NCBI GenBank assembly: GCA_030390025.1
Contig: CM059432.1
Coordinates: forward strand, 93,870,001-93,934,000
Direction: 5' to 3'
DNA: 64,000 bases
Origin: Squalus acanthias
Lineage: Eukaryota
Part shown: positions 1 through 64,000 of the stretch, piece by piece
Layout: every line of letters starts with the position of its first letter
Position numbering within the stretch: the first letter of the stretch is position 1
The notes under the pieces: model-generated
Databases searched by the model: none
Told to the model about the DNA's origin: nothing
Seen by the model: the letters and a program-made list of their open reading frames with translations, nothing else
Program-made: the position numbers and the translations under genes

Positions 1-848
1 AGGATGGTGAAATGGGCAGAAGCATGGCAGATGGAGTTCAATGTGGAGAAGTGTGAAGTGATGAAATTCTGAATGACTAATATGGAAAGACGGTATACTA
101 TAAATGGCACGATTTTGAAAATTGTAGATGAACAGAGACCTTGGTGTCCATACACAAATCCTTAAAGGTGGCAGGGCAAGTTGATAAGGTGGTTAAAAAA
201 AGCAAATGGGTTACTTGGTTTTATAAATAGAGGAATAGAATATAAAAGCAAATAGATCATGCTAGAATTTTATAAATCATTGGGTAGGCCTCAGCTGGAG
301 TATTGTGGACAATTCTGGGCACCACATTACAGGAAAGATGTAAAGGTCTTAGAAAGGTTACAGAGGAGGTTTAATAGGATGTTACCAGGGATGAGGGACT
401 TCAGTTATGGGGAGAGGTTGGAAAAGTTAGGACTGCTCTGCTTGGAACAGAGAAGGTTAGGAGGTGACCTAATAGAGGTTTTCAAGATAATTAATTAGAG
501 GTTTTGATAGAGTAGGTAGAGAAAAATTATTCCCTCTGGCAAGTGAGTCAATAACTAGAGTCACAGATTCAAAATCATTAGCAAAAGATCTAGAGGGAAG
601 ATGAGGAGAATTTTTTTTACTCAGAGTTGTCGGGATCTGGAACGCTCTACCTCAAAAGGTGAAGGAAGCAGATCCCATAAATAATTTTAAAAGAGAGTTG
701 GACAGATACTTGATGATGAGGAACTTGCAGGGTTACAGACTAAAAGTGGGGATGTGGGACTAAGCACAACTGCTCTTTCAAAGAGCCACCACAGACACAA
801 TGGGCCGAATTGCCTCCTTCTGTGCTGTAAGTTTCTATGATTCTATGA
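1..848 (+). mobile_element. CR1 LINE, 3' part (RT C-terminus and 3' UTR), decayed
   Basis: RPQLEYCGQFWAPHYRKD and EQRRLGGDLIEVFKI motifs; ends in a (TTCTATGA)2 tail. Confidence 0.9.
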
Positions 849-1072
849 ATGTACAGCTTGTTTGTGACCATCAGTTCCCTGCTGTACAGGTCAATACATA
901 CTTCCCAGAAAGCTAACCCAATACTTTCAATTTAAGGCAGTCCACCTGTCTCACCATCAATATTCAACCCTGAAAGGCAAATCTCAGGATGGCTTTGGAC
1001 CAATCAAATTATCCGCGTCAGCCATGGCTCATGACATCTCTGCAGTATCCCTGACATCAGCTAAACATGGTA

Positions 1073-1491
1073 CAGGAAACTTTCGTTTATCCGGCATCGA
1101 CGGGACCAGCGTGGTGCCGGTTTATCGAAAGTACCGGATAACGGAGAGTTATATCTACCGAGGCTATTTTTAACAAAGAGACTCCAGGCAGCGCGGGAGA
1201 ATCAACTCCTGCTACTGCAGTGTTTCAGACTTCCGACAGCGCCAGGAGGCTGAGTAGTGGCACTTTTGAAAAGTACCCCTACTGACTAAATCGGCGTTCG
1301 CGGACTCGGACTCGGGATCGGCAACATTGCCGGTTATTTGAGAGGAGTTTTCGGAGCACTTGGCGTTCGCGGAGACTCGACTGCGACTCGGCAACATTGC
1401 TGGTTATTTGAGAGGAGTTTTCGGAGGATGATTTTTGCCGGTTAAGCGAGAATTCCGGATATTTGGGTGCCGGATAAACGAAAGTTTCCTG
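1073..1491. mobile_element. Tc1/mariner (pogo/Tigger-like) MITE
   Basis: Perfect 24-bp TIRs CAGGAAACTTTCGTTTATCCGGCA, TA on both sides (1071-72, 1492-93), subterminal CCGGATA/CCGGTT repeats, CpG-rich interior suggesting youth. Confidence 0.8.
1293..1426. repeat. Two-copy ~69-bp tandem repeat inside the MITE
   Basis: GGCGTTCGCGGA...CGGCAACATTGC(C/T)GGTTATTTGAGAGGAGTTTTCGGAG occurs twice. Confidence 0.85.
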
Positions 1492-4400
1492 TACCATGTT
1501 TAGCTGATGTCAGGGATACTGCAGAGATGTCATGAGCCATGGCTGACGCGGATAATTTGATTGGTCCAAAGCCATCCTGAGATTTGCCTTTCAGGGTTGA
1601 ATATTGATGGTGAGACAGGTGGACTGCCTTAAATTGAAAGTATTGGGTTAGCTTTCTGGGAATAATTACCAGAATAATCAGTGATCAGTGGAATGTTGAA
1701 TCAGTATTCCAAGTATTTAGGAAGATCTGGGACCACCCTGCAGTACAGCCCAGGTAAGGTTTCAAAGATTGTTGTTGTGTGCTGTATGCTGCACAACGTT
1801 GCCTTGAAAATTTTATCATGAAATCCTCAGAGGGTGGCCTCTGAGCAATTTGGGGGGTCACTAATAAGAACAAGATGCGGATGAACATGCTGCAAAGCAG
1901 AACCTGGTGTCGGCTGTGAGAGCCACTCAGCAGCTCTCAAACAGGACACCTTTTAATGTGTAAATGTGGCCACTGCATTGTCCTGCCTACATCTTTCCAT
2001 TCCCTCTACAAATAGGCCTTCAATCTTACAGGCAAATCAAAAATATCACATTGCTAATGGCTGCTGAAAAATGCCTGCAAACTCTGCAAGAGCATTCCTC
2101 GCACACACAGCTTCAGTGCAACCTGATCTTTAACACCAAACCATGTTGTACATTTAAATGCCTGGTGTTTACTTCCATGTTGCTTTCCCTAGTAACAGTG
2201 TGTGGTGAATATGCAGTCGACCCTAACCTTGTGCTTCTTCTAGCTGCTACCTCAGTGGCAGCAGTATATGGTGTGGGTAGCTGTTGTGTGTTTATACAAG
2301 TCTCTTGATATTGAGGTAACCCTCTCTTCCCAGGAGCTGAGTTTGGAGATAGATCTGATGCATCTTACACAATTTCTGCTACGGTGTAGGCATTCTGGCC
2401 GTGTGTGTTTTCTGGAACATGTGCAGGCATCATGAGTGCTGGCATCGGGGGCCCTGAAAGTACTGAATCTCAACAGACAACACCATTATCTATAGCCACT
2501 TCAGCCATGTCCTACCCTCACCACTGAACCATCTGGTAACAGTCTTATTGGCAACCATGGGATCAAAGAACCCTGCCTCATCGCTCTCTCAAGCCAATCA
2601 CAAGCCTGCTGAAGCCAGAAGAGATAGCCCATTCAATTTTGGAATGCAAGGTCTCTACAGCAACAGCCTGTACATCTGTGGGAAAAGCACGGAATGTCTT
2701 TAAGGTCTGTCACATGGTGGGGGAATTGGGATGGCGGTTGGGGGGGGGTGGTCGGTGAAGAGGAGCTCTGCTGCAGATATCCCTGCAACACAAAGTCCCT
2801 GATTAGAGCATCCTTCTTTTAAAAGGTAGGCTCTTTGAGCTTGGGATCTTCAGGCTGATCAGTTGGGATGCAGTCCATGGTGGCCCAATGGATGACATGT
2901 TTCTCTTCCTCCTCTGCTATGACCAGCTATTCCTCTTCATTTGTGCTGTGTGTCACCCAGTGCCATCCCCACTGGCTCATTGTCTAACTCTTGGATGGAT
3001 ATAAATGAGCTGGTGCTTGCAAGGGTATAAAGTGAAGAGTGCACTGTGACTTAGTGACAGGCCCGGATGTACTGGGGCCTTGCTCTGTTTCCTGTGGCAC
3101 AGCTAGAGGGAAAAAAAAAAGACCTTCTGAGCAGCCTTCAAATATAACTTTCAGCAGAAGACTGGCATGGTAAAGTGCTTCAACAAATGTTTTGTTGCCA
3201 GTAAGTGAATGAGAGAATAGATTGAGAAGGAAGTGCAATAGAAGATTATCATAGCTTGTGCCAGTCCTCTTGTATCCCATCACCCAGCAACCTCTATGAC
3301 TTCCTTTCCAAGGATTTCCAGGGCTTTCTCCTTGTATAGGGTTAGAGGTATAATTTAGAAAGGCTGCCCCTTGGTTTTTTTTTTGTTATGGGCAGTCTTC
3401 TGCTGCAAACAGAGTACAATGAGCGAGAAGTTCCTATTGTCATGATGACACACAGTAATGCCCAAGTATTTGCATGCTGGCCATAGTGGCTGCCATGACA
3501 TGTATATACATCATGCAGCTACATTAGATTGTAGAGATCTGTTGACCAAAATGCAAGGATGAGTGAAGGAGAAGGGAAGACCAGGGGGTTCAAAGCACAC
3601 CCTCCTGCAATTAAAGTACTTTCAGACAGTGTGAGGGAAAAGTAATTGTAAGTGCCATACCTACTTAGTTGGCAGCATTAATGGAAGATAACAGTGTTTC
3701 CTCCTACCTTGGTTGACCTGGTAATGTCACTAAACTTCTACCTACATTTCTTCCAGGTACACAGGATGTTGCTCATAACACTGAAACTACCATTTGCATC
3801 TTGTCCCATTCTCCTTGGCTGTTATTCTTCGGAGCATGCAGTACTCCTGCCAAGGAGAGCTGCCTCCTCAGATTCATTTCCTCCAACGGAATCACTCCGG
3901 CACCATCGAAGAAATGGAGATCTTTCTACCCCCCTGTAATCCTTCCAGACATGACTATTTCGATAGAACTTTCAAATCATAATGCCTGTCCCTTTAAACT
4001 GCAACAGGACTTCAAATCCTACAGCAGCATACAATTTCCTACCCACCAACAAGCACACTCCCAAACACAGACAGTGTGTGTGCCTGGAGCTTGCTCATAT
4101 TATTTAAATGACACTGACCTCAAAAACATGCGTGGGGTCAGTGTCCAATTTCCAGTCGGACTTGTGTCCAAACAGAATATCTAATCCACTGTTTGTTCTG
4201 CTTTCCCACCAGTGCAGGAAAGACAATTATTTAATGAGTAGTCATTTAATCATTTGAACATGGCAGAAAAATCAGAGTATGCAATGTAGACATTAACTAC
4301 ATGTTCTATAACTTTCTACTTTTGACAATGAAACACAAAGTTACAGGGCCCTTCGATGAGTTGATGTGACTTGCAAATACCATCTCACGAAACTCAAAAT

Positions 4401-5689
4401 TGCAGCTTGAAGTATTCCTTTGATTGATTCTTTACTGATCAAGGAGGTTCATCTTACTATATACAATTTCTGGAAGTTCAAACTGTACTTCCAATCAACC
4501 TAACTACCTGTTAGCCAGTCACCATGGGATACCAAAGCTTAAAAAAGGGAGACAGACATGTAATATCAGTTATTTTTCCTTGCTCAATATTTCAAGAATC
4601 AACAGGGCAGAAATTTGGAAAGATCAGCTGCATCTGTTCAGTATTATCACTGGAAAGTACCAATTACTTTTGTGTTATGGGCAATTTTATTTAAATTTCA
4701 TCTTTTTGTCTGGAAAAATGCATAGCTGAAGGGTTTTGCTGTGAACCTCAAAAGACAAACATTTTGATAAAAATGCAAGCTGCTGTTTAAAAGAAAATAC
4801 TCTAAACAATAGCAGCATGCTATTATGGTATCGAGGGCTGTTCTGAACATAACTGGCTTCCACACCAAGTCTTTTTTCTTTTGTGAATACATTTTTAAAG
4901 TATTCTACCACTATGAAATTACTGAAGCTTACTAACATTTACAATCAAGTGTTGACAAGCCTCTCATTATCGCCCCTCCTTCCCCCCATCAGCTTCTACA
5001 GTGGGAAGTGAACTGTGTACTTCCAAGGCTTGAATAGAGGCAAGGTAAGATAGTAGACAGCATAGGAAAGCTGTAACTAGAACACTACTTCAGCTAAATT
5101 GTGAGAGTAGGGCAAGGGGACTGATGTCAGGAAGCTGTTCACAGAAAGATTGATCACCACATGGGACAAAGATCTGGGTAAAGATACCTGCCTTGCTACA
5201 GTACATTTAATTTGTAAGATGATTCACATTGCTGCAGAGTTTCTCCCCTCCCCATTGCTTTCAAGTACAATTAAGATGCATGCCTCCAGGACCAGTCGTG
5301 ATTGACAGAGACCGAAGTACTCCAAAAGCCAAATTATCACAATCACTTTCTGCTTCTTATATTTGCTTTCCTTTCCTGTGAAGCACGTCAAACAGTCACA
5401 GGCAATTTGGACTTAAAGACTCAGCTATCAAGTTTAAGTATTAAGATCTTCTCTCTTCTGGGTAATTTGAGCTGCTATACATCTGCAGTATCAATTTGTG
5501 TGGATAAACAAGAGATTTGACACTTGTGGGTATCATTGTTGATGTGCTTTAAGACAAAGTGAATAAAATATTTCTATGAAGTCATCCTGAATCTTTGAGG
5601 CTTTCAAAATACATAGAACTTCTGTCAACACAACAGGTGTAAACCACTTTGCTGTAAATTTCTACTCCTGAGTACTCTAAAGTACAGCA

Positions 5690-6130
5690 AGAAAGAAGAT
5701 CTTGCATTTAAATGGCACCTTATCATGTCTCTCAGAAACAGTCAAAGCGCTTCACACAGAATGAATTACATTGTGCAATCACTGGGGTAAGCTTTCGTCT
5801 TCAGCAGAGTTGTGTACACAGAGGACTGTATGTAGGGAATTAAGGTGCATGCCATGACTGCGCATCCAGAAAGATTTATCCTGCTGTTGTTATGTAGGGA
5901 AATACAGCAGCCATTTTGTACATAGCAAGGTCCCACAAACAGCAATAAGGCTGTTTATCTGGGTTTTTTTGGTGATGTCGGTCAAGGGAGAAATGTTGGT
6001 CATGACCCTGGGAGAACTCTTTGAATAAAGCCATTAGATCATTAATATCCACTTTAACAGGCAGGCTGTGTCTCAGTTTAACATCCTATATAAAGCACAG
6101 AACCTTGAAAAAGGCAGTATTTCCTCAGCA
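5690..6130 (-). mobile_element. Deu-domain SINE (SacSINE1/AmnSINE1-like), decayed
   Basis: Reverse complement resembles the 59477-59882 copy (CTTGCATTTA tail, AGCAAGGTCCCACAAAC, GGAGAACTC, CTCAGTTTAACATC). Confidence 0.6.
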
Positions 6131-6243
6131 ATCAGCCAATACTTGTAGCAAATATTTGGGGTCCCAGGAGAGAGGTGCTCAAAGACCTCCAACCATTTAC
6201 TCTTGTTTTATGTTTGATAATGCCATTGTTCGCTAAAAATATC

Positions 6244-6910
6244 GGGCCAGAAATTCGGCTGTTGTCAGGTGAGTACGCGCTGTGTACTCACCCGTAAGGC
6301 CACCTGAAGTGCCGGTTTCACGCATGCACTGCGCATGCGCGGGAAACCGGAACTTCCGTTCCCCTGAAAGAAGGGGTTCAGAAGTCGAACGCGTGCGCGG
6401 GAGAGGCTGCGCGCACGCAGCGAACTTCGTTTTTTTTTCAGGTTTCTCCGTGAGGGTAAGCATGGAGAAGCTGCACATTTAAAAAGGAGGCGCAAGGCCT
6501 GTTTTTAACAAGGTAAGTGGTTAATTAAGTAGAATTTAAACATTTTTCAAGAGGTTTATCTTTTTTTTTTACATACTTTAAAGAAAGGTAAGTTTATTCT
6601 TAGCACCGTTAAAAAGTTTAATTAATTTTTTCAAAAATTTAAATTTGTTTAAAGTAGTTAATTTATGTAATTTATAGTTATTTTAAAAATTTGATGGTTT
6701 TTTAAAAATTTATTTGAAGTTTTAGTGTGGTTTTGGGGTCGATCTCTATTCATAGATTTGACAGGTCTTCCTGTCAAATCTATGAATGAAAATTCCCTGC
6801 TACGATTGGCTCTCCATGGCCCACGTGATCCCAGGGGACGCTTTGAACTAACTGCGCCCCTGGGATACGCAAGCACTGCGCGCCGGCAGCTGCAGGAGGC
6901 CCAGGACTAG
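6244..6910 (+). mobile_element. Structured GGGCC-ended MITE, subfamily A, 3' TIR not found
   Basis: Starts GGGCCAGAAATT; highly similar to 13245-13771 and homologous to the 33430 and 37064 copies. Confidence 0.75.
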
Positions 6911-7479
6911 AGAGTACTGTTGTCAACGCAAGAAGCGCACTGACTGGACTCTGTCAAAGTAAAATGCCTGAAGAGACTGCAAGAAAAGTGTTAGTTTATA
7001 ACAAAATTAATGAAAAGGAGACCAGTTTGAATTGCTTTGCAACTTTAATGGCCTCCTTCTGTGCTATACTATTTTATGATTCTAACTTGACAGTTTGCTA
7101 TCACTTACATCTGTCACTAAGAAATAATAAAATTGCTTTGGGATTTAAATGTCAGAAATTTTAAAGTACTATGCAGATAAATAAGTCATTTTCTGCTGAA
7201 TAAACAGGAATTCATGCATTTAACAACAAATATTATGTTTCTTCCTCACTGTGTGAATATGCATGGTATAGTGTGCAATCTGATTGGCACAAAATCATCC
7301 CCTTGAACCCCACATTAAACTGAGGGTTTTGAGGACCGAAGGATCCTCTCACTTATTCAAAATGTGATTTTTGTTATTTTCCCTGATAACCTTGCCCCCT
7401 CCCGAAAGCTTTGATTTCTTGCTCAGGTGTGGGGGGGGGGGCCTAACAGCCGGGGCTGATCTTCTCCTTACCTGACCTA

Positions 7480-7710
7480 TACAACATGCAATTCATATCG
7501 GGATCAATTGGATAATCACCGGGAGCGGAAAGACCGCCTGATTTTCCCTCTCCTTTAGCTCAGGAGAGTCGAGGTCAATTGCAGTGATACTATGGCTGCC
7601 CGGTTGAGATCAGTTAATTCAGCGTAGACCAGGGATTGAACCTGGAACCTCCCTTGTGTATGGTTCAGTTAATCACTGGATAAACTCGTTGCAGCATTGG
7701 GGGAAGCCAA
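7480..7710 (-). mobile_element. tRNA-headed SINE fragment
   Basis: Reverse B-box-like CCAGGGATTGAACCTGG; body similar to 19430-19800. Confidence 0.5.
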
Positions 7711-7938
7711 GCTGTGTATCTTTATAGAACCTGCCACTGAACTAGCTTTTTCTAATAATGAGCACTTTAAAGTAGAACTAGTGAAACAGAGAGTCATAGA
7801 TAACGAGGTAGAATATTATCCACACAGATCCTTGGGACCAATAGAGCTATAAAATAAATTAGACAGAATTTTAAAAAAATCTGGCCATACTTTGTATTTC
7901 GATGCAGAAATTTCACCATAATTCTCACAAGACACACT

Positions 7939-8042
7939 GGCCGAGGTTTTCTGCTTCTGCGCTCACCACCCATGGTTCTCCGCCCATTAAGGTGAAAGGT
8001 CAGAAAATTGTGGGTGGCAAATAGAGTTGGAAAACCCTGGCC
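7939..8042. mobile_element. 104-bp mini-MITE with GGCC ends
   Basis: TIR GGCCGAGGTTTTC / GAAAACCCTGGCC (11/13), ACT duplicated on both sides. Confidence 0.6.
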
Positions 8043-9125
8043 ACTTACTTTGGTCCAATTTCTTATACTGAGCTTAAACACTGCATCTTCCACTTCCTTT
8101 CTTTCCCCCATCCCCCTCCCAATAAACGAAGTTAATTAAATACATAAAACAGGGTTATAGAGGGATGGCAGTGCAGGTGGTGTGCCGCAACTGCAGCATG
8201 TGGGAGTTAGTGGAGAGCATCACGAGGAACTTCAACTCAGAGTTGTTGAGCTGGAGTCCGAGGTGCAGACATTGTGGGGCATTAGGGAGGGGGAAGCGTT
8301 ACCTTGACACTTTGATCCAGGAAGCAGTAACACCCCTTAGGTTAGGTAGTAGTACAGGTCTGGTTAGTGGCCAGGGACAGGAGGGTGTGACTGCGTCTCA
8401 GGCAGGTAAGGGGACCACAGTTGCAGTGCTGGAGGAGCCTCAGCCTTTGCCCTTGTCCAACAGGTATGAGGTTCTTGCTGCCTGCGTGGATGAGGGCAAA
8501 GTCTGCAGGGTGGATGAGCAAACTGACCACGGCACGATGGTACAGGAGGCCATTCCAATGGGGGGAGTGAAAAGGAATGTTATCGTGGTAAGGGACAATA
8601 TAGGTCAGGAGGATAGATACTGTTCTCTGCAGCCGTGACCAGGAGTTCTGAAGGCAGGGTTAAGGATATCTCCTCGCGGCTGGAGAAGAATTTGGAGTGG
8701 GAGGATCCAGTTGTCGTGGTCCACGTAGGAACCAACAACATAGGTACAACTAGGATGAGGTTCTGCTGAGGGAGTTTGAGGAGCTGGGGTCCAAATTAAA
8801 ACTCAGAACTTCAAGGGTCTGGATTGGTAATAGGGCATAGGGACAAGCAGATCAGAGAATTAAATGCGTGGCTCAAAGAGGGGTGTGGGAGGAAGGGGTT
8901 TCAATTCATGGGGCACTGGCACCAGTACTGGGGAAAGAGGGAGCTGTTCTGTTAGGACGGACTCCAGTTAACCGGGCTGGAACCAGTGTCCTAGCGAAAT
9001 CAAATAACTAGAGCTGTAAACTAAAAGGGGTGTGGGGGAAGAAGTGGTCAGGTGAGGGGAAATTTAGAAATATGAAGAGAAAAGTCAAGGCAATGGAGCA
9101 GTGCAGCAATTTGGGTAAAAATAAG

Positions 9126-9869
9126 AGCCCTGAATTTGCGGTCGGTATGACACCGTACTCTGAGTACGCCGTCATACCACTTTGGAAACTGACCGCAACT
9201 TCGGGATTTGGTGCAGGCGCAAGCGGAAATCCCGAAGTTGCAGTCTGTCAATGACAGCTCCGAAACTGGCTGCGCTGTGCACCCCCACCATACAGAGCCG
9301 ACAATCAGTGAAATCTCGTAAATCATTCAAACTGACAAAAACTTCGGCTCTTCGTCAGTAAGTACGCTGTTAAATTTACCACCAACAGTTGGACTCAAAG
9401 GGATTTGATGTAACTGGGGTTTTAACAGCGCATTGACTGCCAAACAAATGTTAAGGGCCTGGAAAACTAATTTTAATTTAATCTTGTGCTGTGTGGAATT
9501 TGTTCATTTTAATAAAATTTCAATTTTTTTTTTTGAGTTTGTGCATCTTTATTTCAGGTTTGCCTTTTCCCCATGTGAGAACCCCAATCTTTCTTTGGTT
9601 CTCTCTAACTATTTCAAAAAGTTAGAATTTTTAGGGCTTACCCATTTCCCTTGTTCGCTGTGAGAATTCTGCTTTTTGATTGGCTGCTTAGACAGCCTGT
9701 TGACGTCACAGCATCTCACAAGGGGATCCCCATTATGTTCCGTTGAATTGAATTCAAGGTCAGAAAACCCGAAATTCTCGTCACAGGGATTGCGAGATCG
9801 CTGTGCGGAGCGTACTTCGGGGCCAGCAGCTAATGCCTTCACTTCGCTGCTGGCTGCAAATTCTGGGCC
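9126..9869 (+). mobile_element. Structured MITE, subfamily B, inserted in CR1
   Basis: aGCCCTGAATTTGCGG ... GCAAATTCTGGGCC, AAG on both sides; homologous to the 27431 and 49016 copies. Confidence 0.8.
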
Positions 9870-12228
9870 AAGAGTGTTACAGGAAGGGACAGAGAGTTTA
9901 ATGGTAATAGTGCATCAGCAAAGAAGATGAAAGCAGGGAATATTGGTCAAAGTTAAAATTAATTGCTCTTTATCTGAACACCAAGTATTCGTGACAAGAT
10001 AGATGAATTAGTGGCACAAATAGAGTTAAATGGCTTTGGCCTAATAGGCATCACAGAGACGTGGTTGCAAGGTGACCAAGGCTGGGAATTAAATATTCCA
10101 GGGTACTTGACATTTCAAAAAGACAGGCAGAATGGAAAAGGGAGGGGGTGGGTGGTTAGCCCTGATAATAAAGGATGACATAAGGACAGTTGTGAGAAAG
10201 GGTCTTGGCTCGGAGGATCAGGACGTAGAATCAGTACGGGTGGAGATAATAAATAAAAAGGGGCTGAAAACATTGGTGGGAGTAATTTATTGGGCCCCCA
10301 AACAGTAGCTATACAGTTGGACAGAGTATTAATCAACAAATAATAGGAACTTGTAACAAAGGTAATGCAATAATCGGAGGGGACTTTAATATTCATATAG
10401 ACTGGGCATAAAAATTGGTAAAGCTAGTCTGGAAGATGAGGTCATGGAAAGCATTCAAGACAGTTTCCGAGAACAATACGTGGTGGAACCAACCAGGAAA
10501 CAAGCTACTTTAGATCTTTGTGTATTGTGTAATGAGACAAGGTTAATTAGTAATCTCATAGTAAAGGATCCTCTGGAGAAGAGTGATCATAATATGATGA
10601 GTATTTCACTCTCAAAGTCGATGTGAAATTCTAAGTGCGAAACTACAGTCTTAAACTTAAAAAAAGTCAATTACATAGGTATGAGGGGCGAGTTGGCTAA
10701 GATAGATTGGGAAATTAGATTAAAAGAATAAATAAGCAGTGGCAAACATTTAACAAAATATTCCAAAATTCTCAATGAATATACATTCCATTGAGAAATA
10801 AAAACTCCATGGGAAAAGTGATCCATCCATGGCTAAAGGATGACCAAAAAATTGATAAGGGAAAAAATAGAATGAGAGTAAATGAGCAAGAAATATAAAA
10901 ACAGATTGTAAGAGCTTCTACAAGTATGTAAAAAGAGTAACAAAAGTAAGCATTGGGACCCTTAGAGGCTGAGACAAGAGAAATTATAATGGGGAATAAG
11001 GAAATGGCAGAGACTTTAAACAAATATTTTGTATCTGTCTTCACAGTAGAAGACACAAAAAGCATACCAAAAATAGTGGGGAACCAAGGTGCTAATGTGA
11101 GTGAGGAACATAAAGTAATTAAGATCAGTAGAGAAAAAATACTTGAGAAACTAATGGGACTAAAAGCCAACAAATCCCGTGGACCTGATGGCCTACAACC
11201 TAGGGTTCTAAAAGAGGTGGCTGGAGAGATAGTGAATGCATTGGTAGTCATCTTCCAAAATTCCCTAGATTCCAGAACTATCCCAGCGGATTGGAAGGTA
11301 GCAAATGTAACCCCACTATTCAAGAAAGCAGGGAGAGAGAAAACAGGGAACTACAGGCCAGTTAGCCTGAGATCAGTTATTGGGAAAATGCTGGAATCCA
11401 TATTAAGGAAGTGGCAACAGGGCACTTAGAAAATCATAACATCATTAGGCAGAGTCAACATGGTTTTATGAAAGAGAAATTGTGTTTAACAAATTTATTA
11501 GAGTTTTTTGAGGATGTAACTAGCAGGGTAGGTAAAGGGGAACAAGTGGACATAGTACATTTGGATTTCCAAATGGCATTTGATAAGGTGCCACCTAAAA
11601 GGTTGCTATGCAAGATAAGGGCTCATGGGGCTGGGCTAATATATTATGTTAAGAGGATTGGTTAACAAACAGAAAACCGAGAGTAGGGATAAATGGCTCA
11701 TTTTCCGGTTGGCAGGCTGTAACTAGTGGGGTGCCACAAGGATCAGTGCTTGGGCCTCAGCTATTTACAATCTATATTAATGACCGAGATGAAGGGAGAG
11801 AGTGTAATGTATCCAAGTTTGCTGACGATACAAAGCTAGGTGAGAAAGTAAGCCGTGAGGAGGACACAAAGAGCCTGCAAAGGGATATAAACAGGTTAAG
11901 TGAGTGGGCAATGGGTGGCAGATGGAATATAGCGTGGGGAAATGTGAGGTTATTCACTTTGGCAGGAAGAATAGAAAAACAGGATATTTTTTAAATGCTG
12001 AGAAACTATTAAATGTTGGTGTTCAGAGAAAGTTAGGTGTCCTCGTTAAGGAAACACAGAGTTAGCATGCAGCTACAGTAAGCAATTAGGAAGGCAAATG
12101 GCATGTTGGCCTTTATTGCAAGGGGGTTGGAGTAAAAGAGTAAGGAAGTCTTGCTACAATTGTACAGGGCTTTGGTGAGAGCACACCTGGAGTACTGTGC
12201 ACAGTTTTGGTCTCCTTATCTTAGGAAG

Positions 12229-12425
12229 TCGCACAACACCAGGTTATAGTCCAACAGTTTTATTTGAAATCACAAGCTTTCGGAGTTACTGCTCCTTCGT
12301 CGGGTGACGAAGGAGCAGTAACTCCGAAAGCTTGTGATTTCAAATAAAACTGTTGGACTATAACCTGGTGTTGTGCGACTTCTCAATTTTGTCCACCCCA
12401 GTCCAACACCGGCATCTCCGCATCA
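12229..12425. mobile_element. Penelope-like terminal fragment arranged as a perfect 77-bp-arm palindrome
   Basis: Arms 12225-12301 / 12306-12382, loop GGGT; 12-bp TSD TATCTTAGGAAG (12217-28, 12426-37); GACGAAGGAG..CTCCGAAAGCTT hammerhead-like motif followed by AATAAA. Confidence 0.75.
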
Positions 12426-12447
12426 TATCTTAGGAAGGACATACTTG

Positions 12448-15400
12448 TCGTGATGTAGTGATGGAGGAGCCTCAGCCCTTTACATTGTCCAACAGGTACG
12501 AGGTACTTTCTACCTGTATGGATGAGGAAAAGGACTGCAGGGAGGATGGGCAAATTGACCATGGCACTGTGGTACAGGGGGCCATCCAAGTGGGGGGAGA
12601 AGGAAGGAATGTGGTAGTATTAGGGGACAGTATAGTCAGGGGGATAGATACTGTTCTCTGCAGCCGCGAAAGACTCCTGAAGGCTGTGTTGCCTGCCCAG
12701 TGCCAGGGTTAAGGATATCTCCTCGCGGCTGGAGAAGAACTTGGAGTGGGAGAGGGAGGATCCAGTTGTCATGGTTCATGTAGGAACCAACGACAAAGGT
12801 AGAACTAAGAATGAGGTTCTGCTAAAGGAGTTTGAGGAGCTAGGGTCTAAATTAATAAGCAGAACCACAAGAGTAATAATCTCTGGGTGACTACCTGAGC
12901 CACGCGCAAATTGGCATAGGGTCAAGCAGATCAGAGATGTTAAATGTGTGGCTCAAAGAGTGGTGTGGGAAAAAGGGGTTTCAATTCATGGGGCACTGGC
13001 ACCAGTACTGGGGAAAGAGAGAGCTGTTCCGTCGGGACGGGCTCCACTTAAACCAAGCTGGGACCAGCGTTCTGGCGAATCGAATAACTAGGGCTGTAAA
13101 CTAAAAAAAGGTGCGCGGGGGGGGTGGGGGGAGAGAAAGAGGTCAGGTGAGGGGAAATTTAGAAATCTAAAGTGAAAGGTCAAGGCAACAAAGCAGTGTA
13201 GCGATTTGGGTAAAAATAAGCAGAGCGTGACAGGAAGGGACAGAGGGCCAGAAATTCGGCTGTTGTCGGGTGAGTACGCGCTGTGTACTCACCCGTAAGG
13301 CCACCTGAAGTGCCGGTTTCCTGCATGCACTGCGCATGCGCGGGAAACCGGAACTTCCGTGCCCCTGAAGGGAGGGGTTCAGAAGTCGAATGCGTGCGCG
13401 GGAGAGGCTGCGCGCACGCAGCGAACTTCGGGGGTTTTTTTCAGGTTTCTCCGGGAAGGTAAGTATGGAGAAGCTGCACTTTTAAAAAGGAGGCGCAAGG
13501 CCTGTTTTTAACACGGTAAGTGGTTAATTAATTACAATTTAAACATTTTTTCAACAGGTTTATCTTTTTTAGATACTTTAAAGAAAGGTAAGTTTATTTT
13601 TAGCACCGTTAAAAAGTATAATTAATTTTTTCAAAAATTTAAATTTTTGTTTGAAGTAGTTAATTTATTTAACTTAGTTATTTTTAAAATGTGATTTTTT
13701 TTTCCCCAATTTATTTGAAGTTTAAGTGTGGTTTTGGGGCCGATCTCTATTCATAGATTTGACAGGTCTTCCAATCTTGTATTGTGTAATGAGACAGGGT
13801 TAATTAGCAATCTCATAGTAAAGGATCCTCTGGGGCAGAGTGATCATATGATAGAATTTCACATTAATTTTGAGAGTGACTTGCTTAAGTCCGAAACTAG
13901 AGTCTTAAACTGAAATAAAGCCAATTACATAGGTGTGAGGGACGAGTTGGCTAAGGTAGATTGAAAAAACAGATTAAAAAGGTATGGCGGTAGATAAGCA
14001 GTGGCTAGCATTTAAAGAAATATTTCATAATTCTCAACAAAAATACATTCCATTGAGAAACAAAAACTCCATGGGAAATGTGATCCAACTGTGGCTAACT
14101 AAAGAAGTTAAGATAGCATTAGATTGAAAGAAGTAGTTTATAATGTTGCAAAGAATAACAGCAAGCCTGAGGATTGAGAGAGTTTCAGAAACCAGCAAAG
14201 GTTGACCAAAAAATTGATAAAAAGGGAAAAAATAGTATGAGAGAAAACTCGCAAGAAATATAAAAGCAGATTGTAAGATTTTCTACAAGTATGTAAAAAG
14301 GAAAAGAGTAGCAAAAGTAAACATTGGTCCCTTAGAGGCTGCGACAGGAGAAATTATTATGGGGAATAAATATTTTGTATCTGTCTTCACAGTAGAAGTC
14401 ACAAAAAGCGTACTAAAAATGATGGGGAACCAAGGGTCTAATGAGGGTGAGGAACCTAACGTAATTAATATAAGTAGAGAAAAAGTACTAGAGAAGCTAA
14501 TGGGACTAAAAGCCGACAAATCCCCTGGACCTGACGGCCTCCATCCTAGGGTTCTAATAGAGGTGGCTGAAGAGATAGTGGAAGCATTGGTTTTGATCTT
14601 CCAAAATTCCCTAGATTCTGGAATGGTCCCAGCGGATTGGAAGGTCGCAAATGTAACACTGCTATTCAAGAAAGGAGGGAGAGAGAAAACGGAACTACAG
14701 GCCAGTTAGCCGGACATCAGTCGTCGGGAAAATGCTGGAATCCATTGTTAAGGAAGTGGTATCAAGTCACTTAGAAAATCATAACATGATTAGGCAGAGT
14801 CAACATGGTTTTATGAAAGGGAAATCGTGTTTGACAAATTTATTAGAGTTTTTTGAGGATGTAACTAGCAGGGTAGATAAAGGGGAACCAGCGGATGTAG
14901 TATATTTGGATTTCCAAAAGGCATTCGATAAGGTGCCACATAAAAGGTTATTACACAAGATTAGGGCTCATGGGGTTGTGGGTAATATAGTAGCATGGAT
15001 AGAGGATTGGTTAACGGACAGAAAACAGAGAGTAGGGGTGAACAGATCTTTTTCAGGTTGGCAGGCTGTAAATAGTGGGGTGCCGCAAGGATCAGTGTTG
15101 GGGCCTCAGCTATTTACAATCTATATTAATGACCTAGATGAAGGGACTGAGTGTAATGTATCCAAGTTTGCTGATGATACAAAGCTAGGTGGGACAGTAA
15201 ACTGTGAAGAGAACACAAAGAGTCTGCAAAGGGATATAGATAGACTAAGTGAGTGGGCAGTAAGGCGGCAGATGGAGTATAATGTAGGGAAATGTGAGGT
15301 TATTCACTTCGGTAGAAAGAATAGAAAAACAGAATATTTTTTAAATGGTGAGAAACTTTCAAATGTTGGTGTTCAGAGAGATTTGGGTGTCCTCGTGCAA

Positions 15401-16070
15401 GAAACACAGAATGCTAGCATGCAGGTACAACAAGCAATAAAGAAGACAAATTGCATGCTGGCCTTTATTCCAAGAGTAAGGAAGTCTTGCTACAATTGTA
15501 TAGGGCCTTGGTGAGACCACACCTGGAGTACTGTGCACAGTTTTGGTCTCCTTATCTGAGGAAGGATATATTTGCCTTGGAGGCGGTTCAATGAAGGTTC
15601 ACTAGATCGATTCCTGGGATGAGGGGGCTGTCCTATGATGAGAGATTGTGTAGAATGTGGCTATACTCTCTGGAGTTTAGAAGAATGAGAGGTGATCTCA
15701 TTGAAACATGCAAGATTCTGAAGGAGATTGACAAGGTAGATGCTGAGAGGTTGTTTCCCCTGGCTGGAGTGTCTAGAACTAGGGGGCATAGTCTCAGGAT
15801 AAGGGGTAGGCCATTTAAGACTGAGATGAGGAGGAATTTCTTCACTCAGAGGGTTGTGAATCTTTGGAATTCTCTGTCCCAGAGGGCTGTAAATGCTGAG
15901 TCTTTGAGTATATTCAAGGCTGAGATAGATAGATTTTTGGACTCATGGGGAATCAAGGGATATGGAGATCGGGCGGGAAAGTGGAGTTGAGGTCAATGAT
16001 CAGCCATGATCTTACTGAATGACGGAGCAGGCTCGAGGGGCCGTATGGCCTACTCCTGCTCTTATTTCTT
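12448..16070 (+). mobile_element. Second CR1 LINE nested inside the first, same orientation
   Basis: Starts within ORF1 (EEPQPFTLSNRYEVL, VVLGDSIVRG), RT ORF 14732-15514 with FADD, 3' UTR to 16070; probable TSD ATACTTG/ATCCTTG. Confidence 0.88.
13245..13771 (+). mobile_element. Structured MITE, subfamily A, 3' truncated
   Basis: Near-identical to 6244-6770; breaks at the apex of the internal hairpin and joins CR1 sequence. Confidence 0.8.
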
Positions 16071-17015
16071 ATCCTTGCCTTAGAGGCCGTGCAACAAAAG
16101 TTCACTAGATTGATCCCTGGGATGAGTGCGTTGTCCTATGAGGAGAGATTGAGTAGATTGGGCCTATACTCTCTGGAGTTTAGAAGAATGAGAGGTGATC
16201 GCATTGAAACATGCAAAATTCTGAGGGAATTGACAGGGTAAATGCTGAGAGGTTGTTTCCCCTGGCTGGAGTGTCTAGAACTAGGGGGCGTAGTCTCAGG
16301 ATAAGGGGTCGGCCATTTAAGACTGAGATGAGGAGGAATTTCTTCAGAGGGTTGTGAATCTTTGGACTTCTTTACACCAAAGGGCTGTTGATGCTGAATC
16401 ATTGAATATATTCAAGGCTGAGATAGACAGATTTTTGAACTCTAATGGAATCAATGGATACGGAGATCGGGCGGGAAAGTGGAGTTGAGGTCGAAGATCA
16501 GCCATGATCTTATTGAATGGCGGAGCAGGCTCGAAAGGCCGCATGGCCTACTCCTGCTCCTAATCTTTAGTTCTTAGTTCATCACTCCTCCTTTCACTTT
16601 GAATTTTCCTCTCTCCTGTTCCATGTTCAACTCTCCTCGAGACACTCTTGTGTGAGGGGTACTATACAAATGCAAGTTGTTGTTCAGTTATTCTTCACTC
16701 TCATGGGTTAGGGTTGTGCAAGATCAATTACATTTTTTTAAATTACTGTTTGATATCCTGTAAATAGTATACTTTCATTTAAAAAATTGAGTCTGATCCA
16801 CCCATCTTTGGTTTGGTTGGTTTCTGCAGAACCAATTTAATTTGGTGAATGCTGTTAATTTTAATTAAAAGTAACTATGATGGGATGATAATTAGGAGTT
16901 TCATTGGCATGCTTTTGAAGGGAGAAATCTTGGGAAAGAACATTGTCAAAACATGACAAATTTTGACAATACAAGTCTCCGCTGTTAGTTATAAAGAAAA
17001 CATTATTTTGCTCAC

Positions 17016-17091
17016 CTGGTGATGTCCTCAGAGAGCTGGGCAGGATCCGGAGGGTAAAACTTTACATTGAATGAAAAGTGCCACAAACCAC
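17016..17091 (-). CDS. EPB41L3: EPB41L3 coding exon (FERM N/central lobe junction)
   Basis: 76 bp, atatag| ... CAG|GTGAGC. Translates (S)[24 protein letters not shown](R); phase 1-2, compatible with the 43-bp exon. Confidence 0.95.
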
Positions 17092-18289
17092 CTATATGGA
17101 AACAAATCATTCTTCAAACAAAAGCAAAATGATTTAAGTATAGTTTTTAAATCATTTAAAAAATTCTCCAAGGACTACTTTTTCCAGTACAAAAAGTCCA
17201 GGATTTTTTGACTTAAAGAATATCAATTTCAAAATGATAAATGAGAATCCTAACAAATAAATTACAAACACTCATTGGTTAACCTTGTCACCGTTTGCCT
17301 TTAACCAGCTCTACAGTAAATGTGACTACCAACTTAACAGCATTTAGTTAATTTTCTCCACATATGCATACAGCCTTGTGGTGTTAAGTCATTAATCACC
17401 TGAGCAGTAGATAGGAGAACACAGTCTCATAATTCTTTCTTTGTGGAAACATTTTCAGTCATTGAATTCATGTGGTACATCTCTCTCAAAATTGTGTACC
17501 TGATCTATTTGTAAAACAAATACTTCACGGTGCTGCCAGTTTACATTATGTTCAGTAAGAAAATTCACCTTTATCTAGTTCTCCTTCTCCCTGAACAAGA
17601 AAGTTCTGTATTGGACAAGCACTACCATGGCTGGAGCCAAGTAAGTATAAGTTAAGTTTAGTTCCAATAGTAATTGTAAACACTTCTTTAATAAAATATC
17701 ATCTGTTTGCTTTCATCTACTTTATTAGGAGTGGGCAGCTGCTCAATGGAGTACAGTAATTGGAGCCACGAATGTGTCGGATTCTGACTCTAACATCATA
17801 ATTAGTTTGACAGGCAAAGGAGGGTGATGGATGTCCAAGAGATCTGCAGTATCACATGGAGTGACTTCACCTCTTAAGACATGAGATGGCTGCCTCCAAT
17901 ATTTTGCTGACTTAGTGCTAATTTTGGTTTTGCTCCTGGAATGGCAAAATAGCAGTTCAACTGCTACAAAATGGTTCATGATTTAAATCTGGCTATGATG
18001 GCAATGTAACAGAACAACAAATTAAAAGTCTGATGTACTTGCAAAAAGCAAGTTCATCACTACATCAGCATGCACTAGTGGCCAGGATGAGAGAAACTAC
18101 TGAAATGAGAAAGATATGATTGATATCAATTGCATTTGGAATAAGTATCATTAAAGGAAGATATATAAAAAGAAAAAAAGCTGCAGATGCTGTAAATTTG
18201 AAATTAAAACAGAAAATGCTGGAAATACAGAACAGGTCAGTATAAAGATGCAAGACAGTTTAACACTTTGTGTGTCACCTTTTTTAATT

Positions 18290-19320
18290 TCTTAAAACCC
18301 CTCATCTTTTTGAACAGCTCCAATAGATCACCTCTTACGTTTCTCTGTTCTAGTGAAAAGAGATGAGTTCTGTGGTCTCTCATCCCTGGTGATATCTTAC
18401 TAAATCTCTTCTGCACCCGATCCATGGCTTTGATATGCTTCCTAAAGTAGGGCATCCAAAACTGGGCACATTATTCTAACTGCAGCTTAACTAATGAGTT
18501 GTATATGTTTAACAGTACCTCTGCTTTTGTACTCTACGCCCCTACTTTCAAAACTAAGGATCCCACGTACTTTTTTAAAAAATATAGCAACTGCTTTAGC
18601 ACCTTGTGCCCCACACTTTTAATAAGATTTGTCTATCTGCACCCCTAAGTATCGCTGCTTTTCTGATCCATTTCAAGTTTTACCAATTAGTGTACATTTC
18701 CTCTCCTTGTTCTCCCTTCCCAAATTTGTCACCTCATATTTCTCCACATTAAAGTTTCATCTGACAGTTACCTGCCCCTTCTCCTTGGAGAAGAGAAGGA
18801 TAAGAGGAGATTTGATAGAGGTGTTTAACATCATGAAGGGTTTGGATAGAGTAAATAAAGAGAAACGGTTTCCAATGGGTGAAGGGTTGATAATGAGAGG
18901 CCACAGATTTAAAGTGATTGGCAATGATCCAGAGGCAACATGAGGAAAAACTTTTTTACACAACGAGTGATTAGGATTTGGAATGCACAGCCTGATAGGG
19001 TGGTGGACACTGAGTCAATAGTAGCCTTCAAAAAGGGAATTGGATAAATACTTGAAAGAGAAAAAAATTGCAGGGGTATGTGGAAAGAGTGGGGGAGTGC
19101 ACTAACTGGATTGCTCTTCAAAAGAGCCAGCACAGTCTTGATGGGCCTAAGGGCCTCTTTCTGTGCTGTACTATTCTATGATTCAAACTACTAGCCCATC
19201 TATATCTGCCTGAACTTGCTTATAGTCCTATTCACTATTAACCATACTATTTTTGTATTATCTGCAAATTTTGATACTCCCACCCTTATAGCTGAGACCA
19301 GATCATTGATATATACACTA
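18290..19320. mobile_element. Old CR1 fragment (-) interrupted by a CR1 3' fragment (+, ~18775-19185)
   Basis: PYFRKHIKAMDRVQKRF on -; FSLEKRRIRGDLIEVF and TTCTATGATT tail on +. Confidence 0.7.
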
Positions 19321-19429
19321 CTAAATTGCCCATAGTGAGTTAGTGAATATATAGTTTTTCTTCTATAAAAATAGCATTCAAGTTGAAAGAGATACTGTTG
19401 AGACCACCCAAAGCTAGGAGGGTCTATGG

Positions 19430-19800
19430 AGCAATGCTCTCAGCACCAACCACATCATGTGCCTGCCAGGTGCTCATGCCTTTCCTGATGCAGCCATTCC
19501 CCTGAAGAGTTCCACAGGCACGTGAAGCAGTCTGATACTCAGCCAAGTAACTATTCGTCATGTGTGAGCATGGGCATCACTGTTGGCATTGATGTACTGG
19601 CAGGTTATTTGTGGGTATCACAGCTGTGCACACTCAACGTGTACACATTTGCTATGTCACTGGATAGTGAGCGGGAGCAGGAATCATGGCTGATATTTCC
19701 CATCCCCAAGAGGCCAATTGTAGCGTCCCCAGCGCTGCCCCAACTGAGATCATGGATCGAAGCAGAAATCAAAACTAGGAGCCTCCGGGTCTTTGTGGGT
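19430..19800 (-). mobile_element. SINE fragment, same family as 7480-7710
   Basis: Shared GGGAGC..GCTGAT.TTTCCC..GAGGCCAATTG..GCTGCCC..TGAGATCA core. Confidence 0.45.
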
Positions 19801-21045
19801 CAGCAACACTTCAGATGGTGCACGATCAAAGTTTTAATTCTAAGTATAAGATAATACTGCACTAACTGCTGTGACCTTACAGTACTGATGATTGAGTTCT
19901 TGTAAATGCAATGGTGGAGCAGAAAGAGAGAGGTACAGTCCGCCAGTGTCAGAGAATAGAGGGGTGAGCTGGATAATAGGGATGGATGAGGTTGCAAAGG
20001 TTGCGTGGAGTGAGATCATGAAGGGATTTGTAAATAAGGGTGAGGAATTTGTAATCAGTGTGTTGACAGACTGGTAACCAGCTTAGATCAGGAAAGACAG
20101 GATTTAGAGGTGAGCAAGACTTATTGTTTGATGAGTTGGAGTTTGTGGGGGGCCTGCAAGGAGAGCATTGGAAAAGTTAAGCCTACGGGTGACAGGCACT
20201 GATGTGAGTTTCAGCAGCAGTGTGGCTAACGTAGGGGTGAAGGCAAGTATTGTTGTGGAAGTGGAAACAGGAGCTCTTAGGTGATAGATAAGATGTGGAG
20301 ATTGAATCTCAGTTTAAGATTGATTAAAGTAATACTTTTAAGCAAGAATAGAAGAACATTCCCTGTTGTCCCTCCTTTTGTTGGTCATGCAACAGGGAAT
20401 GCAAACAGGAACCACAACAACAGGTCTCACAATGGGGCCATGGTGAGTCTTGTTTGATGTCACTGCCATGTTACTTCCTGAAAATTCTGTTTATATTAAA
20501 AATAAGGACGTACAATTAGAAGACATTTTATCACAATTATTTTGATATTACACAATTCCCTTTATGTTTAATTTCCCAGGCATTCTCTTACTCTCCCTTT
20601 CCTTAATTACTTTGCAGACCTATCTGAGTAATGCTTGTGTGGGTTTGCTGCATCGTGATCATTATGCTCATTTACCATTTCATCCATTCCTGCTTCAGCA
20701 GCTTCCTATTAAGTAGGCTTGGGATTAAATGGCAATCATAATTTCAATATAGCAGACAGAAGAACATTATTCAGTAGCTGCTGTCTTTTGTAAGAGATAA
20801 GAAAATATACCAGGCATTTTACCCGTTGAATGCTCTAAACTTTAATCGAAACAAAAGCATTAACTGGAAAAATGAAATAAGCAAAAGATAAAACCCTTTG
20901 AAGGCTGCTTTATTGTTGAAAGCCCCAACAAAATGTGTGAATGGAAAGAATATCCTGGTTAAACAAAAATAGAAAGCTACTTCTGTATCTTTCAACCGTC
21001 ATTGCATGGGAGCTGCATTTCAAGTCATTTGTTAAATGTACTTAC

Positions 21046-21088
21046 TTCGGATTTGCTTTTTAATTTCCTTGGCTGGGTCCAACCAGTT
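21046..21088 (-). CDS. EPB41L3: EPB41L3 coding exon (FERM)
   Basis: 43 bp, tttcag| ... GAA|GTAAGT. Translates NWLDPAKEIKKQIR plus 1 nt; phase 0-1. Confidence 0.95.
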
Positions 21089-21567
21089 CTGAAATACAAC
21101 ATTTTAATATGTTTAGATTCCAGACTATATTTGTAAAATTAAAGAACCTAATGCATTACACATCAATCAGGTCTTTTCTTACCATTTACCTCAAAATGAA
21201 AGTCAGTTTAATGCAGGATGGCAAACACCCAAGCTGCAAATGGGTTACCCCAAATCAAGTCACAAATTAGTGAAAACAAAACTTCCTTTATTGAGACATC
21301 ATGGTGAAGGTCAAGACACACTGTGGAGGACACCAGTAAGATCGACAAGTACAAGAGACTAAACGAGGTAATTCAACATCCAAAGATTAGAGGATACCAA
21401 AATCAGGTAGATTCTAGAAGGAAAGGATAACCGAGGAAGGCAAGAAGTTTTGAATTCATTGGAAATGAAAAGAAAATACTTGTACTTAATCCCAATTTAG
21501 AACATATGAGAGTTGAAATGGAGACATTGTTTGCCTGTGACCATAACCTTGGGGAACATTAATTATT

Positions 21568-21801
21568 GGCCCAGATTTTGCAGTGGAAGTAATGGTGAGG
21601 CTAACAGCGATCATGATTATTAAGGAGTAAATCGGACAGCAACTTCTGGTGTCCGCACATGCACTATAGAGGGCACCGTGCTGCTTTGACACTAATAACT
21701 GCAAGTTCCAATGCAAAAGCCCACAGAAAGCCTGTGGGCATGTGTTAAGTGTAATCAATGGCAAGCGCCATTCTTTCGCCACTAACCACAAAATCCGGGC
21801 C
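21568..21801 (+). mobile_element. Short internally deleted subfamily-B MITE
   Basis: GGCCCAGATTTTG ... CAAAATCCGGGCC; 5' part aligns with the 49016 copy; flanks ATT/AAT. Confidence 0.7.
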
Positions 21802-22011
21802 AATATTGATTTCTCACATTGGAAGCTCAGAAATTAGCAAAAGCTGATGCAGCCCCCCCCAAAATTGATACCTCAAAAACACCTCTAAATGTGAGCCTAC
21901 GGCATGTGAAAACAAGAAACTACCCTAAAGTGCAGTGGCGCATAACTCTCAAATTAAGCAGTAGACATACCCAAAATGCCAACCCCCCCCCCAGAAAACA
22001 TTTTTGACAAA

Positions 22012-22235
22012 ACAAAATACTGCGGATGCTGGAAATCTGAAATAAAAACAGAAAATGCTGGAAATACTCAGCAGGTCAAGCAGCATCTGTGGAGAGAGAA
22101 ACAGAGTTAATTAGGTCGATGACCTTGGGGCAGTTCTGACGAAAGGTCATCAACCTGAAACATTAACTTTGTTTCTCTCTCTACAGATGCTGCCTAACCT
22201 GCTGAGTATTTTCAGCATTTTCTGTTATTTTTATT
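22012..22235. mobile_element. Penelope-like terminal repeats in inverted arrangement
   Basis: AAAATGCTGGAAATACTCAGCAGGTC..CATCTGTGGAGAGAGAAAC followed by its reverse complement; same unit as at 25700-25835 and 43016-43150. Confidence 0.8.
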
Positions 22236-22949
22236 TTTGACACTTTATTTGGTGCATTTTTCAATATTCTGGAAGCTACAATGAATATTCTTTTTTCCAT
22301 CAAAAAGGAAGGGACTTCTGCTCAATCTTATTGAAAACTACTCTCTATTTGATATTTTGGGAACAAATTATTTTTCATTATATATAAAACTTTTTCCTCT
22401 CAGTAGCAACAGATGCACTATTACTGGCGAGGATAGTAATCTTACTTTCATTTTCTGATTTTAAAAGTGTTTAGGGCAAATAGGGGATTCAAACCCAGTC
22501 GTATTGACAAACGACTAGGCTGTAGGCTACAAATTTAAATTGTACACAGTTCTTCCAAATACAGACACCAATTGTTGGTGCCTTTCTCGGGACATGCTCC
22601 CTATGATTAATTTGAATTTTTAGATTAAAAATTGTGGTTGCATTCCTATTAACTTCAAACAATTTTATATTTCACAAATGATCATTATTCCCTTTTTTCT
22701 AGATTAAAAATCAAAGTGACAATTGGGTTTTCAAGAAACCAACTAGACCTAGCCTCCCCAAAAAGCTACCTCACCATGCACTGTCCCTCTTCCACTGCTC
22801 CCCACCACTCCCCCTCACCAGCCAGTTCAGAGCCACACAACCGCCTCCAGAGCAAGTTCACAAAGACATTGTACTCCATCCAACCTGCCACCTACTCATA
22901 CTTTCTCCCCCCTCCAACTCTCTCCCCCCTCTAACACTCCTAAGCTTCT

Positions 22950-24447
22950 GCAGGTACTCTTCTCTGTCAACAGTTCCCATGGACTGGAGGGTAGCTAATG
23001 TAACCCCACTATTTAAAAAAGGTGGTAGATAGAAAACGGGGAATTATAGACCGGTAAGCCTGACATCGGTAGTGGGGAAAATGCTTGAGTCCATTATAAA
23101 AGATGTAATAGCAGAGCACTTGGAAAACAGTGGCAGGATCGGACAAAGTCAACATGGATTTACAAAAGGTAAATCATGCTTGACTAATCTGCTGGAATTT
23201 TTTGAGGATGCAACTGGTAGGATAGATAAGGGAGAACCAGTGGATGTGGTGTATTTGGACTTTCAGAAGGCTTTCGATAAGGTCCCTCATAAGAGATTAG
23301 CGTGCAAAGTTAAAGCACATGGGATTGGGGGTAAGGTACTGACTTGGATAGAGAACTGGTTGGCAGACAGGAAGCAAAGAGTTGGAATAAACGGGTCTTT
23401 TTCCGAGTGGCAGGCAGTGACTAGTGGGGTACCGCAGGGATCGGTGCTAGGACCCCAGCTATTCACAATATATATTAATGATCTAGACGAGGGAACTAGA
23501 TGCAATATCTCCAAGTTTGCAGATGACACAAAGCTGGGTGGGCGTGTGTGCTGTGAGGAGGATGCAGCGAAACTCCAGTATGATTTGGACAGGTTGGGTG
23601 ATTATACTGCATCTGCCATGCATCTGCCCAATGTGGATAAATGCGAGGTTATCCACTTTGGTGGCAAAAACAGGAAGGCAGATTATTATCTGAACGGCAA
23701 TAGATTGGGAAAAGGGGAAGTGCAACGAGACCTGGGTGTCCTTGTGCACCAGTCGCTGAAGGTAAGCATGCAGGTGCAGCAGGCGGTTAAGAAGGCAAAT
23801 GGTATGCTGGCCTTCATAGCGAGAGGATTCGAGTACAGGAGCAGGGATGTCTTGCTGCAGTTGTACAGGGCCTTGGTGAGACCACACCTTGAGTATTGTG
23901 TGCAGTTTTGGTCGCCTTATCTGAGGAAGGATGTTCTTGCCATGGAGGGAGTGCAGCGAAGATTCACCAGACTGATACCTGGGATGGCAGGAATGACGTA
24001 GGAAGAAAGATTGGGTCGATTAGGCTTATACTCGCTAGAGTTTAGAACAATGAGAGGGGATCTCATTGAAACTTATAAAATTCTAACAGGACTAGACAGA
24101 CTAGATGCAGGAAGGATGTTCCCGATGGCGGGGGAGTCCAGAACCAGGGGTCACAGTCTAAGGATAAGGGGTAAGCCATTTAGGACTGAGATGAGGAGGA
24201 ATTTCTTCACCCAGAGAGTGGTGAACCTGTGGAATTCTCTACCACAGAAGGCAGTTGAGGCCAATTCATTAAATATATTCAAGAAGGAGTTAGATATATT
24301 TCTTAAGGCTAAAGGGATCAAGGGATATGGGGAGAAAGCAGGGACAGGGTACTGAATTTGGATGATCAGCCATGATCTCATTAAATGGCGGAAAGGCTCG
24401 AGGGGCCGAATGGCCTACTCCTGCTCCTATCTTCTATGTTTCTATGT
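22950..24447 (+). mobile_element. CR1 LINE, 5'-truncated, relatively young RT
   Basis: 309-aa open RT frame (YLDFQKAFDKV, VPQGSVLGP, FADD), one stop at 24001, (TTCTATGT)n tail. Confidence 0.93.
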
Positions 24448-25362
24448 CAACCCCTCAATTCACCTGGCTCTCATATCCTCCTCCAAACTCCCTAGTTTCA
24501 GCTCACTCTTTTTCCTCCTCCCTCCCACTCATTTGCTCTTCTGCCACTCCCAGCTCATGCTGGCACCAAACTTCCTCCCCTGCCCACAGTTTATACTGGC
24601 ACTCTCCTTCCTTCAGCCCATTCTGAGGGTCCTGAACTCAAAGAATTACTGACCAGGATCATGCAGTGGTGACTATGACTTACAGCAGCAGGAGATACGA
24701 GCTCAGCAGAGGCATGGGGCAGCAGCCTGGTGTGCACTGACTGTGCATGTCAAACCTGGACAGTTGTCATGGATGGAGTATAATTGCTATATCTAATGAA
24801 GTATAGGTTTTGAACTAGTTTTGTGGTACACCACTTCACATTCCTTCTGCTAGTACCTGGATGCCAGAGAGCATATAGATGAGGATTCATGTCTTCTGAT
24901 CTTAACCCTAAGCTACAATTATCGAAGAAGAGGATCCAGTGAGTGCCTTATCAGCTGTCATGTGTTAAGATTGCCATAGAATCCTATGTGCTGAAGATCT
25001 TGTAACATAAGCTGCATCAGTTGAAGATAGCTTTTCTCATGCAGGCCACTGCTCAGCTATCTCTCACACTCTGATGGAACTCCAGACAATCTGCTCTAAT
25101 CACTCTCTGGTTTCAAATCCTATGTGACCTCTTTAGGTTGCAGTAAATAACACACACTGCAACTACACCTGGATCAATATTGAAAGATTAGTTGACTTCC
25201 TGCCAAGATTACAATTAGTATACTATTCCCAGAGCTAGTAATGCACTATTGATCCTTCTTTTTCCTTTTAATGAGGGAGGTAATTTTCACGCTCAGCCTC
25301 CAATCCCAACTGGGAAGTAGGAAATTCACTCAATTTGCTGATCAATAGGCTTCAGGTTCTTA

Positions 25363-25835
25363 ACTCATCTTTCGATTAGGCACTTTACAGCCTTCTGGAC
25401 TCAACATAAAGTTCAACAATTTCAGATCATAACCTCTGCCCCTATCCTTTTTTTTCCCATTTATTTTTTTTTTCCTCTCCGACATAGCAGCTGTCTTTCA
25501 TTCTGCCAGTGCCATTTACACTTCATCTAGAGCCATCTTTTGTTTCTTAACTTGTCCCATTGCCATCTCATCTCTCTTAATGTCTCTTAATCTCTCCTGC
25601 CTTCCATCCTATCACAGACCTTCCCTTTTGTTCTTTCCTCCCCCCGCCCTCTCCCTGCCCCTGCACTTGCTTAAAAACCTGTTTCATCTCCAGCTTTTTC
25701 CAGTTCTGACGAAGGGTCATCGACCTGAAATGTTAACACTGTTTCTCTCTCCACAGATGCTGCCTGACCTGCTGAGTATTTCCAGCATTTTCTGTTTTTA
25801 TTCCAGATTTCCAGCATCCGCAGTATTTTACTTTT
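25363..25835 (+). mobile_element. Penelope-like element 3' end
   Basis: LIFRLGTLQPSGLNIKFNNFRS (end of the GIY-YIG region) plus terminal repeat homologous to 43016-43500. Confidence 0.8.
25702..25738 (+). ncRNA. Minimal hammerhead motif, slightly decayed
   Basis: AGTTCTGACGAAGGGTCATCGACCTGAAATGTTAACA; CpG>TpG change in stem III. Confidence 0.4.
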
Positions 25836-27247
25836 GGCTTCAGGTTCTTGTTTGGGAGAACATGCCATGCTTGTGGATTCTTTAAGGACCCTATATGCAT
25901 ATGTGACATAAATATTATTAGCTGTTCTTAGTCTTTTCTCATTCCTAAATTTATTTTTTGTTATACAAGATAGTCTCACTTCTCCCACTAACCTGTCAGA
26001 GCTGTGCTAACATTAAAAATGAAGTTTAAGTTCAAGTTCTTGACTAGTCTAAAGAATCACCTGGAAACATTTTAAACTTTACTTTGCATTTGCATATAGT
26101 TATACTGCAGTGACTGTGAAGCTGAAGTGATGAGAGACCACCTAATTGAGGTGCTCACATGTATCTGGTCCAAGTGACTCGCACCCAAAATCCACTGTGA
26201 TCATCTGCATGGTCTTCTGCACATGTGTCCATATGGGGAGCGGGGCCTAAACAATGCCCCCCACCCCCACCCCATCAGAACGGCGCATGCACAAAAGGAC
26301 GTAGAAAAACAAGATCAGCCCGGTGTGCACGAGAGGCGGCAGAACGAGCAGGGCCCCGAGCTCAGACACCACCAAACCCCGGGGGTGCGGGGGGGGGGGG
26401 GAAAGAGGGGTCTCATGCGCGGCTCCTGGACGCTTGCAGAGTGAGTGAGGATCCCAGGGTTTGGCGGTGTCGGGGATTGGGGCCCTGCTCGTTCTGCCAC
26501 CTCTCGCGTTCTCCAGCCCAGCGTGGGTTTATTCTGTGGTTCTTGGGCGCCACCATTACCAACCACGTGTTCACGAGCGCACCCGCTCAGCGCTCCGGCC
26601 GCACCACACTCGGCTCCCGTCTAACCCTGCAGTCCAATCTGCCACACTCCAGAGCTACAAATTCCGGGGAAACCTTATGAACAAAACATCCACACACATG
26701 GTCCCTTCATTCAGAATTAAAGAATTTTTATCACTTCCAGATGGAAAAAAAAAACTAAACCCACTAATTAGAGTAGAAAGTCTTTTATTTTACCAGCCAA
26801 ATTACCCTATAATTATAAGTGCAGAATATTATTAACAGAGGATCTTCACAAAGCTAAGGGTTGTCTACAGCAGGCAGGATCAAATTACACATTCCAGACT
26901 AACTGTTGGGTGTGTCTTGTCCAAGGGAACTAATCATAAATCTGGTGTTGCAAATAAACACGACCCCCAAAACCACTTCACATCGATTTAAGTCGTGTAA
27001 TGAAACTGATCTAAAAATTAACCATCATTTGGCCTATATTTTCCCCCAAAAAAGAGACAATCAAAAAGCAGTATTCCGTGCTTTAACTCATCTTCCAGTA
27101 AAATCAGTAAACAGAGGATTATACAGTTCACAAAGCAACATAGGTAAAAACATAAGCAAAGGGAGTGTCAGCATTACCCCAGCAAAAATAAACACAAAAT
27201 TAATCTTTTCTCATTCCAGCAACCTAACATTTAACTGTCTAACGTAC

Positions 27248-27352
27248 CTTTTGATTTTCAGAGTCCCGAAATGTCAAACCAAAGTAATCTTTTTCCAGAA
27301 GGTTGAGCTGCCCACAGACCTTGTCAAACAGAACCTGTCCCCTTGCACGTTT
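27248..27352 (-). CDS. EPB41L3: EPB41L3 coding exon (FERM N-lobe)
   Basis: 105 bp, ggacag| ... AAG|GTACGT. Translates [35 protein letters not shown], continuing in frame from the previous exon. Confidence 0.95.
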
Positions 27353-27430
27353 CTGTCCAAAAAGAGAGAGATTTATCAGTGCAAAAACACTAATCAGCAG
27401 GAAGGTTAAACAGATCTCAATAAAGTTAAA

Positions 27431-28183
27431 GGCCTGGAATTTGTGGTGGGTAGTTACGACGAATTAATAGCATTCGCCATTATTACCCCTCAGAAACTGA
27501 CCGCAACTTCAGGATTTAGCGCATGCACATCTAAATGCAGAAATCCTTTGTTGCGGCCCGTCATTCACTGCTCCGACACTGGCTGCGCTGTGGACCCGCC
27601 CCCCATAGCCAGCAATCAGTGTAATCAGTGAAATAGTGAAACTGACGAAACCGCGGAAAAGCCTAAGTTAATATCGCTGTTAAATAACCCATTAAATGTT
27701 AAGCCTTGTTGGAATAGGTGTAGCTGGGGTTTTAACAGCGTTTTGACGACTAAACAAACATTATGGCCCCGAAAAAACAATTTTTATGTTTGTGGAATGT
27801 CAAATTTCTCCATTATGATAAAAATTACAATAAAAAAAAAATGTTAAATAATTTTTTTTTTAAACAAGAGCTTGTTCATGGTAGTTCAGGTTCTCCCTTA
27901 TCCCAATATGAGTCCCAATCTTTGTTTTGCTCTCTAACATTTTTAAAAGTCTGGATAAAAGCAGCTTCTCATTTCCGGTCTGTGAGAATTCTGCAATGTG
28001 ATTGGCTGCTTAGACAGCTTACTGACGTCACAGCAGCTTCGCACTAGGGATTCCCACTACAGAGCACTGAAATCACTTGAATGTCGAAAAAGACAAACTT
28101 CTTGCTACTGAGATCGCGAGGCAGCTTTCTTCAGGGCCAACGGCGAGTGCCTTTGCTTCACCGCTGACCGCAAATTCCGGCCC
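27431..28183 (+). mobile_element. Structured MITE, subfamily B
   Basis: GGCCTGGAATTTG ... CAAATTCCGGCCC; shared GATTGGCTGCTTAGACAGC..TGACGTCACAGC block; about 80 bp upstream of an EPB41L3 acceptor. Confidence 0.8.
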
Positions 28184-29029
28184 AATATTTCTTCGTAGTG
28201 AAAAAGGTTGTGATACCAATAGGAAAACAGAACCATATTTTTTTCAAAGCCCTCAACCATCTACACAAAAGTATGTGAACCTGCTTATTTGAAAAGGAAA
28301 CCATTCACTGAAGCAGAATCTACTAGCACTGCCAGGGGTATGACGAACTCTCTCCCTCGTTCCTTCCCCCATCAATACAAAAAGGCCAATTTAACGAAGT
28401 TAAAGTTTAACACTTATGCAGCACTCCATTTTTCTGCAGCAGTTTAATTTTATACATACCTATTATTTAAACTCCTTTTAATAACGGTCAGTTATGCAGC
28501 AATGAGTTTACTTTGTCTGATAATTTAACAACTTCAGTCAACAATTTTAGTAGCGACCAAAATGAAGAACACTTCAAATAGCAAATTCTAAGATGCTATG
28601 ATCCTGCCTTTGTCAAGATAAATGTAATTAAGTTTTTGCCCTGAAATCTATTTGTAAATGAAAGTGGAGCAAAAGCATAGTGTTGGAGCAACAGCGCAAG
28701 GTACACAGAGTAATGGAGCACAGGTTCAATTCATCCACTCGACCGAGTTTTCAATCCCTGTGCCTGTTCCATTTTGAGTTGTTTGGGGCCCTTCATGAGA
28801 ACTCTGGGAAGTACCAAATGATGGCTGGATTTCTTCTAAAAGGCAATAAGGTCAGAGGAAGAGTCATCTCCAAGGCCACTCTTGTACACCTCTGAGCAGC
28901 CGGTTCAGAATGGCCCTGCTGTAGGTCTTGGGTACATTGCTGACTGACTGACCCTCACAATCAACAGCAATTATCGATTTTTATTGAACTTAAAATGTAA
29001 TCAAATGTTTATGAATTGGGAAGATACCA

Positions 29030-29183
29030 GGGCTGAAATTGGTCTTTGGTGAGAGCGCAAAACAGGGACTAGCAAATCAGCAGCCTGTTTTACACAGTGC
29101 CCGATTATCTTTACACTGAAGCCAATGGAAAATTGATTAACTATTGCCTCTCACATATTTTTGCCAAAGACCAATTTCAACCA
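29030..29183. mobile_element. Small MITE with GGGCTGAAATTGGTCTTTGG TIRs
   Basis: CCAAAGACCAATTTCAACC at the other end; similar to the 45867 element. Confidence 0.55.
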
Positions 29184-29534
29184 CGCAGTCTGCTTATTGC
29201 TAGAACACTTCTCAAATCCTCCATGAATAACAACCACTACATCACTATGACAAAGGGAATATATTTTTCTAAAAGATAGCAATTCTTTACAAAAGATTAA
29301 GTGAAATTTGGGAATTTATATGATTACTTTCTGCTAGTTCAATTTTTTTCTCGGTCTTAACTGACCTGCCTGGTTTGAATGATTCCACCAAACAGGTCAG
29401 AAATGTCCTCTTTACAAATGAAACTCCACTACAACTCCATGATGATACAACTACATCATCAATGTTCCTTTTAGTTAATTTTGTATTGTCTCAGTGACAG
29501 ACGAGGTCTCATCCAAAGAGGTCAATTGTACAGT

Positions 29535-30797
29535 ACATAGAATAGGAGTAGGTCATTCAGCCCCTCGAGACTGTTCTGCCATTCAATAAATTATGGCTAA
29601 CCTATATATCAGCTCCATTTACCCACTTTTTTCCATATCCCTCGATACCCATACCTAACAAAAATCTATCAATCTCAGTGTTGAAAATTTTAATTGGCCC
29701 AGTGCCAACAGCTTTTTTTGAGGGGGGGGGCAGCGTTGGAGGGAAAAGAGTTCCACATTTCCACTACCTTTTGTGCAAAAAAGTGCTTTCTGATTTCACT
29801 CCTAACTGGCTTCGCTCTATTTTTAAGATTATCCCCTTTGTTCTGAGCACTTGGTAAAATATGAACTGATCAGAGAGAGTCAATGTGGATTTGCAAAGGT
29901 AAATCATGCCTCATGAACCTAGTTGAATTTTTTGGAGAGGTAACTGAAGTGCTAATTAAGGGAGTGTCTATGGATTTTTTTAATATGGACGTCCAGAAGA
30001 CATTCAACACGGTTCCACACAAGAAACTGTTAACAAATGAGAGTGCACAAAATTGGAGATAACCTATTGAAATGGGTAGGGAATTGGGTAGGAGGTAGGA
30101 GACAGAGAGTAAGGATAATGGGTATGTGCTCGAATTGGCAAGATTTGACTAGTGATGCCCCCCAGGGATCTGTGCTGTGGCATCAGATTTTCTCTATTGT
30201 TATAAATGACTTCGACAAAGGAATACTAATATCCAAGTTTGCTGACGGCACCAAGTTAGGTGGCACAGTAAGTACTGTAGATGGGAGCAGAAAGTTGCAA
30301 AGGGTTATTGATAAAGTGAGTGGGGCAAAACTGTGGCAGATGGAGTTTAATGTGGGGAAATGTGAGATCATCCACTTTGGACCCAAGAAAGATAGATCAG
30401 AGTATTTTCTAAATGGTGAGAAGCTGGGAACTATGGAAGAGCAGAGAGATTTAGGAGTCCAAGTACATAAATCATTAAAAGCTAGTGGACAGGTAATAGA
30501 ATGTTGGCCTTTATCTCCAAGGGGCTGGAATACAAAGGGGTACAAGTTATGTTACAGTTATATAAAGCTCTGCTTAGACGCCATCTGGAGCACTGCTTTC
30601 AGTTCTGGGCGCCGCACCTCAGGAAGGATATATTGGCCTTGGAGGGGGTGCAGCACAGATTCACCAGAATGATACTGGGGCTAAAATGGTTAAATTATGA
30701 GGACAGGTTGCATAGATGAGGTTTGCATTCCCTTAAGTATAGAAGATTAAGGGGTGATCTAGTTGAGGTGTTTAAGATGATTAAAGGATTTGATCGG

Positions 30798-30858
<61 letters not shown>

Positions 30859-31770
30859 CTATTTCCTCTCTGGTGGGCGAGTCCAGAACAAGGGGGTATA
30901 ACCTTAAAATTAGAGCTCGGCAGTTCAAGGACGATATCAGAAAGCACTTCCTCACACAGAGGGTGGTGGAGATCTGGAACTCTCTCCACCAAAAAGCTGT
31001 TGAGGCTCGGTCAATTGAAAATTTCACAACTGAGATTGCTAGGTTTTTGTTAGGGAAGGGTATTAAGGGTTACTGAACTACTGTAGGTAAATGAAGTTAA
31101 GTTACAGATCTGCCATGATCAAACTGAACGCTGAACAAGCTCAAGGGACTGAATGGCCTATACCTGTTCCTATACTCCACAATTCCCACCAGTGGAAATA
31201 ATTTCTTTGTATCTATCCTATTGAATTCCCTCAATTAGATCATCCTTAACCATTTAAACTCAGGGGGATACAAATCCACCTTATGCAAGATATCCTCATA
31301 ATTTAACCCTTTAAGCCTGGCATCATTCTGGTGAATCAGTGCTGCACCCCTTCCACAATCAATGTATCTTTCCTGAAGTTCAGTGCCCAAAACTGAACAC
31401 AGTACTCTAGAGGGGGTTTGACCAAGGCTCTGTACAAACTTCCTCACTTTTGTATTCCAACCTCTGATTGCTTTTATGCCTGTGCACTTGTTTTTTTTTT
31501 AGTGTGTACACTGACATGTAAATTATTTTCTCCTCCACAGCTCCTAGTCGCTACACATTAAGAAAATATTCTGATTTGCCTTTATCGGATCCGAAGTGGA
31601 TGACCTCACACTTCCCCACATTGAACTCCATCTGCCATAGTTTTGTCCACTCACTTAGTCCGTCTGTCACCTTGTAACTTCCTGCTCGAATCTAGACAAC
31701 TTATTATGTTTCCTAACATAGTGTCATCTGCAAATTTGTATATAATATAAATCTCTACTCCTTCATCTAA
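29535..31770. mobile_element. CR1 (-) split by a CR1 (+, ~29846-31175)
   Basis: Minus-strand 3' UTR at 29535-29845 continues at ~31180; plus-strand RT (PQGSVL, FADG) and 3' UTR lie between. Confidence 0.8.
30801..30856. repeat. (GA)28 microsatellite within CR1
   Basis: Direct count of uninterrupted GA units. Confidence 0.95.
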
Positions 31771-31849
31771 GTTAGGGGTTCTCAACCTTTTTGCTTGAGG
31801 CCCCCCCAATCGCGTATTATAAAAATTCCACGGACCTCCCGTGACACAA

Positions 31850-32225
31850 AACAACAACAACAACTTGTATTTATATCGCACCTTTAATGTAGTAAAACAT
31901 CCCAAGGCACTTCACAGGAGCGTTATCAAACAAAATTTGACACTGAGCCCCATAAGGAGATATTAGGGCAGATTAGTCAAAGAGATGGATTTTAAGGAGT
32001 GTTTTGAAGGAAGAAAGAGAGGTAGAGAGGCTGGGAGGTTTGGGGAAGGAATTTCAGAGCTTAGGGCCCAGACAGCTGAAGGCACGGCCGCCAATGATGA
32101 GCATTCCCAATTTGAATCGCTCCAAGAGGCCAGAATTGGAGGAGCACAGATATCTCGGAGTGTTGTAGGGCTGGAGCAGATTACAGAGATAGGGAGGGGT
32201 GAGGCCATGGAGGTATTTGAAAACT
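31850..32225 (-). mobile_element. L2 LINE 3' fragment
   Basis: (CAA)n then CTTGTATTTATAT..CCCAAGGC.CTTCACAGGAG, matching the end of the L2 at 40287. Confidence 0.75.
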
Positions 32226-33018
32226 TATACAATTAAACATATAAATTTTAGGGATTAGTGATAGACGGTAGGACTATGGTTAGGGTGTTAGGGATTACGT
32301 TAGCGTTTCGGACAACACACTTCCAGCCCACCCTCAACCTCTATCCTTGCAAATTACTTTAAGTATTAATCTTCAAACTTGGGATGGGGAAAACTAGGCT
32401 TTCTATGTGGGACTTATGTAATATAACTTGGCACAAGGGTATAAGGAAAAACCCTCCCCACTGCTGCCACCAGCAGTGATTTGACTGCAACAAAAAGAGC
32501 TGCTGTGAAGAAACCGGTGGCAAGACATCAGTGCTGAAGGACAGGCAGATCAAATGATGATGCAGATACAGATTTGAGAATGGATTGCAGCAACTGTTGA
32601 ATTTGCTGCTGTATATACACACAGCAGTTCTCTATTAGAGCTGGGGTAGTTGCTTTTATGTATTTAGTATTTGATATTTTCATAAATTTTTCACTTAAGG
32701 TGGTTAGCATGTCTTTCTTCAGGACTGCAGTTTTAATTTAATGGATTGCACCTTTAACTCATGTTACATGTTATACCCAGAATAAAAGTTTTCCTGCTAC
32801 ACAGGTATTTTACCCTTGTGCAAAAAGAGGATATATTGATATACATGCTTTATGGGTATGTGGTAGGCACAGTACATCTGAGGTGCACTATGCCAGAGAG
32901 GAAGTAGCCGCTCACATTTTTGCTGCACCATATCATTTGCAGGGCTGGGGGAACTCTAGGTGCAGGCCCATCCATTGTCTGGACCTTGTCACTCAACATT
33001 GAAGAGCTGAAGAAGCTG

Positions 33019-34341
33019 GGCCTAGAAATTCGGGCTTGCCCATTTTTGGCCACAGGGAATGACCACTGTGCCTGAATGCTGAGACCCGAGGTGCATCTGA
33101 TATTGGGCCTCAATACCATGTCTGCAGCTCGCCAGCGAATAGAAGATCAGGCTGCTGCTGGCATTGTAGCGGCCCTCAAATAAGTGAGGAAGCTGAGCGA
33201 CCGGATCAGGAACGGAGGCGATCGGGTTGGGAGGTATTGGTGTCCTGCAGCAGCCTGCGTACTTTTAACGTGGGACAGGAAGAGTAGAAGTGCTCCACAT
33301 TCAGGCGAATATATATATATTTTTAAACTTGCCTTGTTGGTTGTGGCCCAGGTTTCCTGGGCGCTGGCTGCCTCAATCTTGCAATGGGGGCTTCAAACAG
33401 GCATTAGGATCCTTATTTGCATATGCAATGGGCCGAAAATTGATCCCGGGACGCGAGAGTACGCACTGCATACTCTCGCGTATTCCCACTCCAATTGCCG
33501 GTTTTCTGCATGCCCTGCGCATGCGCTGAAAACCGGCAATTGCTCTTCCGAAAAGGGGGCGGGGCCTGAGTGCATCGCGTGCGCGCTACAGGCTGCGCGC
33601 ACGCTGTGCACTTCATGCTTTGGACGCACAGGTAAGTAGGGAAGATTTTGGAAATGTAAAAAGGAGGAGTAAGACCCGCTTTTAAGAAGGTAAGTAGTGA
33701 ATTAAGTATTTTTTTGAATTTTTTTTTACAGGTATATCTTTTTTATAGACTTTAAAGACAGGTAAGTTTATTTTTATAACTTTTTAAAAGATTTTAAATT
33801 TTTTCAAAAATTTAATTTTTTATTTAAAATGGTTAATTTAATTAACTATACTTATTTTATTAATGTGATGGTTTTTTTTTTAAATTTAATTGAGGTTTAG
33901 CTGTTATTTTGGGGGGGTGTAAGATTCAGAAGTCTCACAGCCATGCTGTGAGACTTATGAATGGAAGATGGTGTGCTGCCATTGGCTCTAACTGAGTCAC
34001 GTGATCCCACAGCTCGCACGAATTAACTACGCCGCTGGGATACGCAAGCCCAGCACAGCTGATGTCTGGAACATCAAGTTCGTGCGAGCTGGATCAGAAA
34101 AAGCATAAGCGAGGTGAGACATCGCGGGGAAGGCTTACCCCCGCGGGAACAGAGCGAGATCAATTTCTGGGCCAATGTTTCAGGCATGGGCACTGCATGC
34201 CACTTTTTTGGCCTTTACCAACATGCCATGTGGCGCACATCCGGGTAGTAATAAGCATCAGCCTTCTGCCCGCCATATTGGTGGCTTGGCAGACTGTTCA
34301 TCGCCTGAAAAATAGGTGCTATGCAGCCAAATTTCTGGACT
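33019..34341. mobile_element. MITE family C (host of a nested subfamily-A copy)
   Basis: GGCCTAGAAATT ... AATTTCTGGACT with CTG on both sides; homologous in reverse to 36846-37990. Confidence 0.6.
33430..34173 (+). mobile_element. Structured MITE, subfamily A, complete
   Basis: GGGCCGAAAATTGATC ... GATCAATTTCTGGGCC with AAT/AAT TSD. Confidence 0.82.
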
Positions 34342-36845
34342 CTGGTGTTTACGCAGTTCTGCTTCAATTTAGTGTTCATCTCAAATTAAGCAGGGCTTCC
34401 TGCTTGGAGTATAACTGGAGTTGGGACAGGGAGTGGGGTAAGCGTAACTGAAATTTATTTCTTTCTGGTCAGATTTTGTAAATTAGTTTACAAATCCAAG
34501 GCCTTTTCTGATGCCAGAATATCTTACACTTATTCACGGATTTGCTCTGCTTCCTATTTTGGTATCTTAGCAAGCTCATTCTGAAGTGACATGGTATTGA
34601 AGGGTATGATGAGAAGGCAGGTAGGCTGACTGATCCATCAAAACAATTTACAGGCTTGTTGGGCAAATTGGCCTTTTCCTGTACTTGTAACTCTTAAGTT
34701 ATCATGTTGACGAAGGGGCACGATATATTCAGCTAATTTATTTGAATCTAGCACAAAACCAAAAGGAATCCTGTAACTAGCTAAAAAGATAGAAAAGGAA
34801 ACAAATGTGACAATAAAGCATGAAGGAAGAGAGTTTAAGAACTTGAAAATTATCAACATGGGGTCTTATTATCTGAAGTATGAGCTATCGACTTCAATCA
34901 TAACCATACAAACTTCAAATTTAATATTTAATAATTCTTAGTGAGTATCTAGCAAACTCCAAAGCCTTTGTGACCTTTATTTGCTGATTAATCTTAAATA
35001 AATAATTCACCAAGCTTCTCAAATCAGATTTGATACAGTTCATAAAATACCAGCCACAGATTCATTGTATTCACAATAATTTAGAATGATTTATTTAACC
35101 TACAGAATTGTTGCAATTCACATTATAAAACTAATACTTCTAGCAGAATTCTTGTTCTGTACTCAGTGGGAGTCCTGCACCCATATTCCAGCTTTTTATG
35201 CAAAATGCTTTGTTTACATTCCATTCGATATTAGTGGGAGTTATTATACAAATACATTTCTGTAACACGAACACTGTAAAGCTGACACAAATACAGTCTT
35301 CTGAAATACATGCACAGGATATTCCTGGTTTAGATTTGAGTGTACAAATAATCCCATTAAAATCAACAATGCATCTGTCAGGTTAGCATCTACAGGATTC
35401 TCAAATTATCAACCCAAGCACTTCATCTATAGTGTATCGTCACTCAATGAAAATAAAAACAATTTTTATGGCATTTCAGTCACGTGGTAATTACTATAGC
35501 ATCCTAAATCAAGTCAGTGATGAATAAGACCACTGCAAGGAATATGTACTTCAAAATTAATATTTAACAAGTCATTAACAGATGTAATAGATAGGTTGCT
35601 GTGGCATTGATGTAGGAAGAGAAACTTTTCTACCTCACATTGTGCTGGTACAGCGCATTGATATACCAACACTCGAATTTTCTCCTCCACTGCCACATCA
35701 AGGGGATGCACTGATTGGTGCCAAGGCACTTCTGCAGAGAGGTGGAGTAAGCTTATGGACAAGTCATGCCTGGTCACTCCTGTATTCACCTCCCAATAAG
35801 TGACCAGCTGCAGAACTGGGAGCAGGTCACTTGCCCAATGTCTTGGACATCAAATATCAGTGATTGGAGTTTCCATGGGGATTCTCCAGCAGAAGATCAG
35901 CTGAGCCCGTGGAGAAATATAATAAATAACAATTTGCATTTATATAGTGTCTTTAACAAAAAATGTTCTGATGCACTTCAGGATGTATAAATCAGACAAA
36001 AATGGATGCTAGGCCGAAGAAGGAGTTATGAGGAGGGTGATCAAAAGGTTGATCAAAACAGTGGGTTTTAAGGGCCTTAAAGGGCGAGGCAAAGGAGTTT
36101 AGGGAGTAAAAAAAAAAGCGGTTTACAACAATATTTCTCTAGGGGTTCCACTGATCTATTGCCAAAGTTACAGTAGGAGAGCAGGACAACCCTGTGGAAA
36201 TTCCGGGGCATATTCCAGGTGGCAAAACCTCAGTCTCAGAGCAGATCGTTAGTCCACTTCATTTTTCCTTAAAAACTGCAATGCAAATGGGATCAATTGT
36301 CTATGCATAGGATGCAAATTTAAACTACGCGACGATGAAAAAAAAAAAATCAGGATATACTTGTAAAATTAAAAAAATTCTAAAATAAATACAATATACT
36401 ACAAGTGTTAAAACCTGCAAACAAAAAGTTGGACAAATTAAATGTTCTATAACTCAACTTTGTTTTTTTGCACAAGACAGCTAAATCTAATCTGGTGTGC
36501 ACAAACAGACATCTGTTAATCCTAATACCATGATCATTAGTCACAATACTGTAAAATCTGCCAAACCAAGCACCTCTTTCGCTTTAATGATTCACAAAAA
36601 CATAGCACCATGTTAAACGTTGAATACATCAATCCAATGTCACTGTAATGCTGACACTTTCTTTCCCATTTTTAAAATAGATAAACAAGCTTGGTACTGG
36701 CAGGCATGTTCGTTGCTAGGAGAATGCTAATGAAAATAAAATTGCAAAAGTCTAGAAAATATTAAAGGTGGAAGAGTAGGCTGGTGGCTTGATTAAAACC
36801 AAACCTTTTGAGTAAAACAGCAATGAGGCTAAAGGACAACATATG

Positions 36846-37990
36846 GGCCTAGAAATTGAATGGCGCGTGCCGATTTTTCTGGTGCTAAACAGGCGTTTAA
36901 GCCTCCAATATGGCGGGCAGGAAGCACAGGCTCATTATGAGCCAGAAGGGCACCATCTGCCATATTGGTGTAGACATAAAATAGGCATCCCAGGCGTACA
37001 CCTGAAACAGGCATTAGGCCCTTTTTCAAATTCAAATAAGTTTCAGATCCCCTCTGTAATAATGGCCCGAAAATTAGACCTAATACGCGAGAGTACGCAC
37101 TGTGTACTCTCGCGTATTCGGTCCCGAATTGCCGGTTTCCTGCATGCTCTGCGCATGTGCGGGAAACCGGCACTTCGTGTATTGCAAAGGGGGCGGTTCC
37201 TAAGTGAACAGCGTGCGCACTACAGGTTGCGCGCACGCAGTGCCCTTGTTTTTTTTTTCAGGTTTGTACGCGCAGATAAGTGGTGAAGATTTTACACATA
37301 AAGAAAGCAGGCGTAGGACCCCCTTTTAACAAGGTAAGTAGTTAATTAAGTGTTATTTTAAATTTTTTCAACAGGTTTATCTTTTTTTTTAGAGACTTTA
37401 AAGAAAGGTAAGTTTATTTTTATAACTTTTAAAAAGAATTAAAAAAATTTCAAAAACTTTATTTTTTGTTTAAAGTGGTTAATTTATTTAACTATAGTTA
37501 TTTTATTAATGTGATGGCTTTTTTTTAAATTTAATTGAGGTTTAGCTGTTCTTTTGGGGGCTTGTAGTATTCATAGCTTTGACAGCCCTTGCTGTCAAAA
37601 CTATGAATGAAAGATGGTGTGCTGCCATTGGCTCTAACTGTCCCACGTGATCCCAGAGCTCGCACGAACTAATTGCGTCTCTGGGACACGCAAGCACTGC
37701 ACGCCGGCAACAGGGAGAGGCCCTCAAACTGAAGTTCGTGTGGGCCCGAAACAAAAAGGTAGGCGCGGAGTGCGATATCGCGGGGAATCCTTACCCCCGC
37801 GGCAACCATCAATGTTTAATTTCTGGGCCATTGTATCAGTTGCATTCAGAAACACCAGGTCTACATGCAGCCCAACATGCGGTCCTTAAAGGGACCACTA
37901 CAGGCCGCAACCAACAAGGCAAGTGTTTAAAATATACTTACCCAAATGTGGAGCCAGGAGCAAGAGTGCTCCTCCCGGCTCCACATACAA
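36846..37990. mobile_element. MITE family C, opposite orientation to the 33019 copy, host of a subfamily-A copy
   Basis: CCAATATGGCGGGCAG and GGCCGCAACCAACAAGGCAAGT are reverse complements of blocks in 33019-34341; right boundary approximate. Confidence 0.55.
37064..37829 (+). mobile_element. Structured MITE, subfamily A, complete
   Basis: GGCCCGAAAATTA ... TAATTTCTGGGCC; flanks AAT/ATT. Confidence 0.82.
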
Positions 37991-38561
37991 ACCACTGCTC
38001 CCCTCCCCAAGGGGCAGGCATTTGAGAGGGCTGGCTGGAAAAGTCACACAAGCAGTCATCAGGAGAGAGGATGGCACCATGAGGGTGGATTCTTGCCATG
38101 CCACTTGTGCTGGGTCCTGGATTGGAGTGCCCACTTATCAGCAGGAGGGCAGACCTGCTGGTACAGACACCAAGAAATACAATCCTTAAGCTCGTGGAAG
38201 CCAATTGCTATCATTCTCCCCAAACTATCACCCACAGCCTGAAGGCCACTGGTCAAAGCAACCACACTGGATGCATTGACTGGTCTCAACACCTCTGTCA
38301 GATGGTCCTAGTGCTGCCACTCATTCCAGGAAAGGCTGCACTGTCTAGAAACTTTCTCAGATACTAGCACGGAGGAAGGCATTGGATTCCACGGTGAACC
38401 ATGTCATCTATCTCAGCCCCTCCAAGATGGTCCTCAGTGCCTTCACACAAGTGTGATGCTCATAAAGCATCCTCCTTTAAAGAACTGAGTCAGCAGGCCC
38501 TGGAGCCAGGGGCTGACTTCTGCAGAGACTTCACTCCCCAACGTTGAATCCCACTTTCATA

Positions 38562-39310
38562 TAGAACATCAGAACATAAGAAATAGGAGCAGGAGTAGGC
38601 CATTTGGCCCTTCGAGCTTGCTCCATCATTCAATAAGATCATGGCTGATCTACCTTAACTCCACTTGCCTGCACTATCCCCATATCCCTTGATTCCCTTA
38701 ATATTCCAAAATCTATCGATCTCTGTCTTGAATATACTCAACGACTGAGTCTCCACAGCCCTCTGGGGTAGAGAATTCCAAAGATTCACCACCCTCTGAG
38801 TGAAGAAATTTCTCCTCATCTCAGTCCTAAATGGCCGACCCCTTATCCTGAGACTGTGACCCCTGGTTCTAGACTCCCTAGCCAGGGGAAACATCCTCCC
38901 TGCATCTACCCTGTCAAGCCCTGTAACAATTTTGTATGTTTCAATGAGATCACCTCTCATTCTTCTAAACTCCAGAGAGTATAGGTCTAGTCTACTCAAT
39001 CTGTCCTCATAGGGCAATCCCCCCATCACAGGAACCAGTCTGGTAAACCTTTGTTGCACTCCTCTATGGCAAGTATATCCTTCCTTCGGTAAGGAGACCA
39101 AAACTGTACATAGTACTCCAGGTGTGGTCTCACCAGAGCCCTATATAACTGCAGTAAGACATCTTTACTCTTATACTCAAATCCTCTTGTAATAAAGCCC
39201 AACATACCATTTGCTTTCTTAATTGTTTGCTGTACCTGCATGTTAACTTTCAGTGATTTGTGTACAAGGACACCCAGGTCCCTCTGAACACGAACGTTTC
39301 CCAATTTCAT
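38562..39310 (-). mobile_element. CR1 LINE 3' fragment
   Basis: VRPHLEYYVQFWSPY, EFRRMRGDLIETYKI, 3' UTR and tail. Confidence 0.9.
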
Positions 39311-39848
39311 CTATGACTCCTTCTGAACCCTCCTGTTGGGTCTCATCCAGTGAAAAAACCCTTCTTGCAACTATCTACATGCCCCCTAAGTTAATTTCTC
39401 TGGGCTGGTGAGTAATAGAGAAAGGGGGAAATTTCAGCATGGGGAGGATGCAGCTGGTTGGGCAGAGGTGGAAGACTGCTCACCTCTTTCTGGCTCCTTC
39501 TCCTTAGTGGCCTCCATTGTTCCTTTAAACACAAGCAGGTTTTATATCTTGTTGCTGCACCAGGTTTCCTTCACCACCCACTCCCTTTCCAGCCAGAGCC
39601 CTTTTAGGGCCTAACTCCCACCGTTGCAGTTTCCTGCCCCCACCCCGTCGAGTATCTGAGGCATTGCAGGCTGCATTTAAGATTCTTCACATGCTAATTC
39701 TCTGACCCTATAATTTAAGACAAGGGGTCAAGACTGGAACATCAAGCCAGGAGTAAGTCCCACCCGCATCACTTTCAGTGCCACAATGGTGTTTTCGAAT
39801 TTTGGGGCCCTCACCTATATTCATTCATGTAAGTATTGAAGAAATAGT

Positions 39849-42014
39849 GGCCCGTAATTTGGGACCCTGCGTATGTGCCCGTAAGGGCCGCACACGCTTC
39901 GGGGTTTCGCGCGCAAAGCGCATGCGTAAAAACCCGGAACTTGCGATCTGTCAAGAACTTTCTCGATTGATCTAACGCATCCCCAGGTGGAGAGTTGCGC
40001 GATTCGCCCAACTTCTGCCCAGCGAATGCCCGTGAAATTCTTATGCCTGGTAAGGCCTGCTTTCGCCAGCGTAAGAGTTTTAAAAAAAATCATTTTTTTC
40101 AATCATTTATCCATTAAAAAACCTGTGCAATAACATAAGTTTATTTTTAGCCCCTTTAAACATTTAAATTTATTTTCAAAAAATCAAATTTTTGTTTTAA
40201 ATATTTAAATAAATGTGATTTTAATTAATTTTAAATGTGATTTTTTTTTTTAAATTTGAGATGTAGATGTATTTTTTGGGGTATTACCACCACCAACTTG
40301 TATTTATATAGCACCTCTAACGCAGTAAAATGTCCCAAGGCGCTTCACAGGAGTATTTTAAGACAAAAAATGTGACACCGATCTACATAAGGATAAATTA
40401 GGGCAGGTGACCAAAAGCTTGGTCAAAGAGGTAGGTTTTAAGGAGCATCTTAAAGGAGGAAAGAGAGGTAGAGAGGTTTCGGGAGGGAATTCCAGAGCTT
40501 AGAGCCTAGGCAACAGAAGGCACGGCCACCAAAAGTTGAGCGATTATAATCAGGGATGCTCAAGATGGCAGAATTAGAGGAGCGCAGAAAACTCGAGGGA
40601 TTGTGGGGCTGAAGGAGATTACAGAGATAAGAAGGGGCGAGGCCATGGAGGAATTTGAAAACAAGGATGAGAATTTTGAAATCGAGGCGTTGCTTAACCG
40701 GGAGCCAATGTAGGTCAGCGAGCACAGGGGTGATGGGCGAACGGGACTTGGTGCGAGTTAGGACACGGGCAGCCGAGTTTTAGATGATCTCAAGTTTACG
40801 TAGGGTGGAATGTGGGAGGCCAGCCAGGAGTGTGTTGGAATAGTCAAGTCTAGAGGTAACAAAGGCGTGGATGAGGGTTTCAGCAGCGGATGAGCTGAGG
40901 CAAGGGCGGAGACGGGCGATGTTACGGAGGTGGAAGTAGGCGGTCTTTGTTAAGCTGCGGATGTGTGGTCGGAAGTCCATTTCAGGGTTAAATATGACAC
41001 CAAAGTTGCGAACAGTGTGGTTCAGCCTCAGACAGATGTTAGGGAGAGGGATGGAGTCAGTGGCTAGGGAAAGGAGTTTGTGGCAGGGACCGAAAACAAT
41101 GGCTTCAGTCTTCCTAATATTTAATTGGAGAAAATTTTTGCTCATCCAGAACTGTATGTCGGACAAGCAGTCTGACAATTTAGACACCGTAGAGGGGTTG
41201 AGTGAAGAGGTAGTGAGGTAGAGCAGAGTGTCGTCAGCGTACATGTGGAAACTGACGCTGTGTTTTCGGATGATGTCACCAAGGGGCAACATGTAGATGA
41301 GAAATAGGAGGGGGCCAAGGATAGATCCTTGGGGGACACCAGAGGTAACGATGCGGGAACGGGAAGAGAAGCTGTTGCAGGTGATTCTCTGGTTACGATT
41401 AGATAGATAAGAATGGAACCAGGCGAATGCAGTCCCACCCAGCTGGACGACGGTGGAGAGGCTATGGAGAAGGATGGAGTGGTCAACCGTGTCAAAGGCT
41501 GCAGACAAGTCAAGAAGGACGAGGAAGGATAGTTTACCTTTGTCACAGTCACAAAAGGATGTCATTTGTGACTTTGATGAGAGCTGTTTCGGTGCTGTGG
41601 CAAGGGCGGAAACCTGATTGGAGGGATTCAAACATGGAATTGCGGGAAAGATGGGCACGGATTTGGGAGGCAACAACATGTTCAAGGACTTTGGAGAAGA
41701 AAGGGAGGTTGGAGATGGGGCGGTAGTTTGCAAGGACGGAGGGATCAAGGTTTGGTTTTTTGAGGAGAGAGGTGATGACGGCAGATTTGAGGGATACGGA
41801 ATCCCCGTAAGCATGAATGGGGATCCCCTTCTTTCATTGGTTGGGCTTGCCCACATGACCCCAGGGGCACTGGAGAACTACATGCGCCCCTAGGATAAGT
41901 GGGCCTCTATCCGCGGGTACCCGGAGAGGCCCTGGACCGCGAATCTCCGTACCACCAGGAACGCGGGTCGGAGGCATTTCCCCGCGGGAAGCCTCTGACC
42001 GCAAATTCAGGGCC
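39849..42014 (+). mobile_element. Structured MITE (A/B-related) split by an L2 insertion
   Basis: GGCCCGTAATTTG ... CAAATTCAGGGCC with AGT/AGT TSD; halves at 39849-40286 and 41791-42014. Confidence 0.72.
40287..41790 (-). mobile_element. L2 LINE, 5'-truncated
   Basis: LLDLSAAFDTVDH, GVPQGSILGP, FHMYADD, FVTSRLDYSN, LHWLPVKQR: L2-clade RT motifs. Confidence 0.93.
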
Positions 42015-43015
42015 AGTATCTCAGATAGGTAATGATACATTCCTTGAACTATTCCTTCAACAGCTACATTGGGAAAAGCAACAACTCAGCATTAAGATAT
42101 GTCAAAGCATTCAACAACCTACCAACAAACTCCTCCCCATCCCAGCAACTCATGACTCTCTGCAAAGACAAAGAAGCCAAGAGTTCAATACTTCTCCCAT
42201 ACCTGGAGGCACTCCTCCAGCACCTCTCTCTCTCACACTTTGATAGCTGGTCATCTGGTAGGCAATTCTTCTCTCATCTCTAGCCTACAGCCTCACTCTA
42301 CACAACCTTTCTTATCTATCAGATCAATACTACTACATTGTTCCTCGATATGTTCCTCTTTTGTTACTGTTGTACTCTAACCACTCATGCTCTTCTTCCT
42401 TCCTGCATTCTTAACATGCTGAAATAAAGATTTACTGCATGGTCTCCTACCCCAATGCCTTTATTCCTAGGACCTCAAAATTCTGGAACCCTTTACCTCC
42501 CCTAAAGCTTTCTTCACACAATCCCTAGGCTTTTAGAACCAAAGCCTGGCATTACCTAACTCCTACTTCTGAATTTAACTCACCTTCTCTCCTATTCTTT
42601 TGAAGCACTGACCCTGTATTGGGGGAAAATTAATATTCCCCTTGTAGCAACAAAGTCATGTTTCGTTTCAAAATTGAACACAATCAAATCAAAAATAAAA
42701 GTTACACCCACTTGTGCTCCAATACAGCATATTAGCTTTTCAAACAGGTTATAATTCTCAGACCATCAGACTTCAAGTCATGTAAATACTGAGGAATTTA
42801 GAAGATATTGTCACAAGGTTTATCGGATGCCAATCACTACTGACTATCTGGAAAGAGATGGTCTGGTACAACATGAGGTTAGTTACTATAGTGAACCACT
42901 TGACTTGTGGGGAAATAGCTGCACTTCAGCCTAAAGGGTCCCCAACTTGTTACCATTATTGGATTAAATTATTAAAGTGACATCTTTGTGCAAGTAAATA
43001 CATTGAAATCTAATA

Positions 43016-44150
43016 CAAAAGCAAAATACTGCGGATGCTGGAAATCTGAAATAAAAACAGAAAATGCTGGAACTACTCAGCAGGTCAGGCAGCATCTGTG
43101 GAGAGAGAAACAGAGTTAACGTTTCAGGTCGATGACCCTTCGTCAGAACTGAAAAAAGTTGGAGATGGAACAGATTTTTAAGCAAGTGTAGGGGCAGGGA
43201 AAGGGGGGAGGGGAGGAAAGAACAAAAGGGAAGGTCTGTGATAGGATGGAAGGCAGGAGGGATTAAAAGACAAAAGGGATGACGGTGCAAGGCAAAAGGA
43301 GATGGTAATGGGACAAGTTAAGAAACAAAAGATGACTCTAGATGAAGTGTAAATGGCAATGGCAGAATGATTGACAGCTGCCATGAAGAGAGAATTTTTT
43401 TTTTTAATTAAAAAAGATAGGGGCAGAGGTTATGGTCTGAAATTATTGAACTCTATGTCGAGTCCAGAAAGCTGTAAAGTGCCTAATCGAAAGATGGGGT
43501 GCTGTTCCTCGAGCTTACGTTGAGCTTCATTGGAACAGTGTAAGCGGCCGAGGATGGAAAGGTCAGAGTGGGAGTGGAGCGGAGAATTAAAGTGACAGGC
43601 GACCGGAAGCTCAGGGTCACCCTTACAGACTGAGCGGAGGTGTTCCACAAAGCGGTCACCCAATGTAGAGGAGACCGCACCGTGAGCAGCGAATACAGTA
43701 TTCTAAATTGCAAGTACAACAAGTAAATCGCTGTTTCACCTGGAAGGAGTGTTTGGGGCCCTGGACAGTGAGAAGGGAGGAGGTAAAAGGGCATGTGTTG
43801 CATCTCCTGCGCTTGCACATGAAGGTGCCGGGCGAAAGGGAAGGGAGCGGTCCCTTCGGAATGCTGAAAGGGGAGGGGAGGGGAAGATGTGATTGGTGGT
43901 GGGATCACGCTGGAGGTGGCGGAAATGGCAGAGGATAATCCGTTGAATGTGCAGGCTGGTGGGGTGAAAGGGGAGGACAAGGGGAACCTTATCGTGGTTC
44001 CGGGAGGGAAGGGAAGGAAGGGAAGGGAAGGAAGGAGCGAGAGCAAAAGTGCGGGAAATAGAACGGACACGGTCAAGAGCCGTGTCAACCACAGTAGAGG
44101 GGAACCCTCGGTTGAGGAAAAAGGAAGACATGTCGGAAGCACTAGTATGG
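43016..44150 (-). mobile_element. Penelope-like retroelement (RT C-terminus, GIY-YIG endonuclease remnant, terminal repeat)
   Basis: FFLNRGFPSTVVD, LGDRFVEHLRSV..PVACHFNS, RKLEEQH.IFRLGTLQ..GL.IEF motifs. Confidence 0.88.
43114..43150 (-). ncRNA. Minimal hammerhead-ribozyme motif of the Penelope terminal repeat
   Basis: AGUU-CUGACGA-A-GGGUC(AUC)GACCU-GAAA-CG-UU-AACU: stem I, intact core, stem II, palindromic AACGUU stem III. Confidence 0.6.
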
Positions 44151-45205
44151 AAATCTATACTATTCATACTACATTGAAATCTATACTAACCATAGTGAGT
44201 TTTCCAAAATAACCAGAATCAGGAAAGGAAAAAAATGTTGCAATAAAGTTAGACACATCTATCCCATTATCATGACCCAACACCAAGTAACGGTTGACAT
44301 TTACCTCAAATTTTTATTTAAACCATTTTAGATTAAGACTAGCTATCTTGCAGGACTGGTATGAATGGAACTGAAAAATTGTCCAAAGAGATGATTCATG
44401 GTAACAAGGGACAATTTTATAATATTTGCCGACCAACTGCCCAGCAATTATGGACAAAACTCTTGCGGTTGCTGAAAGCAAGCATAGGAGCCTGTTTCAC
44501 ATCGTAAAAGAAGATCTGATGTTGAAAAATCACCACTTTGTATTTCCCCAATACCAAGACAAACACAGGATAACACAGTTTACAATCTTATCAATCGATT
44601 TTGATTGGAAATGCGTTGCAAAATGATTAGTCCATCCTTGCATGTTTTCTTAACAATGCTACAAAGCAATTTTAGGAAAAAAGACACTGAGAAAATATGT
44701 CACTTGCAATAAAAAGGTTCATGAATATTGGTGGGGGAAAAAATGTGGCAAACAGACTACTCGCTCAACAGGAACTGACTGCAGAGCTGTTTGAATTGAT
44801 TTTATGGATATACAGAGGAAAATAATCTCATTCATCCTGTGAGGTTTGTGTGTGATGAATAAAGCTTTTTGTGATGATGTTTTATGTAAGAACAAAGAAT
44901 CCAGCACACAGACGACTAAACGGTTTTAGGCTGATTTATTAACAACGGATGGTATATTATGTACGTTTTGGTGGAAGGAACTTTTTTTGTCAGTTAAGTT
45001 TCATTTTAATTACTTGGGAAGTTGAATAAGAAAGTTAAATAAAGTGAACATCTATCAGATTTCAGTGACCAATTCTGTCCTTTCAGCTCAAAAATGAACC
45101 TAACAATATCATGCATCTATAACAAGGAAAATAGATTTATCTATTACCAGTCTAAATCGGGTCTGAACAATATATTTTAATCCTGAAAATTAACATTGAA
45201 TATAT

Positions 45206-45609
45206 GGCTGGGAATTTCTTTCTGAAGTTCAACGACATTACTTGGGAGTGTTAGACCTTTACCGAGTATCTAAACAGGAAGTTGTATACAGTTACCAATA
45301 AATTGTGGTGAAAAAATAAAACAAAATGCTGATGTGAGAAATAAGTCCAAGTACCAGTTTAATTAAAAGGTTTTAGAAGTTTTTAAAATGTAATGTCAAT
45401 GGAAGAGACCGAGAAGTTTCTGTGGGCGTGGCTTAGTTCGACAGCTTTTGTGGGTGTGTCTTCCTTTATGCATAGGCTGTACGCTGCGCAGAACTCTGCA
45501 GCGCTGAAGAGGAAGTCCCCGTTCTGGGCCTCGCTCAAGCTAAGTACGTATTTTTTTCGTAGGTCGGCAGTGTACTCCGTAGCTACGCCGCCAACCGCAA
45601 TTCTGGGCC
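45206..45609. mobile_element. Possible further GGGCC-ended MITE
   Basis: Right end CCAACCGCAATTCTGGGCC matches the family TIR; left end GGCTGGGAATTT is tentative. Confidence 0.4.
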
Positions 45610-46019
45610 CATTATTTCCTATCCTGAATTGCACTGACATAGTGGTAATGTTGGGCCGCCTTCTTGAACCATTAAAATGGCATTAAGTAGGGAATTCAGG
45701 GATTTTGGCACAGCTATAATGAAGGAACTGCAATATATGCCCAAGTCAGAATGGTGTGCGATTTGGAGAGAAACTTGGAGGTGATGATGTTCCCAAGCAA
45801 ACAGAAGTAAGCGAACAGAGAATACAGCAGTGCAGGTGCTATATAAGGAAATTAATTAACACACAAGGGGTGAAATTGGCCGTCGGCGGTTGTGCAAAAC
45901 AGGCGATAATGAATCGGCAGCTGGTTTTACACCCCACACGATTTTCTTTCCCATTGAATGGAAAAGAAAATCATGCGGGTTGTAAAATGGGTTGCCGATT
46001 CGTTAACGCCTTTTGTGCT

Positions 46020-47686
46020 TTTTAAAAATTCATTCATGGGATCTGGCATCGCTGGCGAGGTCAGCATTTATTGCCCATCCTTAATTGCCCGAGAAGGTGG
46101 TGGTGAGACGCCTTCTTGAACCGCTGCAGTCCGTGTGGTGAAGGTACTCCCACAGTGCTGTTCAGGAGGGAGTTCCAGGATTTTGTCCCTGCGACGAGCA
46201 AGGATCGGTAATATACTTTCAAGTCAGGATGGTGCGTGACTTGGAGGGGAACTTGGAGGTGGTGGTGTTCCCATGCACCTGCTGCCCTTGTCCTTCTAGG
46301 TGGTAGAGGTCGCAGGTTTGGGAGGTGCTGAGTGGGCAAGCACATGGCAAATGGAATATAATGTGGAGAAATGTGAAGTTATCAACTTTCGTAGGAAAAA
46401 TAGAAAAGCAGAGTATTTTTTAAAATGGAGAGAGATTGGGAAATGTTGGTGTTCAGAGGGACCTGGGTGTCCTTGTACACAAATCACTGAAAGTTAACAA
46501 GCAATTAGGAAAGCAAATGGTATTTTGGCCTTTATTACAAGAGGATTTAAGTATAAAGACGTCTTACTGCAATGATACAGGGCCCTGGTGAGACCACACC
46601 TGGAGTATTGTGTACAGTTTTGGTCTCCTTACCTAAGGAAGGATATACTTGCCACAGAGGGAGTGCAACGAAGTTTCACCAGACTGGTTCCTGGGATGGG
46701 GGGATTGTCCTATGAGGACAGATTGAGCAGACTAGGCTTATATTCTCTGGAGTTTAGAAGAATGAGAGGTGATCTCACTGAAACATACAAAATTGTTACA
46801 GGGCTTGACAGGGTAGATACTGGGAGGATGTTTCCCCTGGCTGGGGGGTCAAGAACCAGCTGTCAGTCTCAGAATAAGGGGTCGGCCATGGAGGAGAAAT
46901 TTCTTCACTGAGGGTGGTGAATCTTTGGAATATTCTCCCCGGATGGCTGCGGTGGCTCAGTCGTTGAGTATATTCAAGACAGAGATCGATAGATTTTTGA
47001 ATATTAAGGGAATCAAGGAATATGGGGATAGTGCAGGAAAGTGGTGATGAGGTAGAAGATCAGCCATGATCTTATTGAATGGCAGAGCAGGCTTGAAGGG
47101 CCAAATAGCCGACTCCTGCTCCTATTTCTTATGTTCTTATGAAGCCTTGGCAAGTTGCTGCAGTGCATCTTGTAGATGGTACACACTGCAGCCATGGTAC
47201 GCCAATGGTGGAGGGAGTGAATGTTTAAGGTGGTGGATAGGGTGCCAATCAAGCAGGCTGCTTTGTCTTGGATGGTGTCGAGCTTCTTGAGTGTTGTTGG
47301 AGCTGCACTCATCCAGGCAAGTGGAGAGTATTCCATCACACTCCCTACTTGTGCCTTGAAAATGGTGGAAAGACTTTGGGGAGTCAGGAGGTGAGACACT
47401 CGCCGCAGAATACCCAGCCTCTGACCTGCTCTTGTAGCCACAGTATTTATGTGGCTGGTCCAGTTAAGTTTCTGGTCAATGGTGACCCCCAGGATGTTGA
47501 TGGTAGGGGATTCAGCGATGGTAATGCCATTGAATGTCAAGGGGCGGTGGTTAGACTCTCTCTTGTTGGAGATAGTAATTGCCTGGCACTTGTATGGCGC
47601 GAATGTTACCTGTCACTTATCAGCCCAAGCCTGAATGTCGTCCAGGTCTTGTTGCATGCAGGCATGGACTGCTTCATTATCTGAGG
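46020..47686 (-). mobile_element. CR1-group LINE of a different clade (Zenon/Jockey-like C-terminus), 3' fragment
   Basis: NILGVTIDQKLNWTSHI, KAQV.SVMEYSPLAW, HSLHHWRT.AAVCTIYK; TSD TGTGCT (46014-19, 47687-92); clade name tentative. Confidence 0.75.
46330..47141 (+). mobile_element. CR1 3' fragment inserted in the previous LINE
   Basis: [37 protein letters not shown] tail. Confidence 0.88.
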
Positions 47687-49015
47687 TGTGCTACCGCCGA
47701 AGATCAATTTCACCCACAATCTCTTACAACGACAAGCACACATAGGAAGATTGTGCCCCAGGGTTGTTAAATGTGCAGTCTGTCCCGCGGCAACAAACTT
47801 TAAACCGCTTACATCCCAAAGGGGACAGATATCGTGAAATTTTGTTGAGTGATATTAGTAATACATGCAGCTACTTTATATTTTAAAAGGTAAAAAAGAT
47901 ATTAAACAAGTTAATGTTTTTGTTAAAATAGTGGACAACAGAGGCCAGATCAAGAGGACACAAGGCACAAGTAGGGCTGCAAGCATAAATGTTGGCCAAG
48001 TTGCGTAAAAGGCAACTGTTCTGTAACCCATGACATCTTCTAGGGATTCTGAAGTGCCAGTCTCTCACCCAATACATAAACCAGCTTAAAGACAACTTGC
48101 AGACCTTCAAATGCATAAACACGAAGGACACAGCATATGCCAATAAGAACCTAAACCAAATGTCTTTTTCATCAAATCCATGCAGTCAGAATTAATGCTC
48201 CACTGTGTGGTTATATTGTGTCTCAAAATCTCTTTAATGCTTCAATACAAAAAAGTTGAAAAATTTTGACACTTCTAAATACTTCAAACAACTGATAGAT
48301 GGGGTAAAGGAGGATGATTGCAACGTTTTAATAATCCGTAGGTTGGCTTTGGCTGTGAAGCCACAAGTGCTGAGAACAGACTTCATTAAGAAAAAGTAGA
48401 ACTTGGCAAGAACATTATCAGCTTTGTGGTGTGGCTGAGAGCCAAAAGGATTCCAACAGAGTCTTCAATGTTTCATACAAAGGACTTCACTACCAGGCAA
48501 TTCACATCACATAATTAATGGCTTTAGCGCTTTCACATTCAACTTGATAAGTCAAAGGAAATGATTTAAGAGACTTTGCATGTACATTGAAGTGACCTGG
48601 ACAATTCCTCCGAGAAAGAAAGTTCAACAAGGCATTACACTGGACTTTGCTGGCAAAGTCATTAGGTTAGTAACAGTAAATGGAATTCCCTTTCAAATGA
48701 CATTCATTTTATTAAATTGCATGTTGCATACAATATCCTTTGTGTCATCTGATTACTCTTTGTAAAATGAGAAGCAAAGATCTCAGGGATATAGTTGTCC
48801 ATATGGTAAAATGATGGGAAATGACCTGAAATGATGCGCAGACCTTTATCATTCCCTAATTAATTGGCCCAGCATGACCAAATTGGATGTGTGTTTGGCA
48901 ACAGCTCCTTTGTACGCTTTATGGAAAGAAGGCACAAACAGTTTTGAAGGGACGAGTAAGTTATTTCTTCTGGAGACCACGCACACAGAGACTGGATATG
49001 GCATGGCAATACATT

Positions 49016-49746
49016 GGCCCGGAATTTGCGGTTGAAATGGTGGCAAAACTGTCAGCGTGCGCCATCATTACAATGTGAATCTGACAGTAACTTCTGGAGT
49101 ACGCACATGCACAGTTAAAACGCGGAAATCCAGAAGTTGCTGTCAGTCATTCCCTGCTCCTCCACAGGGCATGCTGTTGAACTCCCCACAGACAGCAATC
49201 AATTGAAATCACTGAACTGACAAGAACTTGAGTTTTTACACTGGAATATCACTCTTAAAAAATCTCCTAAATAAGTCAAGCCTTGTTGAATGAGGTAACT
49301 GGGTTTTTCATGGCGTACTGAGTCACAATTACTGCTGAACAACCGCTCTGGCCCTAGTTCAGCCCTTTGACATTTGTGGAATGTCAAACTTTTTCCATTA
49401 TGATAAAAATTCTATGTTTTTTATTTTAAAAAATTAAAGCTTGTTTATGATATTTCAGCTTCTACCTTAATGCCATATGTATGTCCCAATCTTCATTTCA
49501 CTGTCTGTAAAATGATTAAAAAGTGAAGGATAAAACCTGCTTTTTACTTCCTGGTTTGCTGTCTGTGGGAATTCTTCAATGTGATTGACTGCTTAGCCAG
49601 CCTGATGACATCACTTGCTGGATATCCCCAAGACTTGGCATAAGATTCAAATTAATGTCGGGAGAGTGGAGATCGGCGCCACAGAGATTGCTGTATCTTT
49701 GTGGGCAGCTGTCTTCGAGTTCACCAGTGACTGCAAAATCTGGGCC
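49016..49746 (+). mobile_element. Structured MITE, subfamily B
   Basis: GGCCCGGAATTTGCGGT ... ACTGCAAAATCTGGGCC; flanks ATT/AAT. Confidence 0.8.
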
Positions 49747-50066
49747 AATCTTATTTCTAATTGTGCAATGGATTCCATTTAAATTGCCGAGAAATGTAAA
49801 ACCTCTTTTGCTACTAAATATAGAGTTGATTTGTAATCAACATATTGTACAGTAACCTCCATCTTCAATAAGATTACCTGCCCCAAGGTTTCAGAGGAAC
49901 TTGGGAGTACACATAATGTGTAATCCGTCTTATCTAATAAAGCAAACTGAACAGTAAGTAACCATAATCAATGGCTTTAAGTTTGTCATTATGTTGTAAC
50001 CCTGCGTTATCGCGGACTCAATTCTGTACCACACCTACCTGCAGTAAAAGTTATGAATGGGTCTCT

Positions 50067-50170
50067 TAAAGCTGCTTTTATATTGTTCTTTTAGTTTGGA
50101 TTCCAGGAGCCAACTCCCAGATGCTGGGCTCCTGGAATCCAAATTAAAAGAATGGTATAAAGCAGCTTTA
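50067..50170. repeat. 104-bp hairpin, possibly a Kolobok-type mini-MITE
   Basis: ~45-bp arms; ends TTAA|AGCTGC ... GCAGCT|TTAc. Confidence 0.65.
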
Positions 50171-51422
50171 CACATGTGTGGCTAATATACCACATGTAGT
50201 ATATACAGTATTATTTTCTTGTAATTAGCAGTGGATTACTTCAGAGCTATTGTGGTGTGAACATCAGCATACCCTGCCAACAACTACAAGCACACAACAG
50301 AATAAAATTACATAAAAAGGACACAGGAGATTGATTTCAATAGGTCATCCCAGTTTCAGATTATGGTGACTGCTGTAACCAGATTCACAGTTCAGGGCAT
50401 CATGAGATTACTACCTTCAATCAGTTTTGGGTATCCTTTATTATATATGCATTTAATTACAACAGGAACAGCACTCCCACTATCGTTCCAAGTCCAACAT
50501 CTTGCAGTATACTGCAGTTGCATGCACCTAGTGGGAACATTCCACCCATCTGTGGTGTGGCCCCGTTTCCGAGGTAGCAAGTGCTTTTTACGTCTATTAT
50601 GCAGTTGGCTTGGAGATCAAGTGAAGGAGATTGATCTTGTACTTCTTTAACAAAAGCTATTAGCCAAAAGGGCATATTTAACATTTACAATTTATACAAA
50701 AGTTCCACAAAAAAGCTTTATATGCACCAGGAGCTTTATGCATATACGAGCTGGTGCAATGTAGTGAAAGGGTAATAACAGAGCTCAACGCAGATATAAT
50801 CATGTAGCTTGTGCAACTGCAGTACCAGCTTTTCTTTTCTACACATTTGTGATACTGCTACATGTACGATGGACTGGAATATTCTTTGTTGTTAAACGAG
50901 TTTCAAATGGAAACACATCATATCAGAGCATTACTAGTGTGGCAGGTGATTATGGTGCTATTTTCATGCAGCCTTTTAAGCATCCAAGCAGCTGTGCATA
51001 GCAGCTAAGGTTTGGTCCCATTACAGTTAGACTGCTGCTAATGTAAATACCACATTACACTGGATGACAGATTAGCCTGTAAATAGTAACCGTTTCCAAA
51101 GAGATCAAAAATCAATGAGAGAAATCTGCAGGGGTTACACAACCTTTTTAGGCCTAAAATGCAAGACATTCCCCGCCAGTGCCAATTAAAAAGAATTAAA
51201 GCAAATGATTATTTTACTGTTTATTCGGTTGTCTATTTAATGAGTATGTTCTAAAAACGGAAAAAAAGCCAAGGGTTAAATTGCCACAGATAAAGACTGC
51301 AGTGATCTAAATTAGTGAAATTCAAAGGGATATTATCCAATTACAAAAGACTGCATTTCCCAAAACAATATTAAATGTATATAGCCAATCTTTAACAATG
51401 GCATATTCTAAACTAACTAGCA

Positions 51423-53910
51423 CATAAGAACATAAGAAATAGGAGCAGGAGTAGGCCAATTGGCCCCTCGAGCCTGCTCCGCCATTCAATAAGATCATGG
51501 CTGATCTGATCCTAACCGCCAATCTACTATCACAGAACCATCTCTTGAACCTAACAGAATTGGACACACGAAATAGGAGCAGGATCAGGCTACACGGCCC
51601 CTGGGCCCGCTACGCTACCCACAGGGCCATGACCGATCCGAACCTAGACTCATGTCCAAATTCCTGCCCGCTCCCCGTAACCCTTAATTCCCTTTACTTC
51701 GAGGAAACTGTCTATTTCTGTTTTAAATTTATGTAATGATGTAGCTTCTACAGCTTTTTGGGGCAGCATATTCCATGGACCTACCACCCTCTGAGTGAAG
51801 TAGTTCCTCCTCATCTCAGTTTTGAAAGAGCAGCCCCTTATTCTAAGACTATGCCCCCTAGTTCTAGTTTCACCCATCATCAGGAACATCCTCCCCGCAT
51901 CCACCCGATCCAACCCCTTCACAATCTTATATGTTTCAATAAGATCGCCTCTCATTCTTCTGAACTCCAATGAGTAGAGTCCCAATCTACCCAACCTCTC
52001 CTCATATGTCCATCCCCTCATCCCCGGATTAACCGAGTGAACCTTCTTTGTACTGACTGGAGAACAAGTATGTCTTTTCTTAAGTATGGACACCAAAACT
52101 GTATGCAGTATTCCAGGTGCGGTCTCACCAATACCTTGTACAACTGAAGCAATACCTCCCTATTTTTATATTCTATCCCCCTAGCAATGAAAGCCAACAT
52201 TCCATTGGCCTTCTTAATCACTTGCTGCACCTGCATACTAACCTTTTGAGTTTCGTGCACCAGGACCCCCAGATCCCTTTGTACTTCAGTACTTTCCAGT
52301 TTCTTGCCATTAAGATAATAACTTGCTCTACTATTTTTCCTGCCAAAGTGCATAACCTCACACTTTCCAGTATTGTATTCCATCTGCCAAATCTCTGCCC
52401 ACTTACTTAGCCTGTCTATGTCCCCTTGCAGATTTTTTATGTCCTCCTCACTCACTACTTTCCCTCCCATCTTAGTATCATCTGCAAACTTTGATATGTT
52501 ACACTCGGTCCCCTCCTCCAAATCGTTAATATAGATTGTAAAGAGTTGGGGACCCAGCACTGACCCCTGCGGAACACCACTAGTTACTGATTGCCAGTCT
52601 GAGAATGAACCGTTTATCCCAACTCTCTGCCTTCTGTTAGATAGCCAATCCTCTATCCATGCCAGAATATTACCCCCAATCCCGTGATTTTTTATCTTAA
52701 GCAATAATCTTTTGTGTGGCACCTTGTCAAATGTCTTTTGGAAGTCTAAATACACCACATCCACTGGTTCCCCTTTATCCACCCTGTATGTTACTTCCTC
52801 AAAGAACTCCAGCAAATTTGTCAAACATGACTTCCCCTTCATAAAACCATGCTGACTTTGTCCTATTAAATTATGATTATCCAAATGTCCCGTTACTGTC
52901 TCCTTAATAATGGACTCCAAAATTTTACCTACCACAGATGTTAGGCTAACCGGTCTATAGTTTCCAGCCTTCTGTCTACTGCCCTTTTTAAATAAGGGTG
53001 TTACATTAGCAGTTTTCCAGTCTGCCGGGATCTTTGCTGAGTCCAGGGAGTTTTGGAAAATTATTACCAATGCATCCACAATCCCTACCGCCACTTCCCT
53101 CAAGACCCTAGGATGTAAGCCATCAGGGCCAGGTGATTTATCCGCCTTGAGTCCCATTATTTTACCGAGTACCACTTCCTTAGTGATTTTGATCGTGTTT
53201 AGCTCCTCCCCCCCTATAGCCCCCTGTTTGTCCAGTGTTGGGATATTCTTAGTGTCCTCTACTGTAAAGACTGATACAAAATATTCAGTGTATTTGCCAT
53301 CTCCATATTTCCCACCATTAATTTCCCGGTCTCATCCTCTAAGGGACCGACATTTACTTTAGCCACCCTTTTTCTTTTTATATAACTATAAAAACTCTTA
53401 CTATCTGTTTTTATATTTTTTGCTAATTTACTTTCATAATCTATCTTCCCTTTCTTAATCAATCTTTTTGTTATTTTTTGCTGTCTTTTAAAGTTTTCCC
53501 AATCCTCTATCCTCCCACTAGATTTGGCTACCTTATAAGCCCTTGTTTTTAGTCGAATACTATCCATAATTTCTTTACTTAGCCACGGATGACTGTCTTT
53601 TCTTTTACACCCTTTTCTTCTCAGTGGAATATATTTTTTTTGGAAATTGTAAAATAATTCCTTAAATGTACACCACTGATCATGTATCGTCTTACCCTTT
53701 AATCTATTTTCCCAATCCACTCTACTAAATTCCGCTCGCATACCTTCATAGTCTCCTTTAGTCAAGCTTAGCACGCTTGTTTGAGATCCAACCTTCTCAC
53801 CCTCTAATTGAATATGGAATTCAACCATGTTATGGTCACTCATTCCAAGGGGATCCTTTACTAGGACATTTTTAATTAATCCTGTCTCGTTACACAGGAC
53901 CAGATCTAAC
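51423..53910 (-). mobile_element. CR1 LINE, 5'-truncated, with long open RT frame
   Basis: 385-aa ORF 52018-53175 (KSPGPDG, YRPVSLTS, FADD), upstream 194-aa frame, CR1 tail at 51423. Confidence 0.93.
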
Positions 53911-56900
53911 CTTCGACTTCCTACTGTGCTTTCCCAACACTAAACATCTGTCTGGTTTCTGAACTCATAGCTTTTCCTTTGAGAAATATCCTATATATGA
54001 CCTTAAGTTATTACCTTTCACATGCTGTTTCTAACAATAAAAAAATACAAGTTAAAAATTGAACATAGGCAAAAAAAAAATTACAAGGACTTACTGCTCC
54101 CAAATTAACATGGGTAGTTGCAGTTACATGACTATTAAAGTAACCTGGGTTAATTACAGCAACTGTTGATATTTGTGTAGCTCTCAAGATCAGTTGTGTA
54201 CCAGCTAGTTCCCCCAGTGAGTCAGTCATCAGGGAGTGTTTGAACACAAACATAAATAAACAAATGGTGATGCTGCTGCTATTCTGAAGTTGATGGTTAA
54301 AGAGACTTGGTGGCAACAATGATAAAAGATAAGGTTGAATGAACCAAAAGCAACTGAAAAAATGCTCTAATGTAAGTTTCAACAGCTGACAGTGCAATGG
54401 GATGCTCATAGAATTGCATTGGGAGTGTTTGAATCTATACTTCTGAAGATTTTCAGCTAACTAATCCACAGTAAATTACAAGGAAGCTCAATGTCAAATA
54501 CATTTTTGATTGTGGTGCAAAATAGGACTGGCTCTCAAACATTTCAGAAAGTACGTTTGAATGTAATAAATGTTCATTCGACACAGGACACGAGGACCAT
54601 ATTAAATAGTCCAGTTGCTGTTTAACCCGACCCTTCTCCAAAGATGTAAATGTAGAATTTCTGGCTGATAGCCCCCAATGTCCATACAGAGTTAAATACT
54701 ATCCTATCCTATCAACCAACAAGACAGAAAAAAAATTTCGGCCCATGATTAAACAATTCACAGCTGTTACTGGATCAACAAGCCGAACTGAAAAAGAAAA
54801 GAGATTCCAAAAAAGTTTGCTTTCCTTTCTTAGGTTACGCTAATTAAATACGAATCCTAGCGTAGGAAATGTCTGACAGTAACTGGGAAAAAGCATTTCT
54901 GCAAAGACTTGTTGGATAGAAGCAAATGCAGCTGATTTGCGGTTTTTATGGAAAACATTGTCAGATTTGCAGAACACAGTTCCCCAAACACCAGTAAAAA
55001 TCGTGGAAAATCACGTAATCCCATATGATTAGAAACAAAGTTTGGTTTATTCAGTCGCCATAAACCAGTGAGCCTAATGATAAACAGACAGAATAATGGA
55101 ATGCCTTCCCGCAAACCAGTAACAATTCCAGAATCCTTTCTACACGTGATAAAACCTGGATCTGACTTAGTCACTGAAAAATCGTGGCACTGATTAAAAA
55201 AAGATTTTCTTTCCAAATAATGATGCAAGGGTGGTCTGGACCAGAAACAACGCAACAAAATACATTTTCCTAAAAATTCAACAAAAGCTTTCTTCCAGAT
55301 GAGCCGAATGACAGTGTACAATCCTGAACTGAACAGCAAACTAAAGCTATTTTCACAACCTTTTGCCATTTTCCTCTTTATATAGATTTAGTAGTAATTC
55401 AGGTTATTTAAAATAAGTAGCTGTTAGCCACACGATACTACTGAAATAAAGTATCATTTAATTTTTGAGCTAGCAGTAATCCCACTTACAGCACTAATGA
55501 CAGGGCAGCTATAGCTCTCAAAGCAGACACACCCATATTCATGTCTTTAGAGTAGCTGCTTACTACTGAAAAATAAACAGGGCTGGAAGGGAGAGGTAAC
55601 CTCAATACACCCTGCTGTAACTTAGTAACAACAAGGAACATCCTGAAATGTATGAAAGATTATAGTCTACTCTTAATTCAGTCACCACTTCAAATTATCC
55701 AATTTGATTCATTTTTAGCACTTAATTATTACTTTGTTATTTCTGTTGCTTAATTCAAACTGCTGGATAATGCAACTTTTATTAAGCACAAAAAAATATA
55801 ATTATCATCAGGAGCAAACTGTAATATATAGTTTATCTGTGTCCGTTTTTAGAATGAGGTGCAGTATGTGCAGATCCCTAACACTTGAACAGCTGTAGCG
55901 CTGCCATCACATGTCCTGAACTTGGGCATTTCAAACCAGTCAATGACAAAGTAGCAATCAGCATTCCTAATAAGCAGAGTAAGTCGACTTGACATTTCAT
56001 TTTTCACAGAAATACTATAATAAATTAATTCATTTTAATTATAGACCCTATTATTGGAACTGTCAAACCATCCCCCCACCCTCCCCCCGACAGCACCAAT
56101 TTGTGGCGCAGGGTATCCCAGGCCTCATTCACATCCCACCAGACAGCTGCCCGCCTGAAACTGGTGGAATGAGGCAGATGGCCGATAGTTAGAATCAGGT
56201 TGCCCATCAGCTGGAAGGTAATTGAGAGGGAGGTGGTTTTGGCAAGGTCTCGCAGGTGGGAAGGCGAGACGGTAGCCCGGGCAGCAGGAGGCCAAGGTTT
56301 TCCTGTGGAACCTGGAGGAGTTCCCCTGCTCCTCCAAACCACACAAAGGAAAAGTTTTTAAACACTTATCTGTTAAAGTCTCTTCAGCCTACAGAGCAGA
56401 TTTTACTCAGCATGGCAACTATGACGGGCACCCTGCGGTTAAAAGGCCATTGGAGTCCTATATGATCCTGATTTGCATATATGAATGCGACTCCTACCTG
56501 AGTTAGGCAGAGGCTCATCTGCTGCCAAAACCGCAAGTGTTAAAATCCCCGAGCGGGAATGGAGGGGGCAATTGTTTCACTCCTTTTTAATTCCCCCCCT
56601 CCCCCCAAACCAGTTTCCGCTAGGTGGCGGGGGGTGGGAGAAAGAGTTAAAATCCCCTTTAAGGTGAATGTACATTCCCTGAATAAGAGAGCAGGCAAAC
56701 ATTTTACTGCTCACCCTTTAACAGTTATGCTGTTAATCCAGGTGCCAGGAGTGGTGCAAGATCAGCCCAGACAGACTTGTTTGCCAATTTTTTTCCTCCC
56801 TGTGGAGCAAGTTCCTTACCTACACCTGGTGCACATTTGACAGTCTGAATTATATATGTGAAATGTGAATCCATGTCTTACCACTGTGCCAAACCACTAC

Positions 56901-57924
56901 TTACTGTAAATTACTGAATCATTGTAACTTTGCTTTATTGTGTCCTGAACACAATCTATTCAAACCCATGTCTTCTTTTGCAACTTTACCTTCTTTATTA
57001 ACCATCAAAAGTCCTCTGGTGATAATAGTGATTGTTAGGTAAATCCATTTCTTCATTGGTGTTTTTTCTGGTGGTAATCGGTTACTAGTTCGGGCTTCAA
57101 TGGGCCAGGTCCCCAGCTCAATGATCAAGATTTTCAGTGTAAGTTGCAAAAAAATGAATTCTAGTCCTTACAACCCATTCCACACCTAGCTTAAGGACCA
57201 GACTTTACAAATCCTTCTCTCCTCTCCCAGACAGTATCAGTATTTCTGGCACAAAATACAGCCAGAATACTATGGGGAGGAGGGCATTGGCACACTGCAT
57301 TTTGGCCATTAATAGCAGCAGTGCAAATGCATAATACAACAACTAGGCACCCTTACCCCTGCCCCAGAAGAAACATCAGGCTGAAGTCTATGTCTGTTTC
57401 CTCGTAAAATTCAAGTCTAAGAACATCAGTTAGTGATTTTACTCAATACAGTTCTGATATTATTCATCCTGAAAAGTTAAACCATAAAGCTAGGCTGAAT
57501 CAATTTAAAATTCAGTGACCGTAGGGTAGAGGTGTCCAAACTGCAGCCATTGGGCTACATGCACACCGGCTCTGGCAATCCAGCCATCGAAGCCCGGGCA
57601 AGCTAGTGCTGTGTATGTTTCACTTATTTGCCGATTTATCTTGTTTGAATTTTGTGGGTGTGAATGTTGGGAAGGGGCTATTTCTAGTGCTGCTGCCTCA
57701 TTTGTGGATAAGTCGCAAATCAGAACACCAAGATCTGATGGTATCAGCAACTTGAGATATATGCAAGTTAGTAGAAACATAGATTTAAACTTTAAATATG
57801 GGCCTCACATTAGTAATTGAGTCCTGTATTGTTCTCGGACTACAAGACCCATATCTTGATCATATATTTTCTTACTGACTTGTGTTCGTTCCAGCACATT
57901 TACAACTTCAAACTGCCAAATTAG

Positions 57925-58280
57925 ATTTTTTTTTTTATTTATTCTTAGGACAATGCTGGCAAGGCCACATTTATTGCATATCTCAAGCTGCCCTGAGAAG
58001 CTGCTTTCTTGATGGCAATTATATTTTTTTTAACAACTGAATCTTTGCTAGGTCACTTCACAGGACGTTGGAATCAATCGCATAGTGTAGGACTGGAATG
58101 ATGTGTAGGCCAGACCGGGCAGAGGGGGTAGGTTTCCTTCCCTGAAGGACATTAGTGGACTCGATTTCATGGTAAGTTTTTCCTGATGCAGCCCATAAAT
58201 TATCAAATGCACTGAATTCAATTTCACAACTTTCTCTGGTAGAATTAGAAGTCAGCCTCTGGGTTGCAAATTCAGTACCA
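57925..58280 (-). mobile_element. SINE-like element sharing its 3' tail with the 46020 LINE
   Basis: GCTGGCAAGGCC..CATTTATTGC..TGCCCTGAGAAG matches the LINE 3' end; no coding remnant. Confidence 0.55.
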
Positions 58281-59476
58281 TACTCCTGCATGGTTTCCAT
58301 GTGTAATTATTTCTCATCTGGCGCTGAAATCTTTTGATTCTTTTTGACGGCTATAATGAAAAACCAAACTCAGGTGAGGGTTTGTTTATTATTTCACTCG
58401 ACTGCAGCTGGCTATTCATCTTCCTCCAATTACATTCTCAACCACTTTTACACAGAGCAGTAACTAGTTCAGACAGCAACAGCACATACTGTGCAGTCAG
58501 TATTGTGTTTGGTTACAGAGTAAAGGATAGTCCTGTGATACACATCCATGGTTATCTTCTTGAGACAATAAATGTTGATTGTTTTGAATTGGTTTCTAAT
58601 AGAACTTCTCTAAATCAGAGTTAGCTTTCACATTCTGTGCAACACATTCTGAATTCCTTAAGGGAATAACTTAAAGGTTTTCAACAAACTCCCACTGAAC
58701 CCAATCAAAACTTTTCCTGGTAAAAGTGAAAGAAACCTACCAATTACAGTACTGCCTTGAAACATCAGAATTTATTTCAAGTAAACAAGGTAATTTTCTC
58801 TACAAAAACTCTGATGTCCTAAAGCATTAATGTATGTAACGGTTCAGAGCTCTAAAATGGGGCACAGATTGGCCATTCCAACAAATACCAGTGCCTCCAC
58901 TGCACAAGGCAAATCTCACTCTCAGACTAATTTTTAAAACTTGCAGGATAGATATTGACAAGCTCACACACTGCCTCATCTGACTAAAATAGAAGTCTAG
59001 ATCCAGCCAGTAAAACGTCAATTAAATCTGCTATATTAGAAATTAATGGAGTGATGTTAATAGGAAGCTAATGTATTCATCGGAATAATTTTTTAAAAAA
59101 ATATTGAAAGTTAATTTAATTCACATTATTTGCATCTAATCTTAAAGTTGCAGCATCCTTCTGGTATGTTGCGCTCTCCTAAATGCTTTCAGGAATTCCA
59201 TCATGTAACAATCTTTATCCATCCAACCTTTATGATTGCAATGTTTAGGCATCACACCAACATTGATGAATAATGCAGAACTCCACTATTTTCTCCAGTG
59301 GGCTATGTGGAATGGTTTTCAGACAGCTTTAGAAAATGAATTGCACCAAAGTACTCATTGCTGCAGTCTTTTCTTATTTAGATATAAATCATGCAAAATA
59401 ATTTTTTGAAGACCTCCTGATAACATACTGGAGCTGCATGATATTCGATTTTCGATATAAAAGTTAGACGACTGAA

Positions 59477-59882
59477 GTCAGCTTTGGTTCAGTGGTAGCA
59501 CTCGTACATCTGAGCCAGAAAGTTGTGGGTTCAAGCCTCACGAGACTTGAATGCATAATCTAGCCTGAGGGAGTGCTGCACTGTCTGAGGTGCCATCTTT
59601 TGCATGAGATGTTAAACTGAGGTCGCATCTGCCCTATCAAATGTATGTAGAAGATCCCATAGCACTATTTGAATATGAGCGGGGGAGTTCTCCTGGTGTC
59701 CTGGCCAAATTTAGTCCTCAATCAGCACACAACAGATTATCTGATCATTTATCTCATTGAAGTTTGTGGAAGCTTGCTGTCTGCATATTGGCCACTGCAT
59801 TTCCCTGCATTACAGCAATGACTATACGGTGAAGTGCTTAGAGATATCCCAAGGCCATGAAAGGCATTATATAAATGCAAGT
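59477..59882 (+). mobile_element. tRNA-derived Deu-domain SINE (SacSINE1-like)
   Basis: A box TGGTTCAGTGG, B box GGTTCAAGCC, GAGATGTTAAAC.GAGG..GATCCCAT.GCACT..GGAGTTCTCC.GGTGTCCTGGCCAA core, TATATAAATGCAAGT tail; family name from memory. Confidence 0.72.
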
Positions 59883-60019
59883 ATACAAGTCTAACAAATA
59901 TCTGAAGTATCTTGACATTTACAAAGGTTTAATTTTTGATCTGGAAAGCTGACTAGCTCATTAAATTGGGCATAGCACAGCCTTTGAATCTTTGCCAACT
60001 TGCTAAAAGATCTGGCTTG

Positions 60020-60207
60020 CAATCCGGAGCACTCCAGCCATTTCCCTGGTTATGTTTGACTCCGAACCAGAATGCTGTGAATTCGGGTCCAGGGTTGCCG
60101 GTCACTCATACTCACTCACACATTTGAGAAGGCTCATCACCACCTTCTCAAGGGCAATAATTGCTGACCTTGCTAGCAACACCTATATCCAGAAAATGAA
60201 TAAAAAA
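60020..60207 (+). mobile_element. SINE/LINE tail fragment related to 46020 and 57925
   Basis: GAAGGCTCATCACCACCTTCTCAAGGGCAAT..GCTGACCTTGC..AATGAATAAAAAA. Confidence 0.55.
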
Positions 60208-60339
60208 CCCAAGACACCAGCAGCGGAGTGATACTGAAGCAAGGCATTTCTTTCTCTTTTGGAGGAGGAGGTGCCAGTTCTGGACAGAATTTCACACTTT
60301 GACTATCTCTTACACTATTCCAAACTATCATGGAATGGT

Positions 60340-60360
60340 GGGGGGGGGGGGGGGGGGGGG
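60340..60360. repeat. Poly-G run (21 nt)
   Basis: Direct count. Confidence 0.9.
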
Positions 60361-61323
60361 AAGAAAGAGAGAGGAAGAAGCAACATTATAAAGAGAGTAA
60401 AGAAAATATAATTTTTTCAATTAATTTGAAGATACAAAAAAGATTAGAAACATTTTTCTACATATTTCACAATTAAAAGTTATATTATTTAACATAAGGA
60501 AATATGCCCACAGGCTTAATCAACTGCAATCGTATCTCGACACTCTCTTAAATGTGCAAATCATGTAGGAGAGAATTATGTTGACATTAAAATGTTGCTC
60601 TTATTACCACTGATGCTACATCAAGTAAAAGTCTTCATCACTCATGAGAACACTTCATTTATATCAGAGAGCCATTTACACATCTTAATGTCTCATTTGT
60701 CTCCTGCAGATTTCCTATTCTCAAAAACAGTTTTCAACAAACTTATAAATACCATACAAGGTCATTCAACAAAAAAACAACTGATTGTTTGCACAGATAT
60801 TATATTCAGCAAGAGACTTACTATTTCACAAAGCACCCCTCAAAGCACCAGCTGTCACCAACCTAACGACAACATTACAAAACTGCAAATTATTCCTAGC
60901 AGCATATTAGTATCCCCAAGTAAATCTTTAAAGTAGTTGTGCGCTCTCTCTACATTTACCAGTATGTCTCAGTCACCCTTTTTACCATGTTTTAAAACTG
61001 CTTATTAGAAGTAGCCAGAGAGCTTCAGAATTGAACTTCTGGATTTTGCACCAGAAAAGAAAAATCATTTGTGGCAGTTAACAAAACGTGCAAGTTCCAA
61101 AAGACGTTCAGCACTCAAAAGAGCTAATCTGCGCCGTTTCATTTCAGTGATGAAACGGGGGAATTCTGGACAAAATATCTGATTTAAGGCCCGAAACAGG
61201 TTAACAGCAGGCAAGTGAGCCACAGCAGCAAATGTAAACTCTCAATTTATAGCTTTTAGGACAGTGTGTACTCAGAAAACAAAGAATTCAGAATACTAAC
61301 GAGAATGTGGTCAGTGTCCTTAC

Positions 61324-61533
61324 CTCCACCTCACATGTGTGTTCAGAGCCATCCAGAAGGGTCACTTTGCACAGCATGTTCTTTGGCTTTTTTATTACTT
61401 TCAGAGGAGATTTGGATAACTTGCTGGAAGAGGATTTTTGGGAGAGTTTGTCGTCCTCAGTCTGGTGGTCTTCCTGCTGACCCACAGTAACTTTAGCAGA
61501 AGCTCCGTCCGCCTCTTTTTCTCGTTCACCAAT
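61324..61533 (-). CDS. EPB41L3: EPB41L3 (band 4.1-like 3 / 4.1B) internal coding exon, U1 region into FERM N-lobe
   Basis: 210 bp, phase 0-0, ...catag| acceptor and GAG|GTAAGG donor. Translates IGEREKEADGASAKVTVGQQEDHQTEDDKLSQKSSSSKLSKSPLKVIKKPKNMLCKVTLLDGSEHTCEVE. The EDDKLSQKSSSSKLS.SPLK motif is what I recall for 4.1B. The acceptor has a weak pyrimidine tract, so it is less certain than the donor. Confidence 0.9.
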
Positions 61534-63239
61534 CTATGATCAATTAATTTGTCTCATAAGAACATGTTCCATACAACAGTTAAAAGCTCACTACAAACAA
61601 TATGATGCCATGCAGCTTTTCCCTCACAGATAAGATTTAACTGTAAAAAAAAAATTGAAGAAACTAAATTTACTAAGATTAAATTAAAGTGACATTTCAA
61701 TGGCAAAATATTTTATATTATTTAATTAGAAACAAAGTCTACAAAAGTGTTTTCTAGACTCAGAAGTATGCAGCACAGATACAGGCCACGTGGTCCATTG
61801 TGTCTGTGCCAGCTCTTGGCTAAAATTATTCCCATCGCCCTACTCTCCCCCATAGCCCAGTATCATCATCATCTGCTTCAATTGTTTATCCACTTTGCCC
61901 TTAAAGGATGCAACCTCTCTCTCTACTTTGCTTAGTGACAATTTTAAATTGATGAGCCCTGGTCACTGATTCCCTAACCAGAGGAAATAGTCGTCCCCTA
62001 TTCATTCTATTAAAACCCTTCATAGCTTTTAAAATTTCCAATAGATAATCCTCCTTTCATAATTTGTGACAATACCTGTACTCCATTTACTGTTGATAGT
62101 ATAGACCATGTTATGAGAAATAAGAATTTTTTTTAATTGATTAATCTTGCATCCCACTTCACCACCTTCCTTTATCATTAAGCTACCATCTAAACAGCAG
62201 GTGGGATTGTAGACTTCACCCCAGTTCTAACATTTGTGGCTCAGTTCATGTGCACATCCATTCAAAGCATAGCCACTCTTTCCAGTTGGATGGGGAAACA
62301 CCAAGGTCAGTAGCTGGCTGAGCATCAGTGAAGCAACAGGCAGGCAGACTGGAGGGTTTGACTTGGCTGGAATTTAAATCCGGCACAGGCATGATGGGCC
62401 GAATGGCCTCCTCCTGTGCTGTATCATTTTATGATTCAAAGTATCCTCTTAGTCCACTCTGCTCCAGTAGAAGTTCCAGTATCAAAAGTCACTCCTTAAC
62501 TATAGTTTCTCATCCTTGATATTATCCTGGTGAATCTACACTGCACGTGCTGTATGGCTTTAATGTCGTTTCTATAATATGATGTCCAAAATTGCTCATA
62601 CTACTCTAACTATGGCCTAAACAGTGGCTTGTACCACTTTATTTTTCAACTCTATGCCCCTATGTATAAACCAAAAATAAGCGTTTGCCAAACCCACCCT
62701 ACTTTTGTGACATCAGCAAATTTCAATATCGTACTCCCAATGCCCAAGTCCAACATCTCAAGAACAAAAATGGACCCAGTACTGACCAAGAATATACTAA
62801 TTTCAACCAGTTTCTAATCCAAGCCATACTCATTAACCCTAACCCTGTGTTTCCTGTTTATCGACCAACCTTCTATTCATGCTGTTACATTTTCTGCCTG
62901 AGTTTTTGTAACAAGCCTCCTGTGAAACACTTTAGCGAACACCTCAAAGTCCACAAGCACTACGCCGACTGCATTCTCTTTATCTATCCAATCCATCACT
63001 TCAAAAAAACTCTTAGTTTTTATATTTTATCAAACAATGTTGAGGTATATTTTTGCACCAATGTGCCATGACACAAACAATATGTGCATCTGTAGCCAGT
63101 TCACTGCAAGGGGAGTTTCTAATTTAAGCCACATCATATATCGAGATCACACAAAGCAGAAGCAAAATGCTTCCCAAAAGGAAGAGAAAAAAAGTTTGAT
63201 TTAGGGTGCAGTTCTACTATCAAGAGCTCTACTTGCCAA

Positions 63240-64000
63240 AAAAAGCCATGGGCGACTAAAGAGGTAAGGGACAGCATAAAACAAAGAAAAAGCATACAAA
63301 AATGCAAAAAATTGCACAGATCCTGGTGAATGGGAAAAATACAAAGAACAACAAAGGGTCATAAAACAGATAGTAAGAGCTACAAAAAGGAGTATGAAAA
63401 GAAACTTGCAAGGAATATCAAAATCAATATGAAGAACTTTTACAATTACATTAGGAAAAAGAGGGTAGTCAGGAACAATGTTGGCCCCTTAAAAACTGAA
63501 AACATAAAATGGCAGACATGTTGAATAATGACTTTGCGTCAGTATTTACAGTAGAGGAAGAGGAGAGCATTCCAGAAATCCCAAGGAAACTAACGGAATC
63601 GGGGACAGGGACTCAATAAAATTAACCTAAGTAAAATAACAGTAATGAAAAAAATAATGGCACAAAAGAGTGACAAATCCCCAGGACCAGATGGTTTCCA
63701 TTCCAGGGTTTTACAAGGAAGTAGGTGGGCACATTGGAAGATTATAGTTAGGGGATCTGCAAAGTTCTCCAGATTCAGGAACCGTTCCTTTAGATTGGAA
63801 AGTTGCACATGTCACTCCACTATTTAAGAATGGCGAGAGAGGGAAATCAGGGAATTATAGACCAGTTAGCCTAACATCTGTTGTCAGGAAATTATTAGAG
63901 TCTATAATTAAGGATAGGGTAACTGAACACCTCAAAAATTTTCAGTTGATCAGAGAGCCAGCATGGATTTGTGAAAGGTAAGTCATGCCTGACAAACCTG
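63240..64000 (+). mobile_element. CR1 ORF2 fragment running off the window end
   Basis: YEKKLARNIK, KSPGPDGFH, NYRPVSLTS, QHGF.KGKSCLTNL motifs with frameshifts. Confidence 0.85.

Follow-up and report, generated by a model that had tools for sequence, protein, structure and literature searches.

The window, as the whole 64 kb stretch of DNA analysed here is called, carries a MITE with a segment of host sequence on its left that is present again, in inverted orientation, on its right, raising the question of how this arrangement arose. In a self-comparison, the arms at 902–1096 and 1468–1662 were found to be exact reverse complements over 195 nt, 371 nt apart, and this pair tops all exact inverted repeats of the 64 kb, the runner-up being 77 nt. 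The sequence-only reading had described 902–1072 as mirrored exactly at 1492–1662, and the arms are indeed 100% complementary in the window. The predicted 195 bp helix folds in silico at −498 kcal/mol. Inspection of the window at the outer ends, 902 and 1662, revealed neither a TIR motif nor a clean target duplication. The relevant features are as follows.

845–1072, plus strand: left part of a decayed Harbinger (HARBI1-like) transposase, broken at the TA at 1071–1072 (tblastn)
902–1070, plus strand: host flank, template of the right arm, exact reverse complement of 1494–1662
1071–1072, no strand: left copy of the TA target site, a single TA at this place in organism B
1073–1491, no strand: non-coding MITE of 419 bp, Tc1/mariner-pogo-like, with TIRs and a TA on both sides
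1073–1096, plus strand: left TIR, 24 bp, which with the TA makes up the 26 bp primer homology
1293–1426, plus strand: internal direct repeat of ~65 bp (1293–1356 and 1362–1426), 88% identical (blastn self-match)
1468–1491, minus strand: right TIR, 24 bp, a perfect match to the left TIR
1492–1493, no strand: right copy of the TA target site and first switch point, after which (1493) the MITE-only contig departs from the window
1494–1662, minus strand: inverted copy of 902–1070, 169 bp, known only from the window
1663–1666, plus strand: 4 nt filler at the return junction, which with the 3 bases before it repeats 1672–1678
1667–1806, plus strand: right part of the Harbinger transposase (tblastn, Pfam, S1 contig)
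17016–27352, minus strand: three EPB41L3-type FERM exons (27352–27248, 21088–21046 and 17091–17016)

The host sequence was identified by tblastn with P0001, which matched 845–1051 (E 1e-5, with an in-frame stop within the alignment) and 1690–1806 (E 7e-10). One of six fragments also matched Pfam DDE_Tnp_4, with an E value of 0.0077 that is under the curated cut-off for this family. The first of the FERM exons, at 27352–27248, matches Band 4.1-like protein 3 (E 4e-13), and short-motif scans of 1–17000 found no convincing further FERM exon. With three EPB41L3-type exons upstream on the minus strand, the earlier placement of the locus in an EPB41L3 intron is upheld, and by inference the arms lie in the intron that follows these exons.

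The site was then compared with public sequencing-run contigs. Five of 24 candidate runs, all from organism A, the species of the window, contained at least half of the query words, while 16 had a share under 0.2, and four runs were compared, namely X1 and X4 (one sample, S1), X5 (a second sample) and X6 (organism B). None of the candidate runs listed was an RNA run, which says nothing about expression. About 55% of X5 was read and gaps in its coverage carry no weight; no contig over the site was among those listed for it. The compared region was 1097–2600, and the left junction was therefore read via the mirror image of the arm; the arm contig of S1 presumably has left flank as its opening 78 letters.

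Three allele states were found. Organism B, a relative that is ~4% diverged, has the empty site, in which the left flank reaches 1667 through 18 letters and no MITE is present. S1 carries a MITE-only allele in both X1 and X4, with the TA duplicated and the joint from 1493 to 1667 again made through 18 letters. When read by hand in frame, these letters bring back the Y-x-x-x-H-x-x-T-R spacing found in P0001, indicating that they are ancestral host sequence. Relative to the MITE-only allele, the window carries an additional 169 bp of inverted left flank plus a 4 nt filler, and these stand in place of 18 nt of host sequence that it has lost. Of the 195 bp of each arm, 169 bp is thus host flank, which organism B has a single time at its empty site, and when compared with the MITE-only contig the window allele equals the ancestral left side, the reverse complement of nearby sequence and the ancestral right side, bar the filler. 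The comparison with another haplotype and a relative that had been proposed therefore yielded both a MITE-only and an empty allele, and these sequences support an order in which the inverted copy arose after the MITE had inserted. The claim that the transposase resumes after the right arm with a few codons missing was also borne out, the loss being exactly 18 nt, though the point of resumption is 1667 and not 1663, as the filler at 1663–1666 is absent from the MITE-only contig. An interpretation of 1663–1664 as a displaced right TA with nothing lost was ruled out, as the MITE-only contig has 18 more nucleotides.

The window junction at 1662/1663 was crossed by no contig among those listed for X1, X4, X5 and X6. 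In S1, the left-arm contig is continuous over 901/902 and the right contig is continuous into 1667, with 0 of 191 letters differing between the S1 contig and the flank at 902–1070. The arm/flank depths in S1 were 11.6/10.4 and 13.7/11.3, where a hand estimate gives an expected ratio of ~1.3 if the copy were heterozygous and 1.7 if homozygous. In the 934 bp of flank, the S1 contig and the window differ at three positions, and at the two of these that are listed, 1890 and 2536, the outgroup agrees with the window and S1 differs. This indicates that the window represents a distinct, accurately read haplotype. S1 is then another haplotype, and the absence of the copy from it is no refutation of the window allele.

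The copy had been called very recent on account of the 100% identity of its arms. However, 0 differences in 171 positions is compatible with up to 1.7% divergence, and dating from arm identity by itself was rejected. The conclusion that the copy is young stands instead on the existence of another haplotype of the species that lacks it.

The element itself has the properties expected of a MITE, being short and non-coding, with TIRs, a TA duplication relative to the empty site, and homogeneous copies at unrelated sites; its earlier description as a MITE lying at a TA inside a decayed Harbinger transposase, with TIRs and a TA on either side, is thus confirmed. No ORF of at least 100 aa lies wholly within 1073–1491, Rfam gave no matches in 600–2400 at E values up to 1, and no second copy of the TIR was found in the window with up to 5 mismatches allowed. 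The 24-base TIR pattern had 0 matches in viral contigs and 0 in metagenome contigs. CCGG-centred motifs are present at both subtermini (1091, 1117 and 1134; 1438, 1455 and 1470), with one extra at 1330, and the resulting seven in the MITE correspond to 16.7 per kb versus 0.3–0.5 per kb elsewhere in the window. A TA target site is characteristic of the Tc1/mariner superfamily, and the TIRs presumably resemble those of Tigger. The subterminal motif repeats are compatible with the pogo/Tigger branch, which is a candidate assignment alongside other Tc1/mariner branches. Emigrant, a pogo-like MITE of Arabidopsis (Loot et al. 2006, PMC1636448), is likewise described as a short, non-coding and high-copy element whose TIRs are short and whose subterminal motifs are repeated.

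In X1, the summed depth of the MITE was 2e5–8e5 versus 10.4 on the flank, four to five orders higher, a value that does not equate to copy number. Contigs at least 99% alike accounted for 842 of 2029 MITE contigs in X1 versus 33 of 1259 in organism B, indicating that in organism A the MITE belongs to a young subfamily with a very high copy number. Past 1493, the other copies have flanks unrelated to that of the window (41, 44, 30 and 79 contigs, with a consensus agreement of 0.35–0.38).

These flanks bear on whether a larger, multicopy foldback element spans 902–1662, with the 195 bp arms as its genuine TIRs. Only the shape, long perfect arms flanking a spacer, recommends this, and it is hardly credible. 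The arm is single-copy, with a depth of 11.6 in its middle (1567–1572) in X1, and it occurs once and in place in the empty site of the outgroup, whereas other MITE copies exit at 1493 and positions 902 and 1662 lack a clean duplication. A long-TIR foldback element of the Galileo or FB type was accordingly rejected, as these positions are not termini and the arm is not dispersed according to the S1 depth. The sequence-only reading had asked whether the arms were the normal TIR of a multicopy family, and they are not; its suggestion that long TIRs grow by capturing flank is not supported either, as the ends of the element remain at 1073 and 1491, beyond which lie a single-copy arm and outer ends with no TIR motif.

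The inverted copy begins exactly at the 26 bp formed by the TIR and TA, which is also the longest match of the right end of the MITE to 850–1439. The duplex of the left TIR has a predicted energy of −32.8 kcal/mol (DNA parameters). At the return junction, the 18 nt loss and a 7 nt match located 6–12 nt downstream may reflect alternative end-joining of the polymerase theta type. A match of this type was seen for 1.4% of random fillers here and 0.8% of random junctions (a post hoc comparison over 7 bases), and the filler is possibly a templated insertion from that downstream sequence.

On balance, we lean towards a real, young, single-locus allele that formed in two steps, MITE insertion followed by TIR-primed inverted copying with end-joining. 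A pogo/Tc1-mariner-type MITE entered a TA in the dead Harbinger transposase, duplicating the TA. A break would then have occurred at, or no more than 18 bp from, the right end of the MITE, the cut perhaps being made by the transposase of the family; recent activity of that enzyme is plausible given how young the subfamily is in organism A. The strand that terminates in the right TIR and TA would have become single-stranded and paired with the left TIR and TA (26 bp, with a 371 nt loop), either on its own strand, as a fold-back, or on the sister strand, and a polymerase would have copied 169 nt of the left flank in reverse. The new strand, once freed, would have been end-joined to the right flank with the loss of 18 nt and the gain of a 4 nt filler, probably templated 6–12 nt onward. 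A mirror route, in which the right end copies from 902 onward and anneals via the TIR, would give an indistinguishable product. The insertion at the TA and the outcome of the second step are read from the alleles themselves, while for the break, the transposase cut and the single-stranded intermediate the evidence is the final sequence, from which we infer the route.

Published work offers support for parts of this route. At yeast breaks, fold-back at an existing inverted repeat is reported to copy 10 to >150 bp, with joining at 0–5 bp of microhomology (PMC11724301), and in flies templated fillers mark alternative end-joining following transposon excision (PMC2895639). Counting against a fold-back, short template switches that distinguish human and chimpanzee look inter-strand, and that study reports no evidence for intra-strand fold-back among them (PMC5453318). 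With the copy starting exactly at the TIR and TA, and with three ordered allele states, the fold-back or template switch primed by the TIR that had been suggested from the sequence is still the best reading. The locus looks like a one-off repair or copying scar primed by the mirror-image ends of the element, rather than a novel type of mobile element. The perfect 195 bp stem is a passive scar and the MITE ends are unchanged, and the arms should therefore remain if the MITE moves.

A real allele could also have formed by a replication-fork template switch of type 3-2-1-4, needing neither a break nor a transposase, with exit at 1493, opposite-strand copying from 1070 to 902 via the TIR homology, and return 18 nt downstream. 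We regard this as unlikely, though it has precedents, as this order and its mirror account for 31% of 794 high-confidence human–chimpanzee events (PMC5453318) and for an inversion in rice a template switch facilitated by a MITE has been proposed (PMC5724284). The orientation of the MITE interior is apparently kept in S1 and the window, a weak indication that is read at 1466–1493, 2 bp past the TIR. However, the 4 nt filler demands an additional slip beyond a plain four-point event, and a 169 nt tract with a 371 nt loop is probably long for the class. About as unlikely is an assembly or library artefact, in which the locus really carries the MITE-only allele and an assembler, a gap filler or a chimeric read, misled by the TIR and TA, copied the left flank. 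Both informative conspecific runs, which come from one sample, are MITE-only at single-copy depth, the return junction is uncrossed among the contigs listed and the arms are 100% identical; if S1 were the assembled individual, an artefact would be probable for the right arm. Set against this, S1 is another haplotype by its three flank differences and the outgroup bases at both listed sites, and contigs prove presence rather than absence, the junction being marked by just 34 distinct 31-mers. The window also contains no N and sits 91 Mb or more along its piece, suggesting a chromosome-scale assembly, and a fold-back chimera would be expected to end the molecule rather than rejoin the right flank with an 18 nt loss and a filler.

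Aberrant transposition, the other route that had been put forward, is very improbable. Identical TIRs permit the pairing of ends on sister chromatids, as established for Ac/Ds and P, and the identical TIRs here could have paired in this way, so that in an alternative (hybrid-element or sister-chromatid) transposition the right end would have joined the inverted left flank of the sister, with a second break 169 bp off being repaired. However, both MITE ends are on the original TA, 1662/1663 is a host-to-host joint with a filler and with neither an element end nor a new target duplication, and two more coincidences would be required. An atypical Ds element with an adjoining 598 bp inverted repeat is known in line ET500 (Langer et al. 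2007, PMC1978519) and resembles the window in that the structure adjoins a TIR. However, that repeat was derived from the donor T-DNA and lies inside the target duplication, unlike the window, and was left behind in 43 of 47 excisions; Ds is also a hAT element, whereas the window element is a TA-targeting MITE. Its authors suggested that such a structure can seed new mobile repeats (PMC1978519).

The closest systems to the TIR-primed copying that we favour share some of its steps. In the yeast fold-back inverted insertions (Yu et al. 2024, PMC11724301), as proposed for the window, an existing inverted repeat on the side of the break primes synthesis, the inverse copy is 10 to >150 bp and the displaced strand is joined with little microhomology. 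However, the primer there is an imperfect 10 bp with a 41 nt loop at an induced break, whereas the window has a perfect 26 bp TIR and TA, a 371 nt loop and what appears to be a natural germline allele. The 3-2-1-4 switches (Loytynoja and Goldman 2017, PMC5453318) share the switch order, the perfect inverted repeat and the small loss at the return point, but that screen left out copied fragments that were repeat-masked and favoured switches between strands that lacked prior homology, and the window differs in a first switch at transposon TIR homology and a return with filler. For Galileo of Drosophila mojavensis (Marzo et al. 2013, PMC3573991), one TIR was similarly proposed as template in the repair of the other, with synthesis running on past the repeat and lengthening it; there, internal sequence was recruited and the longer repeat is inside the element and mobile with it, whereas in the window the repeat is lengthened outward, by host flank beyond the element ends.

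None of the papers listed in a literature search describes outward, inverted copying of flank primed by the TIR of a MITE, though older P-element and Tam3 work may contain such cases. Possible examples are niv-525 of Antirrhinum and Mu killer of maize. The mechanism is known both at breaks in yeast and among template switches in primates, and its transposon-primed outward form is absent from the papers listed.

If real, the locus is a clean natural example for which both precursor states, the empty site and the MITE-only allele, are available, and it shows that the short TIRs of a MITE can prime the duplication of host DNA in inverted orientation, with a deletion and a filler left behind. Were it an artefact, it would point to misassembly at short TIRs. 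A single locus shows no function, and the general question is how frequently the ends of MITEs give rise to perfect hairpins in the host genome. That TIR-primed outward copying of flank is a recurrent class of mutation here, making hairpins of host DNA available for editing or small RNAs, is a speculative and rather unlikely proposition. If it were true, each copy of this young, very high-copy MITE would be a built-in fold-back primer, intronic or exonic DNA beside MITEs could be turned into long perfect hairpins, and the Harbinger-derived stem could work as a putative hairpin that silences related elements. With MITE copies in the thousands, fold-back repair caused by a TIR pair could then be counted directly in a vertebrate germline.

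The window sequences 902–1096 and 1468–1662 were compared and found to be exact reverse complements of 195 nt each, separated by 371 nt, confirming the perfect arms described in the sequence-only reading (195/195 nt complementary). No other exact inverted repeat in the 64 kb is as long, the runner-up being 77 nt.

Inverted-repeat features of the window
1073–1491: MITE, 419 bp, non-coding, perfect 24-bp terminal inverted repeats (TIRs), TA either side
12225–12301 and 12306–12382: second perfect inverted repeat, 77-bp arms, 4-nt loop

A CCGG-centred motif occurs seven times in the MITE, with three close to either end, a density of 16.7 per kb versus 0.3–0.5 per kb elsewhere in the window. The 77-bp inverted repeat sits in an insert of ~200 bp that interrupts a CR1 copy (12217–12437) and is flanked by a 12-bp direct repeat (12217–12228 and 12426–12437); we take this insert to resemble an end of a Penelope-like element that is truncated and inverted.

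A search of sequencing runs with words from the window gave 24 rows, five of which held at least half of the words, all from the same species (organism A; 2 samples). Contigs of four runs, X1 and X4 from sample S1, X5 from a second sample and X6 from a relative (organism B), were aligned to window 1097–2600. In S1 (X1 and X4), a 4360-nt contig ran from the MITE right end through the TA at 1493 into 18 letters that are missing from the window, and then from 1667 onward, while a 269-nt contig matched the arm over 191 letters with 0 differences and continued unbroken beyond the equivalent of 902. The S1 allele is therefore an ordinary MITE-only allele. One X6 contig lacks the MITE and runs from the left flank, which ends at the TA, through 18 letters to 1667, and is an empty site; over 1126 aligned bases, organism B carries 45 substitutions relative to the window (4.0%). 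For X5, ~55% of which was read, none of the contigs listed lay over the site. Relative to the MITE-only allele, the window allele thus lacks 18 nt and has gained an inverted copy of 902–1070 and a 4-nt filler (1663–1666). The loss reported previously was seen, but the transposase resumes at 1667 rather than ~1663, and six codons' worth is missing rather than a few. Reading in frame by hand shows that these 18 letters bring back the Y-x-x-x-H-x-x-T-R spacing seen in P0001, a HARBI1-like protein.

The inverted copy is truly present in the assembly and is probably present in the animal too. The main result against it is that the S1 contigs are unbroken and the arm-to-flank depth ratios are 1.12 and 1.21, where a hand estimate predicts ~1.3 for a heterozygote and 1.7 for a homozygote, plus a break at 902; these argue against S1 carrying the window allele, and no contig among those listed for the four runs crossed the 1662/1663 junction. 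However, that junction is marked by only 34 distinct 31-mers, and contigs lose variants. Over 934 bases of flank, the S1 contig and the window disagree at 3; two of these sites are listed (1890 and 2536), and at both the outgroup, organism B, agrees with the window against S1. The window is therefore a different, accurately read haplotype. The window also contains 0 N and is located 91 Mb or more into its piece, and a fold-back chimera would not be expected to return to the right flank with a short deletion and a filler. An assembly or library artefact is thus an improbable source of the window allele. The filler and the 3 preceding bases repeat 1672–1678. Random 4-nt fillers placed at this junction gave such a match in 1.4% of 200,000 trials, and those placed at random junctions in 0.8%; the comparison is post hoc and concerns 7 bases.

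The MITE family is plainly abundant in organism A, as summed depth in X1, which does not equal copy number, was 2e5–8e5 on the MITE versus 10.4 on unique flank. MITE contigs at least 99% alike made up 842/2029 of those aligned in A (X1) versus 33/1259 in B, indicating that the family is young in A. From 1493 on, other MITE copies no longer follow the window but continue in unrelated flanks, as seen in sets of 41, 44, 30 and 79 contigs with a consensus agreement of 0.35–0.38. Mid-arm depth in X1 was 11.6, and neither a TIR motif nor a clean target duplication was found at the outer ends, 902 and 1662, in the window. The possibility, named beforehand, that the arms are the normal TIRs of a multicopy long-TIR element was rejected on these grounds. 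In organism B, diverged relatives gave almost no cover at 1352–1402 (depth 6.8 versus 3e5 in A), and the second internal repeat unit may therefore be specific to the A subfamily. The letters at 1227 and 1361 are nearly private to the window's MITE copy. Single contigs link 1175 to 1262, and 1171 to 1224, via other letters, pointing to related families with common ends but different interiors.

The inverted copy arose after the split from B and after MITE insertion, and is not in every haplotype, an order of states that supports its description as very recent. Arm identity alone is less restrictive, as 0 differences in 171 bp allows a divergence of up to 1.7%; the probability of zero differences is 0.001 if the arms are as old as the A–B split and 0.58 at haplotype-level divergence.

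The TIR-primed fold-back or template switch proposed from sequence remains the best reading, as the switch begins at the 26-bp TIR plus TA, the longest homology available to the MITE right end (duplex −32.8 kcal/mol). The event copied 169 nt, lost 18 nt beside the TA and closed the gap with filler. A break at the MITE right end, perhaps cut by transposase, would have been followed by the MITE becoming single-stranded across its length, TIR pairing and synthesis, and the new strand would then have been released and end-joined. The same product at yeast breaks is primed by a 10-bp repeat, with copies of 10 to >150 bp (PMC11724301), widely spaced inverted repeats fold back when single-stranded (PMC10164571), and transposon-induced breaks in flies are followed by templated fillers (PMC2895639). 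In replication terms, the window allele belongs to the 3-2-1-4 class, which together with the mirror class accounts for 31% of 794 human–chimp events, although those events appeared inter-strand (PMC5453318); break repair and fork switching cannot be separated from one allele. Aberrant or alternative transposition, also suggested earlier, is unlikely to have made the copy, as both MITE ends still abut the TA of the original site and the new junction joins host sequence to host sequence. At the return junction, a short stem with 6-bp arms and a 9-nt loop forms within 1654–1674, and 1666–1674 matches 902–910 at 8/9 bases; either feature may have guided the second switch.

The sequence hosting the MITE is, judged by protein similarity, a decayed Harbinger transposase. 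Of 7 candidates, the query 1678–1818 matched one, a shark protein annotated as 'putative nuclease HARBI1' (P0001), and this protein mapped back onto 845–1051 and 1690–1806. This match and the CR1 content suggest that the host genome is shark-type. The relic seems to reach 2300 or beyond and includes multicopy patches at 1709–1810 and 2219–2269. A joint omitting 175 bases (2046–2222) in X1, X4 and X5 contigs probably comes from a paralogous Harbinger copy.

Coding features of the window
27352–27248, minus strand: FERM exon, EPB41L3-type
21088–21046, minus strand: FERM exon, EPB41L3-type
17091–17016, minus strand: FERM exon, EPB41L3-type
52018–53331, minus strand: LINE reverse transcriptase open stretch, 437 aa
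40780–41877, minus strand: LINE reverse transcriptase open stretch, 365 aa
23033–24001, plus strand: LINE reverse transcriptase open stretch, 322 aa
14657–15514, plus strand: LINE reverse transcriptase open stretch, 285 aa

The protein match to EPB41L3 comes from exon 27352–27248 alone (Band 4.1-like protein 3, E 4e-13, versus protein 4.1, E 2e-4), and the three exons together fit EPB41L3. As the FERM domain is still incomplete at 17016 and short-motif scans gave no convincing candidate for the next exon in 1–17000, the MITE locus would be intronic, in agreement with the placement in EPB41L3 made previously. A minus-strand transcript folded in silico forms an uninterrupted 195-bp helix (−498 kcal/mol). 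The window also has many imperfect inverted LINE pairs and the 77-bp perfect hairpin, so intronic dsRNA is predicted not to be special to the MITE site. Many CR1 copies in the EPB41L3 transcript are arranged as imperfect inverted pairs.

Galileo TIRs elongate by taking in internal sequence, through a proposed mechanism in which one TIR serves as template to repair its partner (PMC3573991), and a Ds with an adjoining 598-bp inverted repeat left the repeat behind in 43/47 excisions (PMC1978519). Galileo extends inward, whereas the window event is its outward counterpart. No MITE-primed outward inverted copy was found in the literature searched, most subscription journals being outside its reach. 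As copying was outward, the arms lie outside the MITE. The suggestion that foldback elements grow here by capturing flank is not supported, as no capture into a mobile unit was seen. The most plausible reading of the structure is a young scar left by TIR-primed inverted duplication, of a known class but with an unusually complete allele series.
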